Positions 1 through 64,000 of a stretch of 64,000 bases of DNA are shown piece by piece. The translations under genes were made by a program, and so were the position numbers. Numbering within the stretch: the first letter of the stretch is position 1; each line of letters starts with the position of its first letter. Below the pieces are notes generated by a model. That model saw only the letters and a program-made list of their open reading frames with translations. It made no database searches and was not told the origin of the DNA. Origin of the DNA: Candidatus Microgenomatus sp. (GTDB taxonomy: Bacteria; Patescibacteriota; Minisyncoccia; UBA6257; GWB1-50-10); NCBI GenBank assembly GCA_020724805.1, contig DYGI01000001.1, forward strand, positions 389,152-453,151, written 5' to 3'.

Positions 1-792
1 GGAAATCCGGCATACATTTTGGAAAAGGATGCGTCTGGGAAACTGAACGTGAAGGAATATCTTGGCGGAAAAGCAACTGGTGGCGATGATGTGAAGAGTT
101 CGTATGAATATGAATGGAAAAAGCCGGCATATTCCGCGGAAGTAGTGGCGCGCGCAAAGGCAGCCGCCGAGGGGATACCGGAGATGATTCCTTCCGTGCG
201 TGAGATTGCGGAGATGCCGATGAAGTTAGAGCGGGTGCCGGTTACTGAGTTGGCGCCGGCAAAATTCCCGGAATGGCTCAACGAGAGATTGGAATATTCC
301 AAACTTGCGGAGACACTTCCCGAGAAGACCGCGAATTTGGAGCATGTGAGCGATCAATTCGATACCTATTCGCTCCGCGTGCAGGAAGATGCTATTAAAG
401 AACTCGCCTCATTTGAAAAGCAGTTGGATTACCTTGAAAAGCACGCGGATACGCTGGGACTCACCCCAAGTCAGGAGGATTTTGTGGAAATGTCCAAAGA
501 GTCCATTGAGGACATGAAGGAGGCATTTGTTGAAGCGCAGGAGGAATTCAAGGAACAACTCGCTGATGTGGGGGTAGCCCCTGCGGCGTACGAAAAGGCA
601 GTCGCCAAACCTGGCCTCACCGTAAAACAACTTTTCGAAATGGCGGAGAAGAAGGAGTTGGATATGAAAAAGTGGGGCAAATTTGCCTCATGGGTTCACG
701 CGTTGAAGCCCACCGCAATTGAGCAAGAAATGAAAGTGGATGCATTTTTGAAGTCGGTCACCCCGGACAAATTCGTTCTCGCACAGTTTTGA
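1..792 (+). CDS. hypothetical protein, 5' partial (frame open to window edge)
   Basis: Track start at 19 is a TTG. The frame has no stop back to nt 1, so the gene likely continues upstream. No recognisable motifs. Confidence 0.5.
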   Translation, partial: GNPAYILEKDASGKLNVKEYLGGKATGGDDVKSSYEYEWKKPAYSAEVVARAKAAAEGIPEMIPSVREIAEMPMKLERVPVTELAPAKFPEWLNERLEYSKLAETLPEKTANLEHVSDQFDTYSLRVQEDAIKELASFEKQLDYLEKHADTLGLTPSQEDFVEMSKESIEDMKEAFVEAQEEFKEQLADVGVAPAAYEKAVAKPGLTVKQLFEMAEKKELDMKKWGKFASWVHALKPTAIEQEMKVDAFLKSVTPDKFVLAQF

Positions 793-847
793 CCGCGCCG
801 CTTTTTTGTGGTAAAAAAATCCCAGCTCATCACATAGGGAGGTTATT

Positions 848-1270
848 ATGCATACAAAACAGGTGCGGATTCCATTACGACTCAACGCGACGCTTCGCTT
901 GGCTTGCAAAGAGGGCGAATCAAGCATCGCACTCGATGCCGTGCGTCTTGCGCCTCTTTACTCGAGAGCGCGCCGGAGAGCGTTGAATGCGGCGCTTCGT
1001 CTTGCGAAAACGCCTTATGAGTTTCGGATGATTTACCGCTTTGCGGAGCCCGGCTCTCGCCTTGAACATCGCGTAGTGGCGAAATGGGCGCGGCTCGTAG
1101 AAGCGGAAGGAGAGCTCCTTGAGCTTCTCAAGGTGGTGCGGGCATTGAAGCGAAGCGGGAGATTGGAGCGACTCGTGCTCCGGAAACTTCGCCGTTTCGG
1201 CTATCGCGATTGGTGGGAGCCGATGCGCGACCTTGTCCGCTCCTGGTTCCCTTTGCGGAAGTTCGCGTAG
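848..1270 (+). CDS. hypothetical Arg-rich protein
   Basis: ATG at 848 preceded by GGGAGG 6 nt upstream; 140 aa, no known motif. Confidence 0.45.
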   Translation: MHTKQVRIPLRLNATLRLACKEGESSIALDAVRLAPLYSRARRRALNAALRLAKTPYEFRMIYRFAEPGSRLEHRVVAKWARLVEAEGELLELLKVVRALKRSGRLERLVLRKLRRFGYRDWWEPMRDLVRSWFPLRKFA

Positions 1271-1343
1271 ATGTCTTATGTATGTTGCTGCCCTCGGTGG
1301 TTACCAAAACACCGAGGGTTTTTCTTTGGTAGAATGCTCTGGT

Positions 1344-2360
1344 ATGAAGCGTGTAAAAATATTGAGCGTTTTTTTCCGCGCCATACTTGGCATCGTGATA
1401 TTTGTCGCGGTGGGTGCGGGAGTGCGCGCATTTCTCGAGCGGCTTCCATGGACGCGTACCGTAACGTATCGCGAGCCCGATATGGTGGAAGTGCTTCCTG
1501 CGCCCACTTCGTCGATGCCCGTTCTCGAACCGGAAACCATTATCGAAGAAGAGGAGACTGTGTCTGCTCCGACCGTCCTGCTCTCACTCAACTCCGCGGA
1601 ACAATCCGATGTGTTTTCGGTGATGCTACGCGATGTTCCCTCGAGCGTGTTGCCGCGGGTGACGTGGCATGGGCGCACCTACGATCTTTTAAAGACCGGC
1701 GAGCGATGGATAGGTTTTCTTGGAGTGGATGCAAAGCAGGCGCCTAGCACCTACACGCTTACCGTGTCCATCGGTACCACGACGCTTTCCCGACAAGTAA
1801 CCGTCACAAAAAGAAGCTTCCCGGTCACCGTGCTTGCGGTGACGCCCGCGCTTGAGGAACAGGGCTACACGCCGCCCGCCATTCAATCCAATGTGGCCAT
1901 AGAAAATGAGCGCCTCAACGCTGCTCTAATCTATCGTCCAGAGCACCTATTTTCCGGTACTTTTACCGAGCCCTTGAGCCGTATAACGGTGGTCGGTGCC
2001 TACGGAAACATACGGAGAAGCGGGTCGGTGGAACTCCAGCACCTTGGGGTTGATCTGGATGCGGCAGAAGGAACGCCGGTCTATGCGGTGAATGACGGCG
2101 TGGTAAATCTTGCCGAAGAATTTGTGAACTACGGCAAAACAATCGTGGTGGACCATGGCCTCGGCATCTTTTCGTACTATCTTCATCTTGATGAATTCGA
2201 GGTGGAAAAAGGGGACAGAGTCACGCGGGGAGAAGTTATTGCGAAAAGCGGGAATACTGGGTACTCCATCGCACCGCATCTTCATTTCTCCATACGCATT
2301 CGTAATGCAAGCGTGGACCCGCTCCGCTTCATTGAAGCGGCGAATGAAGCATTGCGTTGA
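1344..2360 (+). CDS. M23/LytM family metallopeptidase
   Basis: C-terminal HxxxD (VVDHGLG) and HLHF motifs typical of peptidase M23. N-terminal TM/signal MKRVKILSVFF. Start chosen at the internal ATG 1344. Confidence 0.8.
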   Translation: MKRVKILSVFFRAILGIVIFVAVGAGVRAFLERLPWTRTVTYREPDMVEVLPAPTSSMPVLEPETIIEEEETVSAPTVLLSLNSAEQSDVFSVMLRDVPSSVLPRVTWHGRTYDLLKTGERWIGFLGVDAKQAPSTYTLTVSIGTTTLSRQVTVTKRSFPVTVLAVTPALEEQGYTPPAIQSNVAIENERLNAALIYRPEHLFSGTFTEPLSRITVVGAYGNIRRSGSVELQHLGVDLDAAEGTPVYAVNDGVVNLAEEFVNYGKTIVVDHGLGIFSYYLHLDEFEVEKGDRVTRGEVIAKSGNTGYSIAPHLHFSIRIRNASVDPLRFIEAANEALR

Positions 2361-2424
2361 CATCATTGAGGGTAGGGAGTAGAAAAAGAGCGGAACATTC
2401 ACTCACGTCTTCGAGGAGGTATGT

Positions 2425-2817
2425 ATGGACCACGCTGGTCTCATATCGGACATACTCCGCCTTTCCCTCTACGCGCTTTCATTCGGCATGGGTTATATCG
2501 GTGCGGTGGTGGTGGAACGGCGGAAGTATCACGAATTGTTGTTTGCGACGGAATTATCCGTCATGCGGCGACTTGGCCTTATCGCGCTCATCTCGGTAGC
2601 GACGTTCACCTGCCATTTCCTTGGTGTGGCGATCGGGGGCCTCATGGCGTTTCTCTGCAGCGTCGGTCTTCTGGACATGATGGGGGTATCCTATTTTGTC
2701 CGCGAATCCATAGGAATTGGCATCATCTTCATCATCTCGGGAGTCTGCGCATGCTACGGAGCAGGGGATACCATTGCCTCAATGTGGCAGAAATACCGGC
2801 TTCAGAAGGCCTCTTGA
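2425..2817 (+). CDS. small membrane protein (hypothetical)
   Basis: GAGGAGG SD 5 nt upstream; 3-4 predicted TM helices. Confidence 0.5.
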   Translation: MDHAGLISDILRLSLYALSFGMGYIGAVVVERRKYHELLFATELSVMRRLGLIALISVATFTCHFLGVAIGGLMAFLCSVGLLDMMGVSYFVRESIGIGIIFIISGVCACYGAGDTIASMWQKYRLQKAS

Positions 2818-2829
2818 CACGGATTCGCG

Positions 2830-3385
2830 TATGCCTATAATGGGTTTCACCTGCGCTGGGAGTGCTTTCCCCAATCGGCACCCCCTCTCGCAAGGGAGGG
2901 AGTCGGAAAGGGTAGAGCGAGAGCCTACCGCAGAACCGCACCTTTACAAGGTGAATCGCGACCACACGGGGACCGAAAGGTTTTCGTGCGAAGAGATCTC
3001 GGGGGTGACTAGGTTAGCCTCTCGGCGCCCGCACTCCTTAAACTGTGGATGGTACTGAAGAGAGATTCGTCTTCTGATTATCTTCACGCTTCTCTGAACG
3101 TGGTGTTGAGCTACGCTCGGAGGACGGTACGTGCAGGTATCATGCTGACGATAGACCCGAGGGCCTTTGAGCCCCAGTGTCGAAATAGAGGTGAGCCGCA
3201 AGGCCTTCTCTACTCCTTCGGTCCGGTCTGCACAGGGTTCCGCGAGACTCAATCTTGCGAGACTCCGATCTCACTGACGAACGTGCGTGGAAGCTCCATA
3301 AGGGCATCCGCGTACGCCTCATCTAGCTGCCGCTCCTATCTCGGGAAATCCTGGGAGAACGAGCGGCGCTTTTTTATTTCCTATA
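2830..3385 (+). other. long noncoding stretch, candidate structured RNA of unknown class
   Basis: No credible ORF in any frame over about 560 nt. Ends in a stem (ccgctc...gagcgg) plus T-run terminator on the + strand. Contains GC-rich helical segments. Not RNase P (see 62620-62970). Confidence 0.3.
3336..3385 (+). terminator. intrinsic terminator
   Basis: Stem ccgctc / gagcgg followed by cgcttttttatt. Confidence 0.55.
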
Positions 3386-3387
3386 CA

Positions 3388-3425
3388 TTGACATTTTTAG
3401 ATTAATATGATATTTTGTACACACG
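3388..3425 (+). promoter_or_regulatory. putative sigma70-like promoter for the small membrane protein gene
   Basis: TTGACA at 3389, then an AT-rich TATGAT/TATTTT -10 candidate; GGAGG SD before the ATG at 3460. Confidence 0.35.
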
Positions 3426-3459
3426 CAGTTTCACAATCCGGTCATCACGTGGAGGCACT

Positions 3460-3708
3460 ATGGGAAGTTTTCCCGTGTTCATATTCATCGCGGTCTGCGC
3501 AGTCTTCGTGACGGGGATCACTCTCGTCGTACGAAATCAGCTCCGGTGGGAAAGTGAACAAGCGTCCACAGCACCCGAAGAGGTTCGGCAAATGAAGCGC
3601 CGGAACTATCGCATTGTGGTCAGCGTTCTTGCTGGGACCTTCGTGCTGTTCCTCGCGTCGGCGGCGCTCGTATTCACCATTGTGAATCACGCGGCGTCCA
3701 CGCCATAG
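3460..3708 (+). CDS. small membrane protein (hypothetical, 82 aa)
   Basis: GGAGG SD 5 nt before ATG 3460; two hydrophobic helices. Confidence 0.5.
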   Translation: MGSFPVFIFIAVCAVFVTGITLVVRNQLRWESEQASTAPEEVRQMKRRNYRIVVSVLAGTFVLFLASAALVFTIVNHAASTP

Positions 3709-3718
3709 CGAACGCCCC

Positions 3719-3758
3719 ATTCCAATACATCGGAATGGGGCGTTTCACTTTGAGTAGG
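3719..3758. terminator. bidirectional hairpin terminator
   Basis: aacgccccattcc ... ggaatggggcgtt perfect 13-bp stem between convergent genes. Confidence 0.6.
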
Positions 3759-3762
3759 GGAT

Positions 3763-4071
3763 CTAAAGCGCGAGTATGAGGAGCACCGCGAGCGTGATAA
3801 TGAGGAGGAAGCTCACCGTATAAACCGCAAGCGTCACCGCATCGGAACGTTTCCCTTCCATGTACCACGCGACCGGGCGGCCAAAGACCGCAAGTGCGAG
3901 AATCGCGGCCGAAGAAGAGAAGAGGAGCAAGAAGCCCATAGGCGCCACGATATCTCCCGCTTTGCCGGCGAACTGTTCCGCGCCGCTCATAATAGCGGCG
4001 ACAAGCGCCACATAACAGGATGCGATGGCGGCATTCCCGAGCGCGTAGAGCGCTATCTTGTTTTTATTCAT
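3763..4071 (-). CDS. small membrane protein (hypothetical)
   Basis: Three hydrophobic helices. Start at the internal Met (MNKNK); a TATGATATAAT-like -10 lies upstream on the minus strand. Confidence 0.45.
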   Translation of the reverse strand: MNKNKIALYALGNAAIASCYVALVAAIMSGAEQFAGKAGDIVAPMGFLLLFSSSAAILALAVFGRPVAWYMEGKRSDAVTLAVYTVSFLLIITLAVLLILAL

Positions 4072-4104
4072 ATGAAAAATTATATCATACAGGCACTTCA
4101 CCTC

Positions 4105-4246
4105 GCCCTTAATTATAGGCTGAAGGTACTGAGGTTTTACTTCGTCGTTCCTCCTCAGTACCTTCTTCGCTATTTATCCATCAGTGCCATAGGCCCTGAT
4201 GAACGAAGTGAAGAAGGGCTGCGGGGGCTGAACGATGTTCGAACCT
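4105..4246 (+). repeat. island-boundary element copy 1 (13-bp hairpin plus tRNA-Gln 3'-end-like core at 4216-4245)
   Basis: About 100 nt of homology, with indels, to 53260-53400 in inverse orientation. Reverse complement of the core reads GGTTCGAACATCGTTCAGCCCCCGCAGCCC, resembling a tRNA-Gln T-loop and acceptor 3' end. Confidence 0.7.
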
Positions 4247-4252
4247 ACTTTA

Positions 4253-4912
4253 TCACGTCGTTATGGTTCCGAACAGTGATTCTGAAGTCGCGATTTGAGC
4301 GAGAATGCTAGTGTGCAGTTTTTTCACAGCGCTCACTATACGATGATCGCCAACGTATTGTTTAACTTGAGCTCTCACTTTATGGATCAAATCGTTCGCG
4401 ATTCCGAAACGACTCCACATATTCAATTCATCGTCTAGCGTGAGAGTTTCCGGGTTTTTATAAAGATTTGCAATGCACTCATAGTATTCGCGCATAACCG
4501 CTTTAGGTTCACCGTTTGGGGTTTCAATATAGGTGAGTGAATCACGTGCTATTTGCATATCGAAGTTTCTTACGTCCTCGATATCTTGCAGTATCTTTAC
4601 CGCAGTTCTTTTTATCCACATTTCTTCTCCCTGGTCACGCATTCCTTCATCTATACCTGGTATTGTCTCACTGATAGCGCTCGCTTGAACATCATCGTAG
4701 AGAAGATGTGAAAACCATCCCTTGCGAAAATCGCTGGTTCTGAATGAAAGATCTGTTTGGTATCCCTTTGGGTGTGTGGCGAGTCTGTTAATTTTTGTCA
4801 CATATCGGCTATCTGGGTATATTGAGCCGGAAATGTACGCGTCAGCATCTTTGACGGAGAGTAGATCCTTAACATCAAGAGCAAACCTTATATGTGATCC
4901 TTGGAGCGCCAT
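4253..4912 (-). CDS. hypothetical protein (219 aa), island cargo
   Basis: Long ORF in AT-rich DNA; bracketed within 8-9 nt at each end by the direct repeats at 4216-4245 and 4921-4948. No recognisable motif. Confidence 0.5.
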   Translation of the reverse strand: MALQGSHIRFALDVKDLLSVKDADAYISGSIYPDSRYVTKINRLATHPKGYQTDLSFRTSDFRKGWFSHLLYDDVQASAISETIPGIDEGMRDQGEEMWIKRTAVKILQDIEDVRNFDMQIARDSLTYIETPNGEPKAVMREYYECIANLYKNPETLTLDDELNMWSRFGIANDLIHKVRAQVKQYVGDHRIVSAVKKLHTSILAQIATSESLFGTITT

Positions 4913-4920
4913 AAACTTTT

Positions 4921-4948
4921 TGCTGCGGGGCTTAAACGACGTTAGAAC
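4921..4948 (+). repeat. island-boundary element copy 2 (partial, core only)
   Basis: tgctgcggggcttaaacgacgttagaac, about 75% identical to 4216-4245. Its reverse complement ends CCCCGCAGCA, like the tRNA-Gln(CTG) 3' end. Confidence 0.6.
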
Positions 4949-5021
4949 TTATTTCCTTTCGACAAGTACCATTCATTAATAAAAATGGGTTCTACCCAAT
5001 TAGGGACATTGATTCTAATTA

Positions 5022-5528
5022 CTAAAAGACATAAATAACCTTTCCTATAATATCGTCTACCTGTTTAACGCCCAATATCGAATTCTCGTTATCACCTTTT
5101 TGGAACACCTCTCCATCGTTGAGATCAAAGCGTAAGATGGTGTCTGGTTTTATAATGTCCAACTCCGAAGCTGAAGAGTTTGGGAAAAGCGTTTTTTCTC
5201 CATTAACTGTGATAGTTTTATTTTCATCTATCACCACTTGATCGCCGGCGACACCGATAATCCTATGTATCCAGGGATCATAAACTGTTTCCTTCGTTAG
5301 CTTGTTTATAAGTGGCGTACCAAACATTACTATGTCGTTTCGTCTGACATTTGATAATAAGTAATGGATTCTACTTACCATCACGTAGCTTCCCTTATCA
5401 ATGGTTGGTTCCATTGAATCTCCTGCTACGTAGTGTATTGGGAAAAAAATTCTCACAAATAATCCAAGAAGAAAGAGAACCCCAATTACGTAGAAGGTGA
5501 ATCTTTTCCAAGGCTTTTTGGTCTGCAT
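5022..5528 (-). CDS. lepB: signal peptidase I (S26 family)
   Basis: N-terminal TM, catalytic Ser motif GDSMEPT, RIIGVAGD box. Confidence 0.8.
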   Translation of the reverse strand: MQTKKPWKRFTFYVIGVLFLLGLFVRIFFPIHYVAGDSMEPTIDKGSYVMVSRIHYLLSNVRRNDIVMFGTPLINKLTKETVYDPWIHRIIGVAGDQVVIDENKTITVNGEKTLFPNSSASELDIIKPDTILRFDLNDGEVFQKGDNENSILGVKQVDDIIGKVIYVF

Positions 5529-5549
5529 TGCTAGTTCTGCTTTATTTGA

Positions 5550-5819
5550 TTATAGGAAAAAATACGAAACGAAAGCCGAAAAGCTTGCCAGTAAATAACC
5601 AACTCCAGCAATGAAATTGATTGCCCGATTATCTTGGTTGAGAGTATCGAGGTATGCGTTAAAATCATTGATAAATTCTTCAATACCAAGTGGCACACCA
5701 TTAAAGGTTTTTACCCCTCCTTTATTTGAAAAGGGAGCGATTTTTTGAAAACTTCTCCAGAAATGATAAATCGCCAAAGCAAGAAATGAAAATGTAAATA
5801 TTATCCAAATGTACTTCAT
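5550..5819 (-). CDS. small membrane protein (hypothetical)
   Basis: Internal start MKYIWIIF; two TM helices. Confidence 0.4.
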   Translation of the reverse strand: MKYIWIIFTFSFLALAIYHFWRSFQKIAPFSNKGGVKTFNGVPLGIEEFINDFNAYLDTLNQDNRAINFIAGVGYLLASFSAFVSYFFL

Positions 5820-5972
5820 GGCTGGGAGGCTTGGGAGCGAACAACGCTCGTATTCACTCGCGTTCACAAAACCCTCGGTTTTGTGTCCACTATCGTTCAA
5901 TCCGACACGGAAGGGACACAAAAGGTTTCCCTTCCGACCCATCCCTCACTTAAATCGTCAGATTTAAGTCCA

Positions 5973-6002
5973 GATTCATGGCTTCAAAGGCCGCTGTCCT
6001 AT
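5973..6002. repeat. tRNA-Gln fragment (anticodon-arm region) duplicate
   Basis: agattcatggcttcaaaggccgctgtcctat matches tRNA positions 6068-6100 with one mismatch. Confidence 0.7.
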
Positions 6003-6046
6003 AGACAAGGGAGTGAGGAAATGGAAAGCGTCACTCCTGCGCACCG

Positions 6047-6117
6047 CTGGGAGGCTTGGGATCGAACCAAGATTCACGGCTTCAAAGGCCGCTGTCCTAC
6101 CATTAGACGACCTCCCA
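6047..6117 (-). tRNA. tRNA-Gln (anticodon TTG)
   Basis: Cloverleaf: acceptor TGGGAGG/CCTCCCA, D-arm GTCT/GGAC, anticodon loop CTTTGAA, T-arm CTTGG-TTCGATC-CCAAG, discriminator G. U1-A72 is typical of bacterial tRNA-Gln. Confidence 0.85.
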
Positions 6118-6193
6118 GCGGTGCGCACGAATGTGTAATTGTCGAGGAACGTTTTCTATTTCCGAGCGAGCGCCGTATGTATGGCGAAACCAT

Positions 6194-6212
6194 ACCATTA
6201 GACGACCTCCCA
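6194..6212. repeat. tRNA-Gln 5'-end fragment duplicate
   Basis: accattagacgacctccca identical to tRNA positions 6099-6117. Confidence 0.7.
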
Positions 6213-6237
6213 ATGCCATTTCTTTATACTGTAACTG

Positions 6238-6861
6238 ATGGAATTCGCAACTTGGCTTATGGTGGAACTTCCGGTGATAGGGGAATGGGTGCTCGCGCTC
6301 GCTGCGGGAGCCATCTATTTTTCTTTTTCTCGTCGTGCTCCCGCGCATAACGTAACGCGTATGCGGCAAGTATTCATCGCGGCCGTCGCGGTGATTTTCG
6401 GGGTCGCCGCGCTTTCCACGTTCCTGCAGTATTCGGTTTGGAAAGCCGACCAATTCTCACAAAACTTCCTTCCCCCGCATCAGTCGATTCTGTATTTTGC
6501 AAAGTATGCCGGCACGCACTTCTGGCTCACCCCGGTCCTTTCGCTCGTCATTGCCGGCGCGTTTTTTTTGTTCCTCCACGTGCTCGCGCGAAAAAACGAA
6601 AGGTTCTTCGAAGAGGGTGAAATTGAGCTGGGCGCTCTCGCCGCTTTGCTTGCAGGATGGCCTGGGTTCGTGATTTTTCTTCCCGCTGTCTTTCTTGCAG
6701 TCGTCGTCATTTCCGGGGCAAAACTGATGCTGCAAAAAAGCGCTTACACCACGCTAGGACTTCCGCTTCTTGTCGGACTTTTTGTGGCGTTGGTGTGGGG
6801 AGACGCCACCCTCCGTCTCGTGGGACTTGGGCTTCTCGCGGTTATTCCCGGCGCGCGCTAA
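6238..6861 (+). CDS. polytopic membrane protein, possibly divergent prepilin-peptidase-like (A24)
   Basis: 6-7 TM helices. EIELGALAALLAGWPG resembles the GxGDVKLLAALGAWLG block of PilD-type peptidases, but the Asp is replaced, so the call is weak. Confidence 0.3.
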   Translation: MEFATWLMVELPVIGEWVLALAAGAIYFSFSRRAPAHNVTRMRQVFIAAVAVIFGVAALSTFLQYSVWKADQFSQNFLPPHQSILYFAKYAGTHFWLTPVLSLVIAGAFFLFLHVLARKNERFFEEGEIELGALAALLAGWPGFVIFLPAVFLAVVVISGAKLMLQKSAYTTLGLPLLVGLFVALVWGDATLRLVGLGLLAVIPGAR

Positions 6862-7975
6862 GTCCCTCGATAATCGCCACCTCAAGCGGAATAAGAGGGA
6901 ACTGACTGTAACGCATCTGGCTGTAGGCGCGGATGAACGTTTTGATGAGCTCAAGGTGTTCCGGCGCGAAAAGCTTGGCGTGCGTAAGAAGGGTTTTCAT
7001 GTGTTCGTCGGTAAGCTCGGCTGCAAATTTCTTCTCCATCGCGGGTTGATAGGAAAGCACCGCCACTCGACGGAGATATTGCACCACGTCCTTGGTGAAC
7101 TGCAGCAAACTGTAGCCGCCGTCTTGAATTTCCTCCACGCGCGCAAGCGCGTCGTCGAGATTCTTGCGGAGTAGGAGTTCGACGAATCCCGACAGCTTTG
7201 TGAACGCCACCTTTCCTATCATTTTCTCCACATCTTCCACCGAAAGTTCTTTCCCGCGGAATGTAATAAGTTGGTCGAAAAGAGATTCGGCATCGCGGAA
7301 ACTTCCTTCTGCCGCCGAGGCGATAAGGTCAAGTGCTTCCTCGCTCGCTTTCACACTCTCGGCTTTCGCCACCATCGCAAGTTTCTCGGCTATCTCATCG
7401 CGAGTCACCGAGCGAAAATGGAACGTTTGAGTGCGCGAGGTGATGGTGGGCGGAACCTTTTCCACCTCCGTGGTGGCAAGAATGAGAATCACTTGTGCCG
7501 GCGGTTCTTCCAGCGTCTTCAAAAGCGCGTTCCACGCATCTTTCGAAAGTTGATGCGCCTCATCGAAGATTATTATCTTGTAGCGCCCCATTGAAGGCGC
7601 GGCGCGGAGATTTTCTTTGAGCTCACGGATGTCGTCGATGCCGCGGTTCGAGGCCGCATCGATCTCCATTACGTCCAAAAAGCGTCCCTCGTCTATTTCA
7701 CGGCACGCGGTGCACTGATTGCACGGCTCACCCTTCGCGCGGAACTTCTCATCCTTCGTTCGTGTTTCGCAATTCGCAATCTTTGCGATAAGGCGCGCGG
7801 TGGTGGTTTTTCCGGTGCCGCGAGGACCCGCGAAGAGATACGCGTGCGCTAAGTTACCCGTCTTCGCCGCCTCCTTCAGTATCCGCACGGTAAGCTCCTG
7901 GCCCAAGAGCGCATCGAATGTCGCCGGCCGATATTTTCGGTAGATTGCGAGTGCCATCGGTTTCATTATACGCAT
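6842..7975 (-). CDS. dnaX: DNA polymerase III subunit gamma/tau
   Basis: Walker A GPRGTGKTT, Zn-module CNQCTACREI, DEAH-like IFDEAHQLS, SRTQ sensor. Confidence 0.9.
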   Translation of the reverse strand: MRIMKPMALAIYRKYRPATFDALLGQELTVRILKEAAKTGNLAHAYLFAGPRGTGKTTTARLIAKIANCETRTKDEKFRAKGEPCNQCTACREIDEGRFLDVMEIDAASNRGIDDIRELKENLRAAPSMGRYKIIIFDEAHQLSKDAWNALLKTLEEPPAQVILILATTEVEKVPPTITSRTQTFHFRSVTRDEIAEKLAMVAKAESVKASEEALDLIASAAEGSFRDAESLFDQLITFRGKELSVEDVEKMIGKVAFTKLSGFVELLLRKNLDDALARVEEIQDGGYSLLQFTKDVVQYLRRVAVLSYQPAMEKKFAAELTDEHMKTLLTHAKLFAPEHLELIKTFIRAYSQMRYSQFPLIPLEVAIIEGLSARRE

Positions 7976-8069
7976 GTTTTTTGCATCGGCGCACGGATTG
8001 ACGATTTTGCCGCTTTGTTATACGAAATAGGTAGCACCCACCATCAACGTACGAAAGGAGACGTCCATT

Positions 8070-8558
8070 ATGAAAATCGGGGCCGATTTCGAACCTTTTT
8101 TTCGTGAAGAGCAGGTCATGACCCTCACCGTGGACTACGACCAGCCCGTGTCAGAGTATTTTCTGCGCGGCAAGTATGAGGAAACACCCCATTATCCCGA
8201 CGCACGGATTCCCAACACCTACCGTGGTGTGGGCACCGCGGTGAAGCCAATCCTGCTTCTCAAACTCAAGGCGCCCGCGACCACCGAGACGATACTCGCG
8301 GAAATGGAGCGTTTTCGACTCCGGCCGGTCGGCGCGCATGAACTTCTTTCCATCGGCGCCCACGACCCGATAATCCAGGTGAAGAACCAGATCGTCGGAC
8401 TCGGAGCTATCTGGAATGGGAGTTTAGAAGGGCCGTATGCGCTTGCGCTCGCGTTCTATCTGGCGCGACGCCGCGTGGTCTTTACGTGGCCTCACCGCTC
8501 GGTGCGGCACGAATGGCAAACCAACGTGCTCTTTGCGGCGACTCCGCTTGCCGCATAG
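8070..8558 (+). CDS. hypothetical protein
   Basis: 162-aa ORF, no motif recognised. Confidence 0.4.
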   Translation: MKIGADFEPFFREEQVMTLTVDYDQPVSEYFLRGKYEETPHYPDARIPNTYRGVGTAVKPILLLKLKAPATTETILAEMERFRLRPVGAHELLSIGAHDPIIQVKNQIVGLGAIWNGSLEGPYALALAFYLARRRVVFTWPHRSVRHEWQTNVLFAATPLAA

Positions 8559-8640
8559 GCATCAGCATATTCAGCACATCCCGTACGTTCTTCGGAGCGT
8601 ACGGGATTTCCTTTTGGACGCGAGACCTTATAATGAATGC

Positions 8641-9105
8641 ATGGAGCGAACCGATTTCGTATTGAAGAGCACCGCGTTCAAGGACGGAGGACCGATCCCC
8701 GCAAAATACACCTGCGAAGGAGACGATGTGAGCCCATTTTTGGAGATAAAAAACCCGCCGGAAGGGACGGTATCGTTCGCGCTCATTGTGGATGATCCTG
8801 ACGCCACACGCGGGGTGCCGTTCGACCACTGGCTTCTGTGGAATATTCCACCGAACACACAATACATTTCGGAAGACAGTATTCCGCAGGGCGCCGTGCA
8901 GGGAATGACGGATTTTGGAACCGCAAAATGGGGAGGTCCATGTCCTCCCGCAGGAAGCACACCTCATCGGTATGTATTCACGCTCTATGCGCTTGATACG
9001 AGCATTTTGCTCTCAACGGGTGCGACGAAGGAGGAGCTGATTAAACTTATGGAAGGCCACATTCTCGGGAAGGCCGAGCTCACCGGACTGTATCAGCGGA
9101 AGTAA
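8641..9105 (+). CDS. PEBP/YbhB-YbcL family protein
   Basis: DDPDA...GVPFDHW and GGPCPP...HRYVFTLYAL motifs of phosphatidylethanolamine-binding-protein family; start at the internal ATG 8641. Confidence 0.75.
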   Translation: MERTDFVLKSTAFKDGGPIPAKYTCEGDDVSPFLEIKNPPEGTVSFALIVDDPDATRGVPFDHWLLWNIPPNTQYISEDSIPQGAVQGMTDFGTAKWGGPCPPAGSTPHRYVFTLYALDTSILLSTGATKEELIKLMEGHILGKAELTGLYQRK

Positions 9106-9107
9106 CA

Positions 9108-9446
9108 ATGCGTCTCCCAAAAAACGATGCGCGCTACGCGTGGACACATCACGCGATATTGAAAATGCAGCAGTATGGCATCGGCGAAGGGCGCATAAAA
9201 CGCATCATCCGTTACCCGAAGCGCACCGAGGAAAGTGTGGCGGGACCGGGAACGGTTGCGGTGATGCAACCTGCGGGCACCAAGCGTTATCAGGAAATGT
9301 GGGTAATGTACAAAGTGGCACAAGGACGAGCAAACCCGAAGGCAAAACAGCTCCTCATCATTACCGCGTGGCGCTACCCCGGCGAAAGCCCCGCACGCGA
9401 CCCGGTACCCAAAGAAGTTATGGACGAGGTCCGCACCTTGCTTTAA
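9108..9446 (+). CDS. hypothetical protein
   Basis: 112-aa ORF immediately after the PEBP gene. Confidence 0.4.
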   Translation: MRLPKNDARYAWTHHAILKMQQYGIGEGRIKRIIRYPKRTEESVAGPGTVAVMQPAGTKRYQEMWVMYKVAQGRANPKAKQLLIITAWRYPGESPARDPVPKEVMDEVRTLL

Positions 9447-9455
9447 GGTAGTAAT

Positions 9456-10451
9456 GTGAAACTCTCAATCGGTATTGTGGGACTTCCGAACGTGGGGAAA
9501 TCCACGCTCTTCAAGTTGCTCACCAAGCAGAACATCCATATCGCAAACTATCCTTTTGCGACCATCGACCCGAATGTCGGCGTAGTGCCGGTGCCGGACG
9601 AACGCGTGGAGAAGCTTACCGAGCTTTCCAAGTCGAAAAAGAAAATACCCGCGGTCGTGGAGTTCTACGACATCGCGGGGCTCGTGAAAGGAGCAAATAA
9701 AGGCGAAGGCCTCGGGAATCAGTTCCTTGCGAATATCCGCGAGTGTAAGGCGATTGTGCAGGTAGTGAGGTGTTTTCCCGATCCCACCGTCATCCATGTG
9801 GATTCTTCGGTGGACCCCATCCGCGATATTGAAACGATAAAGATGGAGCTCGCGCTTAAAGATGTGGAGACGGTGGATAAACGGCTCCATTCGATTGAGG
9901 CGGAAGTTCGTGGCGGGACGAAGGGGGCCAAAGAAAAGCAGGAAGTATTGGAAAGCGTAAAAAAAGCGCTTCTCGCAAACCAATACCTCACCGCGTACGC
10001 GCACGAGGAAGTGGTGAGGGAGTTGCAGCTTCTCACCGCAAAGAAACAAATATTTCTTTTGAACGGCGTGGAGACGGACGTGACCGAAGGAGTGAGGGAT
10101 TATATCCGCACACTCGGTGCCGACTTTGTGGTGATGGATCTTTCGGAGGAGCCGTCCGTAGCACCTCTCATCAAGAAATCATATGAAGTACTCGATCTCA
10201 TCAGTTTCCTGACGACGGGTGAGGATGAAACACGCGCATGGACCATTGAGAAGGGATGGAAAGCACCGCAGGCCGCGGGCACCATTCACACCGACTTTGA
10301 GAAAAATTTCATCCGCGCCGAAGTGGTGGCGTATAACGAACTTATGGCGAATAGCGGATGGCAAATGGCAAGGCAAAAGGGGAAGGTGCGACTTGAGGGG
10401 AAGGATTATGTCATGCAGGACGGTGACGTGGTGGTAATTCGCCACGGGTGA
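9456..10451 (+). CDS. ychF: ribosome-binding ATPase YchF (Obg-family GTPase)
   Basis: G1 GLPNVGKST, PFATIDPN, C-terminal TGS domain; GTG start. Confidence 0.9.
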   Translation: MKLSIGIVGLPNVGKSTLFKLLTKQNIHIANYPFATIDPNVGVVPVPDERVEKLTELSKSKKKIPAVVEFYDIAGLVKGANKGEGLGNQFLANIRECKAIVQVVRCFPDPTVIHVDSSVDPIRDIETIKMELALKDVETVDKRLHSIEAEVRGGTKGAKEKQEVLESVKKALLANQYLTAYAHEEVVRELQLLTAKKQIFLLNGVETDVTEGVRDYIRTLGADFVVMDLSEEPSVAPLIKKSYEVLDLISFLTTGEDETRAWTIEKGWKAPQAAGTIHTDFEKNFIRAEVVAYNELMANSGWQMARQKGKVRLEGKDYVMQDGDVVVIRHG

Positions 10452-10614
10452 CCCCATTCTCTTGACGGCATCACGAAGATGGCAAAAAATGAACTCAGCA
10501 ATTGAGTGTGTACGCACCGTCCGAATGCGATGAACGGCGCCAAAAACGCCACCTCCCTACGTGTTCGGACCATACCCCCCGTCCAAGGCCTCACGGTGCG
10601 CTTTGGGCGGGTTT

Positions 10615-10983
10615 TTATTGTCGTAGATCTTTCCTCGCGATGCGGTAAAGTACCGCGGCCATGACAAGGAGCCCTGCATCGCGGAAGGTCACCGCGTCAA
10701 TGCCGTAAAAGACGATGATGGCGGCAAGGTCCAGCGCCGCAATGGCGGACGCCACGCGGAGCATAAAACCTCCGGCGAGGGCCGCCCCGACGATTACTTG
10801 AACGATACCGTGAACGACGAGGAGCGTGGAAGGAACGGCGATGGCCTCCGTCCATTCGGGAAAGAACCCTATCCACGGGCGGGGGTCCGTGAATGACGAG
10901 ATGCCGGCGTAGAGGAACGTGAATCCGAGGCCGATGCCTAATACTCTCTCCACCGATAATTGCGGCAAATGAAATTTCACCAT
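10615..10983 (-). CDS. DoxX-like membrane protein
   Basis: Four TM helices, size and pattern typical of the DoxX family. Confidence 0.4.
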   Translation of the reverse strand: MVKFHLPQLSVERVLGIGLGFTFLYAGISSFTDPRPWIGFFPEWTEAIAVPSTLLVVHGIVQVIVGAALAGGFMLRVASAIAALDLAAIIVFYGIDAVTFRDAGLLVMAAVLYRIARKDLRQ

Positions 10984-11012
10984 ACGATGTATACACTATA
11001 GCAAATCTTTCT

Positions 11013-11771
11013 ATGGCGACAGTCCGTTATGAGCTCAAAACCGCACGTTACCAGGGACCCATCGAGGCGCTGGTGACGCTGATTGAGGAGAAACAACTTC
11101 CCATTCTCGAGGTTAGCTTGGCGGAGGTGACCGCCGATTTTCTTTCATATGTGGAGGGACTCGAGGCGCGGATACAGGAAGAGGGGGATGAAATGCTTGC
11201 GGAACTTCTCGCGGATTTTCTCCTTGTGGCATCACGGCTTATTCTCATCAAATCGAAGGCGCTCATGCCTTCGCTTGTTCTTACCGGCGAGGAGGAAGAG
11301 GATATCAAAGATTTGGAAGCGCGGGTGCGTCTTTACCGCGAACTTAAAGGTATACAGCCGCTTTTGAAAGGCGCATGGAGCGACATGCCGCAGACGCTCA
11401 CCCGGGAATTTTTACTTTCCGAAGAAGTGGTATTTTATCCGCCGGCAAAACTCGTATTCGGTGACCTTGCCGCCGCGGTGGCGCGCCTTGCCGGAGAGCT
11501 CGAACGCATTGCGCGCCCCATCGAAAAAGTGCGAGGAACCATCATCCATCTCAAAGAAAAGATTGAGGAAATATTCGAGCGGGTAAAAGGAGGAACATTC
11601 TCATTCGGTGAACTTTCCAAGAGTCGGTCGCGCGGCGAAGCGGTGGTATTGTTCCTTGCCATGCTTCATCTCATCAAATCCCAGCTAGTCCGCGTCACCC
11701 AATCGTCGCACTTTTCCGACATCAATATTGCGAAGCGGGAAAAGGAAGACGATAATGAAACCAATGGATAA
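11013..11771 (+). CDS. scpA: segregation and condensation protein A
   Basis: Kleisin N-terminal pattern, followed by the overlapping scpB. Confidence 0.8.
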   Translation: MATVRYELKTARYQGPIEALVTLIEEKQLPILEVSLAEVTADFLSYVEGLEARIQEEGDEMLAELLADFLLVASRLILIKSKALMPSLVLTGEEEEDIKDLEARVRLYRELKGIQPLLKGAWSDMPQTLTREFLLSEEVVFYPPAKLVFGDLAAAVARLAGELERIARPIEKVRGTIIHLKEKIEEIFERVKGGTFSFGELSKSRSRGEAVVLFLAMLHLIKSQLVRVTQSSHFSDINIAKREKEDDNETNG

Positions 11772-12333
11772 TCGGGAAGCCGCCTGTGAAGCGATACTTT
11801 TTTACTATGGCGCACCGCTCGCAATTCCCAAGCTTGCGAAGCTCCTTGGATGTACGCCGAAAGAATGCCGGGAAACGCTCGATGCGCTTTCCGCGCGATA
11901 TGTTGCCGATGCGGCGCGAGGACTTTTTCTCCTGATACACAATGAAGAAGCCACGATAGGAACAAAACCGGAGCTGAAAAGTTTTCTCGAATCCCTCATG
12001 AAGGAAGAGTTTCAGGAATCGCTCACTCCCGCCGCGCTCGAAGCGCTTTCACTGGTGAGCTACCTTGGTCCGGTCACGCGCGCAACCATCGACTACATTC
12101 GGGGCGTGAACTCCACGTTCACACTCCGAAACCTCCTTCTCCGAGGTCTTATCGATCGCGCGCCGGCGGAAAAGGGTGGGGGATACGAATATCGTGCCAG
12201 CGTGGAATTTTTGAAGCATATGGGAATTGCGCGAGTGGAAGAACTTCCCGAATACGAGAAATATCGCACGTTTTACCGTGACTTCGAGCTCGCAGGCGCT
12301 CCGAGCAAAACGCCGGCTGCACCCCAAATATGA
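11755..12333 (+). CDS. scpB: segregation and condensation protein B
   Basis: Tandem winged-helix pattern (EAILF..., ...LSLVSYLGPVTRATIDYIRG). Confidence 0.8.
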   Translation: MKPMDNREAACEAILFYYGAPLAIPKLAKLLGCTPKECRETLDALSARYVADAARGLFLLIHNEEATIGTKPELKSFLESLMKEEFQESLTPAALEALSLVSYLGPVTRATIDYIRGVNSTFTLRNLLLRGLIDRAPAEKGGGYEYRASVEFLKHMGIARVEELPEYEKYRTFYRDFELAGAPSKTPAAPQI

Positions 12334-13277
12334 CCGCACGCGTATCGGCACTACTACTTGCGGCGCTCATTATGGTTTCTGCGGCGCTCACGCGAACCGG
12401 CGGAGAGGGAGCGTTACCGGTGGAACGCGCTCCCGAGGCAAGCGCGGAAGCGCAAACTCCTCCTTTGTACTATTCGTTTCAGGCGAATGCGTTTTCCGCG
12501 GGCACAGGAGCCGGACGCGGACCGTCCCGCGACTGGAATGTACTCGACCCTCGCGTGGATGCGGCGGCAGCGCTTGTGTATTCGCTGGACGATGAAGTGA
12601 TACTCCTCGGTGCGCGCACGTATGCGCGTTGGCCCATGGCATCACTCACCAAACTTCTCACCTCGGTAGTGGTCGCGGAAAATATCGGGTACCACAAACG
12701 CGTGCCCATGACGGAGACCGCGATAGCGACGGAAGGAAACGGCGTGATGTTCAATCCCAACGAAGAATTTGCCGCACGCGATCTCGCGCGGATAATGATA
12801 ATGGCCTCGTCGAACGACGCCGCGGTCGCTTTCGAAGAGCATGTGGGAGGAAGGGAAGAGTTTTTGAAATTGCTCCGTGGCGCGGCGACAAAACTCGGCA
12901 TGGACCAGACCACACTTTCGGATGCCGCAGGTCTTTCCGCCGCCAATGAATCGTCCGCGAGCGACCTTATGAAGCTTGTGAAATATCTTGCCTCTTCGCG
13001 TCCGGAGATACTCGAATGGACGCGCCACGCGACATTCATCTTTCAACCCACCAATGACCCCACGAGCCGCACCGTGGCGAACATCGTACCGTTCGCCGAC
13101 GACCCCCGGTTCCTTGGCGGAAAAACGGGTACGCTCCCCGAAGCGCGGGAGAATTTTGCGGGACTATTTTCACTCGGCGGACGTCGGGTGGTGGTGGTTA
13201 TTCTCGGAAGTCGCGACCGGGTGCGCGAGGTGAATGAACTTCTTGATTGGACCATGCGTGCATACCACTTCAATTGA
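12330..13277 (+). CDS. D-alanyl-D-alanine carboxypeptidase (S11, PBP5-like)
   Basis: Signal peptide; SxxK (ASLTK), SxN (SSND), KTG (KTGT) motifs. Confidence 0.8.
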   Translation: MTARVSALLLAALIMVSAALTRTGGEGALPVERAPEASAEAQTPPLYYSFQANAFSAGTGAGRGPSRDWNVLDPRVDAAAALVYSLDDEVILLGARTYARWPMASLTKLLTSVVVAENIGYHKRVPMTETAIATEGNGVMFNPNEEFAARDLARIMIMASSNDAAVAFEEHVGGREEFLKLLRGAATKLGMDQTTLSDAAGLSAANESSASDLMKLVKYLASSRPEILEWTRHATFIFQPTNDPTSRTVANIVPFADDPRFLGGKTGTLPEARENFAGLFSLGGRRVVVVILGSRDRVREVNELLDWTMRAYHFN

Positions 13278-13283
13278 GGATAT

Positions 13284-13410
13284 GGATCCCGTTAGAAGCA
13301 AAAAACAACATTTCACCGTACTATGATAACTTTCTATATTTATTCTGTAGGTCGAGCAAGGCCGCATGCTACGGGTGTGCGCGTGGGCACACCCTGCTTC
13401 TAACGGGATG
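13284..13410 (+). promoter_or_regulatory. inverted-repeat leader element A (15-bp arms ATCCCGTTAGAAGCA / TGCTTCTAACGGGAT) enclosing the mraY start codon
   Basis: Fills the entire dacA-mraY intergenic region. The right arm contains the ATG at 13408. Homologous to 17074-17195, with a compensatory arm substitution between the two copies. Confidence 0.6.
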
Positions 13411-14454
13411 GAAATTTTCGAAGCGATTCGCATTCTCATACTCTTCGCGTTCGCATTCGTGGTGGCGCTTCTTCTCACGCCTTTTGTGCTTCATCGTCTT
13501 GTGGCATGGAATGTGCGCAAACGGAACATCCGAGACGCTACCTCCGCGCCCGTTTTCCACAGTTTGCATAAGGATAAGGGGAACACGCCGACCATGGGCG
13601 GCATCATCATTTGGGCTACCGTGCTTGGGCTTGCGGCGCTCTTTTTTCTCGCGAATCAGTTTTTTAACGGGTTCGCATCATATTTCGATTTTGTGAATCG
13701 CGCGGAAACCTATCTTCCGCTTGCCGCACTCGCGTTCGCGGCGGTGGTAGGTTTGGTGGACGACCTTTTCGGAATTCTCGGCAAAGGGCCGCACGGAGGC
13801 GGACTCACCGTGCCCCAGAAGCTCGTGCTCTACACCGCCGTGTCCGCCATCGGTGCGTGGTGGTTCTTCGTGCGCCTCGGGTGGGACACCATTTTTGTGC
13901 CGTTCGTTGGCCACGTGGTGGTCGGATGGTGGTATGTTCCCATTTTCATGTTCATCATCATCGCGTCGGCATTCTCCACGAACGAAACGGACGGTTTGGA
14001 CGGACTTGCAGCGGGAGTACTCTTTTTCGCATTCGGTGCGTTTGCGGTAGTTTCTTTCATTCTCCATCGCTACGACCTTGCGGCGATGAACGCGGTTATT
14101 TTGGGAGCGCTCCTCGCGTTTCTTTGGTTCAATATTTATCCCGCGAGGTTTTTTATGGGCGATACCGGGAGTATGGCGCTCGGGATAACCTTGGGGGTTA
14201 TGGCGATGCTCACCAACACGGTGTTCTTCCTCCCGTTTTTCGGTGCGATACTGGTTTTTGAATCGTTTTCGGTCATCATACAGCTCATTTCCAAGAAAAT
14301 TCGAGGGAAAAAGATATTTCTCTCGACTCCCATTCACCATCACTTCGAAGCGTTAGGATGGCCGGAAACGCAGGTCACCATGCGCTTTTGGTTCGTTTCA
14401 GCGGTGGCAACGATTCTTGGATTGGTGCTTTTTTTCCTCGCGCGATTCATTTGA
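13408..14454 (+). CDS. mraY: phospho-N-acetylmuramoyl-pentapeptide transferase
   Basis: 10 TM helices; NETDGLDGLA and FMGDTGS motifs. Confidence 0.9.
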   Translation: MEIFEAIRILILFAFAFVVALLLTPFVLHRLVAWNVRKRNIRDATSAPVFHSLHKDKGNTPTMGGIIIWATVLGLAALFFLANQFFNGFASYFDFVNRAETYLPLAALAFAAVVGLVDDLFGILGKGPHGGGLTVPQKLVLYTAVSAIGAWWFFVRLGWDTIFVPFVGHVVVGWWYVPIFMFIIIASAFSTNETDGLDGLAAGVLFFAFGAFAVVSFILHRYDLAAMNAVILGALLAFLWFNIYPARFFMGDTGSMALGITLGVMAMLTNTVFFLPFFGAILVFESFSVIIQLISKKIRGKKIFLSTPIHHHFEALGWPETQVTMRFWFVSAVATILGLVLFFLARFI

Positions 14455-14473
14455 TAGGTATAATAAAGGCGTC

Positions 14474-15946
14474 ATGACGACGCTCATTCAGGGCGGGATG
14501 GTGTACGACGGTACCGGCGGCACGCCGTATGAGGCGGACGTGTTGTTGCACGGAAAAACCATCACGCGCATCGGTCGACGCCTTTCGGTCAGGGCAAATC
14601 ACATCATCGAAGCGCGCGGCGGGCTCGTAACTCCGGGATTTGTGGATATCGCAAGTTACGCCGACCATTATCGAGCGCTCTTTGCCGATCCCGCAGGCAC
14701 CGAGTCATTGATTCGCGGTATCACCTCGCTTGTGGTGGGCCACGGCGGCGCTTCCATAGCGCCACTTTTTGCATGGAGCATTCTTCCGGAACGTTGGTGG
14801 GGGAATACCATCTCTCCCGCCGCCCACGCGGCCATGGTAAGCGAAGTATTTTCGTTGCTCCAAGGAAGAATAGGAGTGAATGTGGGAACACTCGTAGGGC
14901 ACGCGACGGTGCGCGAGGGAATTACCCACGGAACGCCGCGCGATCTCACCGAGCGTGAACTCGAACTTCTTTCCTACACTCTTCGCCATGCGCTTAAGGA
15001 AGGCGCACTCGGCATCTCCGTGAACTTGGAATATCCACGTACCACGCAAGTGCCGCGAAAAGAATTGATGCGCGTGGCGCATATTGCCGAGGAATTTCAT
15101 GCGGTTCTCTCGCTTCGACTTCGTTCGCGCACCGATCATGTGAAAGAGTCCCTCGCGGAAGTGCTTGCGCTTTCGGATGCGACGGAGGTAAATCTTCTTC
15201 TCACCGACGTTGAGCCTCACTCGACCGAAGAGGCGGCATACCGTGCGCTCATGAACCAAGTTACTCGCGCGTCAGCGGATCACCATGTGCACTTTACCAC
15301 CTCGGGAAGCGGTGTTGCCGCGTTCCCTCTTCCACTGCTTCTCCCGTCACATTGGCACGAGAAGGAATGGGATACCATGCGGGCGCGCCTCACCGACCGC
15401 GCGATGCGTGAGGAACTTCGTTCGCATCTTGTACGCTATCGCGACATTCCGATGTATGTGGCCGCCGTGGCGGACCCTTCGCTTAAACTTTTTGAAGGCA
15501 CGCCTTTCGCAAAGTGGTCTCTCCATGAGCACGTGCCTTTCGAAGAAGCGCTCATGCGACTCATGGAAGTTACCGGATTTCGGGCGGTGCTTGCGATGAA
15601 CGTGGGAGAGCCGGAGCTTGCTCGTGTCTTCGCGGCTCACGATCGCGCATTGATCGCTTCCGGTGAAGCGGCGGCGCCGGCTCTCGAATCTTCCGCGCAT
15701 TTAAAACTGCTCGCATTCAAAGATGGAGGTACATTCCCGCTCGAGCAACGCATCGCGAAAATGACGGGTGCGCCTGCAAAAAAGTTGGGCCTCTCCCGCC
15801 GCGGCATCCTTAAAGAAGGGTACTATGCCGACGTGCTCGTCATTGAAAAAGGAACGGTTCGCGAGACATTCGTGAATGGCGTTCGGGCCATTGCCGCCGG
15901 CGCGCCGACCGGCGAGCGGAGCGGGACGATACTTACGCGCGCATGA
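14474..15946 (+). CDS. amidohydrolase-superfamily protein, D-aminoacylase-like, with degenerate metal-binding motif
   Basis: N-terminal GGxVxDGTG...VxPGFVD block, but the HxH is replaced by ASYADH. C-terminal ...GYYADVLVIE...FVNG... is typical of N-acyl-D-amino-acid deacylases. Occupies the murD position. Confidence 0.6.
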   Translation: MTTLIQGGMVYDGTGGTPYEADVLLHGKTITRIGRRLSVRANHIIEARGGLVTPGFVDIASYADHYRALFADPAGTESLIRGITSLVVGHGGASIAPLFAWSILPERWWGNTISPAAHAAMVSEVFSLLQGRIGVNVGTLVGHATVREGITHGTPRDLTERELELLSYTLRHALKEGALGISVNLEYPRTTQVPRKELMRVAHIAEEFHAVLSLRLRSRTDHVKESLAEVLALSDATEVNLLLTDVEPHSTEEAAYRALMNQVTRASADHHVHFTTSGSGVAAFPLPLLLPSHWHEKEWDTMRARLTDRAMREELRSHLVRYRDIPMYVAAVADPSLKLFEGTPFAKWSLHEHVPFEEALMRLMEVTGFRAVLAMNVGEPELARVFAAHDRALIASGEAAAPALESSAHLKLLAFKDGGTFPLEQRIAKMTGAPAKKLGLSRRGILKEGYYADVLVIEKGTVRETFVNGVRAIAAGAPTGERSGTILTRA

Positions 15947-17073
15947 CGTCCGGAGGACTTTTTCGTACGCGTCCTCGCGGACTTCCAGATTTTGCGTTCG
16001 TCGGCGCGGTCGCCGCGCTCGTTATTTTCGGTCTCGTGATGCTCGCATCCGCCTCTTCCGACCTTGCACAAAAGCAGTATGGCGAAAGCTATTATCTTCT
16101 TCTCCACCAAATCACGAACGGCCTTTCGGTTGGCATCGTGGGTTTTCTTGCGGGCGCTTTCATTTACTATCGGACATGGGATAAGTTCTCTGTTTATATT
16201 CTCGCGGCGGGACTTATCGCGCTCCTTTTGATTTTCACGCCACTCGGAATTGCGCAGAAAGGAGGGGAGCGATGGGTGAATCTCGGTGCGTTCTCGTTCC
16301 AACCAGGTGAATTGGCGAAGCTCGCGCTCATCATTTATCTCGCGAGCTGGCTTGCGCGCACGCCGCTTCGCGCGAAGAATTTCATGGAAGGATTCATGCC
16401 ATTCCTTGTGCTCGTCGGCGCGGTCGTGGGGCTACTCCTCGCGCAACCCGCCACATCCACCGCCATCATTATCGTGGTGGGCGCGCTTACGTTGTATTTT
16501 ATGGGCGGCGCACGTATCCGATTTTTTGCACTCGCTGCGCTTCTTGTGGTCGTCGGATTCTCGCTTCTTTTCGCAGTGGGAGGGAAAGATGATTACCGCG
16601 TGCGGCGCATTATGACGTTTTTTAATCAAGAGGCAACCGACCCGCTGGATGAGGGATATCATATCGATCAGACGAAGTTCGCCATCGGCGCGGGAGGACT
16701 TACAGGTGTTGGCTTCGGCCAGTCCGTGACAAAACTTTATTCGCTTCCGGAGCGCATCGGCGATTCCATTTTTGCCATCATCGGCGAAGAATTCGGTTTC
16801 GTAGGATCCGTCGCGCTCATCGCGCTATTCGCGGTGTACGTGATTCGTGGATTCGCCATCGCGAAGCGGGCGCCGGATTCGTTTGGGCGTCTTACGACCA
16901 TCGGTTTCGTCACCATCATCGGATTCCAGGCGTTCGTGAACATCGCCGCTATCTCGGGACTCGTTCCGCTCACCGGCGTGCCGCTTCCGTTCATTTCGTA
17001 CGGCGGCACCGCCCTCGCGGTTTTTTTGACGATGTCGGGTATCGTCGTTAACATTTCAAGACATTCCCGATGA
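15943..17073 (+). CDS. ftsW: SEDS-family peptidoglycan glycosyltransferase FtsW/RodA
   Basis: 10 TM helices, conserved PGELAK and GGTA motifs, dcw context. Confidence 0.85.
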   Translation: MTSGGLFRTRPRGLPDFAFVGAVAALVIFGLVMLASASSDLAQKQYGESYYLLLHQITNGLSVGIVGFLAGAFIYYRTWDKFSVYILAAGLIALLLIFTPLGIAQKGGERWVNLGAFSFQPGELAKLALIIYLASWLARTPLRAKNFMEGFMPFLVLVGAVVGLLLAQPATSTAIIIVVGALTLYFMGGARIRFFALAALLVVVGFSLLFAVGGKDDYRVRRIMTFFNQEATDPLDEGYHIDQTKFAIGAGGLTGVGFGQSVTKLYSLPERIGDSIFAIIGEEFGFVGSVALIALFAVYVIRGFAIAKRAPDSFGRLTTIGFVTIIGFQAFVNIAAISGLVPLTGVPLPFISYGGTALAVFLTMSGIVVNISRHSR

Positions 17074-17195
17074 ATCCCGTTAGAGGCAACTAAATTACTA
17101 TCCAATGATTTACCGTATCAACAACGCACTATCAAATCAAAAGGTCTCGCGGCACAACTACGGTTGCCTTGTGGCGACCTGCCTCTAACGGGATG
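17074..17195 (+). promoter_or_regulatory. inverted-repeat leader element B (arms ATCCCGTTAGAGGCA / TGCCTCTAACGGGAT) enclosing the murG start codon
   Basis: Fills the ftsW-murG intergenic region. Right arm contains the ATG at 17193. Shares internal motifs with element A (ttYaccgta, ctat, ggtc, ctacgg). Confidence 0.6.
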
Positions 17196-18317
17196 AACAC
17201 CTTTCGCATCGCACTTACGGGAGGAGGTACCGGCGGACATGTATTTCCGCTCGCCGCGGTTGCCGATGAATTGCTGCGCATGGGGCAGGGGACCGTGGAA
17301 CTTCGCTACTACGGGCCTACGAGCGTATGGAATGAGATGCTCGCGGCGCGCGACATTCGCACTTCGCATATCGCGGGCGCAAAGCTCCGCCGCTATGCGT
17401 CGTTGCAAAATATTATCGACATCCCAAAGTTTTTTATCGGCCTACTCGAGGCGTTCGTAAAGCTCTATTTCTGGATGCCGGACGCGGTGTTTTCAAAAGG
17501 AGGTCCGGGCGCGTTGCCGGTTGTGTGCGCGGCCGCATGGTATCGAATTCCCATCGTGGTCCATGAATCGGATGCAGTGCCGGGACTCACGAACCGCATC
17601 TCGGCAAAATTCGCGAAAAAGATTTGTATAGCGTGGCGAAACGCTGCGGCATATTTCCCTGCGCGGAAAGTGATGGTCACCGGAAACCCGATACGTGCCG
17701 CGCTTGCGACTACCATGTTGGAGCGGCGTGCGGCAAAATCGCAACTCGGCGCGGACCCGGATACGCCTCTCCTCCTTGCGCTTGGAGGTTCGCAGGGCGC
17801 AAAAATATTGAACGACTTTGTGGACGCGGCGCTCCCGATGCTTCTTGCGCTCTGCCAGGTGTATCACCAGACCGGGAAGGGGAACGTGCCTTCCGTGAGC
17901 GACCATATGGGCGCTCGTCCCGCCGCACCTTCGCGGTATACCGCGCGGGATTTTATGGATGAACGGGAGCTTGCCACTGCGCTTCGTGCCGCCGACCTCG
18001 TGCTCACGCGGGCAGGTGCAGGCGCGATCTATGAATGTGCGGCTGCGGGCGTTCCCGCCATTCTTGTACCGCTCGCAAATGGCGCGAACGATCACCAAAG
18101 AGCGAATGCGGCCGAGTATGTCGCTTCGGGCGCCGCATTGGTCATTGAAGAAAACAATCTTACTCCGAACCTCGTGGCGGGAGAAATAAAAAAACTTCTC
18201 GCGGGCGGCGAGAAGTTGAAAATGATGGGGGAGAGGGCGCGCGCATTTTTTAAACCAAGCGCCGCAGAGGAAATCGCACGCGCAATCGTTACGGCGACCG
18301 GTGCTCAAATCAAATAA
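17193..18317 (+). CDS. murG: undecaprenyldiphospho-muramoylpentapeptide beta-N-acetylglucosaminyltransferase
   Basis: N-terminal GGGTGGHVFP motif, GT28 family architecture. Confidence 0.9.
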   Translation: MNTFRIALTGGGTGGHVFPLAAVADELLRMGQGTVELRYYGPTSVWNEMLAARDIRTSHIAGAKLRRYASLQNIIDIPKFFIGLLEAFVKLYFWMPDAVFSKGGPGALPVVCAAAWYRIPIVVHESDAVPGLTNRISAKFAKKICIAWRNAAAYFPARKVMVTGNPIRAALATTMLERRAAKSQLGADPDTPLLLALGGSQGAKILNDFVDAALPMLLALCQVYHQTGKGNVPSVSDHMGARPAAPSRYTARDFMDERELATALRAADLVLTRAGAGAIYECAAAGVPAILVPLANGANDHQRANAAEYVASGAALVIEENNLTPNLVAGEIKKLLAGGEKLKMMGERARAFFKPSAAEEIARAIVTATGAQIK

Positions 18318-18378
18318 AAGTGTAGTTCTGTCAATATACCCAAATTCCGCCAAAAATGGGGTATAATGGGCATGGACT

Positions 18379-19821
18379 ATGGACAAGGTACGTGTACGAT
18401 TTGCGCCGTCTCCCACGGGCCCTTTTAGCTTAGGAAATGCCCGTACGGCGCTCTATAACTGGCTTTTTGCCCGCCACGAAGGCGGGGAATTCTTCTTGCG
18501 TGTCGAGGACACCGACAAGGAGCGATCTAAAAAGGAGTACGAGGACGACATTCTTGAAGGTCTGAAATGGCTCGGTCTCACCTGGGATAACGCCGAGGTC
18601 ATGCGCCAGAGCGAGCGCGGGAAGATATACGAAGAAGCGCTCACCAAGCTTTTGAATGAAGGGCGCGCGTATTACTGCTTTTGCACACCGGATGAACTCG
18701 AAGCGGAGCGGCAGGCGCAGATGAGCCAGGGAATTCCTCCGAAGTACGGCGGGAAATGTCGCCACTTCACCAAAGAAGAGGCATCCGCGCAATTAGGGAA
18801 GAAATCCGCGGTCATTCGGTTTGCAATGCCGCCGCGCGAATTGGAATTCGAAGATATGATACGAGGCAAGGTGCGCGTGGATACGTCGCTTATCGGAGAT
18901 ATTGTCATTGCGCGGAACCTCCGTGACCCCCTTTATAACTTTTCCGTGGTGGTGGACGACGCCGCAATGGCAATCACGCACGTTATTCGCGGCGAGGACC
19001 ACCTCTCGAACACGCCGAAGCAGATTATGATAGCGGAAGCGCTCGGATTCACTTCGCCGCAGTTTGCACATCTCCCTCTCATCCTTGGTCCCGACAAGAA
19101 AAAACTTTCAAAGCGCAACCTTGAAGGTTCGCTGAACGACTACCGGAAGCAGGGTTATCTTCCCGAAGCGGTGTTGAATTTTTTGGTCCTTCTCGGATGG
19201 CACCCCGTAAAAGACCGCGAGATCCTTTCACGCGACGAGATGGTCGCCGAATTCAATTTGAAGCGCGTGCAGAAAGGCGGCGCGGTGATGAACGAGGAAA
19301 AACTTTCATGGCTCAATCTTCAACATCTGCGCGCGCTCCCGGTGGAAACCGTAATGGAACATCTCTCGCCATTCATTCCCGCGGAATGGAGAAAACGGCC
19401 CGCGTTTCTCCGCCGCGTAGTGGAAGTCGAACGAAATCGGATGAAAACGCTCCAGGAATTCGTCGAACTTGCGGACCCGTTTTTTGAGCTTCCCGAATAT
19501 CCCGCAACGCTTCTTATCTGGAAGGAAACGCCGAAAGAAATTGTGATAAAAAACCTTGAGGACGCCGAAGGCATCATTGCGGCGGCGCCCGAGAAAAAGC
19601 TCGTGGCCGCGGAGCTTGAGTCGCAGCTCTTTGAGATGGCAAATCGCACCGGGCGCGGCGAATTTTTGTGGCCGCTCCGCGTTGCGCTTTCCGGGCGCGA
19701 AGCATCGCCCGGGCCACTCGAACTCATCGAGGTTTTGGGAAAAGAAGAGGCGCTCCGTCGGATACACCACGCGCTCGAACTTCTCACTGGAGGCACCTTG
19801 GCGCCGGAAGTACGTTCGTAA
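18379..19821 (+). CDS. gltX: glutamyl-tRNA synthetase
   Basis: HIGH-type motif PSPTGPFSLGNARTA, KMSKS variant KLSKR, class I catalytic core. Confidence 0.9.
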   Translation: MDKVRVRFAPSPTGPFSLGNARTALYNWLFARHEGGEFFLRVEDTDKERSKKEYEDDILEGLKWLGLTWDNAEVMRQSERGKIYEEALTKLLNEGRAYYCFCTPDELEAERQAQMSQGIPPKYGGKCRHFTKEEASAQLGKKSAVIRFAMPPRELEFEDMIRGKVRVDTSLIGDIVIARNLRDPLYNFSVVVDDAAMAITHVIRGEDHLSNTPKQIMIAEALGFTSPQFAHLPLILGPDKKKLSKRNLEGSLNDYRKQGYLPEAVLNFLVLLGWHPVKDREILSRDEMVAEFNLKRVQKGGAVMNEEKLSWLNLQHLRALPVETVMEHLSPFIPAEWRKRPAFLRRVVEVERNRMKTLQEFVELADPFFELPEYPATLLIWKETPKEIVIKNLEDAEGIIAAAPEKKLVAAELESQLFEMANRTGRGEFLWPLRVALSGREASPGPLELIEVLGKEEALRRIHHALELLTGGTLAPEVRS

Positions 19822-19830
19822 TATATAACC

Positions 19831-21141
19831 ATGCCGCGCATTTTCACATCTTTGGTCGTTATCGCTTTGGTGGCAACCGGAGCGCCACTCGTGGTGGCGC
19901 AAGAAACGCCGATTTCCGGCAGTGCTTCGGTTACCGCGGAAAACAACGAGCTCAAGACAAAGATAAACGAGAAAGCCACCATTCTTGAGGCGATTGAGGC
20001 CCAAAAAGCGGCAATACAGCAGAACCTCGAAGAGGTGGAAGGGTCCGCACGCACGCTTTCACAGGAAGTAAAATCCATTGATACGAACATTCGCCAACTT
20101 GACCTCACCATCCAATCAAATGAGGTGCTTATCGAGAAGCTTGGGCTCGAGCTTGAATTCCTCGGGGACGAAATTCCTCGCATCGAGGACTCAATAAAAA
20201 ATGCGAAACTTACCATTAAAAAACTTTTTGTGGAACTTCAGGAACGCGAGCGGGAGAATTTACTCGTGATGTTCCTTCGCAATCAGAGCCTTTCGGAAAG
20301 CGTCGGCGAACTTCAAACACTCACCGCGCTCAACAATCGCCTCACTATCCAAATAGAGGAGTTCCGTACACTACAGGAAGCGCTCGCAAATCGCATCAAT
20401 GAAACGTCCCGCACAAAGTCGCGTGCGCAGGTGGAAATCACAAATCTCGCAAGCCGCCAAGTGATCGCGGCGGAAGTGAAATCGGAGAAAGAACGGCTTC
20501 TTGAAGCCACGAGAAGCCAGGAGGAGCTCTACTTGCGCCAACTCGAACAATTGAAAGCGCTTCAGGCCGAAATTTCCAAAGAAATCGATGCAATCGAAAC
20601 CGAGCTTCGGCGCACCATCGACAAAAATCTTTTACCGCTCCCGCGCCCAGGCGTGCTTCTGTGGCCGGTGGGCGGCGGACGTCTTACTCAGGAATACGGG
20701 TACACCACGTTCGCGGCGCGCAATTACGGGAGTAAGTTCCATAACGGCGCGGACATTGGTGCGCCAATCGGGACCGAAGTGTACGCTTCGGAAAAGGGAA
20801 TCGTAATCAATGTGGGAAACCAGGACGCGTATCGCGGCTGCTATCGTGCGGGATATGGAAGGTTCATTGTGGTAAAACACGAGAACGGCCTAACCACCCT
20901 CTACGCGCACCTTTCGAGGCAGATAGTGAAGGTGGGCGATGAGGTGGAACGCGGAGAGGTCATCGGATATGTGGGGCGTACGGGATGGGCCACGGGACCT
21001 CACCTCCATTTCACGGTCTTCGCCACGCAGACCATCACGCCAGCGCGCGGAAACCTCCCGGAGGGCACGGTGCAATCACGTTCCTGCGGTCCGATGCCGG
21101 TCGGCGGTGATATGAATCCGTTGCAATATTTGGATGTTTGA
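19831..21141 (+). CDS. M23 peptidase with N-terminal coiled-coil (EnvC-like)
   Basis: Signal peptide and long coiled-coil. C-terminal HxxxD (GADIGAP) and HLHF motifs. Confidence 0.8.
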   Translation: MPRIFTSLVVIALVATGAPLVVAQETPISGSASVTAENNELKTKINEKATILEAIEAQKAAIQQNLEEVEGSARTLSQEVKSIDTNIRQLDLTIQSNEVLIEKLGLELEFLGDEIPRIEDSIKNAKLTIKKLFVELQERERENLLVMFLRNQSLSESVGELQTLTALNNRLTIQIEEFRTLQEALANRINETSRTKSRAQVEITNLASRQVIAAEVKSEKERLLEATRSQEELYLRQLEQLKALQAEISKEIDAIETELRRTIDKNLLPLPRPGVLLWPVGGGRLTQEYGYTTFAARNYGSKFHNGADIGAPIGTEVYASEKGIVINVGNQDAYRGCYRAGYGRFIVVKHENGLTTLYAHLSRQIVKVGDEVERGEVIGYVGRTGWATGPHLHFTVFATQTITPARGNLPEGTVQSRSCGPMPVGGDMNPLQYLDV

Positions 21142-22048
21142 AGAACGTTCATTGCTTCAATCAAAAGCGTGGGCGCGATTACAGGAACAAGTCGGCCGCC
21201 GAGTACGCCACATGCCCGATACTGGAATATTTCTCGTTGAAATGCCTCTCCGGCTCGGTTTGCGATATGAGTATGCGCCGCACGGACCGTCGGGAGGTGC
21301 GCTGAACGGTTCGATACTCCACGATATTGCCGAACATACCCATGGCGCGGATACGGTTTTTGTGCGTATTGAGCCGCGCGTAGCGGACACGCCCGAAGCG
21401 CGGGGAGTCCTCATGCACGCAGGGTTCAGGAAAGTTCCGGACGTCCAACCGAGCGAAACGCGGATTATCGATCTCACCAAAAGCGAGGATGAATTGCTTC
21501 GTGATATGGAACACGATACGCGTTATGCGATACGCACCGCGGAAAAGAGGGGAGTGAATATTGAAGTGATACGAGACGAGGGGAAAGGCCCGGCATTCGC
21601 GAAGTTTTGGGAATTATTCGAGCACACGAACATGCGCCACGGTCTCCATGCGTACGGGAAATCCTATTACCAAGCGGTGGCGAACTTGAGCGGCGAATGT
21701 TCTGCGGAAATATTTTTAGCGAACCGTGAGGGGGGAGCCATCGCGAGCGCTATTACCGCATATTTTGGAACACACGCATATTATCTCTACGCCGCATCAC
21801 GTCCCGGACAGGGAAAATACAATGCGCCATCTCTCCTTCTCTGGGAGATCATTCGCAGCGCGAAGGCTCGCGGATGTAAAACGTTGGACCTCTGGGGCAT
21901 TTCCGAGACCAAAAAAGAGTGGCACGGCGTGACCGCTTTTAAGAAAAGTTTCGGCGGCGCTTCGATCCGGTTTGTCGGCACATGGGATTATGTGTATAGG
22001 CCGCTATGGTATCTCGGTTATCGATTTGCACGACGTATGTTGCGATAG
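21134..22048 (+). CDS. FemAB-family aminoacyl-tRNA-dependent peptidoglycan peptidyltransferase-like protein
   Basis: C-terminal block ...HAYYLYAAS...NAPSLLLWEII...GCKTLDLWGI... is typical of FemAB (PF02388). Confidence 0.65.
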   Translation: MFEERSLLQSKAWARLQEQVGRRVRHMPDTGIFLVEMPLRLGLRYEYAPHGPSGGALNGSILHDIAEHTHGADTVFVRIEPRVADTPEARGVLMHAGFRKVPDVQPSETRIIDLTKSEDELLRDMEHDTRYAIRTAEKRGVNIEVIRDEGKGPAFAKFWELFEHTNMRHGLHAYGKSYYQAVANLSGECSAEIFLANREGGAIASAITAYFGTHAYYLYAASRPGQGKYNAPSLLLWEIIRSAKARGCKTLDLWGISETKKEWHGVTAFKKSFGGASIRFVGTWDYVYRPLWYLGYRFARRMLR

Positions 22049-22060
22049 AAAAACGACCAC

Positions 22061-22357
22061 TCACTGAGCGGTCGTTTTTGACACGGTATATCGAGAATCG
22101 CGCGGAGGCGACTCGAGCAGCTTGATGAGCACCACAAACCAGGAGAGGCCGCCGATTACTCCAACGAGCGGTGCCCTCATGAGATGTGCTGCGAGGAGAA
22201 GCCCCGCGAGCGTGAAAAGAGTGCTCACAATCTGAAGATTCCTCGGGTCACGGACACGAACGTGGTTGTCGACCGCTCGGATAATTATCACGAGCGCGAG
22301 CACGATAACCACCGTAACGACCTCCCTCCAAAGCACTATCGAAGCGATGAATTCCAT
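22061..22357 (-). CDS. small membrane protein (hypothetical)
   Basis: Three TM helices. Confidence 0.4.
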   Translation of the reverse strand: MEFIASIVLWREVVTVVIVLALVIIIRAVDNHVRVRDPRNLQIVSTLFTLAGLLLAAHLMRAPLVGVIGGLSWFVVLIKLLESPPRDSRYTVSKTTAQ

Positions 22358-22461
22358 GGCACACCTCCGTGTGGATTGTGATGGGTGCTTTCAAGTAGCG
22401 CTACCACGAGCGTACTACTTGTCATGGAGTGGGTCAATGTGGCGTGATATACTGACGGTGA

Positions 22462-22770
22462 ATGGATAAGTTGCCTCAAAACCCGGATGAGTTACTTCAG
22501 ATCATGCAAGTGCCGCTCGACCTTTTGGAGCGGGCGGGAATTACTATTGATCTCTCAACCGTGATCTCCGATTTTGCGAATCAAGCCCCAGAAGGCGTGA
22601 GCGGCGTATTCCCATGGCTTCAAGAACTGTGGGCAAAGGCAGAAAGTGTGGTGAGCGGAGGAAATGTATTTGGGAGTATTTGGGAACTCATTAAAGAACT
22701 TTTAAATGTGATGGTAGGACTTTTGGGCGCACTCGTTGATCTTCTACGTTCTCTTATTGGCGCATTCTAA
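22462..22770 (+). CDS. hypothetical protein
   Basis: 102-aa ORF, helical, no motif. Confidence 0.35.
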   Translation: MDKLPQNPDELLQIMQVPLDLLERAGITIDLSTVISDFANQAPEGVSGVFPWLQELWAKAESVVSGGNVFGSIWELIKELLNVMVGLLGALVDLLRSLIGAF

Positions 22771-22853
22771 GTTCTTGTTTCTTCATTGACACGGTAGGGG
22801 AGTGTGTGTTATTTTATTTGCAGGACATCATACATACCAACAGGAGGGTTCCT

Positions 22854-23444
22854 ATGAAACTCATCGTGGTCAGACACGGAAAAACTGCGTCGACGATCGC
22901 GGGGAAGCTGCAAGGGTGGAACAATGAACCACTTTTGTCCGAAAGCGAGGCGGAAGTGGTGGCCGTCGCGGAACAACTGAAAGACGATGGCATTACTGCT
23001 ATTGTCGCGAGTCCATCGCAACGGGCGAAGCAAACCGCGGCTATCATTGCAGGCATTCTCGGAATGCGTGCCGAACAGATTCTCGCGGATCCTCGGTTCA
23101 TGGAGCGGAATTTCGGGACGCTCACCGGACTCACGTGGAGCGAGGTGGAGCGTGAGACAGGTCAAAACCTGATGCTCATTGATCGGGTTCTGCGGTATGA
23201 CTACACCCGTTTCGAAGGCGAATCGCACAAAACTGTGCGAGAACGCATCCGCGCGGGAGTGGACAACCTCGTCACTTCGTTTGCCCCGAACGACACGCTT
23301 CTTCTTGTCACACACGGCGGCGTCATCCGGCACCTCCGTGAGCTCTACGGGTCAGAAGAAGAGCAGGACCCAACGAGTATCGACTCCATCAACCGGTTCG
23401 TCGTGAACGCCACGTTCCACGGACCAACGGACGCCCAGCTATAA
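22854..23444 (+). CDS. histidine phosphatase family protein (phosphoglycerate-mutase-like)
   Basis: RHG catalytic motif (VVRHGKT) and a downstream His (VTHGGVIRHL). Confidence 0.8.
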   Translation: MKLIVVRHGKTASTIAGKLQGWNNEPLLSESEAEVVAVAEQLKDDGITAIVASPSQRAKQTAAIIAGILGMRAEQILADPRFMERNFGTLTGLTWSEVERETGQNLMLIDRVLRYDYTRFEGESHKTVRERIRAGVDNLVTSFAPNDTLLLVTHGGVIRHLRELYGSEEEQDPTSIDSINRFVVNATFHGPTDAQL

Positions 23445-23465
23445 CGGGCGTCTTTATTTTTTCTG
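23437..23465 (+). terminator. intrinsic terminator
   Basis: gacgccc...gggcgtc stem followed by tttatttttt. Confidence 0.6.
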
Positions 23466-24062
23466 TAAAAGGAGTAGGGTAGTGGAAGAACGTTTTGTGA
23501 GGGGCGCCACAAAAGACACAGCCGGGAGCATAATGCTTCCGCGCCGATACCTCAGTCAAAAACCTTTCCCTGCTCGAACAGGGAAAATCCAGGAGAGGTT
23601 TTCCACTGGTTGATGATGCTCCTGCGGCGCACAAAAGGAAGGAAAACTTTCGCGTTCGCACATGCGATGTTAGTCGATGGTGGTAGCGGGACCTCGTCCA
23701 AACTTTCTCCCTCGCTGATTTATGAACGTTCCAGCTCCGACAAATCATCGTCGGAGCTTTTGTTTTTTCATGACATAAGACCATTTCGCGATAAAAGAAT
23801 ACATCTGACGCAAAATAGCTCTTGTGCGACAGATGACCTAGGAGGAAAAGGGTCATAAACCACGCTCCCCTAGGCCATTTTGAGAGCAATATTACGGTGT
23901 CTTTATAAGGGTTTCTTTGGTTGGTTTCTCCCGGTGGGAAAAGTTATACCAGAGGTACGGAAACGCCCCTATAAACGCGTTTTAGGGGGTATTCCGCAGG
24001 TTCTAAAACCCTCCTCCGCTCCCCTCTTTTTCGCTAGAAAGGGGAGGTGAAAACCGCTATTA

Positions 24063-24839
24063 TTGGTGGCACAAATGAATTTCTACAAAACGGTTGATGA
24101 GTTCAAGGAGCAGTCCGGTTATGAAATAGACGGAGTATGGTATCCGCGCGTCACAAAGATCGTGGAGATAAAAGCAAAGCCGGCGCTATACCGGTTCTAC
24201 GGGAGAATGGGAAGTTTTGCGGCGGCAGAACAAGTGAAGAAAAATTCCGCGACCGAAGGTACGCTCATCCACGAAACCGTGGAAAAAATATTGACCGGCG
24301 AGAAACCCGGCATCCCGCCGTCGGTTGAACCTTCCATCCGCGCCTTTCTCGAATTTTTGGTGGAAAATAACATCCACGTGGACCCGGCGTACGTAGAACA
24401 CCGCCTCGTGAATTTTGAGCACCGCTATGCGGGCACTCTGGATGCCATCGCGATGATCGGCGGCAAGCTTGGTATCTTGGACATCAAGACTTCGCAGGAA
24501 ATCTATCGCGATTACAATCTTCAGACCTCGGCTTATCTCGCCGCAATGAAAGATGTGGTAAATGGCCTTGAGACGCGTTGGATACTCCGCATCGACCAAA
24601 GCCGCCCATGCATCCACTGCGGTGCATTTTTGCGTTCAAAAGGAGGGCGCGACCAGGTAAAAACCGTGTGGGGCAATCCATTCATGCAGGCGTGTCAGCA
24701 TGAATGGGGTCCAATAGAGGGGAAGATAGAACTCAAAGAATTCCCCTACTGGCACGAGGATTTCGCCGCATTCCTTGGGGCGAAAAAACTGTGGGAATGG
24801 GAGAACGAAGATTGGCTGAAGAAAGCGGGATATCTTTAA
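24063..24839 (+). CDS. PD-(D/E)xK nuclease-superfamily protein with inserted Cys-rich segment
   Basis: GTLDAIAM...ILDIKTS fits a D...(D/E)xK core. CIHCGAF Cys cluster. Confidence 0.5.
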   Translation: MVAQMNFYKTVDEFKEQSGYEIDGVWYPRVTKIVEIKAKPALYRFYGRMGSFAAAEQVKKNSATEGTLIHETVEKILTGEKPGIPPSVEPSIRAFLEFLVENNIHVDPAYVEHRLVNFEHRYAGTLDAIAMIGGKLGILDIKTSQEIYRDYNLQTSAYLAAMKDVVNGLETRWILRIDQSRPCIHCGAFLRSKGGRDQVKTVWGNPFMQACQHEWGPIEGKIELKEFPYWHEDFAAFLGAKKLWEWENEDWLKKAGYL

Positions 24840-24850
24840 TTCCCCTCCCA

Positions 24851-25195
24851 CTACCTCAATTCAAACGATATGATGCCGTGCTTTTTTAATTTCGCGCGGT
24901 ACCCGGGAAACGAGAAATACATCGTTGCCAATTCTTTCGCGGTCCGGCATGTCGGATTGATGGCGGAAGGTTTGTAGACACGCAAAAGTCCGCGAATAGT
25001 TCGGAACACGCGAACGTTTTTGACGCTTCTGGTGAATTTGGATTTGCCGCAGACAAAGACCGCTCTGTCCCCTACTTTTATGTTCCGATAGCGAGTAGTT
25101 GCCGCGCGCGTTTCCACTTTCTTTTTTCCGCGTTGAATCGCCAAGAAAATATCTCGGTTCACCGCCCGGAACCGTAGAACGTGGCTACGATTCAT
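24851..25195 (-). CDS. ASCH (PUA-like) domain protein
   Basis: FLAIQRGKKKVETR...IKVGDRAVFV pattern of ASCH domains. Start at the internal Met to remove the overlap with the upstream gene. Confidence 0.5.
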   Translation of the reverse strand: MNRSHVLRFRAVNRDIFLAIQRGKKKVETRAATTRYRNIKVGDRAVFVCGKSKFTRSVKNVRVFRTIRGLLRVYKPSAINPTCRTAKELATMYFSFPGYRAKLKKHGIISFELR

Positions 25196-25487
25196 CAAGT
25201 ATGATGCGCTTCTTAAACACTCCCCTTTCCTCGGCTTTTTTGGCGCGTATTTTCGCGACCTCGTCAGGGTCAAATTCCTTGTAGTCCGCGATAGCCGCGA
25301 TAACTTCCAAAAGATCCGCGAATTCCTCCGCGCTTTCATCCTTGCTGAATTCCTCCATCTCTTCCAGAAGTTTCTCCTTCAGTTTTGCCCAGTATTCCGC
25401 TTCGTCAGCAATGTGCGTAACGGGCGTGCCGCCTTTCTTTTTAATAACTTCCGGAATTTCATCGCGAACCAGCTTGTTGTATTTCAT
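25185..25487 (-). CDS. MazG-like nucleotide pyrophosphohydrolase (small all-alpha NTP-PPase)
   Basis: N-terminal MKYNKLVRDEIPEVI and acidic EEMEEF / EEFADLLEV metal-binding helices. Confidence 0.65.
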   Translation of the reverse strand: MKYNKLVRDEIPEVIKKKGGTPVTHIADEAEYWAKLKEKLLEEMEEFSKDESAEEFADLLEVIAAIADYKEFDPDEVAKIRAKKAEERGVFKKRIILDES

Positions 25488-25571
25488 CTCTCTATTTTAC
25501 GCTCCGTGACACTTTACATTCGCACTGCTGCGCTCAGTATTTCGTCGCCTTCGCTCCTCATTTGCGCGTTG

Positions 25572-28067
25572 TTATGCACCATGACAACGCTTGAATTTCT
25601 TTCCGCTCCCGCACCAACAGGGGTCATTGCGACCCAAATTCTTCGCTTCGGGTGGTGCCATTTTTTTCTCCGCTTCCACTTTTACTTTTTCCAAATCCAC
25701 CTCGAGTATTTGGAAAATGCTCCCCGCAACCATCGTCTCGAATTGGCTCTCAAGTCGCTTAAAAAGTATGTGCGCTTCACGACGGTATTCCACCAGTGGC
25801 TCGTGCTGGGCGTATGCGCGGATATTCACCGTTTCGCGAAGCCCCTCAAGGTTTTCCAGGTGGTCCACCCAAAGCATATCCAAAAGGCGCACCAAGTGTT
25901 GGGCGGCGAATTCCACCCGGTCGGCATCTAAAACCTCGGGAAGTTTCGAGATTCGTTCTTCGAGCGCCGCGAACGATTTTTCCGCCTCCGTATGGTCGTG
26001 CCCGTCCTCTGCGGGATGTGCCGCGAGCGCCTTCCTCCCCTCCCCTACGAACTTTTCAAGCAACTCTTTCACAGCTTCGATAAGTTCCGCGCCGTTCGCT
26101 TTCAGGAATTTCTCGCGCTTCGCATAGAGCGCGGAACGCTGCTTGTTCAGCACGTCGTCGAAATCAAGCAAGTGTTTGCGAATATCAAAGTTCATCCCTT
26201 CCACTTTTTCCTGCGCTTGGTTCACTGCTTTCGTTACGAGCCCCGATTCTATCGGCATATCGTCCGGTACATCCAACGTCTCCATCATTTTTTTGATGCG
26301 TTCGCCGCCGAAAATACGAAGAAGGTCGTCCTCAAGCGAGAGGAAAAATTGTGTTGACCCCGGGTCTCCCTGACGGCCGGAGCGTCCACGAAGCTGGTTG
26401 TCGATGCGCCGGGCTTCGTGCCGTTCGGTACCGATAACGCAGAGGCCTCCCAACGCCCTCACCTCCTCGGCGTCCGCTGCAACCGGAGGATTACCGCCCA
26501 ACACAATGTCCACGCCGCGCCCTGCCATGTTCGTTGCAACCGTCACCGCTCCTTTCCGCCCCGCCTGTGCGATAATCGCACCTTCGCGTTCATTGTTCTT
26601 TGCATTCAGCACTTCGTGAATGATGCCTGCTTTCGCAAGGCGCGCCGCGATTTCTTCGTTCTGTGCAATGGAAGTGGTACCGAGAAGCACCGGCTGCCCT
26701 TTTTCCTGGCGCGCCTTCACCTCGGCCACTACCGCGTCGTACTTTGCATCCTTTGTTTTATAGATGATGTCCGACACATCTTTCCGGGCAAGCGGGCGGT
26801 TTGGCGGCACAGGGACCACATCAAGGTTGTACACCTTATGGAATTCTTCCGCGGACGTTGCCGCGGTACCCGTCATACCCGCGATCTTCTGATAAAGGCG
26901 GAAATAGTTTTGGATGGTCACTTGCGCGTAGGTGCGGTTCTCTTCGCGAACCCTGACCCCTTCTTTCGCCTCAATGGCTTGGTGGAGTCCGCCCGAATAA
27001 CGCCGACCGTGGAGAATGCGCCCGGTGAACTGGTCTACAATGAGTACCTCTTCGTCTTTTACCATGTAGTCACGGTCCCGCGTGAAGAGCGCTTTTGCTT
27101 TGAGCGATTCCTGAAGATAGTGAACCAGCCGTCCGTGCTCGGGGGCATAGAGATTCGGTATTTTCAAAAGTTTTTCCACCTTTTCTATCCCTTCATTCGT
27201 AATATTCACCGTCCGCTGTTTTTCATCGGTCACATAATCGGTTTCGGGTACCAGGTCCGCGACCACGCGTGCAAATACCTTATAAAATTCGCTCGATTGT
27301 ACATCGGGCGCCGCAATAATGAGCGGAGTACGTGCTTCGTCTATCAAAATAGAGTCCACTTCGTCGATGATGGCGTAATGGTGACCGCGCTGTACACGGT
27401 CGGTGAGGCGGAGCGCAAGATTGTCGCGGAGAAAATCGAACCCAAACTCATGATTCGTACCGTAGGTAATGTCGGCCGCGTACGCCTCCTTCCGCGAGAT
27501 TGGCCGCAAAAATTCCTCGAATACCTTGAAGCTTCCGAGCGTGTCCCGTTCTTTATCGATATCCCCTTTCTCGGCGGTGTACGAAGGGTCGTACCGATAC
27601 GCGGCGTCGTGGGAAATGCACGCGACACTGACCCCGAGCGCGTCGTAGATCTGTCCCATCCATACCGTATCACGTTTTGCAAGGTAATCGTTCACCGTGA
27701 CCACATGCACCCCTTTTCCGGTAAGCGCGTTCAGGTAGGCGGGCGCTGTGGCGGCCAAGGTCTTCCCTTCTCCGGTCATCATCTCGGCTATCTTCCCTTC
27801 GTGAAGCGCCAGGCCTCCCATAAGTTGGACATCGTAGTGGCGCTGCTTCAAGGTTCGCTTCGCCGCTTCACGGGCAAGCGCGAACGCGCGCGGAACGACC
27901 GTGCCGGTCTCTCCTTTAAGAATCCTTTCCCTAAGTGCCGCGGAATCCTTTTTCAGCTCATCGTCAGAAAGCGAAGAAACCGCCGATTCCTCGGCGTTTA
28001 TCTGTTCTACCGCACGGCGAAGCCGGCCGTAGATACGGTTTTCGAATAGTTGGGTGAAAAATGACAC
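25572..28067 (-). CDS. secA: preprotein translocase ATPase SecA
   Basis: DEAD motor motifs (MMTGEGKTL, DEVDS), C-terminal Zn finger CWCGSGKKFKRCHG. Confidence 0.95.
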   Translation of the reverse strand: MSFFTQLFENRIYGRLRRAVEQINAEESAVSSLSDDELKKDSAALRERILKGETGTVVPRAFALAREAAKRTLKQRHYDVQLMGGLALHEGKIAEMMTGEGKTLAATAPAYLNALTGKGVHVVTVNDYLAKRDTVWMGQIYDALGVSVACISHDAAYRYDPSYTAEKGDIDKERDTLGSFKVFEEFLRPISRKEAYAADITYGTNHEFGFDFLRDNLALRLTDRVQRGHHYAIIDEVDSILIDEARTPLIIAAPDVQSSEFYKVFARVVADLVPETDYVTDEKQRTVNITNEGIEKVEKLLKIPNLYAPEHGRLVHYLQESLKAKALFTRDRDYMVKDEEVLIVDQFTGRILHGRRYSGGLHQAIEAKEGVRVREENRTYAQVTIQNYFRLYQKIAGMTGTAATSAEEFHKVYNLDVVPVPPNRPLARKDVSDIIYKTKDAKYDAVVAEVKARQEKGQPVLLGTTSIAQNEEIAARLAKAGIIHEVLNAKNNEREGAIIAQAGRKGAVTVATNMAGRGVDIVLGGNPPVAADAEEVRALGGLCVIGTERHEARRIDNQLRGRSGRQGDPGSTQFFLSLEDDLLRIFGGERIKKMMETLDVPDDMPIESGLVTKAVNQAQEKVEGMNFDIRKHLLDFDDVLNKQRSALYAKREKFLKANGAELIEAVKELLEKFVGEGRKALAAHPAEDGHDHTEAEKSFAALEERISKLPEVLDADRVEFAAQHLVRLLDMLWVDHLENLEGLRETVNIRAYAQHEPLVEYRREAHILFKRLESQFETMVAGSIFQILEVDLEKVKVEAEKKMAPPEAKNLGRNDPCWCGSGKKFKRCHGA

Positions 28068-28299
28068 CTGAGATTTTTGAAGGGGTAGCGGTGGTTGACT
28101 CCGATTTTTGTTGTTGTTAAACGAGTGCGCAAGCCGCTACCCCACAATTATGGTAGGCCAGATAAGCCCAAAAAGAAACCCACCCCTTGCGGGGTGGGAA
28201 TCGGGTTTTTCATGGGATTTCCTCGCGAGCCGAAGCTCTTGAGGACCATGAAAACACTCTCGTTTAACATTGGAAGTGTAGCACACATCTAGAAAAATG

Positions 28300-28345
28300 T
28301 AAAGCCCCAAAAAATAAAACCGCTCCAGTATTGCTACTGGAGACG
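28300..28345 (-). terminator. intrinsic terminator
   Basis: ctccagtagcaatactggag stem then T-run on the minus strand, just after the stop at 28354. Confidence 0.6.
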
Positions 28346-28353
28346 GCCACTAC

Positions 28354-28965
28354 TTAGTACCATTCGGATATCGGCGCTTTGATCCTGATGCGATGAAGAA
28401 TGAGCGGCAAAGTGATGACAAAGGATCCGAAGAACATATAGAGCGGCAGAATGTAGTTCGCCGCAGTATGTTCGGAGATTGCGAAGATCGCGAGCCCATA
28501 TCCCACTGCGAAGAGACTCCATGCGAACGGGCGCTCCTCTGACGGCGATCTCCACACGAAGAGAATAGTGGGTATTGCAGCGCACGCATCGGCGATAATC
28601 GCCACATAAAGCGCGTACTGTACGAGCCGTGGATTTTCGTGCATCTGCCACCACATGCCGAGCGCGAGAAGCCCGAGCACGAAGCAAAGCTTCTCGTACC
28701 ACTCGAACTTCTTCCATTGCTCGCGGTTCTTCAATACGAGCATGGTGATGATGAGTGGGTTCGTGAATCCAAACACCGCGGGCCAGACGTTATCACCGGC
28801 TCCCGCACTCTCGTAGGTCACGAGAAGTGCAAATCCGATGAGTGTCCACAATATCCAACTGGTAGGGTTCGGGTGTGCTTTCCCTTGCCACGTGCGTATA
28901 CAGTAAGGAACGGCGCTCAGGATCACGATGATGCCCGAGAGCATTCCAATCGTCGAGTTGTCCAC
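28354..28965 (-). CDS. polytopic membrane protein (hypothetical)
   Basis: About 6 TM helices. Confidence 0.45.
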   Translation of the reverse strand: MDNSTIGMLSGIIVILSAVPYCIRTWQGKAHPNPTSWILWTLIGFALLVTYESAGAGDNVWPAVFGFTNPLIITMLVLKNREQWKKFEWYEKLCFVLGLLALGMWWQMHENPRLVQYALYVAIIADACAAIPTILFVWRSPSEERPFAWSLFAVGYGLAIFAISEHTAANYILPLYMFFGSFVITLPLILHRIRIKAPISEWY

Positions 28966-29064
28966 CGGGCACCTCCCTCAAGACGTGAGTGAAATCGTTC
29001 TGCATCAAAGTTACCATAAAATTCGCATTATGTCAATATAATGTTTTTATAAACAAAAAACCGC

Positions 29065-29709
29065 CTATGAAAGCGCGGTTTTGCGATAACGCCGATACAG
29101 TATGAGAGCTGTAGCGAGTACCAGAAAGGATATCAGGTTGAACACCACGAAGATCCATTGGCCGGTCGTGAGCCCGTAGGTGAACCAGAAGATGTTCGCG
29201 ACCATGAAGGTCACCACGAACTTTGGTTCGACCGAGCCCGAAGACTTCGCGCGATACATCTCTCTCACCTGCCCGACGAGTGGGATAATAATGCCGAAAA
29301 GGCCAGTCAGAACGAACATGTCCTGCCATGCACCTTCAAGCATCACGACCACGGGAATCATGAGGAGCGAGAGCACGAGTGCAACCCAGTCCCCTCCTTG
29401 GAATCCCTTGAACCGATAGAGCGCGAGCACAATCGGTATGTAGGGAATTCCCAGGCATCCATTGAACATGAAGGCGATGCTGTTCTTCGTGATCCCGTAG
29501 ACCAGGAACATGAAGAAATAGCAGCCAGTGTAGATGAAGAACGTCGTCGACAGGGATTCGCCGGAGCGATTCCTGCGGATCGTGGCGTTCTGCGCGAAGA
29601 GTGACCATCCCTGCAGACACGTGAAGAACACGGTCACAAGAAAGCTGAACGTGGCGGCGTTGGCGCCCCAGTTCTGGTACTCGACGGTGCGTCCGAGGAA
29701 TTCTTCCAC
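29065..29709 (-). CDS. polytopic membrane protein (hypothetical)
   Basis: About 6-7 TM helices; hairpin terminator at 29033-29064. Confidence 0.45.
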   Translation of the reverse strand: MEEFLGRTVEYQNWGANAATFSFLVTVFFTCLQGWSLFAQNATIRRNRSGESLSTTFFIYTGCYFFMFLVYGITKNSIAFMFNGCLGIPYIPIVLALYRFKGFQGGDWVALVLSLLMIPVVVMLEGAWQDMFVLTGLFGIIIPLVGQVREMYRAKSSGSVEPKFVVTFMVANIFWFTYGLTTGQWIFVVFNLISFLVLATALILYRRYRKTALS

Positions 29710-29796
29710 GGCGACCTCCTATGCAATTGGGAACGGTTAGTGGTTTACTACCTCTGATTACATTATAGCACAAATTGTGGCTAAATGTCAATACGT

Positions 29797-30852
29797 CTAT
29801 TCCTCCCCCACCTCCGCAACATCGCGGGGGCTTTCTATTTCCATCGGCTTGATGCCTGCAGCATCTCCCGTAATGCGGAGCACATCCTTATCGATTTTCC
29901 CAAGTTCCTTCGATGCTTTGTTATAGGAAGACACGGTCATACCGAGATTCTTCCCTACTTTTCCGATGTGCTCCTGGTATGCGAGGAGGTGTTTCCTTAA
30001 TTTCTCAACCTGGCCGATTATTTCGTTCGCCTGCTCGGATATTTTTTGGTACCGGAGGCCCTGCAAAACCGTTTGGAGGTATGCAAGGAACGACGTGGGC
30101 GACACAATGACCACCTTCTTCGCTCCCGCGTAGGTGACGAGCGAATTGGTGTCATCGGTAACCGCACCCACTTTATTGATGAGGAGGTCGTAGTACACCG
30201 CCTCGGACGGGATGAACATAAAGGCAAAATCCATTGTTCCCTCCTCCGGCTTCACATACTTCGAGGTTTCATCAATGCGGTTCTTGAGGTCTTGAACAAA
30301 AGCGGTTTCGTATCTTTTTCGGTCTCCAGGGTCGCGCGCTTCCAGAATGCGGTTGTAGTTCTCGAGCGAAAACTTGGAATCTACCGGGATAATGCGCTTA
30401 TCCACTTTGACCACGGCATCCACGATGACGCCGTCGGAAAATGCATATTGCATTTCATACGCCCCCGGCGGGAGCACGTTCTTCAAAACCGTTTCCAAAT
30501 AGTATTCGCCCAAAATCCCACGCTGCTTCGGATTTTTCAAAATATCCTGCAAACTTTTCAACTGGTCGGCGAAGCTCACCACCTGCTTGTTGGTTTCCTG
30601 GAGGCGCGTGAGGTTTTCGGTGACGTCCTTTACAATCTTCGCGCTCTCGCTGAACTGCTCGCGAATTGCTTTGGTGGATTCGCCGAGCTTCATGTCTAGC
30701 GTACGCCGAAGCTCCGAAAGTTGATTCTGGAGAAGTACCATCGCCTGCCCTTCGTCGGGTTTCTTTTGTGCGGTAAGCGTGCGCCACAACATATAAAAAC
30801 CTCCCGCAAACACCACTGCGAGAACAATGAGAAGTATTTCTGAAAGGTTCAC
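29797..30852 (-). CDS. rmuC: DNA recombination protein RmuC
   Basis: N-terminal TM, coiled-coil, C-terminal AFMFIPSEA...VVIVSPTSFLAYL block of the RmuC family. Confidence 0.8.
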   Translation of the reverse strand: MNLSEILLIVLAVVFAGGFYMLWRTLTAQKKPDEGQAMVLLQNQLSELRRTLDMKLGESTKAIREQFSESAKIVKDVTENLTRLQETNKQVVSFADQLKSLQDILKNPKQRGILGEYYLETVLKNVLPPGAYEMQYAFSDGVIVDAVVKVDKRIIPVDSKFSLENYNRILEARDPGDRKRYETAFVQDLKNRIDETSKYVKPEEGTMDFAFMFIPSEAVYYDLLINKVGAVTDDTNSLVTYAGAKKVVIVSPTSFLAYLQTVLQGLRYQKISEQANEIIGQVEKLRKHLLAYQEHIGKVGKNLGMTVSSYNKASKELGKIDKDVLRITGDAAGIKPMEIESPRDVAEVGEE

Positions 30853-30871
30853 GGTTATATGTTACCAGTTA

Positions 30872-31210
30872 TTAGTTAACTGATACGATGGTGCCGATCG
30901 CGATGAGAAGCACGAGCATAAGAAGCACATTCATCCCTCCGAAGAGGAATGAAAGTTCGCGCGAGCGGTCGTAGAAAACTTGAGCGAGGAACGCGTTCAC
31001 TGTCATGACCGCGGCGCCCAAGGCCCACACGAGCGCCACATCCATGCGGTCGCCGAAAAGGTCGGCGCCTTGAAGCGGCGCAAAGTGCAACACCACGCGC
31101 GAAGGAAATTCACTCCAGTGGAGCGCAAGCGTAAGCCCGGCGATGAGAAGCAAAAGAGCGCTTGCGGCGGTGAGCGCTATAAGCGGTTTTGAGGCGAGAA
31201 ATGCTTTCAT
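30872..31210 (-). CDS. small membrane protein (hypothetical)
   Basis: Three TM helices. Confidence 0.4.
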   Translation of the reverse strand: MKAFLASKPLIALTAASALLLLIAGLTLALHWSEFPSRVVLHFAPLQGADLFGDRMDVALVWALGAAVMTVNAFLAQVFYDRSRELSFLFGGMNVLLMLVLLIAIGTIVSVN

Positions 31211-31239
31211 GATGGGATTGCTATAATGATATCATCCAT

Positions 31240-31938
31240 ATGCTATCGGATGAAATTCTTCTTTTATTCGTTTCCGTCATTGACCTTGCGTTCGTTTTCT
31301 ACCTCTACCACCAATTCGGGAAGGAGGGACTCGTGGCCGGCCTTATTGGGAATCTTTTTCTGGTCAGCATGCTGGGAGCAGAACTAGTGGAGGTATTCGG
31401 TTTTACTACCAACATCGCAAACGTGTTCTATGCCCCGGCTCTCATTACGTTCGCCATCGCTATCGAGAAGGGAGTGAAAGCGCCGACGCGGCTCGTGTGG
31501 ATAGGTTTTTTTGGTCTTCTCCTTGTTATTACACTTTCCGGTATCGTGCAGAATTTCCATGGTGCGGAGGCATCCCAAACATTCAACGACGCCATTCAGC
31601 TTGTTCTTATCCGCATACCACGCGTCGCCTTTGCGAGTTTGGCCGCTTATCTGCTTGCTTCATATCTTTTCATCTCTCTCTACGCGCGATTCCGGCGCCG
31701 CGTAGGCGATGCAGGGCTATGGTTCCGCTTGCTTGCGGTTAGTTTTTTGGCCCAGGCGATCGACAGTATCATTTTCTTTGCCATTGCATTCGGCGGGCTC
31801 ATCGGGAGCGAGACTCTTTTCCAGACCATGTGGGCAGGTCTTGCACTTAAAGTTTTTGTGGTAGCGCTTAGCATCCCCTTTTTTTACGCGAGCAACGCAA
31901 TACGCATTGCGCCGAATCCGGACGACGCGCGTCTCTGA
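31240..31938 (+). CDS. YhhQ/DUF165-like membrane protein (putative queuosine-precursor transporter family)
   Basis: 6 TM helices; overall pattern resembles the Vut_1/YhhQ family. Moderate. Confidence 0.4.
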   Translation: MLSDEILLLFVSVIDLAFVFYLYHQFGKEGLVAGLIGNLFLVSMLGAELVEVFGFTTNIANVFYAPALITFAIAIEKGVKAPTRLVWIGFFGLLLVITLSGIVQNFHGAEASQTFNDAIQLVLIRIPRVAFASLAAYLLASYLFISLYARFRRRVGDAGLWFRLLAVSFLAQAIDSIIFFAIAFGGLIGSETLFQTMWAGLALKVFVVALSIPFFYASNAIRIAPNPDDARL

Positions 31939-31982
31939 AATTGAACCTTGCCGAAAGATATGGTATATTCCACCCGCCGATT

Positions 31983-32066
31983 GCGCGGGTGGTGGAACTG
32001 GCAGACACACTACCTTGAGGTGGTAGCGCCCGCAAGGGCTTGGAGGTTCGAATCCTCTCCCGCGCA
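31983..32066 (+). tRNA. tRNA-Leu (anticodon GAG)
   Basis: Acceptor GCGCGGG/CCCGCGC, anticodon loop TTGAGGT, long variable arm, T-arm GGAGG-TTCGAAT-CCTCT, discriminator A. Confidence 0.85.
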
Positions 32067-32099
32067 CAGATGAAATATTCAATACCCTCGTGGTATTGG

Positions 32100-32232
32100 A
32101 TATTTTATTTTGGTGCGAGGATTCGAACAGGGAAGGGGTCGGGAAACCGTAGAAGAGAGGTTTCCCGTGCCGGAAGTACTGAAACCGAAGGGTTTCAGGG
32201 AGCGAGTGGATGAGAGCGACGTTCGATTCCCT
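32100..32232. repeat. tRNA 3'-end-derived fragments (recombination scar)
   Basis: 32100-32121 is the reverse complement of a T-loop plus acceptor 3' end (ccctgttcgaatcctcgcacca). 32205-32232 (gttcgattccctctcccgcgcacca) repeats the tRNA-Leu 3' end including CCA. Two 8-bp hairpins lie between. Neither fragment has a matching 5' acceptor or D-arm. Confidence 0.55.
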
Positions 32233-32263
32233 CTCCCGCGCACCATTTCGTTATAATGTGCCT

Positions 32264-33223
32264 ATGGCCGAAATGCACCGTTATGCAAGGTTTGTCCGAG
32301 CGCTTGTAACTACGGCATTCGTGCTTATACCCCTCGCAATTTTCGCGGGCATTTTTGTTTTTCAAAATGGGCAGCTCGCAAAAGAACGCGCACTCATAGA
32401 AGCCGAACGTCTTTCAAATGTCATCGCAGCGCAACAAATGCAACAATTCACGAATATTCGCAACCTCCTTATTAGTATCGCAAGCTACGCGGAAGTGGAG
32501 AATCGCGATGCGGAAGGTTGCAACCGCACGCTCGCTCTTCTTTTGGAACACGTTAATACTCCGACCTACACCTATCACAACCTTGGCATCGCGGATTCAA
32601 ACGGTCAGGTGTTCTGCAGCGCACTTCCCGCGGAACGTTCTGTAAACACGGCTGATCGGTATTATTTTCAGCGCGCGATGCAGACGCGCAGCTTTTCCAT
32701 CGGCGAGTATCAGATTGGGCGCATTACCGGAAAAGAATCGATAAATTTTGGCTACCCCGTACTTGATGAAAAGGGTGCGGCGACGTTTGTTATCTTTGCC
32801 GCAGAAAGTCTTGATGCTATTCACGAGCGCGCGAACCGCGTGCGCGGGGAGGGATATCCTATACTCATCATCACTGACCGAAACGGCACAATTTTGGTCC
32901 ACCCCGAATACCGGGAAGCGGTTGGAACACATTTCACCGAACATGAACGCATGCACAATGCTCCTTCCGGATCATTCTCGGCTATAGGTCCGGACGGCAC
33001 CGCCTATCTTTTTGGTTTCGCCACCCCCACCGTCGCCACTCAAGGCGACCACATCCATTTCATCATCGGAATCCCCCTTGTTCGTATTTCCGCATATCTC
33101 GATGATCAAATTGCCCGCTATGCTGAGTACTTTTTCGGGGCGATAGCGCTCTTCGGTGCGCTCGGTTGGTTTGTGAGTGATCGGTTGGTGCGGCGACTCC
33201 TCGCGCATAAAACTGTCAGTTAA
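32264..33223 (+). CDS. Cache-type extracytoplasmic sensor domain membrane protein without output domain
   Basis: N- and C-terminal TM helices flank a periplasmic domain of about 280 aa with a double PAS/Cache-like pattern. No kinase, MCP or GGDEF follows. Confidence 0.45.
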   Translation: MAEMHRYARFVRALVTTAFVLIPLAIFAGIFVFQNGQLAKERALIEAERLSNVIAAQQMQQFTNIRNLLISIASYAEVENRDAEGCNRTLALLLEHVNTPTYTYHNLGIADSNGQVFCSALPAERSVNTADRYYFQRAMQTRSFSIGEYQIGRITGKESINFGYPVLDEKGAATFVIFAAESLDAIHERANRVRGEGYPILIITDRNGTILVHPEYREAVGTHFTEHERMHNAPSGSFSAIGPDGTAYLFGFATPTVATQGDHIHFIIGIPLVRISAYLDDQIARYAEYFFGAIALFGALGWFVSDRLVRRLLAHKTVS

Positions 33224-34946
33224 GATCTTTTTTGATCTCTTCGAGCTCTTCTTCTACCGCAGTTTCGGCGGCATCCACGTCGTGTTTGAGATGAATGAGG
33301 ATTTTTTCTTCCTCTATCGTAAGTGCGCGTTTAGTTTTCGCACTTTCAAGAAGACGAAGGTGTTTCTTCATGGAAGCGCGTAATTTTTCGAATTCTTTTT
33401 TCACATCCCGTTCCGCGTCTTTAATGTCGCGCTGCACTTTTTTCTTGAATCCAAACATATTCCGCCACGCGAACCAGCAGATGCTCGCGAGGAACACGAG
33501 GAGTGCAATAATGGAAACAATAACCGTGAGAAGATTGATGGCGTAAGAGCCAATGCGGATGATGCTCGGACTTTCCACCGCGACGGTATAACGTGCACTC
33601 GGTGCGGTTTTGGCACCACGCGCATCCACCGCGTCTGCCCACAGTTCGTATACTCCCGCCGGAATTTCTCTATCGCCCGCGACAACGTAGTTCCCTTGCG
33701 CATCACTTGTGCCGTTGTAGAAGCGCGGCGTAATGCCCTCTCTCTCCAACCATACCGTCACGGTCGCATTCGGCACTGTGCGTCCGCGCACCGTAAGAAT
33801 ACCTCCAGGCTCGAGCGTTGAAGGATATGTGGTAATAACCGGCGCGGGGAGCTGTTGAATCACCACTTCCGAGAGCGCCGCTTGGTAATTCCCGGCACGA
33901 TCGAATGCTTGTACCAAAAGCGTTTGGGTCCCTCCTACAGTCGAAGGAAGTGTGTAGGGATTGTGCTCAACCTGTTCCGAAGAAACCACCACAAAATCCT
34001 GGTCGCCTATTTTTACCTTGTAGTATTCGATGCCAGATTCAGTGTCACGCGTATTGAACAGCACCACAGGGTTCGGGTTTGTGGAATCTTCTCCTTCTGC
34101 GAGCCTTATTTCGAATCGTTCAGGTGGTGTGGTATCCACTTGAAAACGGAAATGCGCCACTGCTCCCCAACCATTCGCGTTTCGGAATTGTGCGTGCAGG
34201 TAGTATGCACCATCGGAAACATCTTCTATTTTTTTCTCCGATATTGGTGGGTCATAGAGTACAGTTGGCGTCGTAAGTGGCGAAGTGTTGTAGAGAAGAC
34301 GTACTGCTGTCACGCCGCTCGGAACCTCCCACGTAAACTGTGGAGTCTTATTTGCATACCAGCGATCAGGATTGGGATGAGTCGGCGAAACGATACGGGG
34401 TGCGAGTGGCGCACCGGGCGGCGTGGGACTTGTGACATCTCCCGCGGTCGTACCGCCGATAGTGTATCCACCAGTGCCGAGCGAGGCGAGAATGTTCGTC
34501 CCCTGCCCATCGTTTGCGAGCACGCTCCCGCTCGTGAAACGAAGGTTTGCGACGCCATTTGCTTTTGTGCGGAACACAACGGTAATTACAGTACCATTCG
34601 CCCCGGCGTATCCGGGATTCAACACCACTCCTTCGAAGCTCACAGTCCCGGCTTCATTCGAAAACGACGGCTCCTGCACCCAGAGATTTACGATGGATCC
34701 AGTCTTCGATATAGACACAACCTCAAGGAGCGAGACGGGGAAAGATACCGTTCCGGACACCGCATTCATCGCCTGATCTGATGAATCAACCGCCACTCGC
34801 ACCGAAAACGTTTGACCCGCGGTGAACCCCCCGCTCCCCGGCACAAGCGTAAGCGTCGCCGCCTCCGCGGTTGGAAGTAGAATTATGGGCGAAACGAGCG
34901 CGAGCGCAATCCCTAATCCGCGCGCGAGCGATATTTTCTTTGCCAT
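33216..34946 (-). CDS. cohesin-like domain surface protein, C-terminal TM anchor and charged tail
   Basis: Signal peptide. The segment TLTLVPGSGG...VNAVSGTVSFPVSLLEVVSI...VFRTKANG... matches a cohesin beta-sandwich pattern. Ig-like repeats follow, then a TM and KK/EE-rich tail. Confidence 0.55.
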   Translation of the reverse strand: MAKKISLARGLGIALALVSPIILLPTAEAATLTLVPGSGGFTAGQTFSVRVAVDSSDQAMNAVSGTVSFPVSLLEVVSISKTGSIVNLWVQEPSFSNEAGTVSFEGVVLNPGYAGANGTVITVVFRTKANGVANLRFTSGSVLANDGQGTNILASLGTGGYTIGGTTAGDVTSPTPPGAPLAPRIVSPTHPNPDRWYANKTPQFTWEVPSGVTAVRLLYNTSPLTTPTVLYDPPISEKKIEDVSDGAYYLHAQFRNANGWGAVAHFRFQVDTTPPERFEIRLAEGEDSTNPNPVVLFNTRDTESGIEYYKVKIGDQDFVVVSSEQVEHNPYTLPSTVGGTQTLLVQAFDRAGNYQAALSEVVIQQLPAPVITTYPSTLEPGGILTVRGRTVPNATVTVWLEREGITPRFYNGTSDAQGNYVVAGDREIPAGVYELWADAVDARGAKTAPSARYTVAVESPSIIRIGSYAINLLTVIVSIIALLVFLASICWFAWRNMFGFKKKVQRDIKDAERDVKKEFEKLRASMKKHLRLLESAKTKRALTIEEEKILIHLKHDVDAAETAVEEELEEIKKDLN

Positions 34947-35827
34947 AGAAGCGGAGTACATGCGAGTACTATCAGTATAGCGAATCCGATGAGTGCGTCG
35001 CGCCACCCGTAAGAACCGCGTTCTGGCAATATCCCCACCACGCGTTCATTTCCCGCGCCATCCACCGCGCGAAGATAGACGTAGCTCCGCCGCGCCTGAT
35101 CACGGAGCACATACGGACTCGTTGCCGACTCCCACTCATCCTCGGAGATTGCTTTCCGTACGCGCGGCGATTCGAACACGGTGAAATATGAAATTCCTGT
35201 TTCTTTGTCGTGCGCATTCCATACCAGCATCCATTTTCCGTCCTCCGTATCCGCATCGCGCACGATCTCCGGGATGAACGCCTCCGGCGGATTACGATCA
35301 GAAATGCGAACCTCCGCATGATAAGGGGCTTCGTCGCTTACCATAACGGTCATGGAGCCGTTTGTCACGGCATCCTTTGTCCCAACACCGTCATGGAGAA
35401 GAACCGTGCCACTTTGCAGCGCCAACACGCCCTCACCTTCCTGGAGGGTTTGGAATTGTATCGTGAAAAGCCTCCCGGGTGTCGCATCGACTTGATATGG
35501 ACCCAGGATGCCGCTGAAACCACCAGGCATGATGCCACTCCAAAAGAGCTTTCCCGCCTCCACCACTCGCGGGCGTTCCACCCATACGCCCATAATGGAG
35601 TCCCGCTCATAAAACGCCTTCACCGAAAATAGATTTGGTGGAAACATTAGTTCGCCTTGTATGGCGTTCACTTCCCGTCCTTCCGCGTCTAAGACTACAT
35701 CCACCATGAACGTATCACCGGTCCGCACTTCTTGTAAAGTTCCAATTACGGAAATTACCGATGCCATTGTGGAGAATGGAGTCACGAATGCCAACGCAAG
35801 AAAAAATATGAGAAGATTTTTTCGCAT
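34913..35827 (-). CDS. cohesin-like domain surface protein (paralog), C-terminal TM anchor
   Basis: Signal peptide. VNAIQGELMFPPNLFSV...TIQFQTLQEGEG parallels the upstream cohesin-like domain. C-terminal TM. Confidence 0.5.
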   Translation of the reverse strand: MRKNLLIFFLALAFVTPFSTMASVISVIGTLQEVRTGDTFMVDVVLDAEGREVNAIQGELMFPPNLFSVKAFYERDSIMGVWVERPRVVEAGKLFWSGIMPGGFSGILGPYQVDATPGRLFTIQFQTLQEGEGVLALQSGTVLLHDGVGTKDAVTNGSMTVMVSDEAPYHAEVRISDRNPPEAFIPEIVRDADTEDGKWMLVWNAHDKETGISYFTVFESPRVRKAISEDEWESATSPYVLRDQARRSYVYLRAVDGAGNERVVGILPERGSYGWRDALIGFAILIVLACTPLLWQRKYRSRAD

Positions 35828-35829
35828 GA

Positions 35830-36845
35830 TTATCCCGTCCAGTAATATGCGAGAATACTGAAGTCAATGAGATCAATTTTCCGATCGGTGTTCAGATCGA
35901 CGTGCGTCGGTGGGGCGACACGTCGGTACCAATAGGCCATGACCGAAAAATCAACAAGGTTCACCCTCCGGTCGGCGTTTATATCACCCTTCGCCGAGGC
36001 CTCCCCGGTCTTCGCGAGCACATTCTTGGTGCCCACCGTAAAACCAGCCGCCCGACTGTAGCTCGAGAGGAGTTGATTTAAAAGGGTAGCTTTTGATTTT
36101 GCACTATGGGAACCATAGTCAAGCTCGCTCGTATCGAAATAATAGAGATAGGCGCCACCGGTATCCGCTTTTGTCTTCACCACTATTTCCTCTTCGGAAC
36201 CGACGGTGATGAGAATATCCGCGGCGGGTGCGCTTTGGCCGAATATAGTGATGGTGTCCCCACGTTTTACCTCTTCCTTATCCACCGCAATGGTCGGCGC
36301 GATAAAAATACCGCTTACATTCGTGGTGGCTCCCGCAGTGATGGAAACTGGGAAGGTGTGCAAACTAGAACGGTTGCCGTTTTTGTCCTCGCTGTAGAGA
36401 GAAAAAATATAATTTCCCGATGAGAGCCCTGAAACAGAAAGTGAGAATGAGCCATCGCTTCCTGCCGCGGCACTCGATACCACCGCCGCGTCTTTAAGAA
36501 GAGTGACTGCCCTTCCCGGATACGCGCGCCCGGAAAGCGTCACGCTCGCCGCCGGAGCAATATATCCTCCTCCCCCCCCTCCTCCCCCCCCCCCCCCCCC
36601 CCTCCGCCAGGCGGAGGCGTGGGAGGCGGTGGATCGGTTTCATCGTCATCCGCATACGAAGAACATCCGGGGTCGTTCGGATAATCTATTTCCCCGTCGC
36701 TGTCGTTATCAACACTATCACTGCACTCTGTCACCAGCACAGTCACCGATACGTTCGACGTTTCGGCGCGCACCGGAAACGGTGCATAAACAAGTGAAAA
36801 CCCGAAAAGGAGAATGAGGATTGTCGCGAACGCTCCTCTCTTCAT
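35830..36845 (-). pseudogene. dockerin-containing secreted protein split by a frameshift in a poly-G/poly-C homopolymer
   Basis: 36540-36845 encodes a signal peptide, an acidic region and a Pro/Gly linker. 35830-36543 (other frame, GTG pseudo-start) encodes an Ig-like domain plus two dockerin Ca-binding repeats (GDINADRRVNLVDFSVMAYW, VDLNTDRKIDLIDFSILAYYW). The frames join only across the C tract. Confidence 0.7.
36572..36602. repeat. homopolymeric tract (8 C, then cct, then 19 C)
   Basis: Directly counted; encodes poly-Gly on the minus strand; it is the site of the frame disruption. Confidence 0.9.
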
Positions 36846-37717
36846 TACCCTCGTGAGTATTTCTTCTTGATGAAAATGGCGATACCGCCGACCACCACCA
36901 ACCCCGCTGCGATGGTCGTTATTTCAAAGAAACCAAACGAACGTGCTACGACATTGAATACAGTCTTGAGCTCTCGTACTGACTGTCCGTTACGGTACAG
37001 CTTTGCGTCAGCCCAGTATTCCCCTATACCAAGCTTGATGTCTATCGGAAACTTGAGGGTAATGGTCTTCGTCTCGAACGCCGGCACTTCGGGAATATCC
37101 TCCGTCTGCGAGAACGCGAGCCTGATATCACCGAATTTATCGTAAAGATCGAAGGTAGCTCGCTCAGGCGCAATCGGGACATTTCCGGTATTCTCCAGTA
37201 CAAATTCTATCGCGGGAGGACTACCTTCTTCGATGTCGAGTATCTCCACTTTTTTTATCTGGAAATCGGCCACCACACCTTCTCCTACCGTAAGATTGAT
37301 ATCCACCCGCGCGCCCACAGAAATGGTCACCTGTTCTCCCGCTTCACGCGTAGGAATCGTGTTGATACGAAGATATCCCTGATAAATGCCGAAATCCGCG
37401 TCTTGGGGAACCTGCACGGTGACTACAATCGGAAATTGTTGAATGCCGGCCGGAATGGTGAATTCATTCCCTTTGTCTATCACAAACCACTTACTTATCT
37501 TCTCCGGCACATCAAGCGTTGCCTTGATATCCAAGTCTTCTTTTGGCTGGCCCTGCACCAAATAAATGGTCGTGTCAAACCTCGCTCCCGGCACTAACCG
37601 GTCGCTCCGAATGAAAGGCGGCGAGATACCGAATGCCGAAACGGAAAGGGGTACACCTATGGCCGCGATGGCAAAAAAAATAAGGGAGGAAATCGTTTGC
37701 CAAACTCTCGATTTCAT
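36845..37717 (-). CDS. cell-surface protein with signal peptide and C-terminal TM anchor (DUF916-like architecture)
   Basis: Signal peptide, beta-rich ectodomain, TM plus KKKYSRG tail. Confidence 0.45.
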   Translation of the reverse strand: MKSRVWQTISSLIFFAIAAIGVPLSVSAFGISPPFIRSDRLVPGARFDTTIYLVQGQPKEDLDIKATLDVPEKISKWFVIDKGNEFTIPAGIQQFPIVVTVQVPQDADFGIYQGYLRINTIPTREAGEQVTISVGARVDINLTVGEGVVADFQIKKVEILDIEEGSPPAIEFVLENTGNVPIAPERATFDLYDKFGDIRLAFSQTEDIPEVPAFETKTITLKFPIDIKLGIGEYWADAKLYRNGQSVRELKTVFNVVARSFGFFEITTIAAGLVVVGGIAIFIKKKYSRG

Positions 37718-37750
37718 TTCCCTTATCGTACTCCTCCCCGTGCCGTTTTA

Positions 37751-38701
37751 CTAGTCTCCGAAGATAGCGGTGAACGTGTTCGAACCGGTGTAACTTCCAG
37801 TCGGTTGGCCGCCAGGAACCGCGATACCCCAGTAGGTCGTGCTTGCCGTCTGGCTGGTGGAAGTAGTGGTCCTCCCGACATTGATGTTCCGCGCAGTCGG
37901 CGACGTGGAAAGGGTGTGGGTGAGCGAGGCGTATGCAGCAGAAGACGTACCGTACTTTTGTTGGCTCGCGAGAAGTGTGTCTCCGCCCGATGCCATGTTG
38001 GTACCGGAAAATTCAATATCAATGTTGTAATTTCCGGTGTTCGTTGTGGTTGCTACTTGGTTTGTGGAACCGGTGTCGGTGTTGGCGGGAACCGCTCCAT
38101 AGTTGATACTTGCAGTGACATCCAAAGCGTAGAGCGAGTTCAGTTCTACGGTTGCGGAAGATGTGGCGTTGCCGGTCGCAGCCGATTCATCGGTTGCGAG
38201 GACATAAGCGGCCCACCATTCGCTAGGAAACGTGGAACTCGCATCGGTCGCATCCGCAAAATACCACACCTTGATGGTACCGGATGCCGTTCCCGACGTA
38301 TCCGCACCGCCGGTGCAGGTGCCGCCTGCGTCCGCCATCGTAATGTTCCGATAACAATTCAATGCGTTATTACTGCATGAAGAGGTTCCTGACACGCCGG
38401 TGCGGTAAAGAACCGCGGAGAGAGTGCCGCTCGTAAACACGTCGCCGCAACCGTTCGCGTCGGTGATGTCCGCGGTAATGGTAATGGTGGTAGAGGTATT
38501 CTCGGTAAGTACGATGGGGTTGGGTGTTATTGCAACGTTCGCCACGGTCGGCGCGGCATTCCCTACGTCCACCGCAGTCGAAGCGGCATCGGCAAGAACC
38601 TGGGGTGATTCAAGAACGGCAAGCGAGATGCCAAGAAAAGCCCCCACGATGAGGGACGCTAGAATATAAGACCGCACAACAGAACCGAAGGCACTTTTCA
38701 T
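37751..38701 (-). CDS. secreted Thr/Ser-rich protein, paralog of the C-terminal ~300 aa of the giant protein
   Basis: Shares ...ENTSTTI...LNSLYAL..NTDTG...NTGN..ID... and the C-terminal PxGSYTGSNTF(T/E)AI(F/A)GD with 38761-43698. Confidence 0.5.
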   Translation of the reverse strand: MKSAFGSVVRSYILASLIVGAFLGISLAVLESPQVLADAASTAVDVGNAAPTVANVAITPNPIVLTENTSTTITITADITDANGCGDVFTSGTLSAVLYRTGVSGTSSCSNNALNCYRNITMADAGGTCTGGADTSGTASGTIKVWYFADATDASSTFPSEWWAAYVLATDESAATGNATSSATVELNSLYALDVTASINYGAVPANTDTGSTNQVATTTNTGNYNIDIEFSGTNMASGGDTLLASQQKYGTSSAAYASLTHTLSTSPTARNINVGRTTTSTSQTASTTYWGIAVPGGQPTGSYTGSNTFTAIFGD

Positions 38702-38760
38702 ATGGTTTATATTATCTTAGTTACACTATACCAAACCGATCTTCTCTTCCTTGTGTATAA

Positions 38761-41700
38761 CTAGTCCGCAATGGCCTCGAACGTGTTGCTACCAGTATAA
38801 CTTCCCGGTATCTTCCCGCTCGGTACGAAAAGTCCCCAGAATACATCGTCGGTCACTGGTGTTTCCGAAGTCGGTTTGGCAAGATCTATCTCGAGCCGCG
38901 TGAGCGCGCCCGAAAGTGTGGCGCACACCGTGCAAGAAGAATAAGTGAAGGTGGAGGTCGCATATTTTTGATTGTCTGCGGTGATGGTAAATCCGCCGTT
39001 CGCCATGCTTGTACCGGAAAGATTTACGTCGATGGCGGCATTCCCCGTATTCGTCACGGTAGTAGTTTGCGTAGCCGCACCAGTGTCGGTATTGGGATTG
39101 AGAGATCCATAGCTTATCGCGCCGGTAACGTTCAGCGCATAGAGCGTGTTAAGCTCCACGCCACTCGCGGTCGACGAGGCGCCGGTGTCGCCTATCACAT
39201 CCCCCACCGTCATGTGACCTTGCCAGTTTTGAGCGCTGAAGGAACCTACGTCGGTCGGGTCTGCGAAATACTGGATTTTCGCGGAACACGTAAAGTCGCA
39301 GCTGTTCCCGGAACAGTTTGATTTTGCGCAACTCGTGGACGCTATACGATAGCAACTATTCTGGTCCGCGGTACATGACGCTCCTACGCCCGATCGGTAG
39401 ATAACCGAGGTGGCATACGCGATGTCAGCATTGCCGTCCACGTCGGTTGCGGTGCCGGTGAGATCGATAGTGGTGGAGGTATTCTCGATGAGCGTAATGG
39501 AGCTCCCGCCGTTCAGCGTAATTGCCGAAGCGGTGGGCGCCGCATTGGACGCCTCAACGACCGCGATGGAAGGATACCCACACACCGCGTCAGAACAATC
39601 ATTCGAACCGTCGGCATCTTGCTCGCGGAACACAGGAGTGAGTTGGTCGTTATCGTACGCACGGAAATAGTATGTAAGGCCGGACGTCGCATTTTCTGCT
39701 TTCAAAGGATAGTCATATTCCACGAGCGCGAGTGCGTTGTGATCCATGTTCGCGCCCGCCGCCGCATCTTTGTCGGAAAGATAAGTACCGCTCTGCGTGC
39801 TTCCCGTAAGACGCTGTGCGCCGATTGCAGTATTGTCGCTACAATTCGCACACGTTTCTCCCGCCGTCGCATAACGCCAAATCGCGCCGCTTTCAGCGGT
39901 ATCGCCCACATCGGTCCACGTAGAAGTGGCGATATCAGGATTATCGGTGGTCCACTGGAGTTTTTTTCTAGCGTCGGTCTGAGCGATGCCTGCAAGTTCG
40001 GCGAATTGGAAACGTAATCGCACAAAGTCGTCGAGCGAAACGTTGGGAGTCGCATTCTCCGCCACACCGAGCGCGTCGGACGAGTTATCGGGATCGTTCT
40101 CGGCGATGTCGCCATAAAAGCGCCAATTTCGTGACCACGGCGAATAGGGTTTTGCCACGACCCAAAATGGTCGCCCCTCGCCGACGGTGCCATTTGAAAT
40201 AGTAAGCGGTGCGAGCGCATCTTCGCCCGCCGAGCTGCATCCGGTCGTATCCCACCCGGTAAAGCCCCCACCGCCCCACGCGCCGCCGTTACAGTCCGAG
40301 TCGCTATCGCGACCGGTCGCAAAAATTTCATTCGTATTTGGATGCGGGGTAAGTTGTATTGCGAGCGCATCGTCGCCCATATTTGTGGCGATGTCGGTGA
40401 TTGCGGAAAATCCCGTTCCTTCTATCCAGGTCTGCCACGCACTCGCATCGCTCGCAGAACTCAGCGAGCCAATATAGAAAGCTTGCACGTTGGTATTGAG
40501 CGATTCCATACCTACATTCGCGTGCTGCGCCCACACCGGGTCCGATGATGCCCACTGGTTCCCGATGGTCATGGTTGGTGAAGCGCCGCCGGTCCAGATG
40601 TATGGTTGAATGCGACAGTTGGTGCCGGTTGAACAGTTATTGCCCACCGTCGTCGCGGAGTTGCCAATGATGGCGATATGGTCCTTTCCGCTCACCGGCG
40701 CCGCTTTTGCCGCCATCCAATGACCGATACTTGAGAGCGCAATCGCGGGAAGTGCGGTGCCGGTGGAATCCCAGGAGAGAGTCGAACGCGTCCAGCGCTT
40801 ATAGCGGTAGGGTGTAGTGGTTGCGGTCGTACCTTCTGACCATACGATAAGCGCATTACCGGTAGTTTCTTCCCATGCGCCATCAAAATTTTGCGTCTGA
40901 AAAGTGGAAGCGGTCGCAGTGATTGAGGTGGTTGCCGTCCATGAGGAACCGTTCCAAATACCCGCGAAGATATCGGAGTTTGCATCCGAAGTGATGACGA
41001 GTACTTCGTCCGAGCGGCTCCCTTTCAGCATCTCACCGCGCGGAATGAGGCGGACCCACCGGATGGCGCCGCTCCCGCCAGTGGACATAGTGCTCGGCGC
41101 GGAGCTTGTGGCTGGTGACCAGCTCGTGCCGTCCCATGTGCGATAGGCAAGGCGTCCCGCCGTCGTGCTCGCGAATGCGACTATTGCCTCGCCGGAAAGC
41201 TGCTCGTACGCAATATCGAACGCACCCCAGCACGAACCGAATGTAGTCGCATCACAGGTTTGTGCGGTGGTGACCGCCGCGTTATCAAATTGGAGCGCCG
41301 CATCTCCTGCAGCATCTTGCCCTCCGATTATTTTTGATATTGCAACCGCGCCGTCTGCTTTAATGACACCCGCAATGATCTCGTCCCGGGTCGGCGCATG
41401 TGCGCCTTTTACGAACCCGACCGCGGAAGCGGTTCCTACCGGTCCTAAAAGTTCACCGCCAGTGGTGTTCGAGGCGCCGGTCGCCCACAAAAGGCGCCCT
41501 TGGTTGTTGGTGGCACCATAAAATGTCCGTGCTGAAAGTGATGCGACCGCATCCGCAGCAATCTGCCATCGACGCGTTTCACGAAAATCTCCCACCCGGA
41601 GCGGTCCTAAAAGGTAGAACTGTGGACTTATCTCGGGAGCTAGATAATCGTATGAGAGAGTAACCTTCTCCCCTTCCGCAAGAGTGAGCACCCACCGGAT

Positions 41701-43698
41701 TATGCGTTCGCCGCCACGATCTACCACAACGCCTCCATGCGAAATGTGTTTTACCTGGAACGAGCTTGGCACTCGCTCTTCCACGTCTCCTGAGAACGCT
41801 TCCGTGGCACCCACGGTAATGTGCACCGGATACGGTACGGGAGGATAAATGCGCGTCGCCGATACGCGCGCGACATCGAAAGGCACCGACTCGCGGACTT
41901 CGAAAGAGTCATAGACGGTATGGGCGCCGTTCGCGGTCGTGGCAGTGAGCTTTGTTTTATAGACGCCTGTCTCTTCCACCGCGTATGAAGTCTCATAATC
42001 CGGCTTTTCCGTATAGGCTTTTATGCGGCACTCAGGATTCACCGAAATGTTTCCACCGGAGGTTGTCAGCACTCTCACCTCTCCCGCAGGCGTAGTGATG
42101 CTCAACTCGACATTCGCATCGCAGACCATGTTCCCGCCATCATCCAGAACCGCGATACCTATCAAAGAGGTTTCCCCCGGCAGATAGACGGACTTGTCAG
42201 GGTTCATTGCGAGAACTCCCCACGTGAATTCATTTTCGGTGTAATACACCACTCCATTGCGCCACACCCACACCCGGAGAGAATATTTCCCAGGCACAAA
42301 CTGGTCGGAAGGTTGGGGCACGTTCACGCGCAATCGATTGTTCGCAAGTAAAACTTGTGGACGTATGTCAGCTTCCTCGTCTCCGCGACTGAACACTTTT
42401 GCCACTACGGGATTCGCCGCCGTAGGGAGCGGCGGCGTTTCCGTTTCGGTTTCCTGCGCGTGAACGAATTTTCCGATACCAAGCCAACGCATGATACGGG
42501 TAGCAAGGGAAACTTGAGGGGGAGGCGGACGGAAAGAGGATGGAGAAATTTCGTTTTCTTGAACGGGGGTGAGCGCGTCAAGGTCCAGTTCAAAACTTGG
42601 CGCTTCATCCGCGGTGAACGAGGGAACCTCTCCTTCTCTTAGTATCACGTCGATTGCGGCGGCTGGAACCACAGGAGTTGCGCTCTCCGATGCCGACACT
42701 GGATTCTCCGTTTGGTTTGCATCGCTCGTAATGAGGGGAGGTATTTCGTAATGAACCTCGAGAAGCATTCCGTCCAAAAGCACCTTGGGAAGCATAGGAA
42801 GTGCCGCAGAGATTCCCTCGATGCCAATCTGAACGCGGGCGAGGTCCTCCCACGCGGTGAGAGGCAACGGAACGGTAAGGTGCGGGACCATTTCTTCGGA
42901 AACGTCTGCGAGTGCGAACCAATTAGTGCCGTCTAAGCTATAACTCACACGTAAAAATGCCGGTGAAGGTGGAGGAAGCGAAGCGGTAATCTCTTCGGAA
43001 AGAACACTTTCCTCAGTTGATGAAGAAACGGCATTTTCCTGGGTGATGGGCGTTGTTGTTTCTTCTGCGACGGTCGAAGTGGGAGCATCAGAGGAGATGG
43101 GTGATTCCGGTTCGACCGCGATTGGCTCAGGTTCCGCAACTGTCGGTGCCGACTCAGGTTTGGGAGAAACTTCTTCTTGCGCATACACTATGTCAAAAAT
43201 GGGAAAACGAAATGCTCCACTCGATGTGGATGAAGCAACTTCGTTCTCCGAGGTTGTCGCCTCTTCCATGAGCGGCACCTCGGAAAGTGCGGCTTCAGTG
43301 CTCCATACGAGCGTAAGCCCCACATTTGTGATGGCTCCCTCCCCTTTAAATTCCTCCGGAATGAAATTTCCACAGAATATCTGGCTTGTGGCACCGGTGA
43401 ACGTCGCGGAGACATTAGTGGTGAGTGGTACGTCCGTACCGAAGGTCTCGGGAATTCCCTGCGCGAACGAAGGATTATCCCACGTGCCAAGACATGTCGT
43501 TGCATAAAAATCGGAGATTTCCGCGCGAGTAAAGAGAGTTTGCGTGCCAAAAGTGATAAGAATTACCAACACAACACCAACGCCCGCAATAAACGGGAAC
43601 CGTCGATGGACCGGGGGTCGCAGGTTCACCACTTCATGTTTTCCACGATGAACCTCAACGACACCTCTCCGCCCCGCATTTCGCCATGAGGTGTGCAT
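38761..43698 (-). CDS. giant (1645 aa) N-anchored extracellular protein
   Basis: Single N-terminal TM, Glu/Pro/Thr-rich linker, multiple beta-rich domains, C-terminal module shared with 37751-38701. Confidence 0.6.
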   Translation of the reverse strand: MHTSWRNAGRRGVVEVHRGKHEVVNLRPPVHRRFPFIAGVGVVLVILITFGTQTLFTRAEISDFYATTCLGTWDNPSFAQGIPETFGTDVPLTTNVSATFTGATSQIFCGNFIPEEFKGEGAITNVGLTLVWSTEAALSEVPLMEEATTSENEVASSTSSGAFRFPIFDIVYAQEEVSPKPESAPTVAEPEPIAVEPESPISSDAPTSTVAEETTTPITQENAVSSSTEESVLSEEITASLPPPSPAFLRVSYSLDGTNWFALADVSEEMVPHLTVPLPLTAWEDLARVQIGIEGISAALPMLPKVLLDGMLLEVHYEIPPLITSDANQTENPVSASESATPVVPAAAIDVILREGEVPSFTADEAPSFELDLDALTPVQENEISPSSFRPPPPQVSLATRIMRWLGIGKFVHAQETETETPPLPTAANPVVAKVFSRGDEEADIRPQVLLANNRLRVNVPQPSDQFVPGKYSLRVWVWRNGVVYYTENEFTWGVLAMNPDKSVYLPGETSLIGIAVLDDGGNMVCDANVELSITTPAGEVRVLTTSGGNISVNPECRIKAYTEKPDYETSYAVEETGVYKTKLTATTANGAHTVYDSFEVRESVPFDVARVSATRIYPPVPYPVHITVGATEAFSGDVEERVPSSFQVKHISHGGVVVDRGGERIIRWVLTLAEGEKVTLSYDYLAPEISPQFYLLGPLRVGDFRETRRWQIAADAVASLSARTFYGATNNQGRLLWATGASNTTGGELLGPVGTASAVGFVKGAHAPTRDEIIAGVIKADGAVAISKIIGGQDAAGDAALQFDNAAVTTAQTCDATTFGSCWGAFDIAYEQLSGEAIVAFASTTAGRLAYRTWDGTSWSPATSSAPSTMSTGGSGAIRWVRLIPRGEMLKGSRSDEVLVITSDANSDIFAGIWNGSSWTATTSITATASTFQTQNFDGAWEETTGNALIVWSEGTTATTTPYRYKRWTRSTLSWDSTGTALPAIALSSIGHWMAAKAAPVSGKDHIAIIGNSATTVGNNCSTGTNCRIQPYIWTGGASPTMTIGNQWASSDPVWAQHANVGMESLNTNVQAFYIGSLSSASDASAWQTWIEGTGFSAITDIATNMGDDALAIQLTPHPNTNEIFATGRDSDSDCNGGAWGGGGFTGWDTTGCSSAGEDALAPLTISNGTVGEGRPFWVVAKPYSPWSRNWRFYGDIAENDPDNSSDALGVAENATPNVSLDDFVRLRFQFAELAGIAQTDARKKLQWTTDNPDIATSTWTDVGDTAESGAIWRYATAGETCANCSDNTAIGAQRLTGSTQSGTYLSDKDAAAGANMDHNALALVEYDYPLKAENATSGLTYYFRAYDNDQLTPVFREQDADGSNDCSDAVCGYPSIAVVEASNAAPTASAITLNGGSSITLIENTSTTIDLTGTATDVDGNADIAYATSVIYRSGVGASCTADQNSCYRIASTSCAKSNCSGNSCDFTCSAKIQYFADPTDVGSFSAQNWQGHMTVGDVIGDTGASSTASGVELNTLYALNVTGAISYGSLNPNTDTGAATQTTTVTNTGNAAIDVNLSGTSMANGGFTITADNQKYATSTFTYSSCTVCATLSGALTRLEIDLAKPTSETPVTDDVFWGLFVPSGKIPGSYTGSNTFEAIAD

Positions 43699-43762
43699 TC
43701 AAACATAATTCTAACACTTCATTGTGCCTCGCGTGACCGTAAGACTGGGGAAAACTGTCTCG

Positions 43763-44710
43763 TTATTGGGAAGAGATGTACTGATACGCTTTCTCTGCCA
43801 CTAAATGCATGAATTCTTTTACTTTTTCTTCTTCACCTTCGGTTCCCTCTCCCCCCACGGCTACCGATATGAGAAAAGGGCGCCCTTCCACATAAACAAT
43901 CCCGGAATCGAGGTAGGCGTGACGCTCGCGATCGATACCGAACTTGTGCGGAAAAGGAACCTCACGAGGAATTCCTCCCGCAAGAAATTCTCGGTAATTC
44001 GCCGCCGCGAGCATGGAAAGAATAAGCTCGGAGTTCTCACGCTTCAAAAAACTTGAAGTGTAGAGAGATCGAAAGAGCCGTGAATATTCTTTCGCACTTA
44101 CGAGTCCGTCGATGGTGAAAAGCTCATCGAGGCCAAGCTCTCCAATGACCGCCTCCAACTCTCGGCTATCGATTCGGCGAAGAAAAGCGCGGTAGGCGGT
44201 ATTATCGGAATCCTTGAGCATGGCCTTTAAAAGCTCTTCTACGGTAAAAACCGTTCCCGCCGGCACGCCGGCGAGTCTTCCATAACGCGAATCGCGGTCA
44301 TCTTCTTGGATCGAGAATTTATCGGTGAGTTCCCATTCTCCCCGCTCGATCTTTTTCGCTACCGCAAGCGCCATCGGCACCTTCGGGAGAGATGCGGGCC
44401 AGACGCGGACGTCTTGGTTAATAGAAATGTTTGCACCGCTGTTCAGAAATTCAAAGTAGAGAGAAACCTGGCGAGGGTGTTCCCACCGCACGAGATCTCG
44501 CAGTTCTTCGCGTAATGGCTGGAGGTTCACAATAAAGTTCTCTTGCGCGATGAAGTTGCGGGCCGGGTCAATGAGCGGGTATTCTTCGAGCGCATCATTA
44601 ATGGAAAGAGAACTAGTCGCCCATCCTATTGCGACGCCCGCGAACGCCAACCCTAAGAACAAAGTTGCCACCTTCCAACGATTTATGGATAGGAATGACA
44701 TAATATCCAA
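43763..44710 (-). CDS. class A beta-lactamase-related serine hydrolase
   Basis: N-terminal TM/signal, SDN loop (KDSDNTA), candidate SxxK (SLPK); the KTG box is degenerate (KFG). Confidence 0.45.
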   Translation of the reverse strand: MDIMSFLSINRWKVATLFLGLAFAGVAIGWATSSLSINDALEEYPLIDPARNFIAQENFIVNLQPLREELRDLVRWEHPRQVSLYFEFLNSGANISINQDVRVWPASLPKVPMALAVAKKIERGEWELTDKFSIQEDDRDSRYGRLAGVPAGTVFTVEELLKAMLKDSDNTAYRAFLRRIDSRELEAVIGELGLDELFTIDGLVSAKEYSRLFRSLYTSSFLKRENSELILSMLAAANYREFLAGGIPREVPFPHKFGIDRERHAYLDSGIVYVEGRPFLISVAVGGEGTEGEEEKVKEFMHLVAEKAYQYISSQ

Positions 44711-44880
44711 ATCTTATACGCCCATTCGTTCGGCTTCAATAATAATGGGCGTCGGCGAATCGTTGCATCCGAGAAAATAGCCGAGCGCAAAGCTTGCGGC
44801 AATTGCGAGGACAATAAGCGCGGCGAGAAGAGGTTTTTCCATTGACATACGATAGATTATACCTTACTATTTCCACCAAT

Positions 44881-45153
44881 ATGGCACATACCAAAGCCAA
44901 AGGCTCAACAAAACTCGGCCGCGAATCGGAATCGAAGCGGCTCGGCGTCAAGCGCTTCGCCGGAGCGACGGTGCGCGCGGGCGAGGTGCTGGTTCGTCAG
45001 CGCGGGACCAAATTCTTCGCGGGCGTGAACGTCCGACAGGGAAGCGACGATACTCTCTACGCAAAAAAGGCGGGCGTCGTAAAGTTCAGCACGAAAAAGC
45101 GCCCCCACTTTGACGGCACGAAAAAAGTGATGCGTGTGGTAAGCATAACGTAA
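44881..45153 (+). CDS. rpmA: 50S ribosomal protein L27
   Basis: [24 protein letters not shown]... L27 signature; short C-terminal extension. Confidence 0.9.
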
Positions 45154-45161
45154 GCGCTCGG

Positions 45162-45605
45162 CTATTTTTTCTCCGGAACGACGGTCACGGTGACCGTCGT
45201 TTTTGTTCCCTCGCCAAGATCAAGCGGGACGCGATGCTCTCCAAGTGTGCGAATTGATTTCGGCAGTTCAGCCTTGATACCGAGATATCCGCGCTTCGCG
45301 AGCGAGGCATCGATATCCTTTGCGGTGACAGACCCGAAAACCTCTCCGGCATCGCCCGCTTTCACCGGAAAAGAAAATGTGAGCATCGCAAGTTCCTCGA
45401 CCCACCTCTCCGCCTTCCGCCGGCGTGCAGCACGTTCCGCATCCCGCGCGTCGTCACGGGCCTTCTTTTCCGCAATAACATCGTCGGTTGCCGCTTCCGC
45501 AAGTCCCCGGGGAATAAGAAAATTGCGCGCGTATCCTTCACGCACTTCCTTTACGTCGCCCTTACGGCCGGTTCCGCGCACGTCCGTAAGCAGGAGCACT
45601 TTCAT
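45162..45605 (-). CDS. rplI: 50S ribosomal protein L9
   Basis: [21 protein letters not shown]...NFLIPRGLA signature. Confidence 0.9.
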
Positions 45606-46807
45606 TGTCCTGGGGTGTGCCCTACCGCTTTCCAAATGATCTCAAGCGCTTTTTCTAATTCCGGGTCCTCCCCTTCTTTGTCGCTTTCTTTCACCTCAAA
45701 ATCCGGTTTCAATCCTTCTCCTTCAATCTTGGTGCCGGCAGGGGTAATCCATTCCGCAATGGTCACTTTCACGGTTGCGCCATCGCGAAGATTTTCAATT
45801 TCCTGAACGCTTCCTTTCCCGAAGGTTGTCTGCCCTACCAGCATCGCGCCGCGATTATCACGGAGCGCACCCGCAATGATCTCGGAGGCGGATGCGGAAC
45901 CCTCGTTCACAATGACCACCACCGGCAATTTGGCGAGCGCCGCATTCCCGGAAGCGAGGAGTGGCTGTTCGTCGCCCCCGCGGAACCTTTCTTTCACCAC
46001 CACCTTCCCGCGCTCGAGAAACCATCCCGCGAGATGTGTCGCCACATCCAAAAACCCTCCCGGGTTGTTTCGAAGATCGAACACAATGCCTTTCGCGCCC
46101 TGGGTAAGCGCCGAGAAACCCATTTCATAAAAAAGTGCGGGCGCGTTCGCGTTGAAGTTGTAGAGATGCGCGTACATCACTTTCCCCTCCTTCATTTCAT
46201 AATCAAGGGTGGGTACTACAATGATGCGCCGAGTGATGACAAATTCTTTCGCCTCTTCAAAACCTTCGCGGAAAATAAGGAGCGTCACATCGGTGCCCGG
46301 CTCGCCACGGATGATCTTCACCGCTTCCTCCACCTGCATTCGCGCGGTCACCGTATCATCCACCTTCAAAATTTTATCGCCCGCCTTGAGTCCCACTTCC
46401 TCCGCGGGATTCCCTTTCAATGGCGCGACCACCAATAATTCTCCGTTCCGGTTCCCTATTTCCGCACCGATGCCACCAAACGCCCCTTCGAGGTCTTCTT
46501 CAAACTTCTTCGCGTCGCTGGGACTGAAAAACGTGGTGTAAGGGTCCTCAAGTGTAGCCAAGGCGCCGCGCACCGCGCCGTAAACCAATTCCTGGTCGTC
46601 GAATTCTTCGGGGTCCACATATTTGTCCTTGACCGCTTGCACGGATTCCCAAAAAAGCGAAAAATCGGCGTCCACCACGTCGCGGCTATCCGTGATTTGG
46701 ATAACTTTCGCGTCGCGCGCGTATTCCATGCCGCCATAGAACGCCGCGCCCGCAATGACGAGCGCGCCCATGAGCGCCCCTACGAGTTTTTTATTTGAGG
46801 TCATCAT
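45602..46807 (-). CDS. ctpA: carboxyl-terminal processing protease (S41)
   Basis: N-terminal TM, PDZ domain, S41 catalytic block [11 protein letters not shown]. Confidence 0.85.
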
Positions 46808-46825
46808 AATTCAACGTCTCTCTAT

Positions 46826-47323
46826 TCAAGCAGATTCGCCCGCTTTATGCACGTGCGTGGTCCGATCGGTGAACACCTTTCCGTCCAGATGGTCCACTTC
46901 GTGCTGAAATACTCGCGCCAAAAACCCCCAAGCGTTTATCTTTATCTTTTTACCGCGGAGATCGTACCCCACAAGTGTCACCCTCGCGCTCCGTTCCACG
47001 AGTCCATAAAGTTCGGGGACTGAGAGGCACCCTTCCTCCATCACAGCGTTCTCGGCGCTCTTTTTTATGAGTTCAGGATTCGCGATTGCATAGAATTTCA
47101 GCCGACCTTCGGCGTCCGGCACCTGCGCCACGAAAAAACGTTTTTCGATGCCTATTTGGTTCGCGGAAAGTCCTACACCATTAGCTTTTTTCATCGTGAC
47201 CCGCATTTCTTTTGCGAGCACTTTGAGACCTTTCAGCTCCTCTTTGGTAAGCGCGAGGGGGGGCAGCTTCCGCCGAAGCACTTTTTCTTCCTTTTTGTTT
47301 TTTATGAGATAGATTGGATTCAT
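46826..47323 (-). CDS. def: peptide deformylase
   Basis: GVGLSANQIG, EGCLSVP, HEVDHLDG motifs. Confidence 0.9.
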   Translation of the reverse strand: MNPIYLIKNKKEEKVLRRKLPPLALTKEELKGLKVLAKEMRVTMKKANGVGLSANQIGIEKRFFVAQVPDAEGRLKFYAIANPELIKKSAENAVMEEGCLSVPELYGLVERSARVTLVGYDLRGKKIKINAWGFLARVFQHEVDHLDGKVFTDRTTHVHKAGESA

Positions 47324-47532
47324 GTTTTTTTTGCTCTCTTTCTCCGAAGCGGAAGTTTTCTTTGGACATGTTTCGGGCTCGAAACGCGCCGCAGCGTTGC
47401 CTTGGTCTGCTGAAACCTCCTCATGAAATATGCGCCATAATTTGCGACATTCTTCCGCTCGGCGACATCCTTTGCAAGGGAGATAAGCGCACCGTTATCG
47501 TATTCCCGCGCCAATCTCAAGTAGAGGTGTTT

Positions 47533-47546
47533 ATGACCGCGGTCAT
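47533..47546. promoter_or_regulatory. perfect 14-bp palindrome ATGACCGCGGTCAT in divergent def/fmt intergenic region (candidate operator)
   Basis: Seen directly; lies between divergently oriented def and fmt. Confidence 0.3.
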
Positions 47547-47698
47547 GGAGTATATCGGCAAGCAAAAGCCCGGTCGCTTGCGAACTTCGTGAAATTGGTT
47601 TCGAACGGGCGCGTCTTTCCCGTAATGTTGCGAGGTATCCCTCCCCGAATCGGTCGCCCATGGTGACAGTATACGGGAGGAAGTATAAGGTATAAAGC

Positions 47699-48532
47699 AT
47701 GAAGTTTGCGTTCTTCGGCACACCGCAATTTGCGGCCGTCATACTCGAAAAACTCATTGCGAAGGGATTTATTCCCGACACGGTGATTACCAACCCGGAT
47801 CGTCCGGTGGGACGCCGGAAAATGGTTACTCCACCTCCGGTAAAACAGGTACTCATGGAGCAGGACGAGAGTATCCGCGAGCGAATTCTCCTCTTTCAGC
47901 CCGAACACAAGAAGAAACTTCCGCTCATTCCCGGCGGACCTTACGATTTTTTCGTCGTCGCGGCCTATGGTCTCATACTCCCGAAGGAATTGCTCTCGCT
48001 CCCCCGCCTCGGCACCATTGGTGTCCACCCATCGCTTCTCCCGCGTCACCGTGGCGCATCTCCCATTCAAACAACCATTCTTGAGGGAGACCGAGAAACT
48101 GGCGTGTCGCTTTTCCTTGTGGATGAGGGGGTAGACCACGGCCCGGTCATCGCGAGCGAAATATTGGACGGGTACGATATTACCTCGATGAGCTATCGCG
48201 AACTTCACGACGTTTTGGCAGAGCTTGGCGGCAACTTGCTCGTTCGCACGCTTCCTGACTTCATTGAAGGAAAATTGGAGTCTAAACCGCAGAGTGAGGC
48301 ACACGCCACGCTTACTAAAAAATTCACCGCGGACGATGCGCGCGTAGACCTTGAAAAGGACGCGCCGGAAGAAGTGTGGCGTAAGGTGCGTGCGCTTACC
48401 CCCGAACCTGGTGTGTGGACCCTGAAAGACGGAAAACGGATGAAAATTTTAGAGGCCGACTACCGCGACGGAAAATTGTTTCTCCGCCGCACACAAGTTG
48501 AAGGCGAACTCCCTAAAGAAGTTAAGGGTTAA
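47699..48532 (+). CDS. fmt: methionyl-tRNA formyltransferase
   Basis: N-terminal MKFAFFGTPQFA, formyltransferase core HPSLLPRHRGASPI, C-terminal domain. Confidence 0.9.
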   Translation: MKFAFFGTPQFAAVILEKLIAKGFIPDTVITNPDRPVGRRKMVTPPPVKQVLMEQDESIRERILLFQPEHKKKLPLIPGGPYDFFVVAAYGLILPKELLSLPRLGTIGVHPSLLPRHRGASPIQTTILEGDRETGVSLFLVDEGVDHGPVIASEILDGYDITSMSYRELHDVLAELGGNLLVRTLPDFIEGKLESKPQSEAHATLTKKFTADDARVDLEKDAPEEVWRKVRALTPEPGVWTLKDGKRMKILEADYRDGKLFLRRTQVEGELPKEVKG

Positions 48533-48984
48533 TTGTTGGTCGTGTTATATTCGAGTCTGATATCCTGTCCATCTTTTAAGATAAGTGTTGCAGGGTCCTC
48601 TACCTGTACGCCGTCCGCAGTGGCCGTAAGCGTACGCCCCTCCCGGACAAGTGATTTGTTCCACACGCTCATAAAATCACCGAGCACGTAAACGCGCCTA
48701 TCTTGCGATTCCACGTGTACTATGCCTTGAGAGGCATCGTCGTGGGTGTGCACGGCGCGCTCGCATTCGGCGAGACCTATGTTCGCGGGAATTTCTTCAC
48801 GTACACCATCCACGGTGATGGTGAGCACCGGGTGAATATGTTGCGTAAGAGGCACGTTCGGCACAAGGCACGGCACGCCGGACCCGATACTCCCACTGCG
48901 ATTTCCCCCGAGGCGCGGATATACGAAAAGCACGCCCAGGACCACCACAACTCCAATAACCCACATCCATGTTTTCGCTTTCAT
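48529..48984 (-). CDS. N-anchored hypothetical protein
   Basis: N-terminal TM then soluble domain of about 120 aa. Confidence 0.4.
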   Translation of the reverse strand: MKAKTWMWVIGVVVVLGVLFVYPRLGGNRSGSIGSGVPCLVPNVPLTQHIHPVLTITVDGVREEIPANIGLAECERAVHTHDDASQGIVHVESQDRRVYVLGDFMSVWNKSLVREGRTLTATADGVQVEDPATLILKDGQDIRLEYNTTNN

Positions 48985-49053
48985 GTTCGTTCAATCGTAT
49001 CACACCGCTTCGAAAGTTGAAAAAACCTCGCGCTTGAGGCACATTAAGCGTAT

Positions 49054-49124
49054 TGCGGGATCGTCTAATGGTAGGACGTCTGGCTCTGAACCAGAAAATT
49101 GGGGTTCGATTCCCTGTCCCGCAG
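49054..49124 (+). tRNA. tRNA-Gln (anticodon CTG)
   Basis: Acceptor TGCGGGA/TCCCGCA, D-arm GTCT/GGAC, anticodon loop CTCTGAA, T-loop TTCGATT, discriminator G. Confidence 0.8.
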
Positions 49125-49261
49125 CATTAGGACTAAATAGTCCTAAAATACCCACCGGAGAGGTGGGGTTCGCGTTTTAGTACGACTCCGTGTACGTTTT
49201 TTCCCTTTTCGGCATTCCTACCCCCGTTATATTCTCCTCTCGGCACTCTTAGAGTCTGAAG

Positions 49262-49477
49262 GTGAACAGGTTCCCGTACCAAATCACCAATACGCTTAGA
49301 GAACATAGGAAGGCTGTAGGATTGAGTCAGCAGAAGGTGGCGGCTGCCTTGGGGATACAGGACAACACTCTTATTTCTCGATGGGAGCGGGGCGCAGCTC
49401 TCCCCTCTCTCGTGAGCGTATACCGACTCATGGAGCTCTATAGGGCTACGTTTGAGGAGTTGTTTCCGAAGGTCTAG
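49262..49477 (+). CDS. XRE-family helix-turn-helix transcriptional regulator
   Basis: LSQQKVAAALGIQDNTLISRWERG is a classic Cro/C1 HTH. Confidence 0.75.
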   Translation: MNRFPYQITNTLREHRKAVGLSQQKVAAALGIQDNTLISRWERGAALPSLVSVYRLMELYRATFEELFPKV

Positions 49478-49593
49478 TAAAGCGATGATTTTACGATTTC
49501 TTGAACAAAACCACTAGTTGCAAAAATGCTTGATAACCCTTATCTTTTTCTAAATCCTAAAGCACAATTTGCTATAGTTAGAAATGAAATCTG

Positions 49594-50280
49594 ATGACGG
49601 AAAAAATCTTCGTTCAAAGATTAAAAAAGATTTTTAAGCAGGACGGATACCTCGTTAGAGAGGAAATCGGTGTGGGGCACGGTATAGCAGATTTAGTTTT
49701 AATTAGGGGCAGCAGGATCAACCAACGACACGTCGAGCTAAGAAAAAGCTATCGCCAGTTGTCTCCTCTGCTTAAGGAAGAGTATTTCCGCACGCTAAAT
49801 GTAATACCCGATCAGCCAGGGAAAGCATCGCTAGATCTAATTGTAAAAAAAACCCACTTATCCAAGCCTTATCTGAAATACTCCATCCTTAGAACGCTTG
49901 AGAAAAAGGGATATATCAAGTCGAACGGAGAGAACCATTATTTTAAGATTAACGGTTGGGTTCCACTAACAAGCGAACTAATTGCAGTGGAAGCAAAACT
50001 AAAGGACTGGAAAAGAGGACTCATCCAAGCGAATCGATATAAGATCTTTGCAAACAAAGTTTATTTGGCAATTCCTTCCTCTCATGCTCACCTCGTGGAC
50101 AGAAAGATGTTGAGAAAACATGGAATCGGACTAATCACATTAGATATAGTGAGCGGGAAGAAAAATATCCCACTCCGTGCAAGTCATAATATACCCGCGA
50201 ATTTACCTCGCAGTAACTTTGCAGTTGAACATTTCTGGGGAAAACAGATCTACAAACGAGCAGAGGCGCGGCCAATCTAG
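49594..50280 (+). CDS. hypothetical protein, possible PD-(D/E)xK-fold nuclease with central wHTH
   Basis: GHGIADLVLI ... IAVEAKLKDW fits a D...ExK arrangement; weak. Confidence 0.35.
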   Translation: MTEKIFVQRLKKIFKQDGYLVREEIGVGHGIADLVLIRGSRINQRHVELRKSYRQLSPLLKEEYFRTLNVIPDQPGKASLDLIVKKTHLSKPYLKYSILRTLEKKGYIKSNGENHYFKINGWVPLTSELIAVEAKLKDWKRGLIQANRYKIFANKVYLAIPSSHAHLVDRKMLRKHGIGLITLDIVSGKKNIPLRASHNIPANLPRSNFAVEHFWGKQIYKRAEARPI

Positions 50281-50714
50281 GATATTTTCGAAAACGCTTG
50301 AGTAAACTTTTCGGGAGATATTGTGCGCACGTCTCCAAACCTTCCTATATCAAGTAAATCTCTATCGCGGGTGATGATAATTTTTGCGGCGCAAGTCCTC
50401 GCAACTCTTACGTATTCATCATCGTCAGGGTCCCTCTGAATGTAGCGTGCTAACTTCTCAGTGGAATTCGGCTCTACCATATTTACGAATGCTCTATAGT
50501 CCAAGATAATTTTTTCAGGACTAAATATTTGCCTTTTCAGATATTTCTGAAGCCTACCAATCTGAATTTTTTCGCAGAACTCTTGGTAGGTCGCCGAACT
50601 GCCGAATATTAATATTCTTTTTTCTAGCGCCCAATTAATAATTCTTCTTGTTGGGCCAGGCGTCCCCAACATACCCGAAATGAGAATGTTCGTATCCGGC
50701 ACTACCTTGATCAT
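50277..50714 (-). CDS. PIN-domain nuclease (TIGR00305-like toxin family)
   Basis: N-terminal VVPDTNILISGML and conserved acidic residues (..ARTCAAKIIITRDRDLL). Start overlaps the stop of the TGT-like gene by 4 nt. Confidence 0.7.
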   Translation of the reverse strand: MIKVVPDTNILISGMLGTPGPTRRIINWALEKRILIFGSSATYQEFCEKIQIGRLQKYLKRQIFSPEKIILDYRAFVNMVEPNSTEKLARYIQRDPDDDEYVRVARTCAAKIIITRDRDLLDIGRFGDVRTISPEKFTQAFSKIS

Positions 50715-51880
50715 GAGTCAAGCTCGGATAGTAACGTTTTCAGTTCGTCATCATCACCAGGAAACTCCCATGTCTTTGCCAAATCTAGAACAGCCTTCCA
50801 ACGAGGAAGGTAGGCTGTCTTTACCCCAATGGCGCGAGACCGCAACTTCGAAGTTAACTGAATAGCATCATCGACCCGCTTAGACAGGACACTTATCCGT
50901 TTCTCTTTCGTTAAATTTTGAAGAGATTGAACACTTGATAATCTCGTGTGAAGAAAGTGTAGCTTTTTAGCCGCCACTTCTTTGGGGTATGACCCACCAC
51001 ACGCCGGACAATTACAGGAGTATTTTATCTTCTTCAGATCTTGATCGTTGAGATAATCAAAAATCTCCGGCACGTATGTTTTTTCGATTCGCTTACTCCA
51101 TCCCTTAGGCGTACTTTGAAGATTCTTCACGACGAACATTTCTCCCGCTGCCAGACCGCTTCCAAAGCCGCTTGCACCTACTGCACAAAGAACCTCACCA
51201 AATGGACCGATTTTATTGGCAAAGACCACACTCCCCTCCGAGAGACGGAATGCTAAGCGGGCAAATTCTAAGAGTGAGTCTTGGTCGGCACTTTCACAAT
51301 CTAGATCATTTATCACAACTATATAACCGTCTAACGAGTCACGAAAATCCTCTTTATACCTATCAATGATGTAATTGATGACCGTGGGTCGATTAAGAAT
51401 AGAGCTTCCCAATTTCAGCATCGCAAAAACCGGAATTTCTTGTTTTGTCTCCTGAAGATAGCGCAACGTTTCTGACAGCATGGAAATATTAACACCAAAT
51501 TTTAGGTCGTCGGTATCTTCACAAAAAAAATAAGGAGCTATCATTACTGATGCCTGTTTACGGAACTGGTCTTGTACGGCAATCTGAACAATCTTCTCCT
51601 TACGAAAACCGGGGTCACTGTAAACTTTTTCCGCGTTAACTTCATTTGGATATCCCAGTCTTTTAAAATTCTCCCCTTCACTCGCATCCTTGAATAGCAG
51701 GATGTCTGTCGAGGGGTCTATGATAAATACGTCTGATATCGCCCTTAATTTCTCAGCGACTTTTGGACGCCACTCCGAATGTCTTGTATCCATAAGCACG
51801 GCAGGAAAGCGGAATCCTAGTGATTCCAAGTGTCCGTCCTGTGCATTCGGCAAAAAGATTGGTGTTTTCGGTATCAACAT
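50711..51880 (-). CDS. tRNA-guanine-transglycosylase (TGT) superfamily-like zinc-binding protein (DpdA/TGT-like); catalytic Asp possibly missing
   Basis: N-terminal KTPIFLPN resembles TGT ETPCFMPVGT. LDGYIVVINDL resembles FDGYAVGGLAVGE. C-terminal CNCPAC-(13 aa)-HFLH resembles the TGT zinc site CDCYTC...YLHHL. The GIDMFDCV nucleophile region aligns to GEMFVVKN. Confidence 0.45.
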   Translation of the reverse strand: MLIPKTPIFLPNAQDGHLESLGFRFPAVLMDTRHSEWRPKVAEKLRAISDVFIIDPSTDILLFKDASEGENFKRLGYPNEVNAEKVYSDPGFRKEKIVQIAVQDQFRKQASVMIAPYFFCEDTDDLKFGVNISMLSETLRYLQETKQEIPVFAMLKLGSSILNRPTVINYIIDRYKEDFRDSLDGYIVVINDLDCESADQDSLLEFARLAFRLSEGSVVFANKIGPFGEVLCAVGASGFGSGLAAGEMFVVKNLQSTPKGWSKRIEKTYVPEIFDYLNDQDLKKIKYSCNCPACGGSYPKEVAAKKLHFLHTRLSSVQSLQNLTKEKRISVLSKRVDDAIQLTSKLRSRAIGVKTAYLPRWKAVLDLAKTWEFPGDDDELKTLLSELDS

Positions 51881-52005
51881 TCTTCGTTCTTTCTATTAGA
51901 GAAGATTGTCGGTACAAAATATACAATAAAATTCCTTGCTTGGAAAGCGTTATGTATCGCCGCTATTTAGAACACCCCCTCGGTAGGGGGTGTTCTGTCT
52001 GGCGC

Positions 52006-52275
52006 TTAGGTATCTTTGCTGATCGCCTGTATGGTTTCGGCTGCTGGGCCTAAAGCGTTTACTATCTCTATTTTTTCCTTTCCATAATGATCCCTCAAGC
52101 CCTTTAAGAGTTCGTCAGCATAAGAAGGCGTTAGGACCTCTACGCCAGAAAAGTCTAAAACAATATTCTCCTTGTCCGCTGAGCCGTTGATAATCTGTCG
52201 CAGACGCAAAAGCGCCTCCCTACCGGTAGGTCTACCATTCAGCACAGTTCCAAATTTTTGCATCATTACCGTCAT
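52006..52275 (-). CDS. STAS-domain protein (anti-sigma-factor-antagonist-like, DUF4325-type)
   Basis: ...ENIVLDFSGVEVLTPSYADELL... is the typical STAS beta-alpha core; 89 aa. Confidence 0.55.
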   Translation of the reverse strand: MTVMMQKFGTVLNGRPTGREALLRLRQIINGSADKENIVLDFSGVEVLTPSYADELLKGLRDHYGKEKIEIVNALGPAAETIQAISKDT

Positions 52276-52281
52276 ATGATT

Positions 52282-53124
52282 TCACTTGTATTCTATCACA
52301 ACTGACGCCAGCGTCCCTAAGATACGATTCACTACGGATGACTTTTGCCCTTGTTCATCCACGACTACTAATCCCTCCCCAGAATGCACTCTGACTTTAC
52401 CATTAAACTTGTTAATTGTCCAGTCCTGAACGAGCCTCAACCCATTGCCGCGTTTCTCCCCCACTCTTCCCGTTACACCTGTTAGTCCAAGCTGTATCGC
52501 ATCGACATCGTTAGCTAGATTAGGATCACGAACCTTTAAGGAACCGAGGAAGCCAATCCCCGGGTCTGCAATGGCAATCTCAATGAACTTCTTCTCAGGA
52601 TAATTCTGTGCGACCATGATCGCCCCGCCAACATTCGTTGGCCACACTCCTTCATTGTGATCAAAAACATTGTTTCCGAGCTCACCGATAAGCGAGGTAA
52701 CCCGTTGTTCATCTTCCCCACGCAGGCCGAAGTTCCTGAGCATTAAGCGGATATTAGAAGAAAGACGCGCATTGAATTCATCCCTGTAGGTGCAGTGGAG
52801 TATCTCGTGTAGGTTTAGGTTCGGATGCTCGACCATTGGAAGAGAGTTCAATGGCGCAAGAAACGCACCGTATCCCATTGCGTCCATAAACTGAGGGAAG
52901 TGAATTCTCTTCAAATACGTCAAGACATCGTGGTGCTTAGGCAATACGAGTTCTTTCTTTGGTTGATCTTTTAGCTCAATCGCCCTTAAACAAATCATGC
53001 CAACGCCCCAGGGCTCGCACCACCCCGCTTTACTCAAATCAATAACATCCCCGTTAAACCATCCAGCATCCCGGCTGTAAATCTCACCAAATCCAAGTCT
53101 CATGATGGCTAAAGTATAAGCCAT
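52282..53124 (-). CDS. GHKL-family ATPase (RsbW/SpoIIAB-like kinase fold) with N-terminal extension
   Basis: N-box ELGNNVFDHN, G1 DPGIGF, G2 GLTGVTGRVGEKRGNGL. Pairs with the adjacent STAS gene. Confidence 0.55.
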   Translation of the reverse strand: MAYTLAIMRLGFGEIYSRDAGWFNGDVIDLSKAGWCEPWGVGMICLRAIELKDQPKKELVLPKHHDVLTYLKRIHFPQFMDAMGYGAFLAPLNSLPMVEHPNLNLHEILHCTYRDEFNARLSSNIRLMLRNFGLRGEDEQRVTSLIGELGNNVFDHNEGVWPTNVGGAIMVAQNYPEKKFIEIAIADPGIGFLGSLKVRDPNLANDVDAIQLGLTGVTGRVGEKRGNGLRLVQDWTINKFNGKVRVHSGEGLVVVDEQGQKSSVVNRILGTLASVVIEYK

Positions 53125-53259
53125 CTGAAACCGCTGCGTAAATGAACGGCATGGCTAGAACTTGTCTAATCCGGCAACTTCTCCCTCCTTGCCGTCCCCT
53201 TCCGCTCCCCTATACTGGACGCGTAGTCAATTGAGGAATATCTTCCTCGGCATACAAAA

Positions 53260-53400
53260 GGTTCGAACATCGTTCAGGCCCCGCAGCCCTTCTTCGCTTC
53301 GCTCATCAGGGCCTATGGCATCTCTTGAGCGAAGAAGGCACTGAGGAATCCTGAGTATGAACGAAGGACGACGAAGTGATAAAATTCGCTTGTGAGTCAC
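53260..53400 (-). repeat. island-boundary element copy 3 (tRNA-Gln 3'-end-like core 53260-53292 plus conserved hairpins)
   Basis: GGTTCGAACATCGTTCAGGCCCCGCAGCCC then ccttcttcgc...gaagaagg hairpin. About 93% identical over 64 nt to the reverse complement of 4190-4246. Confidence 0.7.
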
Positions 53401-53640
53401 TTCGTTTATATTCTCACATGTGCCGATGGTTCACTGTACGTGGGATGTACCAATAACCTTGAACGTAGAATAAAGCAACACAACGATTCTAAGTGGGGCG
53501 CACACTATACAAAACTAAGACGCCCCGTAGCACTTGTGCACCAAGAAGAATTTCCAACCTTACGTGAGGCGCGACGACGAGAAACTGAAATCAAAGGTTG
53601 GCGCCATGAGAAGAAACTAACACTCATTAATAAGACCTAA
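53392..53640 (+). CDS. GIY-YIG nuclease domain protein
   Basis: FVYILTC...SLYVGCTNNLERRIKQH; GTG start; low GC. Confidence 0.7.
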   Translation: MSHFVYILTCADGSLYVGCTNNLERRIKQHNDSKWGAHYTKLRRPVALVHQEEFPTLREARRRETEIKGWRHEKKLTLINKT

Positions 53641-53685
53641 TTTATCTTTTACCGCGGATATATCTCGGTATGCTCTAAAAATATT

Positions 53686-54645
53686 ATGTTTATCGACGAC
53701 GTTACCATAAGGGTTTTCGCTGGAAATGGCGGGAAGGGCGCAGTTGCGTTCAATAAAAACCTCATGTCCTTGGGCCCCGCGGGCGGGAGCGGCGGCAAGG
53801 GAGGCAGTGTGTATGCCGAGGGCGTTTCCAACCTGAGCGCCCTTCAGCAATTCAGATACGAAAAATCCATCCAGGCGGAGCACGGCATGGACGGTCGCGG
53901 CCAATTTAAGGATGGCCACGATGGAAAAGACCTTACGCTCAAAGTTCCGGTGGGCACTATTATTCACAACCTCACGAACGGACACGATGTGGAAATTACG
54001 AAGATAGGCGAACGCGTGCTTCTCGCGAAAGGTGGCAATGGAGGCAAAGGGAATTTTCACTTCCGCTCGCCGAAGCTCACCACGCCAAAACGTTTCCAAC
54101 CGGGACTTCCGGGAGAAACGTTCCAATTCCGGCTTGAGCTGAAACTTACCGCGGACATCGGGTTCGTAGGACTTCCTAATGTTGGGAAATCCAGTTTACT
54201 GAACGTCCTCACGAACGCCAAAAGCAAGGTGGCGAACTATCCCTTTACCACACTTGAACCAAACCTCGGCGCGTACTACGAACTCATTCTCGCTGATATC
54301 CCGGGCTTGATTGAGGGCTCGTCGCGCGGCAAGGGGCTCGGCATCAAATTCCTCCGCCACATTGAGCGGACGCGCATTCTTTTTCACTTCATTTCGGCAG
54401 AATCCCCTTCTCCGAAAAAAGATTACGACACCATCCGTAAAGAGCTGGGGAATCACAATAAAAAACTTCTGGAGAAACCGGAATATCTTTTCCTCACGAA
54501 AAGCGATGAAGCGTCGCCCGCGGAATTAAAAAAGAAGCTCGCGGTGTTAAAGAAGATTAATCGCGCCACTATGGCGATTTCGCTCTATGACGACGAGAGC
54601 ATACATGCGGTCAAAAAACTCCTCAACAAAATAAAGAGCGAATGA
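53686..54645 (+). CDS. obg: GTPase Obg
   Basis: Gly-rich Obg fold (GGKGGSV, GGNGGKGN) then G domain GLPNVGKSSLL, DIPGLIEG. Confidence 0.9.
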   Translation: MFIDDVTIRVFAGNGGKGAVAFNKNLMSLGPAGGSGGKGGSVYAEGVSNLSALQQFRYEKSIQAEHGMDGRGQFKDGHDGKDLTLKVPVGTIIHNLTNGHDVEITKIGERVLLAKGGNGGKGNFHFRSPKLTTPKRFQPGLPGETFQFRLELKLTADIGFVGLPNVGKSSLLNVLTNAKSKVANYPFTTLEPNLGAYYELILADIPGLIEGSSRGKGLGIKFLRHIERTRILFHFISAESPSPKKDYDTIRKELGNHNKKLLEKPEYLFLTKSDEASPAELKKKLAVLKKINRATMAISLYDDESIHAVKKLLNKIKSE

Positions 54646-55229
54646 GCTATCGCACTCATCTCCTCCGCGCGGACAAGGTGATGGCACGCCTAGTGAGGCG
54701 CTATTCCCTCAAAGCCATTGCGCCCGCAAAGAATCCACTTGAAGAGCTCGTGGGGTCCATCATATCCCAGCAACTTTCGGTGAAAGCGGTCGAGACCATC
54801 GCCGCACGTTTTTTTGCGCTTTACGACGGCCGCATGCCTTCGGCGGAACGCATCGTGCGGACTCCCATTCCACGAATGAGGACATGTGGGATTTCAAATG
54901 CAAAAGTGCGGTATATCAAAAACGTTGCCCGCGCTTTCATCGCGGGACGTCTGAACCGGGCGCACCTCATGCGTATGAGCGACGCGGAAGTTCACCACCA
55001 CCTCATCGCCATAAAAGGTGTGGGGCCGTGGACCGTGGAAATGTTCCTTATATTCGCGCTCGGGCGCCCCGACATATTTTCTCCTGGGGATGTAGGACTT
55101 CAAAACGCGATTCGCGTCCACTACGGCAAAAAACCGACGCCCACGTTCATGAAAAAACTTTCCGCGCGTTGGGCCCCATACCGGAGCTACGCCTGCCGCT
55201 ACCTCTGGAAATCCTTGGATAACGAATAA
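54642..55229 (+). CDS. HhH-GPD base-excision DNA glycosylase (AlkA/OGG-like)
   Basis: Helix-hairpin-helix LIAIKGVGPWTVEMF followed by a catalytic Asp (PGDVGLQ). Confidence 0.75.
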   Translation: MSYRTHLLRADKVMARLVRRYSLKAIAPAKNPLEELVGSIISQQLSVKAVETIAARFFALYDGRMPSAERIVRTPIPRMRTCGISNAKVRYIKNVARAFIAGRLNRAHLMRMSDAEVHHHLIAIKGVGPWTVEMFLIFALGRPDIFSPGDVGLQNAIRVHYGKKPTPTFMKKLSARWAPYRSYACRYLWKSLDNE

Positions 55230-55239
55230 AACTGTTCGC

Positions 55240-56487
55240 TTATCTGAACTTTCTGCGCGGAGAAAACCGGCGCGGACCACCGAAGTGCGGTGGACGCGGT
55301 CCTCGCGGAGCAAAACGCGAAGGGCGACGCGGTGGATGTGAAGATTCTTCTATTACCGGTGCGCCGCGATGCGGCGGGAGTGCAGGCAATTTGGAAAGCG
55401 GGAGTGCTTGGCGTATGAGCCTCTCGATACCGCGCACATCCCCACGCTGATCCGGAGTGGCGAATGAAATAGCGTGCCCTTTGCCGCCCGCACGCGCTGT
55501 GCGCCCGATGCGATGTACATAATCTTCCGCGGTGCTCGGGAGATCATAATTTACCACTACCTCGATTCCCTTCACATCGATGCCGCGCGCCGCAATGTCG
55601 GTCGCGATAAGCACACGATACTTCCCGTTTTTGAACCCATCCAGTGCCTCGCGGCGTTGTGAAAGCGAACGGTTCGCATGGAGTTCGGCGGCCGGATGAC
55701 CCATAGCGCGCACCGAAGCAGCTATTTTTTTCGCTCCAAATTTCGTCCGTGAAAACACCAGCACAGAACCTCGATATTCTCCGAGCACTTTTTCCAAAAG
55801 CCGCGGTTTGTCGGGACGCGCCACGACAAAAAGTTCCTGGGTTACTTTCGCTGCGGTAGTTCCCGGCGGTGCGATTTCCACACTGAGCGGCAATTTCATG
55901 CTCGTCCGCGCGATATTCACGATATCCTGCGGCATGGTGGCGGAGAAAAGCATGGTTTGGCGCTCTTTCGGCACTGCGGCGAGAATTCGGTTCAGTTGCG
56001 GTGCAAAACCCATATCCAACATCCGGTCCGCTTCGTCGAGCACAAGCATTCCCACCGCCGAGAGCGATACGGTTTTTTGGGTAAGGTGGTCAATGATGCG
56101 CCCCGGGGTCCCTATGACAATCATGGGGTCTCGTCGCAATGCGCTTATCTGCCTGCCGACGGACTCTCCTCCGATGAGAAGTACGGTTCGTATGCGAAGC
56201 GCGCCACCGATTTTTTCCAACGTATCTTGAACTTGGAGCGCAAGTTCGCGCGTGGGAAGCACCACAAGCCCTCGGGTTCCCCGCAGCGCCGCTTGTATCA
56301 TCGGGATGCCGAACGCGAGCGTCTTCCCCGTTCCTGTTTGCGCGATGCCGATAAGATCCTTCCCTTCCAATGCGGGAGGAATGGATTTCTGCTGTATCGG
56401 CGTCGGCGTCTTAAAATTCAGGCGATCAATGGTTGCAAGAATGTTCGGCGCGATACCAAGGCCATAAAAACCGGATTGAGGTTCCAT
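55240..56487 (-). CDS. DEAD-box ATP-dependent RNA helicase
   Basis: Q motif, AQTGTGKT, PTRELA, DEAD, SAT, HRIGRTAR; Arg-rich C-terminal tail. Confidence 0.9.
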   Translation of the reverse strand: MEPQSGFYGLGIAPNILATIDRLNFKTPTPIQQKSIPPALEGKDLIGIAQTGTGKTLAFGIPMIQAALRGTRGLVVLPTRELALQVQDTLEKIGGALRIRTVLLIGGESVGRQISALRRDPMIVIGTPGRIIDHLTQKTVSLSAVGMLVLDEADRMLDMGFAPQLNRILAAVPKERQTMLFSATMPQDIVNIARTSMKLPLSVEIAPPGTTAAKVTQELFVVARPDKPRLLEKVLGEYRGSVLVFSRTKFGAKKIAASVRAMGHPAAELHANRSLSQRREALDGFKNGKYRVLIATDIAARGIDVKGIEVVVNYDLPSTAEDYVHRIGRTARAGGKGHAISFATPDQRGDVRGIERLIRQALPLSKLPALPPHRGAPVIEESSHPPRRPSRFAPRGPRPPHFGGPRRFSPRRKFR

Positions 56488-56494
56488 GCCTTTA

Positions 56495-58315
56495 TTATGC
56501 GCTTTCCTTTTCCTCCTTTTTCGCTTTTTTGCGGTCGTTCTCGCTTAAATAGATTTTCCGGATGCGGATGCTTTTCGGCGTGATTTCCACCATCTCATCA
56601 TCGCCGATGTAGGCAAGCGCATCTTCAAGTGAGAGCGTGAGAGGCACATCGAGCGATTCGGCAACTCCTTCATTTTTGGAGCGGAAGTTTGTGAGCTCCT
56701 TCGCTTTGCATACGTTCACCACCACGTCTCCCGACTTCGCGTTTTGCCCCACTACCATGCCTTCATAGACCGGCACGCCGGGACCGATGAAGAGTTTACC
56801 CCGTCCTTGGGCTGTAATAAGACCGAAGCTGTTTGAAGTGCCCGTTTCGGTGGCTACGATGGACCCGCGCGACTCGGCACGTATCTCGCCTTTATATTCC
56901 TCGTACCCAAGGAAAATGCTGTTCATGATGCCAAGCCCTTTCGTATTGGTGAGAAATTCACCCCGCGAACCGATAAGACCGCGCGTGGGGATTACAAAAT
57001 CCATATAAGTATTCCCCCCGTCCACTTTCATGTCCTTCATCACACCCGAGCGCTTCCCCATCATTTCAATGACGGTGCCGGCATACTGTTCTGGCACTTC
57101 CACCGATACAAGCTCCATCGGTTCTTTTTTCTTGCCATCAATTTCCTTGAAGATGACTTGGGGCTTCGAAACCTCGAGCTCGAATCCTTCCCGTCGCATT
57201 TTCTCGACGAGGATTGCGAGGTGAAGTTCGCCGCGCCCGGCTACAATCCAGCGGTCCGCGGACGCGGTCGGCGCCACCATGAGCGCCACGTCCGTTTCGA
57301 GTTCGCGTTCAAGCCGCTCTTTTAGGTTGCGCGAAGTGGTGTATTCCCCTTCCTTCCCTTTGAACGGGGATGTATTCACGCCGAACGTCATTTTAACCGT
57401 CGGCTCGTCGATATGAATGACGGGGAGCGCCACCGGATTTTCCGGATCGGCAATGGTCTCTCCTATAGAAATGTCGGGGATGCCCGCAATCGCCACAATG
57501 TCGCCCGCGTACGCCTCTTCCACATCTACCCTATTCAATCCCTCAAAAAGCATAACGCCGGTAACGGTGCCACGCGCCGATTCTCCCGCACGATTGATGT
57601 GGGTGATTGCCATTCCTTTTTTGAGCGTACCCGCGTAGACCCGCCCCACCGCAAGTTTTCCTTTGTAGTTGTCGTAGGCAAGGTTCACGGTGAGCATTTG
57701 GAGCGGCTCATGCGGGCGCGCTTCCGGCGCGGGAATATATTTCACAATAGCGTCGAAGACCGGCGTAATATCCTTCATCTCAGGAAGTTCATGCGTAAGC
57801 CCCGCCTTTCCCATCGTTGCGGACGCGTAAAGCACTGGGAATTCTATCTGCGCCTCCGTGGCGCCAAGCTCGAAGAAAAGGTCGTACGTGGCGTTCAACA
57901 CCCACGCGGGGCGCGCTGCCGGCTTGTCAATCTTATTGATAACCACGATGACCTTGTGCCCCGCCTCAATGGCTTTCCGCAGCACGAATTTCGTCTGCGG
58001 CATCGGCCCTTCTTTCGCATCCACAAGCAAAAGCACGCCGTCCACCATGCGCATGATGCGCTCCACCTCGCCGCCAAAATCAGCATGACCCGGTGTATCC
58101 ACGATATTTATCTTTATGTCGCCGTGCCGAATGGAAGCATTTTTGGAAAAAATGGTGATACCGCGCTCCCGTTCGAGCTCGTTCGAGTCCATAATAAGTT
58201 CCTGCGCCGCATCGGCTTTAAGCCGAAAGCGGTCGGATTGCTTTAAAAGCGCGTCCACCAAGGTGGTCTTCCCATGGTCAACGTGCGCGATGATTGCGAT
58301 ATTTCTCAGTTCCAT
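56495..58315 (-). CDS. typA: translational GTPase TypA/BipA
   Basis: AHVDHGKTTL, DTPGHADF, NKID, and a BipA-specific C-terminal domain. Confidence 0.9.
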   Translation of the reverse strand: MELRNIAIIAHVDHGKTTLVDALLKQSDRFRLKADAAQELIMDSNELERERGITIFSKNASIRHGDIKINIVDTPGHADFGGEVERIMRMVDGVLLLVDAKEGPMPQTKFVLRKAIEAGHKVIVVINKIDKPAARPAWVLNATYDLFFELGATEAQIEFPVLYASATMGKAGLTHELPEMKDITPVFDAIVKYIPAPEARPHEPLQMLTVNLAYDNYKGKLAVGRVYAGTLKKGMAITHINRAGESARGTVTGVMLFEGLNRVDVEEAYAGDIVAIAGIPDISIGETIADPENPVALPVIHIDEPTVKMTFGVNTSPFKGKEGEYTTSRNLKERLERELETDVALMVAPTASADRWIVAGRGELHLAILVEKMRREGFELEVSKPQVIFKEIDGKKKEPMELVSVEVPEQYAGTVIEMMGKRSGVMKDMKVDGGNTYMDFVIPTRGLIGSRGEFLTNTKGLGIMNSIFLGYEEYKGEIRAESRGSIVATETGTSNSFGLITAQGRGKLFIGPGVPVYEGMVVGQNAKSGDVVVNVCKAKELTNFRSKNEGVAESLDVPLTLSLEDALAYIGDDEMVEITPKSIRIRKIYLSENDRKKAKKEEKESA

Positions 58316-58378
58316 AAAAAATGCCCGCCCCGCGGGTGAGCAACTTCACCATACCACCGATGATGTATACTGTCCAAT

Positions 58379-59242
58379 ATGAATATCAAAATAGTGGTCG
58401 GCGTCATTATCGCGCTCGTTGTAGTTGGTATCGCGGGTAGTTACCTTGAACCGCGCGATTCTATCCGCGCAATTGTGGACCCCCTAAACGCCTCTTATGA
58501 CATCGACGGCGCGCTTGTCACGCTCGCGAGCGGCCATGCTACCCAACGCATGGTATCCGAATCCTCTTCCACGATGGAGGTGAGCGTGTTTGGCAAACCC
58601 ACGTTAGGAGATGTAGATGCCGACGGTGACGATGATGCGGTAGTAATACTGATGGTGAATTTCGGTGGCACTGGAACTTTTTATTACGTAGCGGTAGCCA
58701 CGAATGGAGACACCGGCACAAAAGGTACGAACGCGCTGCTTCTCGGCGATCGCATCGCCCCACAGAACGTGGAGATCAAGAACGGTATTGTCATCGCAAA
58801 CTACGCCGACCGCGCTCCCGGAGAGCCTTTCATAACCCGTCCCTCGGTTGGAACTTCAAAATACGCTGCGCTCCGCAACGGCATGCTCGTGGATCTCTGG
58901 CCGGCGACAAAGCGTGACCTTATTGAGGTTGCTACCATCCATCCGGGCGATATTATTTCCTCGCCGCTTCTCGTCGCGGGCCGTGCGCGCGGCACATGGT
59001 ATTTCGAGGCGAGCTTCCCGGTACGCCTCATAGACCACGATGGGAACAATATTCCTCTTACCCCTCCCTACATCACTGCGAATGGAGAGTGGATGACGAC
59101 CGAGTTTGTCCCTTTCTCCGACACGCTGACCTTCACTCCCCCGCCTTCGGGTACCCGCGGCACCCTCATTTTCCAAAAAGACAACCCCTCGGGCCTCCCA
59201 GAACATGGCGATTCTCTCGAAATTCCCGTCATCTTCCGCTAA
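58379..59242 (+). CDS. N-anchored protein with Gmad2-like Ig domain
   Basis: N-terminal TM. C-terminal GTWYFEASFPVRLIDHDGN...ANGEWMTTEFVPF pattern of GerMN/Gmad2 domains. Confidence 0.5.
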   Translation: MNIKIVVGVIIALVVVGIAGSYLEPRDSIRAIVDPLNASYDIDGALVTLASGHATQRMVSESSSTMEVSVFGKPTLGDVDADGDDDAVVILMVNFGGTGTFYYVAVATNGDTGTKGTNALLLGDRIAPQNVEIKNGIVIANYADRAPGEPFITRPSVGTSKYAALRNGMLVDLWPATKRDLIEVATIHPGDIISSPLLVAGRARGTWYFEASFPVRLIDHDGNNIPLTPPYITANGEWMTTEFVPFSDTLTFTPPPSGTRGTLIFQKDNPSGLPEHGDSLEIPVIFR

Positions 59243-59295
59243 AAGTTATACACCTCCTCGGCGGTACTCGGAGTGTTATACTGTCTCCGTAAAAT

Positions 59296-60057
59296 ATGTT
59301 TGACCTCACAGGAAAGGTGGCATTGGTAACCGGCGCGCGCCGAGGGATGGGCAAGGCGGATGCGCTCGCACTCGCCACGCAGGGAGCGAAGGTAGTGGTC
59401 ACCGATATTGACCTTGCGGAATGCCAATTGGTCGCCGATGAAATTGTGGCGAAAGGCGGTGAGGCGCTCGCCTTAAAAATGGATGTTGCGAACGCCGCAG
59501 ACGTAAATGCAGGGTTCGATGCCACACTCGCAAAGTTCGGCCGCCTCGACATTCTGGTGAATAACGCCGGCATTTTCTCACCCAAATCCTCACTTGAGAT
59601 GACGGAAGCAGATTGGGATCGCACCATCAATATCAACCTTAAAGGCCAGTTCCTGTGCGCTCAGCGTGCCGCGAAGGAAATGGCGAAGAATAAGTGGGGT
59701 CGCATTATAAACATCGCTTCCATCGCCTCGGGCCAGGTGGGAGTGGGCGTCATGGGTGCCGCACACTATACCGCATCCAAAGGCGGCATCATCGGAATGA
59801 CAGAAACGCTTGCAATTGAGTGGGCTCCGCTTGGCATCACCGTGAACGTCATCGGTCCCGGCGCAATAGATACGCCGATGATATCGGGGGCAGGATTTTC
59901 ACAAGAAGCGCTGGCGGAGTTGCTTGCGGGCGTCCCATTGAAACGTATGGGTACGCCGGAGGAAATTGCGGCCGCAGTGGTCTTCCTTGCATCAAACGAA
60001 GCAAGCTACGTGACCGGCGCCACATTCTTTGTGGACGGCGGCTGGCTCGCTCAATAA
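59296..60057 (+). CDS. SDR-family oxidoreductase (FabG-like)
   Basis: TGARRGMG Rossmann motif, NNAG, catalytic YTASK. Confidence 0.85.
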   Translation: MFDLTGKVALVTGARRGMGKADALALATQGAKVVVTDIDLAECQLVADEIVAKGGEALALKMDVANAADVNAGFDATLAKFGRLDILVNNAGIFSPKSSLEMTEADWDRTININLKGQFLCAQRAAKEMAKNKWGRIINIASIASGQVGVGVMGAAHYTASKGGIIGMTETLAIEWAPLGITVNVIGPGAIDTPMISGAGFSQEALAELLAGVPLKRMGTPEEIAAAVVFLASNEASYVTGATFFVDGGWLAQ

Positions 60058-60069
60058 CAAAAACTAGCG

Positions 60070-60100
60070 AAACAAAAAACCGCCTTCGGGGCGGTTTTTT
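60070..60100. terminator. bidirectional intrinsic terminator
   Basis: aaaaaaccgccttcggggcggtttttt between convergent genes. Confidence 0.7.
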
Positions 60101-60129
60101 CTACTGGTGCCACCGACAGGCGACCGGTT

Positions 60130-61035
60130 CTATAGCTGAAGATATCGCCGCGTTGCGATAACCGAGGAAACGATACCGAGCACGATGCAGAAAAGAAGCT
60201 GATAGAGGACAAGTGAAAAGAAATTCGCCTGAAAATAGTCCGAAAGCACGAGCTCCGGGATGAAACGTCCTACATAAGGCGAGAGGAAACTGATGACCGG
60301 AACAAGAATGAGAAATCCTATGATGCCTGCAATGATACCGTATATGATGCCTTCCACCACGTAAGGGCCGCGGATGAACACGTTCGAGGCGCCTACAAGC
60401 CTCATGATGCCGATCTGTTCGCGGTTCGAAAAAATAGCGAGACGAATGGTGTTGAATGTCACCGTGACCGCAAGAAATGCGAGAAATACCGTAAGCGTGA
60501 TACCTCCCTTCTTCATCGTATCAATCAACCCCACAAGGCGATCGATGACCACCTGATTCTGCGCATAGGTCACCTTTTCCACGGTATCGCCGAGGTTCTC
60601 ATTCTCAAGATACGAAGCAATGGCTTCATACTGACTCGGGTCGTTCGCTTTTATGTTGAGTGAAGCAAGCAACGGGTTCTCGTCGAGTTCCGCGAGGGTC
60701 TGCGTGATAGTCTCCTCTCCTTCGTGACGCGCTTTGAATTCCTCGAGGGCCTGCTCGCGCGAAACATATTCCACGCTTTTTACCTCTTCAAGGCCTTCGA
60801 GCGACCGCTTCATATTCAGGATGGTGTCTTCGTCCACTGTACTTTTGAAATACACGCTGATGTCTATCTTCTCCTGAATTGACCCGAGCGCGGTTTTCCC
60901 CATCACGTTGAAAAGAATAAGGCCTTCGAAAACAAGTGCCGCGAGGATCATGATGCTTATCGTGGAGAGCGAAAGCCACCCGTTCCTAAGGAACGCTTGC
61001 CAACCGTATTTCAGTATGCGCGAAAGGGTAACCAT
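60130..61035 (-). CDS. ftsX: cell-division ABC transporter permease FtsX
   Basis: Four-TM FtsX topology, follows ftsE. Confidence 0.8.
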   Translation of the reverse strand: MVTLSRILKYGWQAFLRNGWLSLSTISIMILAALVFEGLILFNVMGKTALGSIQEKIDISVYFKSTVDEDTILNMKRSLEGLEEVKSVEYVSREQALEEFKARHEGEETITQTLAELDENPLLASLNIKANDPSQYEAIASYLENENLGDTVEKVTYAQNQVVIDRLVGLIDTMKKGGITLTVFLAFLAVTVTFNTIRLAIFSNREQIGIMRLVGASNVFIRGPYVVEGIIYGIIAGIIGFLILVPVISFLSPYVGRFIPELVLSDYFQANFFSLVLYQLLFCIVLGIVSSVIATRRYLQL

Positions 61036-61038
61036 AAT

Positions 61039-61719
61039 TTATTCTAAAATGAATCTTCCGTGCTCCTCGTCCTTTATGACGGCTCCGTCATCGAGCGTAA
61101 TAACGCGCTGCCCGATAGTGTTCACCACTTCCTTGTCATGTGTTGCCAGAATGACGGTGCTGCCAAGCTCGTTAATCTTCAAAAGCAATTTTACCACCTC
61201 CCACGTGTTCATGGGGTCCAGGTTCCCGGTAGGTTCATCGGCGATTAAGACATCGGGATGATTTATCATCGCACGCGCGATAGCAACCCGCTGACGCTCC
61301 CCTCCCGAAAGCTCCGCGGGGAACCGCGAGGCCTTTTCCTTGAGCCCCACCATATCCAACACCTGCGGTACGAACTCCATAATGTCCCGCTCGGGCCTCC
61401 CCGCCACCTCGAGCGCAAACGCCACGTTCTCAAAAACCGTTTTCCCTTGGAGAAGGCGGAAATCCTGGAATATGACACCGATGTGACGGCGGAACTCTGG
61501 CAACTCCTTCGGAAGGAGCTTATTCACCTCAAAGGAGCCGAAGAATATCTGACCCTTCGTCGGCTTTTCCTCGCCAATGAGCAATTTGACGATAGTGGAC
61601 TTCCCTGCTCCCGAGCGTCCCACCACGGAGACAAATTCGCCTGGTTGTATCTTAAAGCTGACCTTGTCCAACGCATTGGACTTTCCGTACAGCTTGGTAA
61701 CGTTCTGAAAGATAATCAT
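61039..61719 (-). CDS. ftsE: cell-division ABC transporter ATP-binding protein FtsE
   Basis: Walker A GRSGAGKST, signature LSGGERQRV, Walker B LIADEPT. Confidence 0.9.
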   Translation of the reverse strand: MIIFQNVTKLYGKSNALDKVSFKIQPGEFVSVVGRSGAGKSTIVKLLIGEEKPTKGQIFFGSFEVNKLLPKELPEFRRHIGVIFQDFRLLQGKTVFENVAFALEVAGRPERDIMEFVPQVLDMVGLKEKASRFPAELSGGERQRVAIARAMINHPDVLIADEPTGNLDPMNTWEVVKLLLKINELGSTVILATHDKEVVNTIGQRVITLDDGAVIKDEEHGRFILE

Positions 61720-61778
61720 GGCACCTTACAAATCAAAACTTCCGAAGTTCGGAAGCTTACCCGACCATAATACCACAT

Positions 61779-62477
61779 TTACGTTTTTTCCTCGAGAAGG
61801 TCTAATTCTCCTTCCAGAACCTGCTCCACACGCGAGATTTTCCTGCCCGTTTTGTGGTCTTTTACCTGCTTGTAGGGATGAAGCACGTACGAACGTATTT
61901 CGTGCCCCCACTCAGGCGTCACTTTTGTGGTGAGGTTTGCAATGGATGCTTCATGCTTTTCTTCCATAAGTTTCACGAGTTTGGCTTTCAAAAGTGCGAG
62001 CGCCTTTTCGCGGTTTGCGGCCTGTGAACGCTCCGCACGCGAGGAGGACACAATGCCGGTCGGTAAATGCACGATGCGCACCGCGGTTTCCACCTTATTC
62101 ACGTTCTGGCCACCGGGGCCGCCCGCCCGCGAAAAATCAACCTTCAAATCCTTCTCCGGTATCGCAATATTCCGCGCCTCCATTTCGGGAAGTCCCGGAA
62201 GGACTTCCACTGCCGCGAATGAGGTGTGACGAAGTTTCTTTGCGTCAAAAGGCGAGATTCGTACGAGCCGGTGCACGCCGTTCTCCCCTCTCAAGCGTTC
62301 GTAAGCGCCCTCGCCGCGAATTTCGACCGCGTTGTCGTCTATGATTATCTGTTTCCAATTTTTGAGTTGTGCAAAGCGCCCGTACATCCGGAGGAGCATC
62401 TGTGCCCAATCTTTTGCGTCATCTCCGCCTGCGCCGGCCAATACTGACACGGTCGCTATATTATTGTTGACGTTCAT
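61779..62477 (-). CDS. prfB: peptide chain release factor 2 homolog lacking the N-terminal domain 1
   Basis: SPF motif (RISPFD) and GGQ motif (GGPGGQNVN) with RF2 spacing. The ORF begins about 130 aa into the RF2 fold. An in-frame stop lies 13 codons upstream and tRNA-Thr sits 5 nt away. Confidence 0.7.
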
Positions 62478-62481
62478 AATG

Positions 62482-62552
62482 AGCCAGTGAGAGGAATCGA
62501 ACCTCCGTCTTCGCTTTACGAAAGCGTTGCTCTGCCATTGAGCTACACTGGC
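62482..62552 (-). tRNA. tRNA-Thr (anticodon CGT)
   Basis: Acceptor GCCAGTG/CACTGGC, D-arm GCTC/GAGC, anticodon loop TTCGTAA, T-arm GGAGG-TTCGATT-CCTCT, discriminator T. Confidence 0.8.
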
Positions 62553-62596
62553 GCGTTCCCATCCTATCCAATCCCATTCACTTTTTCAAACAACAC

Positions 62597-62620
62597 CGCC
62601 CCGATTTGCATCGGGGCGGG
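62597..62620 (-). terminator. hairpin 3' of RNase P RNA
   Basis: ccgccccgat ttgc atcggggcgg perfect 10-bp stem. Confidence 0.5.
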
Positions 62621-62970
62621 AGAAGTATGACATAAGCCGGGTTCTGTCTACGCGACAATTCATCTGGGACCGCGATTGCTCGCGGACTCGAGCGGCACTT
62701 CCTCCGGTTTCCCTCGGGACACGGCCTTGCACTCGGGTAAGGATTTAGCCGTTTCATCTCCGCGTTTCTATCCCTATCGCGGATATGGACCTTTTGGCCT
62801 GGGATCAGGTCCTCCTTCGCCTTTCGACTCGGGACGTTTCTGCTCGCACCTCTATCCTCACGGACGACGGGTGTTACCCGCTACCTTGCTCCTCCATTGC
62901 TGAAGGGAGTGCCCGGACTTTCCTCACTCACGACTTAACGTCGGAGCGCTGTCGCTTGTCATACTTCTAC
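62620..62970 (-). ncRNA. rnpB: RNase P RNA (bacterial rnpB)
   Basis: On the minus strand the P4 strands read GAGGAAAGTCCGGGCACTCCC and ACAGAACCCGGCTTA. P1 pairs GAAGTATGACA with TGTCATACTTC at the two ends. Confidence 0.85.
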
Positions 62971-63025
62971 CCACATCCTACCACAAACTTCTCGAAAAAT
63001 CAACTGTCTTATTTTTATGAACCGT

Positions 63026-63544
63026 TTAATTCACCAAAACGCCGACAAGAACACCGACCGCGACGGCAGCACCTCCAATAAGAAACATGCGAAGAGCTTC
63101 ACGAAGCATAGGCACCCGTGATACGCGAGCAGAAACGGCGCCAAGCGCGAAGAGGGCAAGGAGCGACGCCGCAACCGAAACATAAAGTGCGGTGACTCCT
63201 TCCCAGATCAGATAAGGCACTAGGGGAACAAAACCAGAAACGAAATAGGACACAAACATGATGGCGCCCGCAAGACGCGAATCTCGGTCGCTCGCCACGC
63301 CATGCATATGAAGCACCGCTTCTTCCGCGGAATGCTCCGCAAGAAATGTGCCGACCGACATTGAGAACGCCTCCACAAAGATAAGTACCACTCCGGTGAG
63401 AACGATAGTAGCGCTTGGCGTTCCCACTATGGCAATGCCCGAAAGAAGTCCGACGGTAGAAACCAAACTGTCTTCCACGCCGAACACGAAGTTCCGCATT
63501 ATGAGCATGCGGTGCTCTTTTCTCTCAAAACCCGCTTCGTTCAT
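63026..63544 (-). CDS. VIT1/CCC1-family iron/manganese transporter
   Basis: EDSLVSTVGLLSG block and a C-terminal TM cluster typical of the VIT family. Confidence 0.7.
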   Translation of the reverse strand: MNEAGFERKEHRMLIMRNFVFGVEDSLVSTVGLLSGIAIVGTPSATIVLTGVVLIFVEAFSMSVGTFLAEHSAEEAVLHMHGVASDRDSRLAGAIMFVSYFVSGFVPLVPYLIWEGVTALYVSVAASLLALFALGAVSARVSRVPMLREALRMFLIGGAAVAVGVLVGVLVN

Positions 63545-63793
63545 TTATGATTCGAGTGCTTTCCTTTTTTCCTCGTACTCTTTTTTCTCTATCTCCCCTT
63601 TCGCGTATCGTTCTTTCAGAATATCCATCGCGGACCCCTTGCTGCCACCACAACAATCCCCGTGCCGGTGAGAAAACCAGCGAATTGCCGCGATCACAAG
63701 CCAGATAACCACGAGCCACCAGACCACCATTCCAATCCACCCGAGCCAACCACCGTCCCAACCATATCCTCCCCAATGCATCATGCCGAGCAT
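63545..63793 (-). CDS. SHOCT-domain membrane protein
   Basis: Trp/Gly-rich TM region, then ILKERYAKGEIEKKEYEEKRKAL (SHOCT motif). Confidence 0.7.
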   Translation of the reverse strand: MLGMMHWGGYGWDGGWLGWIGMVVWWLVVIWLVIAAIRWFSHRHGDCCGGSKGSAMDILKERYAKGEIEKKEYEEKRKALES

Positions 63794-64000
63794 AATAATG
63801 TGTATTTATCGCGGGAGCCGACTAAAACTCCCGGTTAACCGAACCATTTCTGAAGCGAAGGGCACATCGCGCTCCAACGCGACACCACCCCCACACCATC
63901 CACTCCCCACACTCTCCCCGCACGCACCGCCGCGAGGAAAAGGAGCGCCGCAGCATAGATGAGGTGTTCGTCCACGATAAAAGCATGGGTGTTCGGATAC

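Follow-up and report, generated by a model that had tools for sequence, protein, structure and literature searches.

In a 64,000-nt stretch of DNA from Candidatus Microgenomatus sp. (GCA_020724805.1, DYGI01000001.1, positions 389,152–453,151, forward strand; hereafter the window), a gene that we call X lies at 14474..15946 on the plus strand, between mraY (13366..14454, +; Pfam Glycos_transf_4, 3e-30) and an ftsW/rodA-family gene (15943..17073, +; Pfam). X runs from an ATG at 14474 to a TGA ending at 15946 and encodes a deacylase-like protein of 490 aa, assigned by Pfam, phmmer, AlphaFold2 and Foldseek. The sequence itself shows an AAAGG resembling a ribosome-binding site (14465..14469, +) 4 nt before this ATG, which follows the mraY stop after a spacing of 19 nt. 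A longer reading from a TTG at 14417 was rejected; we place the start at 14474 because the TTG version overlaps mraY and because the homologues all open with MTTLI. At its other end, X overlaps the start of ftsW by 4 nt (ATGA), and the two genes are probably co-translated. Pfam searches on the neighbours agree with the order mraY–X–ftsW–murG proposed in an earlier reading of this DNA from its letters (the sequence-only reading), with murG at 17193..18317 (+). The other conserved members of the cluster, also assigned by Pfam, are scpA–scpB (11013..12333, +) and an S11 D-Ala-D-Ala carboxypeptidase gene (12330..13277, +) upstream, and gltX, an M23 peptidase gene and a FemAB-family gene (18379..22048, +) downstream, the last of which is found in the cluster only in the clade of the window. 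Together with mraY and ftsW, X forms an operon-like group. A scan for terminators gave no clear candidate between these three genes, and a promoter scan of the cluster gave signals indistinguishable from those of shuffled sequences. A protein identical to X is encoded on a 570,864-bp JGI contig; two mappings of the window onto that contig are offset by its length minus 20 bp, which places the junction of its ends within the window, and the genome is therefore closed (circular) at about 571 kb.

Pfam gives X a single weak C-terminal match, to Amidohydro_3 (35 bits), and it matches no NCBIfam equivalog. A phmmer search against PDB sequences places it among the D-aminoacylases and their relatives (9KB3, 9e-31; 9G5M, ~1e-30; 1M7J, 2e-30; 3GIP, 5e-26), with homology to the D-aminoacylases spanning its whole length. 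An AlphaFold2 model built with 28 homologues as input (pLDDT 89.9, pTM 0.91) superposes over its full length on 1M7J, 3GIP and 9KB3 (Foldseek, TM 0.79–0.81) and has the three-part fold of the deacylases, made up of a beta-sandwich, a TIM barrel and an alpha/beta insertion, with the lid domain intact. The sequence-only reading had taken X for a two-domain protein of the deacylase type and not a Mur ligase. Both points agree with these searches, and Pfam detects no Mur-ligase domain in X. The nearest relatives of X are cytoplasmic Patescibacteria proteins of 470–560 aa (P0002–P0034), which rank ahead of the canonical enzymes of 550–570 aa. In the alignment, the canonical proteins carry N-terminal extensions and X has no signal peptide; it is predicted to be a cytoplasmic protein.

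We mapped the active site by aligning X to 1M7J and homologues, and we write it as a six-residue signature in the order H67, H69, C96, H220, H250, D366; for residue roles we also drew on how PDB entries 1V4Y and 1RJQ are titled, the latter of which concerns the role of Asp366. In 1M7J, the tightly bound (beta) zinc is held by Cys96, His220 and His250, and a weak second site is formed by His67, His69 and Asp366. A review of the D-acylases describes Asp366 as the general base and YPY as a conserved ligand-binding motif (PMC12149444). The sequence-only reading had proposed that the second His of the HxH motif alone is kept. In the alignment both are lost: codons 60–62 (A-S-Y; 14651..14659, +) stand at the old HxH of the alpha metal site, so that H67 is replaced by Ala60 and H69 by Tyr62. 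The His of PGFVDIASYADH, on which that proposal was based, is H65, a conserved position distinct from both HxH residues; relatives that keep the true second His have it too (for example, DVNAHADHY). The broader claim of a destroyed metal site holds in a stronger form, as all the other ligands are gone as well. Gly at codon 91 (14744..14746, +) replaces the metal ligand Cys96, Arg at codon 215 (15116..15118, +; 10/10 in the clade) replaces the metal ligand His220, and codons 245–247 (D-V-E; 15206..15214, +) replace H250-x-K252 with Asp245 and Glu247. Codons 277–279 (S-G-S; 15302..15310, +) stand in place of the ligand-binding YPY (Tyr283; PMC12149444), Gly at codon 397 (15662..15664, +; 10/10) replaces the general base Asp366 on strand 8, and the HPR loop (Arg377) that would follow Gly397 is deleted.

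Every metal, catalytic and substrate-carboxylate residue is therefore replaced or deleted in X according to this alignment, and the question of which metal ligands are retained, which the sequence-only reading had put forward as a check, is answered by none. The residues that anchor the substrate carboxylate in the enzymes (Tyr283 of YPY, Arg377 and Lys252) have gone with the rest. X, although it has a deacylase fold, is thus predicted to be unable to bind zinc or substrate in the ancestral way. Because the carboxylate anchors are also gone in the clade of the window, any ligand binding there would have to use a remodelled pocket or another surface of the protein. The suggestion that X binds D-amino-acid stem peptides finds no specific support in a protein that has lost all three anchors.

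The replacements are themselves conserved. The close homologues of X, at 52–70% identity, are labelled Brennerbacteria or Jorgensenbacteria, and at least 10 protein clusters in this range preserve the ORF at its full 490 aa. Among ten protein clusters of the clade, R215, E247, S277 and G397 are present in 10/10, and Y62, G91 and D245 in 9/10, leaving a conserved new set of residues in the old pocket (Y62, H65, R215, D245, E247 and G397). Over nine pocket positions the fraction of the major residue is 0.90, against 0.74 for the whole protein (P ~0.015, resampling). Buried barrel positions tend to be conserved in any case, and fixation of the pocket may be merely structural. Between X and its homologue at L005 (62% identity), pN is 0.246 and pS is 0.709; as dS is saturated at a pS of ~0.7 and gives no reliable ratio, we compared pN with pS directly and considered rates relative to the neighbouring genes. 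X evolves faster than any other gene of the cluster, but at a rate just ~1.3–1.5 times that of MurG, FemAB and ScpB. Its ORF length, synteny and overlap with ftsW persist down to ~30% identity. The conservation of the site replacements within the clade argues that X is a pseudoenzyme under purifying selection, and the substitutions in its site do not look like random decay.

To place X among its relatives, we assembled 80 loci from GTDB species representatives, 80 from metagenomes (a set from which the window's own contig is absent) and 16 via exact-protein look-ups. These were classified by BLASTP against the cluster proteins of the window and with a MurD HMM, such that context calls rest on ORF prediction together with BLAST and HMM thresholds. 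Most of the ~160 related loci are labelled as Patescibacteria lineages. About 12 third-party assemblies are labelled Bdellovibrionales or Saccharibacteria, and their X nests among that of Moranbacteria in a quick neighbour-joining tree of the family; so far, the family appears almost confined to Patescibacteria. Its usual gene order is scpAB–S11–mraY–X–murD–ftsW–murG–gltX–M23, and in Moranbacteria the X–murD pair lies outside the dcw cluster, after a GAPDH gene (gapdh–X–murD).

The distribution of X in the dcw clusters of related lineages, which had been suggested as a further check, resolves into three states of one slot. Four loci have murD without X (scpA–scpB–S11–mraY–murD–ftsW–murG–gltX–M23; L090, L092, L093 and L094). 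A second group has X between mraY and murD (L009, L058, L071, L134, L146, L153, L164, L169, L170, L173 and L175), and the ligase at L009, with 348 bits, clears the TIGR01087 cut-off of 212. In the third state X is present without murD (the window, L004–L008, L013–L018, L020–L022, L026, L098, L102, L107, L113, L168 and others). The window belongs to this X-only state: X directly follows mraY, as in its relatives, the next gene is ftsW and not murD, and the gene order is otherwise theirs. The sequence-only reading had placed X in the murD position, which is correct, because murD itself stands there in the four X-less loci (S11–mraY–murD–ftsW–murG–gltX). That X took the place of murD does not follow, as relatives with the same cluster have both genes (mraY–X–murD–ftsW in L009, L058, L071, L134, L146, L153, L164 and L175).

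X is directly followed by murD in 53/80 of the GTDB-derived loci and in 43/56 of the metagenome loci that have at least 1.5 kb downstream, although these loci fall mostly within one order-level group (Moranbacteria), so the counts overstate independence and the independent contexts number ~3. In all, ~100 loci have X leading into murD; the gap between the two has a median of 64 nt and is 30 nt or less in 41/111. The presence of both genes in relatives, and of this arrangement in ~100 loci, argues that X is the former upstream neighbour of murD, and the family appears to be co-inherited with it. Full-text searches of the literature turned up neither a deacylase-like gene described from the dcw clusters of Patescibacteria nor an X–murD pair.

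We then asked where murD lies in this organism. The MurD HMM, built from 60 Patescibacteria MurDs and sensitive enough to detect MurC as well (65–89 bits in L008, L021 and L058), gave no hit at E<=10 when all six reading frames of the window (64 kb) were scanned, in keeping with the sequence-only statement that the window holds no murD. Pfam scans of the larger ORFs in the window found no Mur ligase and no glutamate racemase, and the 10 kb past its right end contain no Mur ligase. At none of the X-only loci does a murD lie within 10 kb. The genes murC, murE and murF likewise lie outside the window, and in L008 and L021 murC is several kb off, downstream of gltX. Among the best 120 matches of a search with the L058 MurD, all are at least 48% identical, most are of Portnoybacteria type and none is on the contig of the window; the same contig is absent from the best 120 matches of a search with the L008 MurC. 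Lists of this depth carry no information on absence. The nearest MurD matches (P0203, P0211, P0124 and P0127) all come from the murD-only state of the slot. The presence of mraY, murG, ftsW and the S11, M23 and FemAB genes shows that the organism makes peptidoglycan. To our knowledge, MurD is near-universal in bacteria that keep mraY, murG and ftsW. For these two reasons, we infer that murD has very probably been relocated, and that its outright loss is improbable.

Decay of the site is not confined to the clade of the window. A profile of the members that we call live, which keep most of the catalytic residues, matches 1M7J at 2e-101, and Cys96, His220, His250, Lys252, Tyr283 and Arg377 are conserved in it. 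Even so, most live members have Asn both at His67 and at the general base Asp366 (signature NHCHHN), and Asp366 is kept by a minority (Portnoybacteria-like members, L009, L058 and L071). Other branches have lost other residues. The signature is AYGRDG in the clade of the window and --GKDG in L097, DEDHH- in L007, NGDHHD in L008, HRCCHP in L017, L099 and L100, NHDSDS in L020 and NHNNDN in L021. A Moranbacteria subclade with the signatures NHSYHN and THSQHN has lost Cys96 and His220 and still adjoins murD. As judged from the signatures and the neighbour-joining tree, the lost residues differ between separate branches, and the metal site appears to have eroded at least five independent times with the gene kept. 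We considered whether decay occurs only where murD is not adjacent, and the Moranbacteria subclade beside murD rules this out.

We favour an explanation, to which we assign a probability of about 0.55, in which X is a pseudoenzyme of a murD-linked family, left in place when murD moved out and kept for a non-catalytic role with the lipid II enzymes. X would descend from N-acyl-D-amino-acid (D-Glu-type) deacylases and would belong to a cytoplasmic branch whose ancestral place was directly upstream of murD. For the ancestral enzyme, the most plausible target is an N-acyl-D-Glu group, with which the product of MurD ends. Enzymes of the Bb3285 type also cleave L-Xaa-D-Glu dipeptides, an activity that would allow salvage of D-Glu. 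X would have kept the whole fold and lost the zinc, catalytic and substrate-carboxylate residues, with new conserved residues filling the old pocket. In the lineage of the window, murD would then have been removed from the cluster, probably by relocation, leaving X joined to ftsW. The selected role would be to bind, scaffold or regulate the cytoplasmic lipid II enzymes MurD, MraY, MurG or FtsW. Because the base and metal ligands have been lost repeatedly while the gene itself was kept, including in members still adjoining murD, we infer that the conserved role of the family is probably that of a structural or regulatory partner of the lipid II precursor machinery and not that of an enzyme. The pattern of residue loss is the sole basis for reading this role as non-catalytic.

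Two alternatives keep a chemical purpose for the old pocket, and we consider both unlikely. Metal-independent members of the amidohydrolase superfamily exist, LigI among them, and Y62, H65, R215, D245 and E247 could likewise form a metal-independent site that has gained a new activity towards some precursor of peptidoglycan, as the intact fold with its lid domain and the above-average conservation of the pocket positions within the clade would allow. Such a site would have to work with Gly in place of the strand-8 Asp, which is almost universal in the superfamily, and without the substrate-anchoring YPY and Arg377; moreover, the sister lineages have lost different subsets of residues, which looks like relaxation and not like convergence on a new site. 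The other possibility, no less doubtful, is that X binds the N-acyl-D-Glu end of the MurD product without hydrolysing it. The tie of the family to murD fits this idea, as do the live members, most of which keep Cys/His/His, Tyr283 and Arg377 but have Asn as the base, a combination suited to binding without hydrolysis. In the clade of the window, however, Tyr283, Arg377 and Lys252 are replaced or deleted, and the ancestral mode of binding could not persist there.

Two further explanations turn on what is missing from the locus, and each seems very improbable to us. The X-only lineages, including the closed 571-kb genome, may truly lack murD, in which case the D-Glu step would be bypassed or carried out by a route that involves no Mur ligase, such as the import of precursors made by a host; X would then be a component or remnant of that route in a non-homologous displacement. 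Closely related lineages do show murD only, X with murD, or X only in a single slot, and no Mur ligase turned up in the window, in the 10 kb that adjoin it on the right or, for murD, within 10 kb of the other X-only loci. The absence from the window says little, however, when murC, murE and murF are missing from it as well, and Mur ligase genes are scattered in this group, as the murD of Moranbacteria outside dcw and the distant murC of L008 and L021 illustrate. Nor could a protein devoid of metal, base, nucleotide-binding motif and substrate anchors plausibly ligate D-Glu. It is just as improbable that X is a functionless relic, decaying slowly and so far undisrupted. Its standing as the fastest-evolving gene of the cluster and the loss of all known functional residues are what such a relic would show, but pS exceeds pN by far, the ORF remains unbroken and equally long across lineages to ~30% identity with synteny conserved, the replacement residues are fixed and the translational overlap with ftsW is kept, all in genomes that are very small and streamlined (571 kb here).

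If X is a pseudoenzyme partner of MurD or MraY, as the favoured explanation would have it, it would add a component to the synthesis of cell-wall precursors across a very large and uncultivated part of bacterial diversity, and its family would show, cleanly and in nature, the passage from enzyme to pseudoenzyme in successive stages. The catalogue of the early cytoplasmic steps in peptidoglycan synthesis is considered complete. What these loci present is an additional gene, found lineage-wide in Patescibacteria between mraY and murD, apparently derived from an acyl-D-Glu-type deacylase and travelling with murD. The family may also provide a concrete handle on how host-dependent Patescibacteria obtain or handle D-glutamate. 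Taken singly, X is a moderately interesting pseudoenzyme; of greater value as a lead is the pattern of the family, a Patescibacteria-specific neighbour of murD that has lost catalysis again and again.

Among characterized proteins, X shares its full-length three-part fold (TM 0.80) and clear homology (2e-30) with the D-aminoacylase of Alcaligenes faecalis DA1 (1M7J; EC 3.5.1.81) and with the Klebsiella D-acylase (9G5M). It differs from both in lacking Cys96, His220, His250, Lys252, Tyr283, Arg377 and Asp366 and in being encoded inside a cell-wall cluster. By homology and fold X is a member of the D-aminoacylase family, and as an enzyme it fails every functional criterion that we applied. Bb3285 of Bordetella bronchiseptica, an N-acyl-D-glutamate deacylase (3GIP/3GIQ; EC 3.5.1.82), has the same fold and belongs to the same family (TM 0.79, 5e-26). 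Its substrate class, N-acyl-D-Glu, corresponds chemically to the end of the MurD product, which fits the link between the family and murD, but X has none of its catalytic apparatus. In Bb3285, the residue that confers specificity for D-Glu is Arg295, in the alpha/beta domain (PMC12149444). The best match to X in both sequence and fold is the carbohydrate de-N-acetylase OngB (9KB1/9KB3); unlike X, OngB is catalytically active, a metalloenzyme that works in oxidative chitin catabolism, and has no link to murD or dcw.

A precedent for lineage-specific partners of MurD comes from Xanthomonas, in which MurD2 is accompanied by MurL, an ATP-dependent epimerase described as a protein that 'lacks known conserved domains' (PMC8788868). 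The likeness lies in an extra gene beside a murD-type ligase that handles the D-Glu of the stem peptide. The difference is that X has an amidohydrolase fold and that the MurD of Patescibacteria scores as an ordinary TIGR01087 member. We also considered X as a MurL and kept only the analogy, as NCBIfam gives X no equivalog and MurL is described as having no known domains; membership of X in MurL (XOO_1319) is unlikely, X being set apart by that description. Weaker fold matches link X to the CRMP/dihydropyrimidinase-like proteins (4B90, 5UQC; TM ~0.55), which differ from it in being of the hydantoinase-type subfamily, eukaryotic and cytoskeleton-binding. CRMPs have an amidohydrolase fold that has lost its metal site and serves in non-catalytic binding and scaffolding, and they offer a precedent for X by analogy only. 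Another precedent is provided by degenerate peptidoglycan hydrolases that act as regulators, such as the LytM-type factors.

The Patescibacteria cell-wall cluster ftsW-murG-gltX-M23 has the glutamyl-tRNA synthetase gene gltX as a fixed member, present in the window (18379-19821) and in all related loci. A FemAB-family (aminoacyl-tRNA-dependent) transferase gene comes later in the cluster in the window's clade (21134-22048). The slot that holds murD, X (the D-aminoacylase-type gene) or both has received another lineage-specific insertion in a Portnoybacteria genome, where murD and ftsW are separated by the gene for a DUF483 protein of 295 aa (locus L092, 6306-7193).

The X of one Moranbacteria subclade (L078, L080, L083, L084, L137, L138, L143, L144 and other loci) carries paired replacements of Cys96 by Ser and His220 by Tyr, giving the signature NHSYHN (residues at H67, H69, C96, H220, H250 and D366 of 1M7J), and still lies directly upstream of murD. 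In some Moranbacteria loci, the ORF after X encodes 835-870 aa (L019, 7338-9950; L028, 11568-14084; also L036, L052, L060 and L086). Its likeness to Mur ligases is confined to the C-terminal third, with MurD HMM scores of 240-264 bits, whereas ordinary neighbours score 520-580; the N-terminal 400-500 aa had no match in Pfam.

Elsewhere in the window, a 1,645-aa ORF (38761-43698, minus strand) gave no Pfam match, and the adjoining ORFs at 33216-38701 have Ig-like or dockerin domains, or none. This arrangement suggests a block of candidate large surface proteins. G+C content falls to 0.41-0.43 at 4001-6000 and 50001-52000, compared with around 0.54 elsewhere. Each of these regions adjoins a tRNA-Gln gene (6046-6117 and 49054-49125), their ORFs (4253-4912, 50711-51880 and 49594-50280) had no Pfam matches, and they may be acquired islands.

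The JGI metagenome contig Ga0246236_1000004 is 570,864 bp long and encodes a protein identical to the window's X. Its two ends join within the window at around 36590-36613, with a discrepancy of 20 bp between the two mappings; its source genome is therefore closed and circular, at around 571 kb.

The window also encodes a release-factor-2-like protein that is just 232 aa long (61779-62477, minus strand), in which the PCRF and RF-1 domains and GGQ are present. Because a tRNA-Thr gene adjoins it directly upstream, there is no space for the usual N-terminal part of around 130 aa.

Follow-up and report, generated by a model that had tools for sequence, protein, structure and literature searches.

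MITE-like Hairpin Insertions on the Start Codons of mraY and murG and Their Probable GIY-YIG Nuclease-Encoding Partner Element

Introduction

Two short hairpin elements, called E1 and E2 here, occupy the starts of mraY and murG in the stretch of DNA analysed in this work (64,000 nucleotides, called the window below). They belong to a widespread element family, and they are mobile insertions, not regulatory leaders. The explanation that we consider likely is that E1 and E2 are non-autonomous, MITE-like copies, and that their partner is an element of ca 275 bp with one single gene, encoding a stand-alone GIY-YIG nuclease of 86 residues. The window copies themselves appear to be passengers without a dedicated regulatory role.

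Results

According to the Pfam matches, the order of the genes is DD-carboxypeptidase, E1, MraY at the first site and FtsW, E2, MurG at the second. A repeat search of the window gives two arms of 15 nt at each site, 100% complementary to each other and separated by 94 nt in E1 and 91 nt in E2. The individual parts are given below, where P1 is the helix formed by the arms and P2 is a second hairpin.

E1, + strand:
13275-13277: stop codon TGA of the DD-carboxypeptidase (dac) gene, upstream of E1
13283-13286: left target copy TGGA; ATGGA at 13282-13286 is the relic of the original mraY start
13287-13408: element proper, 122 nt; P1 arms 13286-13300/13395-13409, TAC at 13370-13372
13373-13394: P2, GGGTGTGC-GCGTGG-GCACACCC, stems 13373-13380/13387-13394
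13408-13412: rebuilt mraY start; A13408 comes from the element, TGGA 13409-13412 is the right target copy

E2, + strand:
17070-17074: ATGAA, relic of the original murG ATG, consisting of A17070 and the left TGAA (on the basis of the empty orthologous site in L103 and the target-duplication statistics, see below)
17071-17074: left target copy TGAA, including the ftsW stop TGA 17071-17073
17075-17193: element proper, 119 nt, with T...A termini (the terminal Y-R pair being element bases); probably a non-autonomous, MITE-like copy
17074-17088: 5' arm of P1, ATCCCGTTAGAGGCA, pairs with 17180-17194
17089-17161: AT-rich interior; its last bases, TAC 17159-17161, are conserved and lie at the foot of P2
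17162-17179: P2 hairpin GGTTGCC-TTGT-GGCGACC, 7 bp with one U.G, stems 17162-17168/17173-17179, adjoining the right arm; counterpart of P2 in the full-length elements
17180-17194: 3' arm of P1, TGCCTCTAACGGGAT, pairs with 17074-17088
17193-17197: rebuilt murG start; A17193 is the terminal base of the element, TGAA 17194-17197 is the right target copy

The original prediction, made from the letters of the window, considered the two loci to carry one and the same element, and this is confirmed here. The arms are perfect at both sites, the single A/G difference between the E1 and E2 arms is compensated by T/C in the opposite arm, and a covariance model made from the copies of other genomes yields 87.4 bits for E2 and 78.4 bits for E1 (E ~1e-15 and ~1e-13). 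The scores are strand-dependent, 87/78 bits on the + strand vs 39/37 bits on the - strand (39.2 for E2). The exact 13-mer core of the arms has four occurrences in the window, which all are the E1/E2 arms, and compared to shuffled sequences the folding of the two copies has z values of -6.3 and -6.5. A chance origin of the element is excluded. With the covariance model built from 70 copies, no further copies were found in the window.

The position of E2 next to ftsW had also been given correctly: the ftsW ORF (Pfam FTSW_RODA_SPOVE, E=1.4e-91) ends with its stop TGA at 17073 and the arm begins at 17074, i.e. 1 nt after the stop. On the other side, the murG ATG is at 17193-17195, with the Glyco_transf_28 match from residue 6. 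Neither element contains an ORF or any detectable nuclease-coding remnant, and in the E2 interior (17089-17161) no homology could be detected to either the E1 interior or the nuclease gene discussed below. The option that E1 and E2 are recent duplicates of each other was discarded, as their interiors have no significant similarity.

Syntenic loci in other genomes, called L100, L101, L103 and L104, were reached via MurG homologues. The junctions compare as follows.

Window, dac/mraY: TGA GGAT ATGGA-T(element)ATGGAAAT
Window, ftsW/murG: CCG ATGAA-T(element)ATGAAC
L100, L103 and L104, dac/mraY: empty; stop, 1-6 nt, ATGGARAT
L100, L103 and L104, ftsW/murG: empty; in L103 GCG ATGA GCAAC, an ATGA stop/start overlap
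L101, dac/mraY: filled by a homologous copy, partly decayed
L101, ftsW/murG: spacer of 129 nt, unrelated to E2

Over five concatenated proteins, the identity to the window is 81.6% for L100 and 80.2% for L103, both of which have the two sites empty, and 75.1% for L101. Since the sites are empty in the closest syntenic relatives, E1 and E2 are insertions. Filled and empty sites thus form a patchy pattern over the tree, which requires two or more events of gain or loss at one nucleotide position. The L101 copy at the dac/mraY site aligns to E1 with a score of 75, vs 14.6 +/- 2.4 for shuffles, and has a covariance-model score of 48.5 bits. In this copy P1 is partly decayed with mraY being intact, which indicates that the host probably does not need the helix. 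We have also considered the ftsW/murG spacer of L101 as a decayed copy, and rejected it (score 17 vs 15.4 +/- 2.2, no covariance-model hit).

The comparison with element-less orthologues also settles the peptide PASNGM, which appears upstream of both genes when their translations are extended. It had been put down to the arm sequence, and rightly so: orthologues without the element use the identical Met as start, and PASNGM is thus not a conserved peptide.

To define the family, one genome per species was scanned with the arm-only pattern CCCGTTAGNNGCA-N75-105-TGCNNCTAACGGG, leaving the flanks unconstrained. The species-representative genomes contain 99 matching stretches, for an estimated chance expectation of ca 1. 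Patescibacteria account for most of them (Saccharibacteria, Parcubacteria/Paceibacteria, Jorgensen-, Harrison- and Yanofskybacteria), with a few more in MAGs that bear the labels Planctomycetota, Omnitrophota or Elusimicrobiota. Multiple copies are found in several of the genomes, for example four on one 400-kb contig, and tandem and nested insertions occur as well. No viral contigs carrying the element were found.

With the two window copies included, the set comprises 108 copies. In 90 of them, an ORF of at least 60 codons starts with the ATG or GTG that directly follows the right arm, and in 4 more the downstream ORF runs off the contig end (94/108 in total). At control ATGRA sites in the same loci, the corresponding fraction is 32%. 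The downstream proteins (n=90) represent 124 Pfam families with at most two proteins per family, which rules out a leader of the regulon type. The short copies are strongly oriented relative to the gene, 83 in one direction vs 11 in the other.

At the ends of the element, the outermost arm pair is formed in 93/93 copies (T-A in 87 and C-G in 6), and the same is true for the second pair (A-T in 82 and G.T in 11). L(-3) varies together with R(+4) (odds ratio 40, p=1e-8), and the left ATGRA is thus a genuine duplicate of host sequence. A G at R(+1) always comes with a C at L(-1); in these cases the right codon is GTG and the left flank is still ATG (6/6), so the first base of the codon is not duplicated. 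For L(-6), with which the left NTG begins, the counts are 76 A, 11 T, 7 G and no C, as in the ordinary start-codon spectrum. The 4-nt duplication TGRA is exact in 52/94 copies, with few cases of 3 or 5 nt, and the empty orthologous sites hold one single copy of ATGRA. The covariation and the GTG/C cases establish thus that the element has the termini Y...R and that 4 nt (TGRA) are duplicated.

The target is accordingly RTGRA, which in Patescibacteria usually is the start codon of a gene plus two bases. The start codon of the host is rebuilt from the terminal purine of the element and the duplicated TG, and where the genes overlapped, the left target copy retains the stop of the upstream gene, as in the case of the ftsW TGA. 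The proposal that the right arm supplies the murG ATG is hence correct for A17193, but not for the TG, which derives from the 4-nt target duplication.

We now turn to the longer form of the element. In the locus L004, an element of 275 nt with the same arms and flanks contains an ORF of 92 aa that matches Pfam GIY-YIG with E=8.7e-17, and a short copy is located ~830 nt upstream of it. This element came up in a survey of odd-sized arm pairs. The nuclease has 2723 homologous proteins (E <= 1e-10) in several phyla, typically of 86 aa and with 73-80% identity to the protein from L004. The nuclease loci considered (n=84, genomic contexts plus 80 metagenome loci) comprise 79 unique elements. Both arms are present at 80 of the 84 loci, and the size of the full-length form is 272-304 bp, mostly 275-277. 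The terminal inverted repeats are 12-13 bp long, (Y)CCCGTTAGAG.. / ..CTCTAACGGG(R), and the terminal Y-R pair is found in 78 of the 79 unique elements.

It is important to note that the right arm is coding in the full-length form, where C CTA TCT CTA ACG GG is translated to L-S-L-T-G, the C-terminus of the nuclease. The arm as coding sequence, which had been raised as a possible objection, can be dismissed for murG and mraY and is a fact for the full-length relatives. In the nuclease frame, the 3' arm of E2 has vestigial codons, (C)TG CCT CTA ACG GGA TGA, corresponding to L-P-L-T-G-stop. A stop follows immediately after LSLTG in 55/79 elements (TGA 38, TAA 16, TAG 1). It is therefore supplied by the target, and at ATGA/GTGA targets it overlaps the host start.

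Exactly on a host start codon are 30/79 of the full-length elements, and about half, mostly outside Patescibacteria, are off start codons. Of the 21 elements that have the left NTG, 16 have it in the nuclease frame with uninterrupted reading through the nuclease; some gene calls start with MNPVR..., and P0212 lacks an internal Met. The nuclease ORF is intact in 72/74 elements and constrained, with pN 0.183 and pN/pS 0.24; the synonymous sites are saturated (pS 0.755). The catalytic GIY-YIG set of I-TevI (Tyr, Tyr, Arg, His, Glu, Asn) is among the residues without variation in the alignment, and the nearest structural matches of the protein are structure-specific nucleases of the SLX1 type. Other small GIY-YIG genes of the same genomes are found in quite different contexts, for example at tRNA genes.

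No LSLTG-type nuclease gene is present in the 64-kb window, and none of the full-length elements was found to carry the exact GCA/TGC arm variant of E1/E2. In the loci examined, no transposase lies between arm pairs at kb-scale distance, and solo arms occur at chance level only. Near the copies no other candidate enzyme was seen, and no HUH gene was seen either.

The consensus fold of 74 full-length elements consists of two helices, P1 (the arms) and P2. In P2, CGGAARCGCTTY (codons LRKRF) pairs with RAAGCGYTTCC (codons KRFL), and the helix ends 1 nt before the right arm. Double compensatory changes are seen in 13 of the 25 pairs of the fold, e.g. GC 31/AU 26/CG 13 and UA 34/CG 33, and in P1 UA 44/CG 17/AU 11. 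Many of the compensatory changes are synonymous in the ORF and have their counterpart on the other strand of the helix.

The layout of the short copies, YAC-GG-stem-loop-stem-CC followed by TGC..., matches that of the full-length form. A stem of at least 5 bp adjoins the arm in 66% of them, vs 8.5% of shuffled interiors. These stems are diverse (36 distinct ones among 71) and 62/71 begin with GG, and several copies have kept the full-length stem GGAARCG/CGYTTCC. Covariation is abundant also among the short copies, where the arms are conserved and compensated (70 aligned copies). In both helices and in both forms G-U pairs are rare, in fact too few to discriminate between structure at the RNA and the DNA level.

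What the short copies have in common with the ~275-bp elements is thus the core of the arms, the Y-R pair at the termini, the target and P2, and the exact arm variant of E1/E2 was not found among the coding elements. An nhmmer profile of the full-length form gives arm matches only in the window (E=8); a hit at 52048-52070, inside an ORF on the minus strand, was taken as chance. The protein profile detects no coding remnants in the 3-frame translations, 7 of 108 short copies being above the 95th percentile of the shuffles. A possible nuclease-coding hint in E2 (ATGATTTAC = MIY) is then treated as chance, since the short copies show no coding remnants. As there is no detectable interior homology, we call the short copies partners that share ends and a subterminal hairpin, not demonstrated deletion products.

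Discussion

On the basis of these results, we suggest that P1 and P2 are the cis sites through which the nuclease mobilises both forms. The protein would probably recognise folded DNA, a hairpin or a cruciform, since it consists of the catalytic domain only, has SLX1-like structural neighbours, and the pairing of the ends is of Watson-Crick type with few G-U pairs. Insertion would be directional relative to the target, since the non-coding copies are oriented 83 to 11 although either orientation rebuilds the codon. The 4-nt duplication might, among other routes, come from a staggered cut that is repaired by the host, or from copying of the flanking repeats primed by microhomology. In the full-length element, the nuclease stop usually overlaps the rebuilt host ATG, and the host ATG is often captured in frame.

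A more far-reaching proposal, which we put forward only tentatively, would make the full-length element an autonomous transposon that constitutes a new class and, with its ~275 bp, is smaller than any other known. The SLX1-like 86-residue nuclease, its only protein, would recognise the folded P1+P2 ends, move the element and the ORF-less copies directionally into RTGRA, capture the start and translation signals of the host, and return translation via the ATGA overlap. GIY-YIG enzymes are hydrolytic nucleases, none of which is known to act as a transposase. If the proposal is true, GIY-YIG nucleases would join the known prokaryotic transposase chemistries. The system would be a very compact one for the experimental dissection of mobile elements.

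Several other explanations were considered. The hairpin element (P1+P2) could be the primary mobile unit, moved by a host or unlinked enzyme, with the GIY-YIG ORF as a secondary invader of the P2 loop, in the same way as homing-endonuclease genes invade introns and inteins. The fact that the short copies have only the ends and P2 in common with the nuclease element fits this picture, and so does the arm variant GARGCA/TGCYTC of the short copies, which was seen on no nuclease-bearing element; the small GIY-YIG genes elsewhere in the same genomes (tRNA genes) show in addition that such ORFs are invasive themselves. However, the arms bound 80/84 nuclease genes of the subfamily, no alternative enzyme is seen near the copies, and the ORF forms part of both strands of P2 and of the right arm (KRF...KRFLSLTG), where synonymous changes on one strand are compensated on the other. 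This interlocking points to a long co-evolution rather than to occasional invasion, and a secondary invasion is in our view rather unlikely.

We also find it quite unlikely that the copies are retained because the helix is useful to the host at the RNA level, either as a site of RNase III-type processing or insulation, by which the cistrons would be uncoupled and mraY/murG would end up on an mRNA with a short leader, or as a bridge from the upstream stop to the downstream AUG. The hairpins of the Correia elements of Neisseria, which are MITEs, are cleaved by RNase III and constitute a precedent. Some details of the pairing agree with it, as L(-2):R(+2) tolerates G.U in 11/93 copies and never C or U, and the U.G in P2 of E2 is valid in the sense strand only, but G-U pairs are otherwise rare. 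The strong bias for the sense orientation, which includes the non-coding copies, would be explained too, as would the SD-like purines located 0-4 nt before the left ATG, which are well placed for the right AUG only when the helix spans the distance. Against this, the element is missing at both junctions in the closest relatives, the L101 copy is losing P1 with mraY intact, and the downstream genes have nothing in common.

The remaining possibilities concern transcription and regulation. A cassette that carries a promoter for the downstream gene is highly improbable. The interiors are AT-rich and E1 has a TTCACC-17-TATATT sequence that agrees with the consensus at 9/12 positions, but E2 has no promoter-like match, the regional count is not above that of shuffles (4 vs 2.4 +/- 1.5), the interior sequence is not conserved across the copies, and the genes are part of an operon-like cluster that is gapless in the relatives. 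The original prediction called the element a leader. A dedicated cis-regulatory leader of peptidoglycan genes, of attenuator or riboswitch type, would be attractive in that the window copies fold stably and precede the consecutive lipid I/II enzymes (mraY and murG), but it is contradicted by the data and is the least probable of all the explanations. The closest relatives have no element at either junction, copies elsewhere precede unrelated genes of 124 families, the hallmarks are those of a mobile insertion, the interiors are unconserved and without any terminator feature, and Rfam has no match, neither for the whole window at gathering thresholds nor for 12800-17700 at permissive E-values. 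An intrinsic terminator was rejected as well, since there is no terminator-like site at E1 or E2 and the arm is followed directly by the ORF. The same applies to an integron attC site. attC is an imperfect palindrome at the 3' end of a cassette, with RYYYAAC on the 5' side and GTTRRRY on the 3' side; here the motif order is reversed (GTTAGAR in the 5' arm, YTCTAAC in the 3' arm) and the element is at the 5' end of essential, syntenic genes.

The explanation in terms of non-autonomous copies and a nuclease-encoding partner can be compared to known systems. E1 and E2 have terminal inverted repeats and a target duplication, are small and non-coding, and are members of a dispersed family with presence/absence variation. 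They resemble thus MITEs such as Correia/NEMIS, ERIC and RUP, which likewise are ~100-150 nt long with terminal inverted repeats, a flanking duplication, many dispersed copies and no ORF, and which also can be located between genes of one operon as a co-transcribed long hairpin with patchy occupancy of orthologous sites. Those MITEs are derivatives of IS elements with DDE transposases, have TA or other duplications, and are not known to target start codons. Here, on the other hand, the end-sharing element encodes only a GIY-YIG nuclease, the RTGRA target coincides with the start codon, which is rebuilt with the terminal base of the element, and there is a second conserved subterminal hairpin, P2.

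Free-standing GIY-YIG homing endonucleases (T4 seg; I-TevI is the archetype) have DNA-binding domains, recognise a single long cognate site, and spread from allele to allele by gene conversion. In contrast, the protein here is an 86-aa catalytic domain only, bounded by inverted repeats, with many unrelated sites, a 4-nt duplication and non-coding partner copies. The window copies as such can be rejected as a homing endonuclease gene, having no ORF, and with copies at the starts of at least 124 gene families, also in tandem or nested. Stand-alone GIY-YIG nucleases of the UPF0213 and SLX1 types have not been described in a repeat-bounded mobile cassette; UPF0213 has no assigned function, and SLX1 acts together with SLX4 in repair. 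IS200/IS605 with its PATEs, and REPIN-RAYT, are similar in being very small, with ends that are recognised as folded hairpins and carry a conserved motif at the foot. They also have short non-autonomous partner elements and insert directionally beside a 4-5-nt target. These systems use HUH (Y1) transposases and are not known to have element-spanning terminal inverted repeats or to make a duplication. The present element is thus MITE-like, with a coding partner of a type that falls outside the known prokaryotic transposon classes and with a design that rebuilds the start codon. The family is apparently undescribed; we found no description in the literature, where the coverage of subscription journals was incomplete, so that a prior description is possible.

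The results have consequences for annotation. Insertions of 120 nt and 275 nt on start codons are present in many Patescibacteria and in other uncultured lineages, where they yield spurious N-terminal extensions (PASNGM..., MNPVR...) and genes mislabelled as 'excinuclease ABC subunit C'. Recognising them corrects the starts of essential genes, such as mraY and murG.

Finally, we consider translation across the insertions. Shine-Dalgarno (SD) sequences are rare in this genome (11/50 ORFs) and there are none at the empty junctions. In E1 and E2, the AUG of mraY or murG is at the foot of the 15-bp helix, and on the other side of the helix the upstream stop is close, the ftsW stop being adjacent to the left arm of E2 and the dac stop being 8 nt upstream of that of E1. 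A ribosome terminating at the upstream stop would melt P1 and in this way keep the translation of the SD-less mraY and murG coupled to the upstream ORF, which, judging from the arrangement of the sites, probably is the case. The ancestral ftsW/murG junction is an ATGA overlap, as in translational coupling of the ATGA type, and the full-length elements recreate such an overlap where the nuclease stop meets the host start. Across a short copy, stop and start are ~120 nt apart and brought together by P1 alone, and any coupling would then be structure-mediated as in RNA phage operons. The family provides dozens of natural SD-less starts at the foot of a stable helix beside an upstream stop, which constitute a test bed for structure-mediated coupling in organisms with minimal genomes.

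Boundaries of the full-length elements

Where a full-length element lies away from a start codon, the TAG within its left arm (CCCGTTAG) is often the stop codon of the upstream ORF. In this way the left arm also provides a stop for upstream genes from which the original stop codon was displaced. The examples, from loci of other genomes and metagenomes (L-numbers), are:

L131 2346, full-length element off a start codon
L134 1481, full-length element off a start codon
L137 1482, full-length element off a start codon
L004 5826-6662, further example of an upstream ORF stopping at the left-arm TAG

One full-length subfamily is recognised by its 5' region, GATCACAAGTCATG. In seven of its loci (L136, L140, L146, L158, L164, L166 and L204) the left flank ATAGGATTGGAC is constant while the right flanks vary, and the mobile unit of this subfamily may extend further to the left.

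Compound and atypical copies

Several copies are nested, in tandem or reduced in size, the mini versions in L063 and L099 measuring 72-76 nt:

L007 1620-1795, 76-nt mini copy inserted within another copy
L038 5211-5433, tandem copies sharing one ATGCAAT junction
L188 ~1411-1700, full-length element with another copy beginning directly after it
L063 6768-6843, mini version with the same arm core
L099 869-940, mini version with the same arm core

Short copies were also found in MAGs from outside the Patescibacteria:

L003 2966-3083, short copy
L009 3871-3989, short copy
L065 6322-6439, short copy
L090 5042-5158, short copy

All four have common flanks, GTTGAC on the left and GTTGACCC(C/T) on the right, and none occupies an ORF start. 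The constant flanks and this position suggest that these copies either use another target, specific to their lineage, or belong to a larger composite repeat.

Possible traces of the arms were seen at two homologous VWA-domain genes. The start of the gene in L208 (~1194-1230) reads ccATGAA ATGAAATCCGTTCGGAGCAAAA (protein MKSVRSK...) and 18 of 22 positions agree with 'ATGAAT + left arm + AAAA'; judged from this likeness, the coding N-terminus may have absorbed a left arm that survives as a fossil. In L210 (~1187-1208), cgcaTAACGG followed by ATGAAAAG precedes the empty start, and is similar to the right-arm end, cTAACGGG before ATGAA. Coincidence, an excision footprint or a broader target preference could each account for the similarity.

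Other small GIY-YIG genes

Three small GIY-YIG genes whose products share 31-50% identity with the nuclease of the L004 element are associated with tRNA genes:

L071 4848-5084, minus strand
L028 5199-5429
L006 2993-3223

One lies immediately downstream of a tRNA 3' end, of which a 20-nt duplicate (gaatctcctctccagcacca) comes after the GIY-YIG gene; in the other two loci the GIY-YIG gene interrupts the tRNA gene. The association with tRNA genes may reflect a second mode of insertion used by mini GIY-YIG cassettes.

The window itself holds a stand-alone ORF:

53392-53640, plus strand, GIY-YIG ORF of 82 aa (protein MSHFVYILTCADGSLYVGCTNNLERRIKQHN...)

A small GIY-YIG gene is thus present in the source genome. 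The protein is UPF0213-like and falls outside the ...LSLTG nuclease subfamily, and no CCCGTTAGA arms surround the ORF.

Neighbouring genes of the dcw region

Between mraY and ftsW lies a conserved gene of 490-509 aa, with orthologues in the dcw-region loci L100-L104:

window 14417-15946, plus strand

It holds the usual murD place of dcw clusters. For the window gene and these orthologues, the only Pfam matches are weak, C-terminal ones to amidohydrolase, with none to Mur ligases. A PaaX_M/weakly Cas2-like ORF adjoins the dcw-gltX region in L104 (7281-7922), and another adjoins a full-length element in L120 (573-1115, minus strand).

Follow-up and report, generated by a model that had tools for sequence, protein, structure and literature searches.

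A large part of bacterial diversity falls within the Patescibacteria, most of whose members are assumed to live attached to other cells. Outside the Saccharibacteria, their envelope machinery is, to our knowledge, almost entirely unknown. The stretch of Patescibacterial DNA analysed here (64,000 nucleotides, referred to below as the window) carries a minus-strand gene block in which a dockerin protein is encoded directly beside two cohesin-like membrane proteins, which raises the question of whether these products dock to one another and what kind of structure they would form. We think it reasonably probable that they do: the dockerin of the secreted protein G3 is predicted to dock into the membrane-distal cohesin of the anchored protein G1, and possibly into that of G2, the three genes constituting a conserved docking module.

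Gene organisation and protein targeting

Six consecutive co-directional genes (G1–G6) occupy positions 33216–43698 of the minus strand, and all of their products are exported or anchored (Table 1). This is as an earlier note on the same DNA had described the block, except that G3 is frameshifted at a 19-G homopolymer, so that seven ORFs as assembled correspond to six genes. Since the intergenic distances range from a 34-nt overlap to a 59-nt spacer, G1–G6 form one operon-like block. A hydropathy scan detected N-terminal signal-like segments in G1, G2, the first ORF of G3 and G4, C-terminal transmembrane (TM) segments in G1, G2 and G4, an N-terminal hydrophobic helix in G5 and an N-terminal anchor in G6 (aa 34–52), the last in keeping with the giant N-anchored protein that the note had recognised. 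The source contig is 570,864 bp long and its nearest named relatives are Jorgensenbacteria and Paceibacterota, which agrees with the small-genome organism suspected earlier, here a Patescibacterium. Scanning the whole window with family HMMs yielded exactly one dockerin and two cohesins.

Table 1. Coordinates of the six genes and of the modules discussed in the text
Feature	Positions	Strand	Remarks
G1, long cohesin membrane protein	33216–34946	minus	576 aa; identical to called gene P0001
G1 predicted cohesin module	34431–34868	minus	aa 27–172
G1 transmembrane segment	33456–33533	minus	aa 472–497; hydropathy score 2.96
G1 cytoplasmic charged coiled-coil tail	33219–33455	minus	aa 498–576
G2, short cohesin membrane protein	34913–35827	minus	304 aa; end overlaps G1 start by 34 nt
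G2 predicted cohesin module	35333–35767	minus	aa 21–165
G3, secreted dockerin protein	35830–36845	minus	two ORFs as assembled
G3 first ORF, signal peptide and head	36540–36845	minus	
19-G homopolymer in poly-Gly linker codons	36584–36602	minus	frameshift site splitting G3
G3 second ORF, Ig domains and dockerin	35830–36543	minus	237 aa
G3 dockerin module, two Ca2+-binding loops and helices	35833–35991	minus	
G4, signal peptide, putative beta-sandwich ectodomain and C-terminal TM helix	36845–37717	minus	290 aa
G5, small Thr/Ser-rich exported protein	37751–38701	minus	316 aa
G6, giant N-anchored protein	38761–43698	minus	1645 aa
G6 C-terminal domain, G5 paralogue	38764–39558	minus	aa 1381–1645

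G1 and G2 are membrane proteins with a cohesin fold

In G1 a signal peptide precedes the cohesin module, which is followed by Ig-like domains (Big_13), a TM helix and a cytoplasmic coiled-coil tail. The shorter G2 likewise opens with a signal peptide and a cohesin module, behind which it has a single Ig-like domain and a C-terminal TM helix. The true start of G1 is at MAKKISL; a 596-aa ORF reaching position 35006 is merely the longest possible reading. The two proteins are related, with G2 being 31% identical to the N-terminus of G1 (E = 7e-16) and scoring 138.7 bits against an HMM of the G1 cohesin. The G1 family comprises 763 matches, its relatives being 43–77% identical across Patescibacteria. 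The consensus of the tail is kept in 94 orthologues, and the only matches of this segment are weak, coiled-coil-type ones to ATP synthase b and ApoE.

The AlphaFold2 (AF2) model of the G1 cohesin module is all-beta and has a pLDDT of 93.6. In a Foldseek search of the PDB its best 41 matches were all cohesins (types I, II and III as well as non-cellulosomal), with a probability of 1.00 and TM-scores of up to 0.78; the top match was 2vn5_C (E = 5e-9, TM 0.74). By this model, and for G2 by its homology to the N-terminus of G1, both proteins begin with a cohesin-fold module. The earlier note's two C-terminally anchored cohesin-like proteins thus stand, the fold by AF2 and Foldseek and the anchors by hydropathy. 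Of the two checks that the note had set beforehand, the structural one came out in favour of a cohesin and the profile search gave a divided answer: Pfam Cohesin (PF00963) had no match in G1 or G2 of the window even at E ≤ 1, but it matched 14 of 26 orthologous G1 domains at that threshold (best E = 1.4e-7), and these orthologues and the fold search overturn the negative result. For several orthologues PF00963 is already among the precomputed assignments, and their NCBI name is 'cohesin domain-containing protein'. Searches of PDB-chain sequences with single G1 and G2 domains and with family profiles found no cohesin; the relationship to PDB cohesins was revealed by the fold search alone.

G3 carries a canonical dockerin and is split at a poly-G tract

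Behind its signal peptide, G3 has a small acidic Cys-loop head, which a Pro/poly-Gly linker joins to two Ig-like domains (Big_6); the dockerin lies at the C-terminus. Pfam Dockerin_1 (PF00404) matches aa 185–232 of the 237-aa second ORF with 24.3 bits against a cutoff of 22.9; the same profile gives 33.0 bits on the orthologue at locus L006, and our family dockerin HMM gives 101.8 bits on G3 itself. The Ca2+ loops, DINADRRVNLVD and DLNTDRKIDLID, are both intact versions of D-x-N-x-D-x3-N/D-x2-D. They lie in two duplicated F-hand segments, DINADRRVNLVDFSVMAYWY and DLNTDRKIDLIDFSILAYYW, with Ca2+ ligands at positions 1, 3, 5, 9 and 12 and a helix after each, which is the arrangement that marks a dockerin; the tandem dockerin of the earlier note is therefore confirmed by profile and by motif. 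Both the second segment and the C-terminal ...DFSI.A..WTG are near-invariant in 69 orthologues.

The 19-G run that splits G3 encodes part of the poly-Gly linker. This linker is conserved, with the orthologues using mixed codons for the Gly run. Because every G3 orthologue is a single ORF (315–787 aa) and two other assemblies break at the run (the JGI and Logan contigs end there, the JGI version differing by 6 nt), the split is probably an artefact. Taken as assembled, the frameshift means that G3 might be off or a pseudogene in this genome.

The G3-G2-G1 triad is conserved across Patescibacteria

G2 adjoins G1 in 76 of 83 loci, and the full G3-G2-G1 triad is adjacent in about 64 of the 64 informative loci, i.e. 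those with enough upstream DNA. The triad loci come from Jorgensen-, Wolfe-, Colwell-, Magasanik-, Uhr-, Komeili-, Doudna- and Portnoybacteria, among others. Across 66 triads the two most conserved modules are the dockerin (62% mean pairwise identity) and the G1 cohesin (55%), followed by the G3 stalk (50%), the rest of G1 (38%) and the G2 cohesin (33%). Dockerin distances correlate with those of the G1 cohesin (r = 0.57) and the G2 cohesin (r = 0.39) and hardly at all with those of the rest of G1 (r = 0.05), mirror-tree values in which shared phylogeny and unequal rates among the segments act as confounders.

Judged by sequence, this conservation across hundreds of small-genome Patescibacteria makes the triad look like a core cell-envelope docking complex. 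The earlier note had proposed a host-attachment apparatus, which is doubtful for the triad: a gene order and an identity of 43–77% that are kept across class-level lineages are more in keeping with an envelope complex of housekeeping type than with a host-specific adhesin, and the fast-changing part of the block is G4–G6. Through the same persistence the triad is a directly testable candidate and also marks a fixed point in the genome, next to a surface cassette that is exchanged rapidly.

The upstream cassette G4–G6 is exchangeable

G4–G6 are swapped even between close relatives, the nearest of which (G1 77% identical) have another cassette type. Only about 19 of 54 loci have a G4-like gene immediately upstream of G3, and the link to the triad is therefore frequent and not obligatory. 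G5 is indeed Thr-rich, as had been noted (16.5% Thr), and has two beta-sandwich domains behind its N-terminal hydrophobic helix; its AF2 model (pLDDT 92.7) contains two complete beta-sandwiches, for which the fold matches were generic Ig/Fn3 only. The central 941 aa of G6 have 2542 representative homologues, many of them in giant Patescibacterial proteins of up to 7926 aa, and G6 gives weak MG2-like matches. G5 is 43% identical over 275 aa to the C-terminus of G6 (aa 1381–1643, E = 2e-42). Such a pairing, in which the small protein equals the C-terminal domain of the adjacent large protein, is found in 28 of 36 related loci, the domain common to the two being of several mutually unrecognisable types across cassettes.

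This layout resembles that of the WxL/Csc clusters of Gram-positive bacteria, which encode a small and a large WxL protein together with a WxLIP protein of the form DUF916-DUF3324-TM (PMC10599100, PMC1534035) and are defined as at least one WxLIP and at least two WxL proteins that are adjacent (PMC10599100). In the window, a C-terminal domain of G6 that equals its small neighbour G5 is followed by G4, with a signal peptide, two putative Ig-like domains and a C-terminal TM helix; unlike the WxL clusters, which have no cohesin-dockerin triad, the cassette is fused to one. G4 is a putative remote relative of DUF916/WxLIP-type proteins, and it is this remote WxLIP homology only that suggests the two Ig-like domains. 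The G4 family aligns with the positional homologue of G4 at locus L007 (hhalign probability 94.8%, E = 5e-8), and that homologue scores 34.7 bits against WxLIP_PGBD (cutoff 27.3). PF06030 gave no match to G4, and neither WxL nor WxLIP is among the 25 commonest of the 80 Pfam families matched by 77 G4 relatives. Pfam WxL (PF13731) had no match at E ≤ 1 in G5, G6, 70 G5 relatives or five small proteins of variant cassettes. For the 70 G5 relatives no Pfam family emerged apart from one chance-level WxLIP_PGBD match (E = 0.27), and a Pfam scan of 10 variant-cassette proteins returned no WxL and no significant WxLIP match. We make no claim that the cassette belongs to the WxL families, given that Pfam WxL is unmatched in G5, G6 and their relatives. 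It is probably G4–G6 that are turned towards the environment or host, and the cassette is a place where host-range determinants might be sought.

A model of the proposed docking complex

From the folds and motifs, the topology signals, the synteny and the pattern of conservation that were observed, we infer the following arrangement. G1 and G2 are type-I membrane proteins fixed by their C-terminal TM helix, with G1 adding a cytoplasmic coiled-coil tail. G3, secreted and without an anchor of its own, would plug its Ca2+-dependent dockerin into the membrane-distal cohesin of G1, and possibly into that of the short paralogue G2. Together they would form a stalk of Ig-like domains that projects through the envelope and presents the small variable head of G3 on the flexible poly-Gly tether. 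Upstream, G4–G6 would supply the exchangeable surface cassette, made up of G6 and G5 with their shared C-terminal domain plus the TM-anchored, Ig-like G4. With one dockerin facing two cohesins, more than one stoichiometry is possible. Such small, soluble modules are easily expressed, and the predicted binding should be sensitive to EDTA.

One can go further and read the triad as a near-universal organelle, not described before, that spans the envelope in Paceibacteria and ABY1-type Patescibacteria. Its Ca2+-dependent joint would couple the cytoplasmic coiled-coil tail of G1 to the tethered extracellular head of G3, it would serve as a fixed socket for an exchangeable WxL-like G4–G6 cassette that sets host or substrate specificity, and in this genome the 19-G tract could additionally act as a slipped-strand on/off switch. 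Taken jointly, these propositions are rather doubtful.

Docking of G3 into G1 has to be weighed against the possibility that the cohesin-fold modules bind glycan, peptidoglycan or each other, in which case the dockerin would be a Ca2+-stabilised module with some other partner, for example an unlinked protein or the cell wall, and the adjacency of the genes would reflect a shared envelope function. The failure of Pfam Cohesin on G1 and G2 of the window would suit such a reading, as would the general jelly-roll character of the fold, CBM-like beta-sandwiches being capable of binding glycan, and the low mean identity of the G2 cohesin relative to the dockerin (33% versus 62%). However, the best 41 structural neighbours are all dockerin-binding cohesins, with no CBMs among them, strict adjacency of the triad genes holds in about 64 loci, and the dockerin and the G1 cohesin are the most conserved modules and diverge in a correlated manner. 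We therefore regard non-docking modules as unlikely.

It is quite unlikely, too, that the six-gene block builds a fibre- or S-layer-like structure of which G5 and G6 are the main, pilin- or WxL-like subunits and the triad only the membrane anchor. The recurrence of the small/large pair with a common C-terminal domain in 28 of 36 loci points in this direction, together with the position of the G4-type TM-anchored Ig proteins between that pair and the triad, the passing of the WxLIP_PGBD cutoff by one G4 positional homologue and a layout that agrees with the WxL cluster definition (PMC10599100). Against it are the two complete beta-sandwiches of G5, with their generic fold matches, the presence of a G4-like gene directly upstream of G3 in no more than about 19 of 54 loci, the lack of a WxL match in the 70 G5 relatives, which gave one chance-level WxLIP_PGBD match (E = 0.27), the lack of any such match in the variant cassettes, and the absence of WxL and WxLIP among the 25 commonest of 80 families in the 77 G4 relatives. 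The presence of cohesin and dockerin modules, and the type I cellulosomal cohesins as best structural matches, could suggest a miniature system of cellulosome type for tethering polysaccharide-degrading enzymes. Such a system is highly improbable, as the earlier note had rightly seen: no catalytic or CBM domain occurs in any of the six proteins, each cohesin protein has a single cohesin, the 64-kb window holds no multi-cohesin scaffoldin and only one dockerin, and the protein bearing that dockerin presents merely a small head on an Ig stalk.

Comparison with known systems

The proposed docking module of G3, G2 and G1 is classed among the non-cellulosomal cohesin-dockerin systems, as a variant not described before; full-text literature searches found no description of the G3-G2-G1 triad. 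A general survey by Peer et al. in 2009 reportedly covers non-cellulosomal pairs. As in those pairs, cohesin and dockerin modules occur singly and serve outside cellulose degradation, and the G3 dockerin has canonical paired Ca2+ loops. The G1 model resembles the Archaeoglobus fulgidus cohesin 2xdh (TM 0.73/0.76) and the cohesins of Clostridium perfringens toxins and glycosidases (2jh2, 2vo8 and 2w1n; TM 0.63–0.70 query-normalised, 0.67–0.75 target-normalised). What sets the present system apart is that the cohesins are at the tip of TM-anchored type-I proteins, one of them (G1) with a conserved cytoplasmic coiled-coil tail, that the dockerin protein comes without an enzyme, and that the three genes form a fixed operon conserved across a whole radiation of bacteria with reduced genomes. 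Cohesin-dockerin pairs, known from enzyme scaffolding, would thereby gain a conserved structural role.

The best structural neighbours of G1 are cellulosomal type I cohesins (2vn5/2vn6 of C. cellulolyticum, and 3ul4/4dh2 of OlpA/OlpC of C. thermocellum; E about 5e-9, TM 0.72–0.78), of which OlpA and OlpC are, like G1 and G2, cell-surface anchoring proteins with one cohesin each. The G3 dockerin is internally symmetric, with two similar loop-helix segments, and in this is reminiscent of dual-binding-mode dockerins. In contrast to the cellulosomal type I systems, with which sequence identity is only 12–24%, the window's block has no SLH, sortase, scaffoldin repeats or enzymes, and anchoring is by TM helix.

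A Patescibacterial surface protein that similarly combines a dockerin-like module with Ig-like domains is SEML1_0315 of the Saccharibacterium Southlakia epibionticum, an envelope protein with a dockerin domain that is essential by Tn-seq (PMC10633639). Its essentiality indicates that dockerin-like modules can be core envelope parts in Patescibacteria. We use it as context only and not as a counterpart of the triad, since SEML1_0315 is a stand-alone 927-aa gene between a hydrolase gene and a tRNA gene, with no comparable triad at its locus.

A dCache sensor gene convergent with G1 was considered as a further member of the system and set aside, as it recurs in L006 only among the 68 genome-scan and early loci. 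The gene is present too in both closest relatives, at loci L088 and L089.

Gene organisation and targeting signals

The six genes form a tight, co-directional block on the minus strand (33216-43698), in which neighbouring genes overlap by up to 34 nt or lie up to 59 nt apart. By hydropathy scan, signal-like N-terminal segments are present in G1, G2, G3a (the head ORF of G3) and G4, and C-terminal TM segments in G1 (aa 472-497), G2 and G4; G5 has a hydrophobic helix at its N-terminus, and G6 an N-terminal anchor (aa 34-52). Thr and Ser account for 16.5% and 12% of G5, respectively. The gene coordinates, the hydropathy scan and the composition of G5 show that the earlier note described this block of six exported or anchored proteins accurately.

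Genes of the minus-strand block, in window coordinates
Gene	Position	Strand	Protein
G1	33216-34946	-	576 aa; called start MAKKISL; identical to the called gene P0001
G2	34913-35827	-	304 aa
G3 (as assembled, two ORFs)	36540-36845; 35830-36543	-	101 aa; 237 aa
G4	36845-37717	-	290 aa
G5	37751-38701	-	316 aa
G6	38761-43698	-	1645 aa

Cohesins of G1 and G2 and the dockerin of G3

The same note had proposed cohesin-like domains in G1 and G2, to be checked with the Pfam Cohesin profile. PF00963 matched neither protein even at E<=1, and no cohesin turned up among PDB sequences, whether these were searched with single sequences or with profiles; when orthologous N-terminal domains were scanned individually, however, the profile matched 14 of 26 (best E=1.4e-7). 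The G1 family is large (763 hits, members 43-77% identical), and some of them are annotated with PF00963 and named 'cohesin domain-containing protein' at NCBI. For G1 aa 27-172, AF2 gives a confident, all-beta model (pLDDT 93.6, pTM 0.86). Each of the 41 PDB structures that Foldseek ranks highest for this model is a cohesin (probability 1.00); those at the head of the list are of type I, among them 2vn5, 1g1k and 4dh2 (TM up to 0.78). The N-terminus of G2 is 31% identical to that of G1 (E=7e-16) and reaches 138.7 bits with the HMM of the G1 domain. Taken together, the fold matches of G1, the Pfam matches of its orthologues and the homology of G2 to G1 demonstrate that the cohesin fold of both proteins, though divergent, is genuine. 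Both are type-I membrane proteins with the cohesin at the membrane-distal tip. The tail of G1 (aa 498-576, 33219-33455) is a cytoplasmic, highly charged coiled coil conserved in 94 orthologues (consensus ...LEKxxxKRxLTEEEEKI...). Surface-anchor proteins do not usually have such a tail, which hints at a partner in the cytoplasm.

The tandem dockerin predicted for G3 was borne out: Dockerin_1 scores 24.3 bits (cutoff 22.9) at the C-terminal end of the 237-aa ORF, and both duplicated segments contain the canonical Ca2+ ligands (DINADRRVNLVD-FSVMAYWY and DLNTDRKIDLID-FSILAYYW). The dockerin is preceded by Ig domains of the Big_6/Big_13 type (Pfam). G3 is secreted, has no anchor of its own and carries a conserved dockerin, the only one in the 64-kb window, which contains exactly two cohesins.

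The split in G3

All that separates the two ORFs of G3 is a shift of reading frame in a run of 19 G (36584-36602, minus strand) within the codons of a Pro/Gly linker, and one additional G or the loss of two would fuse them. The JGI contig carrying these genes (570,864 bp) begins exactly within this run and differs from the window by 6 nt; a Logan contig likewise stops at it. Both are separate assemblies from the same organism, broken at the run (L001 1-60; L002 1-50). The frameshift could be a lineage-specific slipped-strand phase variation acting as an on/off switch. G3 is, however, a single ORF in all 69 orthologues examined, and the two closest relatives (G1 77% identical) have intact G3 proteins of 344 and 348 aa. 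These intact genes and the contig breaks at the run make an assembly error in the homopolymer the most likely cause of the frameshift. The poly-Gly tether itself is a real, conserved protein feature: nearly all of the 69 orthologues have a linker of 8-21 residues, encoded by mixed GGN codons without a long homopolymer.

Conservation of the triad

In a genome set with a single representative for each GTDB species, at least 559 stretches encode relatives of G1. Their record titles cover many lineages: Jorgensen-, Wolfe-, Colwell-, Portnoy-, Sung- and Doudnabacteria, Komeili-, Magasanik-, Campbell- and Zambryskibacteria, and Taylor-, Vogel- and Uhrbacteria. Among 80 fetched loci and the earlier ones, scored with family HMMs, G2 lies directly upstream of G1 in 76 of 83, and the complete G3-G2-G1 order (the triad) is found on a single strand in 64, essentially every locus with sufficient upstream DNA. 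Across 66 complete triads, mean pairwise identity is 62% for the G3 dockerin, 55% for the G1 cohesin, 50% for the G3 Ig stalk, 38% for the remainder of G1 and 33% for the G2 cohesin. Between the dockerin and the G1 cohesin, pairwise distances correlate at r=0.57, and between the dockerin and the G2 cohesin at r=0.39; with the rest of G1 the dockerin shows hardly any correlation (r=0.05). The pattern is suggestive, but phylogeny confounds it.

An exchangeable upstream cassette

G5 resembles the last 265 aa of G6 (43% identity, E=2e-42), and in 28 of 36 related loci the genes at the second and third positions upstream of G3 have a C-terminal domain in common. The AF2 model of G5 (pLDDT 92.7) has two beta-sandwich domains with generic Ig/Fn3 neighbours only, and no Pfam family was found in 70 G5 relatives. 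The central 941 aa of G6 have 2542 representative homologues, many of them within giant proteins of Patescibacteria (up to 7926 aa), with weak MG2-like signals only.

The arrangement of G6, G5 and G4 is like that of the WxL cluster of Gram-positive cell surfaces. In the definition of Hassan et al. (PMC10599100), such a cluster combines one small WxL protein, one large protein whose WxL domain is C-terminal, and a WxLIP protein containing two Ig-like domains plus a TM helix. In about 19 of 54 loci, the gene immediately before G3 encodes a G4-like TM-anchored protein. G4 itself has no Pfam match, and neither WxL nor WxLIP is among the Pfam families reported for 77 G4 relatives (the 25 commonest of 80 families). 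The G4 family profile aligns with its positional homologue in the more distant locus L007 (hhalign probability 94.8%, E=5e-8), which passes the WxLIP_PGBD (DUF916) cutoff of 27.3 bits with a score of 34.7. Since Pfam WxL never matches the small or large cassette proteins (70 G5 relatives and the variant-cassette proteins scanned), membership of G4-G6 in a WxL cluster is not established.

In the two closest relatives the triad proteins are 55-77% identical to those of the window, whereas G5 and G6 are replaced by a small/large pair of a different type (198 and 654 aa) without BLAST or HMM similarity to either, and G4 has a weak match only. Sequence comparison thus indicates that the cassette has been replaced beside a stable triad (window 36845-43698 versus L088 3819-8037 and L089 275-3873).

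Proposed role and known relatives

We propose that the G3 dockerin docks onto the cohesin of G1, and perhaps also that of G2; the ~65% identity between the dockerin halves would be compatible with dual-mode or bridging binding. Docking would tether the small, variable G3 head, on its poly-Gly leash, at the end of the Ig-domain stalk. The strong conservation of the triad argues for a housekeeping role in the envelope, and the exchangeable cassette would be the better candidate for contact with a host or the environment.

The general concept of non-cellulosomal cohesin-dockerin pairs was reportedly described by Peer et al. in 2009. Solved non-cellulosomal cohesins are among the structural matches of the G1 model, including that of Archaeoglobus (2xdh, TM 0.73/0.76 by Foldseek). 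Such pairs are already known, and the proposed binding between its modules is the central claim about the triad. Full-text literature searches yielded no description of the triad in Patescibacteria, Parcubacteria or CPR; what comes closest is a stand-alone protein with a dockerin domain, essential in a Saccharibacterium, which, unlike G3, is not within a comparable operon (PMC10633639).

Flanking genes

Convergent with G1, and overlapping its end by 8 nt, is a gene for a dCache_1-like double-TM sensor protein without an output domain (32210-33223, plus strand). A similar neighbour occurs in L006 and in the closest relatives L088 and L089; among the 68 loci with sufficient downstream DNA, L006 is the one that has it. 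Immediately upstream of G6 lies a gene for a beta-lactamase2-like (PF13354-type) membrane-anchored protein (43763-44710, minus strand), with a homologue at the corresponding cluster edge of L006 (30% identity, E=1e-45). In the more distant loci (L006 2934-5720; L007 3486-6265), a conserved methyltransferase-like gene (~170 aa) and genes for two small membrane proteins (144-166 aa) come before the cluster; the window has none of these. Stretches of clearly lower G+C (0.41-0.43, versus a typical 0.51-0.57) at 4001-6000 and 50001-52000 could be islands or insertions; tRNA-Gln genes lie near them (6046-6117 and 49054-49125).

Follow-up and report, generated by a model that had tools for sequence, protein, structure and literature searches.

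Within the 64-kb stretch of DNA analysed here (the window), the gene of a dockerin protein is split into two open reading frames at a glycine-coding tract that includes a run of 19 G. Both ORFs lie on the minus strand, their frames are offset by one base, and the coordinates that an initial annotation of this DNA gave for the two halves proved exact. The operon to which they belong is tightly packed, with stop and start codons that overlap or nearly abut. The features at the locus, with homopolymers named as on the minus strand, are:

36845–37717, minus strand: upstream operon gene, 290 aa, whose stop codon shares bases with the ATG of the dockerin gene (TAATG)
36540–36845, minus strand: N-half ORF, 101 aa, with Sec-type signal peptide, acidic Cys motif CSDSVDNDSDGEIDYPNDPGCSS, Pro-rich stretch and the start of the poly-Gly linker
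36565–36608, minus strand: whole G/A-only Gly-coding stretch, GGCGGA-G19-AGGA-G8-AGGAGGA, unresolvable in the other assemblies of the strain
36584–36602, minus strand: G19 homopolymer (C19 on the plus strand) in the poly-Gly linker, place of the apparent one-base frame defect
36572–36579, minus strand: G8 homopolymer (C8 on the plus strand), part of a G8-AGGA 12-nt unit of the Gly-coding tract
35830–36543, minus strand: C-half ORF, 237 aa, nominal GTG start, with two Ig-like beta domains and a C-terminal dockerin
36349–36546, minus strand: Big_6 bacterial Ig-like domain, residues 101–166 of the joined protein (35 bits, cutoff 27.6)
35848–35991, minus strand: dockerin type I module, two DxNxDxxxxxxD loops, each followed by a helix
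34913–35827, minus strand: downstream gene, 304 aa, with signal peptide, cohesin-fold domain, FN3-like domain and C-terminal transmembrane helix (AF2 and Foldseek)
33216–34946, minus strand: second downstream gene, 576 aa as called, with N-terminal cohesin-like domain, Big_13 Ig-like domain, and a hydrophobic segment with charged tail

The same operon carries a gene for a 316-aa protein (37751–38701, minus strand) and, upstream of it, one for a 1645-aa protein (38761–43698, minus strand). The former is paralogous to the C-terminal ~265 residues of the latter (43% identity, E 2e-42), and neither protein has a significant Pfam or NCBIfam match. An Rfam search of the window returned a bacterial class A RNase P RNA (62618–62967, minus strand, 120 bits) and three tRNAs (62482–62552, 6047–6117 and 49054–49124), and nothing beyond these.

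Gene product and protein family

When the two halves are joined, the protein has about 1,900–2,000 significant homologues of one-piece architecture, and those with source names are nearly all labelled as Patescibacteria/CPR MAGs. All 18 homologues that we retrieved are single proteins with their parts in the same order: signal peptide, small Cys-rich module, Pro-rich stretch, Gly run, the motif YxAP..V.FxGRAYP, two Ig-like domains and dockerin. The Cys-rich module often reads CSDGxDNDxDGKIDYPxDPGCSS, and a run of 7–13 Gly is present in 17 of the 18, P0090 having only GGG there. As its architecture is that of these homologues, the window gene is, as far as its sequence tells, a normal member of the family, divided into two halves precisely at the linker. 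Exact look-ups of the products P0001 and P0121 in the contig index gave no record.

The dockerin assignment rests on several observations. Dockerin_1 (PF00404) scores 21.5 bits in the joined protein, below the cutoff of 22.9 (E 2.6e-4), and most close homologues have precomputed PF00404 matches, many of them being named dockerin type I repeat-containing protein. The translation contains the tandem Ca-binding loops DINADRRVNLVD and DLNTDRKIDLID with their helices, and these are located at the C-terminus of a protein with an N-terminal signal peptide. An AF2 model of the joined protein is of low confidence (pLDDT 57), and a fold search from it was dropped for this reason. Its secondary structure, to be read with the same low pLDDT in mind, consists of a signal helix, a disordered linker, two beta domains and two terminal helices (297–306 and 326–337, in the dockerin) and agrees with the domain calls. 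Thus, profile matches and homologue architecture support the anatomy of signal peptide, linker, Ig-like part and dockerin that had been proposed from the letters alone.

Cohesin-fold proteins encoded downstream

The 304-aa protein has no Pfam or NCBIfam match, and its cohesin fold is detected by neither. It was recognised from an AF2 model (pLDDT 84.5; transmembrane helix at residues 275–303), for which the best 50 Foldseek matches in the PDB are all cohesin modules or cohesin-containing constructs and complexes, led by the cohesin-FN3 construct 2w1n (E 5.6e-12). The N-terminal domain of the 576-aa protein is paralogous to this cohesin domain (31% identity, E 6e-16). On the basis of the model, the 304-aa protein is likely the docking partner of the dockerin protein. 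The gene order dockerin-cohesin-cohesin is conserved in three related contigs (L087–L089), and therefore the set is a compact CPR cohesin-dockerin cassette.

Position of the frame break

On the minus strand the tract reads CCGCCTGGCGGA-G19-AGGA-G8-AGGAGGA-TATATTGCTCC, with TAT directly after AGGAGGA, and it is flanked by the unique sequences CCTCCGCC on one side and ATATATTGC on the other. The N-half ORF runs past the linker into an out-of-frame tail, EEGGEEDILLRRRA, and its end reads PPPGGGGGGGGEEGGEEDILLRRRA. The frame of the 237-aa ORF stays open upstream across the entire G tract, as GGGGGGGGGGGGYIAPAASVTLSGRAYP, and its open part begins only at about 36639. Comparison with homologues establishes the upstream frame up to where the G run begins, and the downstream frame from TAT-ATT (YI) at 36564 onward, so the shift must sit within the G-rich positions 36565–36602. 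The initial annotation had stated that the halves can only be joined across C8-CCT-C19; the placement holds, and only the spacer needs correction, being TCCT (36580–36583, plus strand), a trivial slip. From the sequence, the one-base shift could equally sit in the G8 run. We found both halves to be free of further lesions, with every family motif retained.

In silico variation of the long run gave a single ORF of 337–339 aa at 17, 20 or 23 G and no joined ORF at 18, 19, 21 or 22 G, the out-of-frame lengths yielding only stubs of 101–117 aa. The G20 version encodes a linker of 15 Gly. At the end of the N-half, its TGA overlaps the GTG that opens the 237-aa ORF (GTGA, 36540–36543) and so mimics a translational-coupling junction. 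This overlap is probably coincidental, because its GTG is the conserved Val of the V.F.GRAYP motif.

A homopolymer scan found C19 and C8 to be the only G/C homopolymers longer than 7 nt in the window, the remaining homopolymers being of at most 8 nt and, except for one G7, A/T runs. We estimate the chance expectation of a 19-nt G/C run at 53% GC as ~1e-6. None of the other homopolymers in the window that were examined for split genes is associated with one; they sit in intact ORFs, and the peptide deformylase gene beside a T8 run is complete. The suggestion to look for similar tracts elsewhere in the genome thus yielded no second long homopolymer within these 64 kb of a ~571-kb genome.

The tract in other assemblies of the strain

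Exact look-ups of proteins encoded nearby yielded further contigs of the strain. These match the window in the flanks, with 0 mismatches over 6.7 and 6.1 kb (bases 1–6700 and 564740–570864 of the JGI contig), and the second NCBI scaffold differs from the window by 1 SNP in 12.9 kb. All five other contig sets fail at the tract, and each version differs from every other; overlapping read sets may underlie the assemblies, so that this disagreement may reflect assembler behaviour and not independent biological measurements. On the two sides of the tract they read as follows:

Window, NCBI 464,812-bp contig: left GGCGGA-G19; right AGGA-G8-AGGAGG-ATAT; gap-free span
JGI Ga0246236_1000004, 570,864 bp: left ends GGCGGA-G8-AG; right begins G20-A-G8-AGGA-G8-AGGAGG-ATAT
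Logan SRR5011275: left contig ends GGCGGA-G8-AGGA-G8; other contig starts G18-AGGA-G8-AGGAGG-ATAT
JGI 3300029892 and Logan SRR13164376: left contigs stop 20–29 nt short of the tract; right side not recovered
GCA_020725245.1 (DYFJ01000002.1, 82.9 kb): left CCTCCGCC-ATCATCTGGTCG-N10; right G27-T-G17-C-AGGAGG-ATAT

The only gap-free traversal of the tract is that of the window, and the exact number of bases in it finds support in no other assembly. The length of the G run is 19 in the window and at least 18, 20 and 27 in other assemblies. The left-side contigs place G8-AGGA after GGCGGA, where the window has G19, and JGI Ga0246236_1000004 has an A where the window and the right contig of Logan SRR5011275 have G. 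The latter two agree on at least 18 G followed by AGGA-G8. GCA_020725245.1 carries junk sequence ahead of its N10 gap, and across the gap it gives split ORFs of 111 and 237 aa. No single sequence is compatible with all contigs of the strain. From their sequences, we infer that the two Logan contigs are minimally reconciled by GGCGGA-G8-AGGA-G(18 or more)-AGGA-G8-AGGAGGA, which would be longer than the window version. We also considered that the true sequence is simply GGCGGA-G8-AGGA-G8-AGGAGGA, an in-frame version with 11 Gly that fits the Logan left contig and the JGI ends (the JGI start from the A onward). As the sole sequence it was rejected, since the window and Logan have at least 18 G before AGGA-G8 and JGI has 20 G before the A. 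Poly-G tails of two-colour chemistry are an unlikely origin of the runs, since correct unique sequence follows them in the 3′ direction on the G strand (by reasoning only).

As its two ends abut the tract from opposite sides, JGI Ga0246236_1000004 is apparently a complete circular genome of ~0.57 Mb that is open only at the tract. In the JGI metagenome_contigs collection, neither a pattern of both flanks separated by N{20,50} nor the right flank by itself gave any match (0 each), the collection apparently being without these samples. A protein search with the N-terminal 87 aa for other N-half or full-length versions from the strain recovered only the 101-aa ORF of the window itself. The single SNP of GCA_020725245.1 is a C-to-G change at window position 44192 (scaffold ~510) that turns TAC into TAG and splits a Beta-lactamase2-family gene (43763–44710, minus strand; 312 aa in the other assemblies) into 169 and 131 aa.

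The linker in related genomes

Three syntenic orthologues (L087, L088 and L089) were recovered via homologues of the cohesin gene. The dockerin gene is intact in 3/3 of them, with 344–348 aa, and the Ig-dockerin part of L089 is 75% identical to that of the window. The linker has 13, 14 or 15 Gly in these three, its codons are a mixture of GGC, GGA, GGT and GGG, and the longest G run measures 5 nt; the 15 Gly that would follow from G20 in the window fall within this range.

A wider survey covered 80 loci from GTDB species representatives, 77 with the GRAYP landmark. The contigs of 67 cover the linker, and in 67/67 the frame runs upstream without a break for 63 codons or more. Across the 77 loci the Gly runs comprise 3–24 residues, encoded by GGC (248), GGA (224), GGT (209) and GGG (70), and the longest G run in a linker is 8, usually at most 5. 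In total, 405 kb of these loci contain seven G/C runs of at least 8 nt, the longest being 11. We considered that long G runs might be hidden at the edges of GTDB contigs that start in the linker and rejected this, as those contigs begin in mixed GGN sequence. Since relatives use mixed Gly codons and GGG makes up only ~21% of the Gly codons in the long ORFs of the window, the pure-G encoding of the linker is, on codon usage, best read as a derived peculiarity of the window strain and not as a family trait.

Some further observations were made on these loci. Two contigs from unrelated CPR MAGs, L039 and L067, begin inside a mixed-codon Gly linker of a family gene, which indicates that non-homopolymeric GGN repeats are recurrent assembly breakpoints too. 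Where the window gene has the CSDSVDNDSDGEIDYPNDPGCSS module (36603–36845), the syntenic orthologues have a different Cys-rich module at the N-terminus (CGNGTAEWNEACDG...GYTGGTLSC...; L087 2937–3200, L088 and L089). Both module types occur across the family and are always joined at the poly-Gly linker, which suggests from sequence comparison that modules may be shuffled at this point. In a Kaiserbacteria MAG (JACRFL010000013.1; L065, ~200–210), an in-frame G11 run occurs in the signal-peptide coding region (LLMLTGGGAEVAYA) of a gene located near the dockerin-family gene of that genome, possibly another slippage-prone tract in a CPR secreted protein.

Discussion

We favour, at about even probability, the reading that the frame break is an assembly or base-calling artefact in a real, unusually long G-pure tract and that the organism has an intact one-piece gene. 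The locus would then be an unremarkable gene from a very large family of secreted proteins in Patescibacteria/CPR, laid out as Sec signal peptide, small acidic Cys-rich module, Pro/Gly linker, two Ig-like domains and C-terminal dockerin, and its secreted Ig-dockerin product would presumably be tethered to the cell surface through the two membrane-anchored cohesin-fold proteins whose genes follow directly downstream. The poly-Gly linker of this strain would be written almost only with GGG and GGA, giving G8-AGGA units and a G run of at least 18–20 nt. Short-read sequencing and assembly would fail on this G-pure stretch, and the G19 of the window would be one arbitrary and unreliable count, a single base below the in-frame G20. 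A length set in effect at random would miss the frame in two of three cases. That the defect is confined to a homopolymer between otherwise intact halves, and that assemblies break or disagree at exactly this site, is what such an artefact produces. The strain assemblies never agree on the tract, and thus the one-base break is not a dependable property of the genome; we infer that the predominant true tract length is in frame. The warning of the initial annotation that tracts of this kind are classic miscalled positions is directly supported by assemblies that break, gap or differ at the tract, with flanks otherwise identical and intact genes in relatives. Still, a run of about 19 is not pure invention, since at least 18 G are read in both the window and a Logan contig. 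Replication slippage must also occur in so long a G run, and a purely technical explanation is therefore probably incomplete. In Campylobacter jejuni, an increase from G8 to G11 raises mutability 10-fold (PMC3401435).

This leads to the main alternative, a doubtful yet substantial possibility, that the tract is a genuine slipped-strand tract of the contingency type, that the population is a mixture of ON cells (displayed Ig-dockerin) and OFF cells (101-aa secreted stub) and that the window caught an OFF length. The tract is a simple sequence of slippage length in a coding region, G19 being about twice as long as classic poly-G contingency tracts, and its place in a surface-protein gene, after the signal peptide and ahead of the functional domains, is the classic one. 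The reading frame depends on the tract length, so that changes made in silico switch the product. The homopolymer is specific to the strain, orthologues and the 77 family loci having mixed codons and G runs of at most 8; with GGG at ~21%, this indicates a derived expansion of the slippage type. Apart from one distant SNP, the tract is the only point at which the assemblies of this genome differ, and a G/A branch would lie exactly at the ends of the Logan contigs. However, all versions other than the window are contig ends or gap edges, where errors accumulate, including the one preceded by junk. Known phase-variable genomes carry many such tracts, and neither a second long homopolymer (in the 64 kb examined of the ~571-kb genome) nor a recurrence in relatives was found. 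A run of 19 G or more is above the usual tuned length, with C. jejuni tracts of more than about 11 nt being biased toward deletion (PMC3401435). Moreover, the linker tolerates 3-nt changes, so slippage can arise neutrally. From the proposal that this is a contingency locus, the capacity to slip and to set the frame stands, and the expectation of further and conserved tracts does not within the 64 kb and the relatives covered here. A more far-reaching version, which we regard as rather unlikely, is that the tract is a true hypermutable switch toggling the display of a dockerin-tethered Ig-like protein on membrane-anchored cohesins, recently arisen by conversion of a mixed-codon poly-Gly linker into a pure G run and the first contingency-type locus to be described in CPR/Patescibacteria. 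The purpose of such a switch would perhaps be varied host-cell attachment or phage evasion. Our literature search retrieved neither a description of phase variation by homopolymers in Patescibacteria nor any paper that mentions the sample accessions.

It is improbable that the gene is a recently inactivated pseudogene with a true, fixed frameshift in this strain. The sole gap-free sequence across the tract is out of frame, and the second NCBI scaffold is split as well, though across its N-gap. Yet both halves are free of other lesions and keep the family motifs, the operon is tightly coupled with intact putative cohesin partners, and the orthologues are intact. In addition, the called length cannot be relied on, and at least 19 G in a row would let a one-base defect revert at high frequency, which makes "fixed" hard to sustain. 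We give very little credence to programmed recoding, by which the DNA would be stably out of frame and the full-length protein would be produced when RNA polymerase slips, or the ribosome shifts by -1, on the G run. The frame would be restored by either a single extra G or the -1 shift, and a run of 19 identical bases exceeds the length of the RNA-DNA hybrid, making heterogeneity of transcript length mechanistically plausible. Recoding sites are as a rule conserved among orthologues, however, and L087–L089 and the 67 GTDB loci have plain single ORFs without a homopolymer.

At present, the practical consequence is mainly a caution. The split surface-protein gene of the deposited MAG sits on a tract that no assembly resolves, so neither a pseudogene annotation nor an entry as gene loss would be appropriate for it. 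Nowhere but at this tract does an otherwise closed 571-kb genome fail to circularise. If the length heterogeneity were real, slipped-strand phase variation would extend to episymbiotic CPR bacteria with reduced genomes, and the switch would be tied to a cohesin-dockerin surface cassette, the first such report for CPR as far as the literature searched shows.

Comparison with known systems

The locus resembles homopolymer errors and contig breaks in short-read metagenome assemblies in that the defect lies exactly in a homopolymer, the assemblies disagree and the surroundings are identical and intact. In contrast to a simple one-off miscall of a short run, the tract itself seems real, with at least 18–27 G in four assemblies. 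Poly-G/C contingency loci include the pilC and lgt genes of Neisseria. With such loci, as described for C. jejuni (PMC3401435), the gene shares a G/C homopolymer in the 5′ part of a surface-protein gene whose length sets the frame. It differs from them in that contingency tracts mostly measure 8–13 nt, are found in numerous genes of the same genome and reappear in related strains, whereas here one tract of at least 19 nt was found in 64 kb and none in the orthologues. The cassette is comparable to non-cellulosomal cohesin-dockerin pairs, such as the C. perfringens GH84C cohesin-FN3 (2w1n) and the cohesin of Archaeoglobus fulgidus (2xdh), by its duplicated Ca-loop/helix dockerin and the adjacent cohesin and FN3-like fold. 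Unlike in those pairs, the cargo is not an enzyme but two Ig-like domains with a small Cys-rich module, and the cohesins, for which binding is predicted only, are anchored by a C-terminal transmembrane helix and encoded in a CPR genome of ~0.57 Mb.
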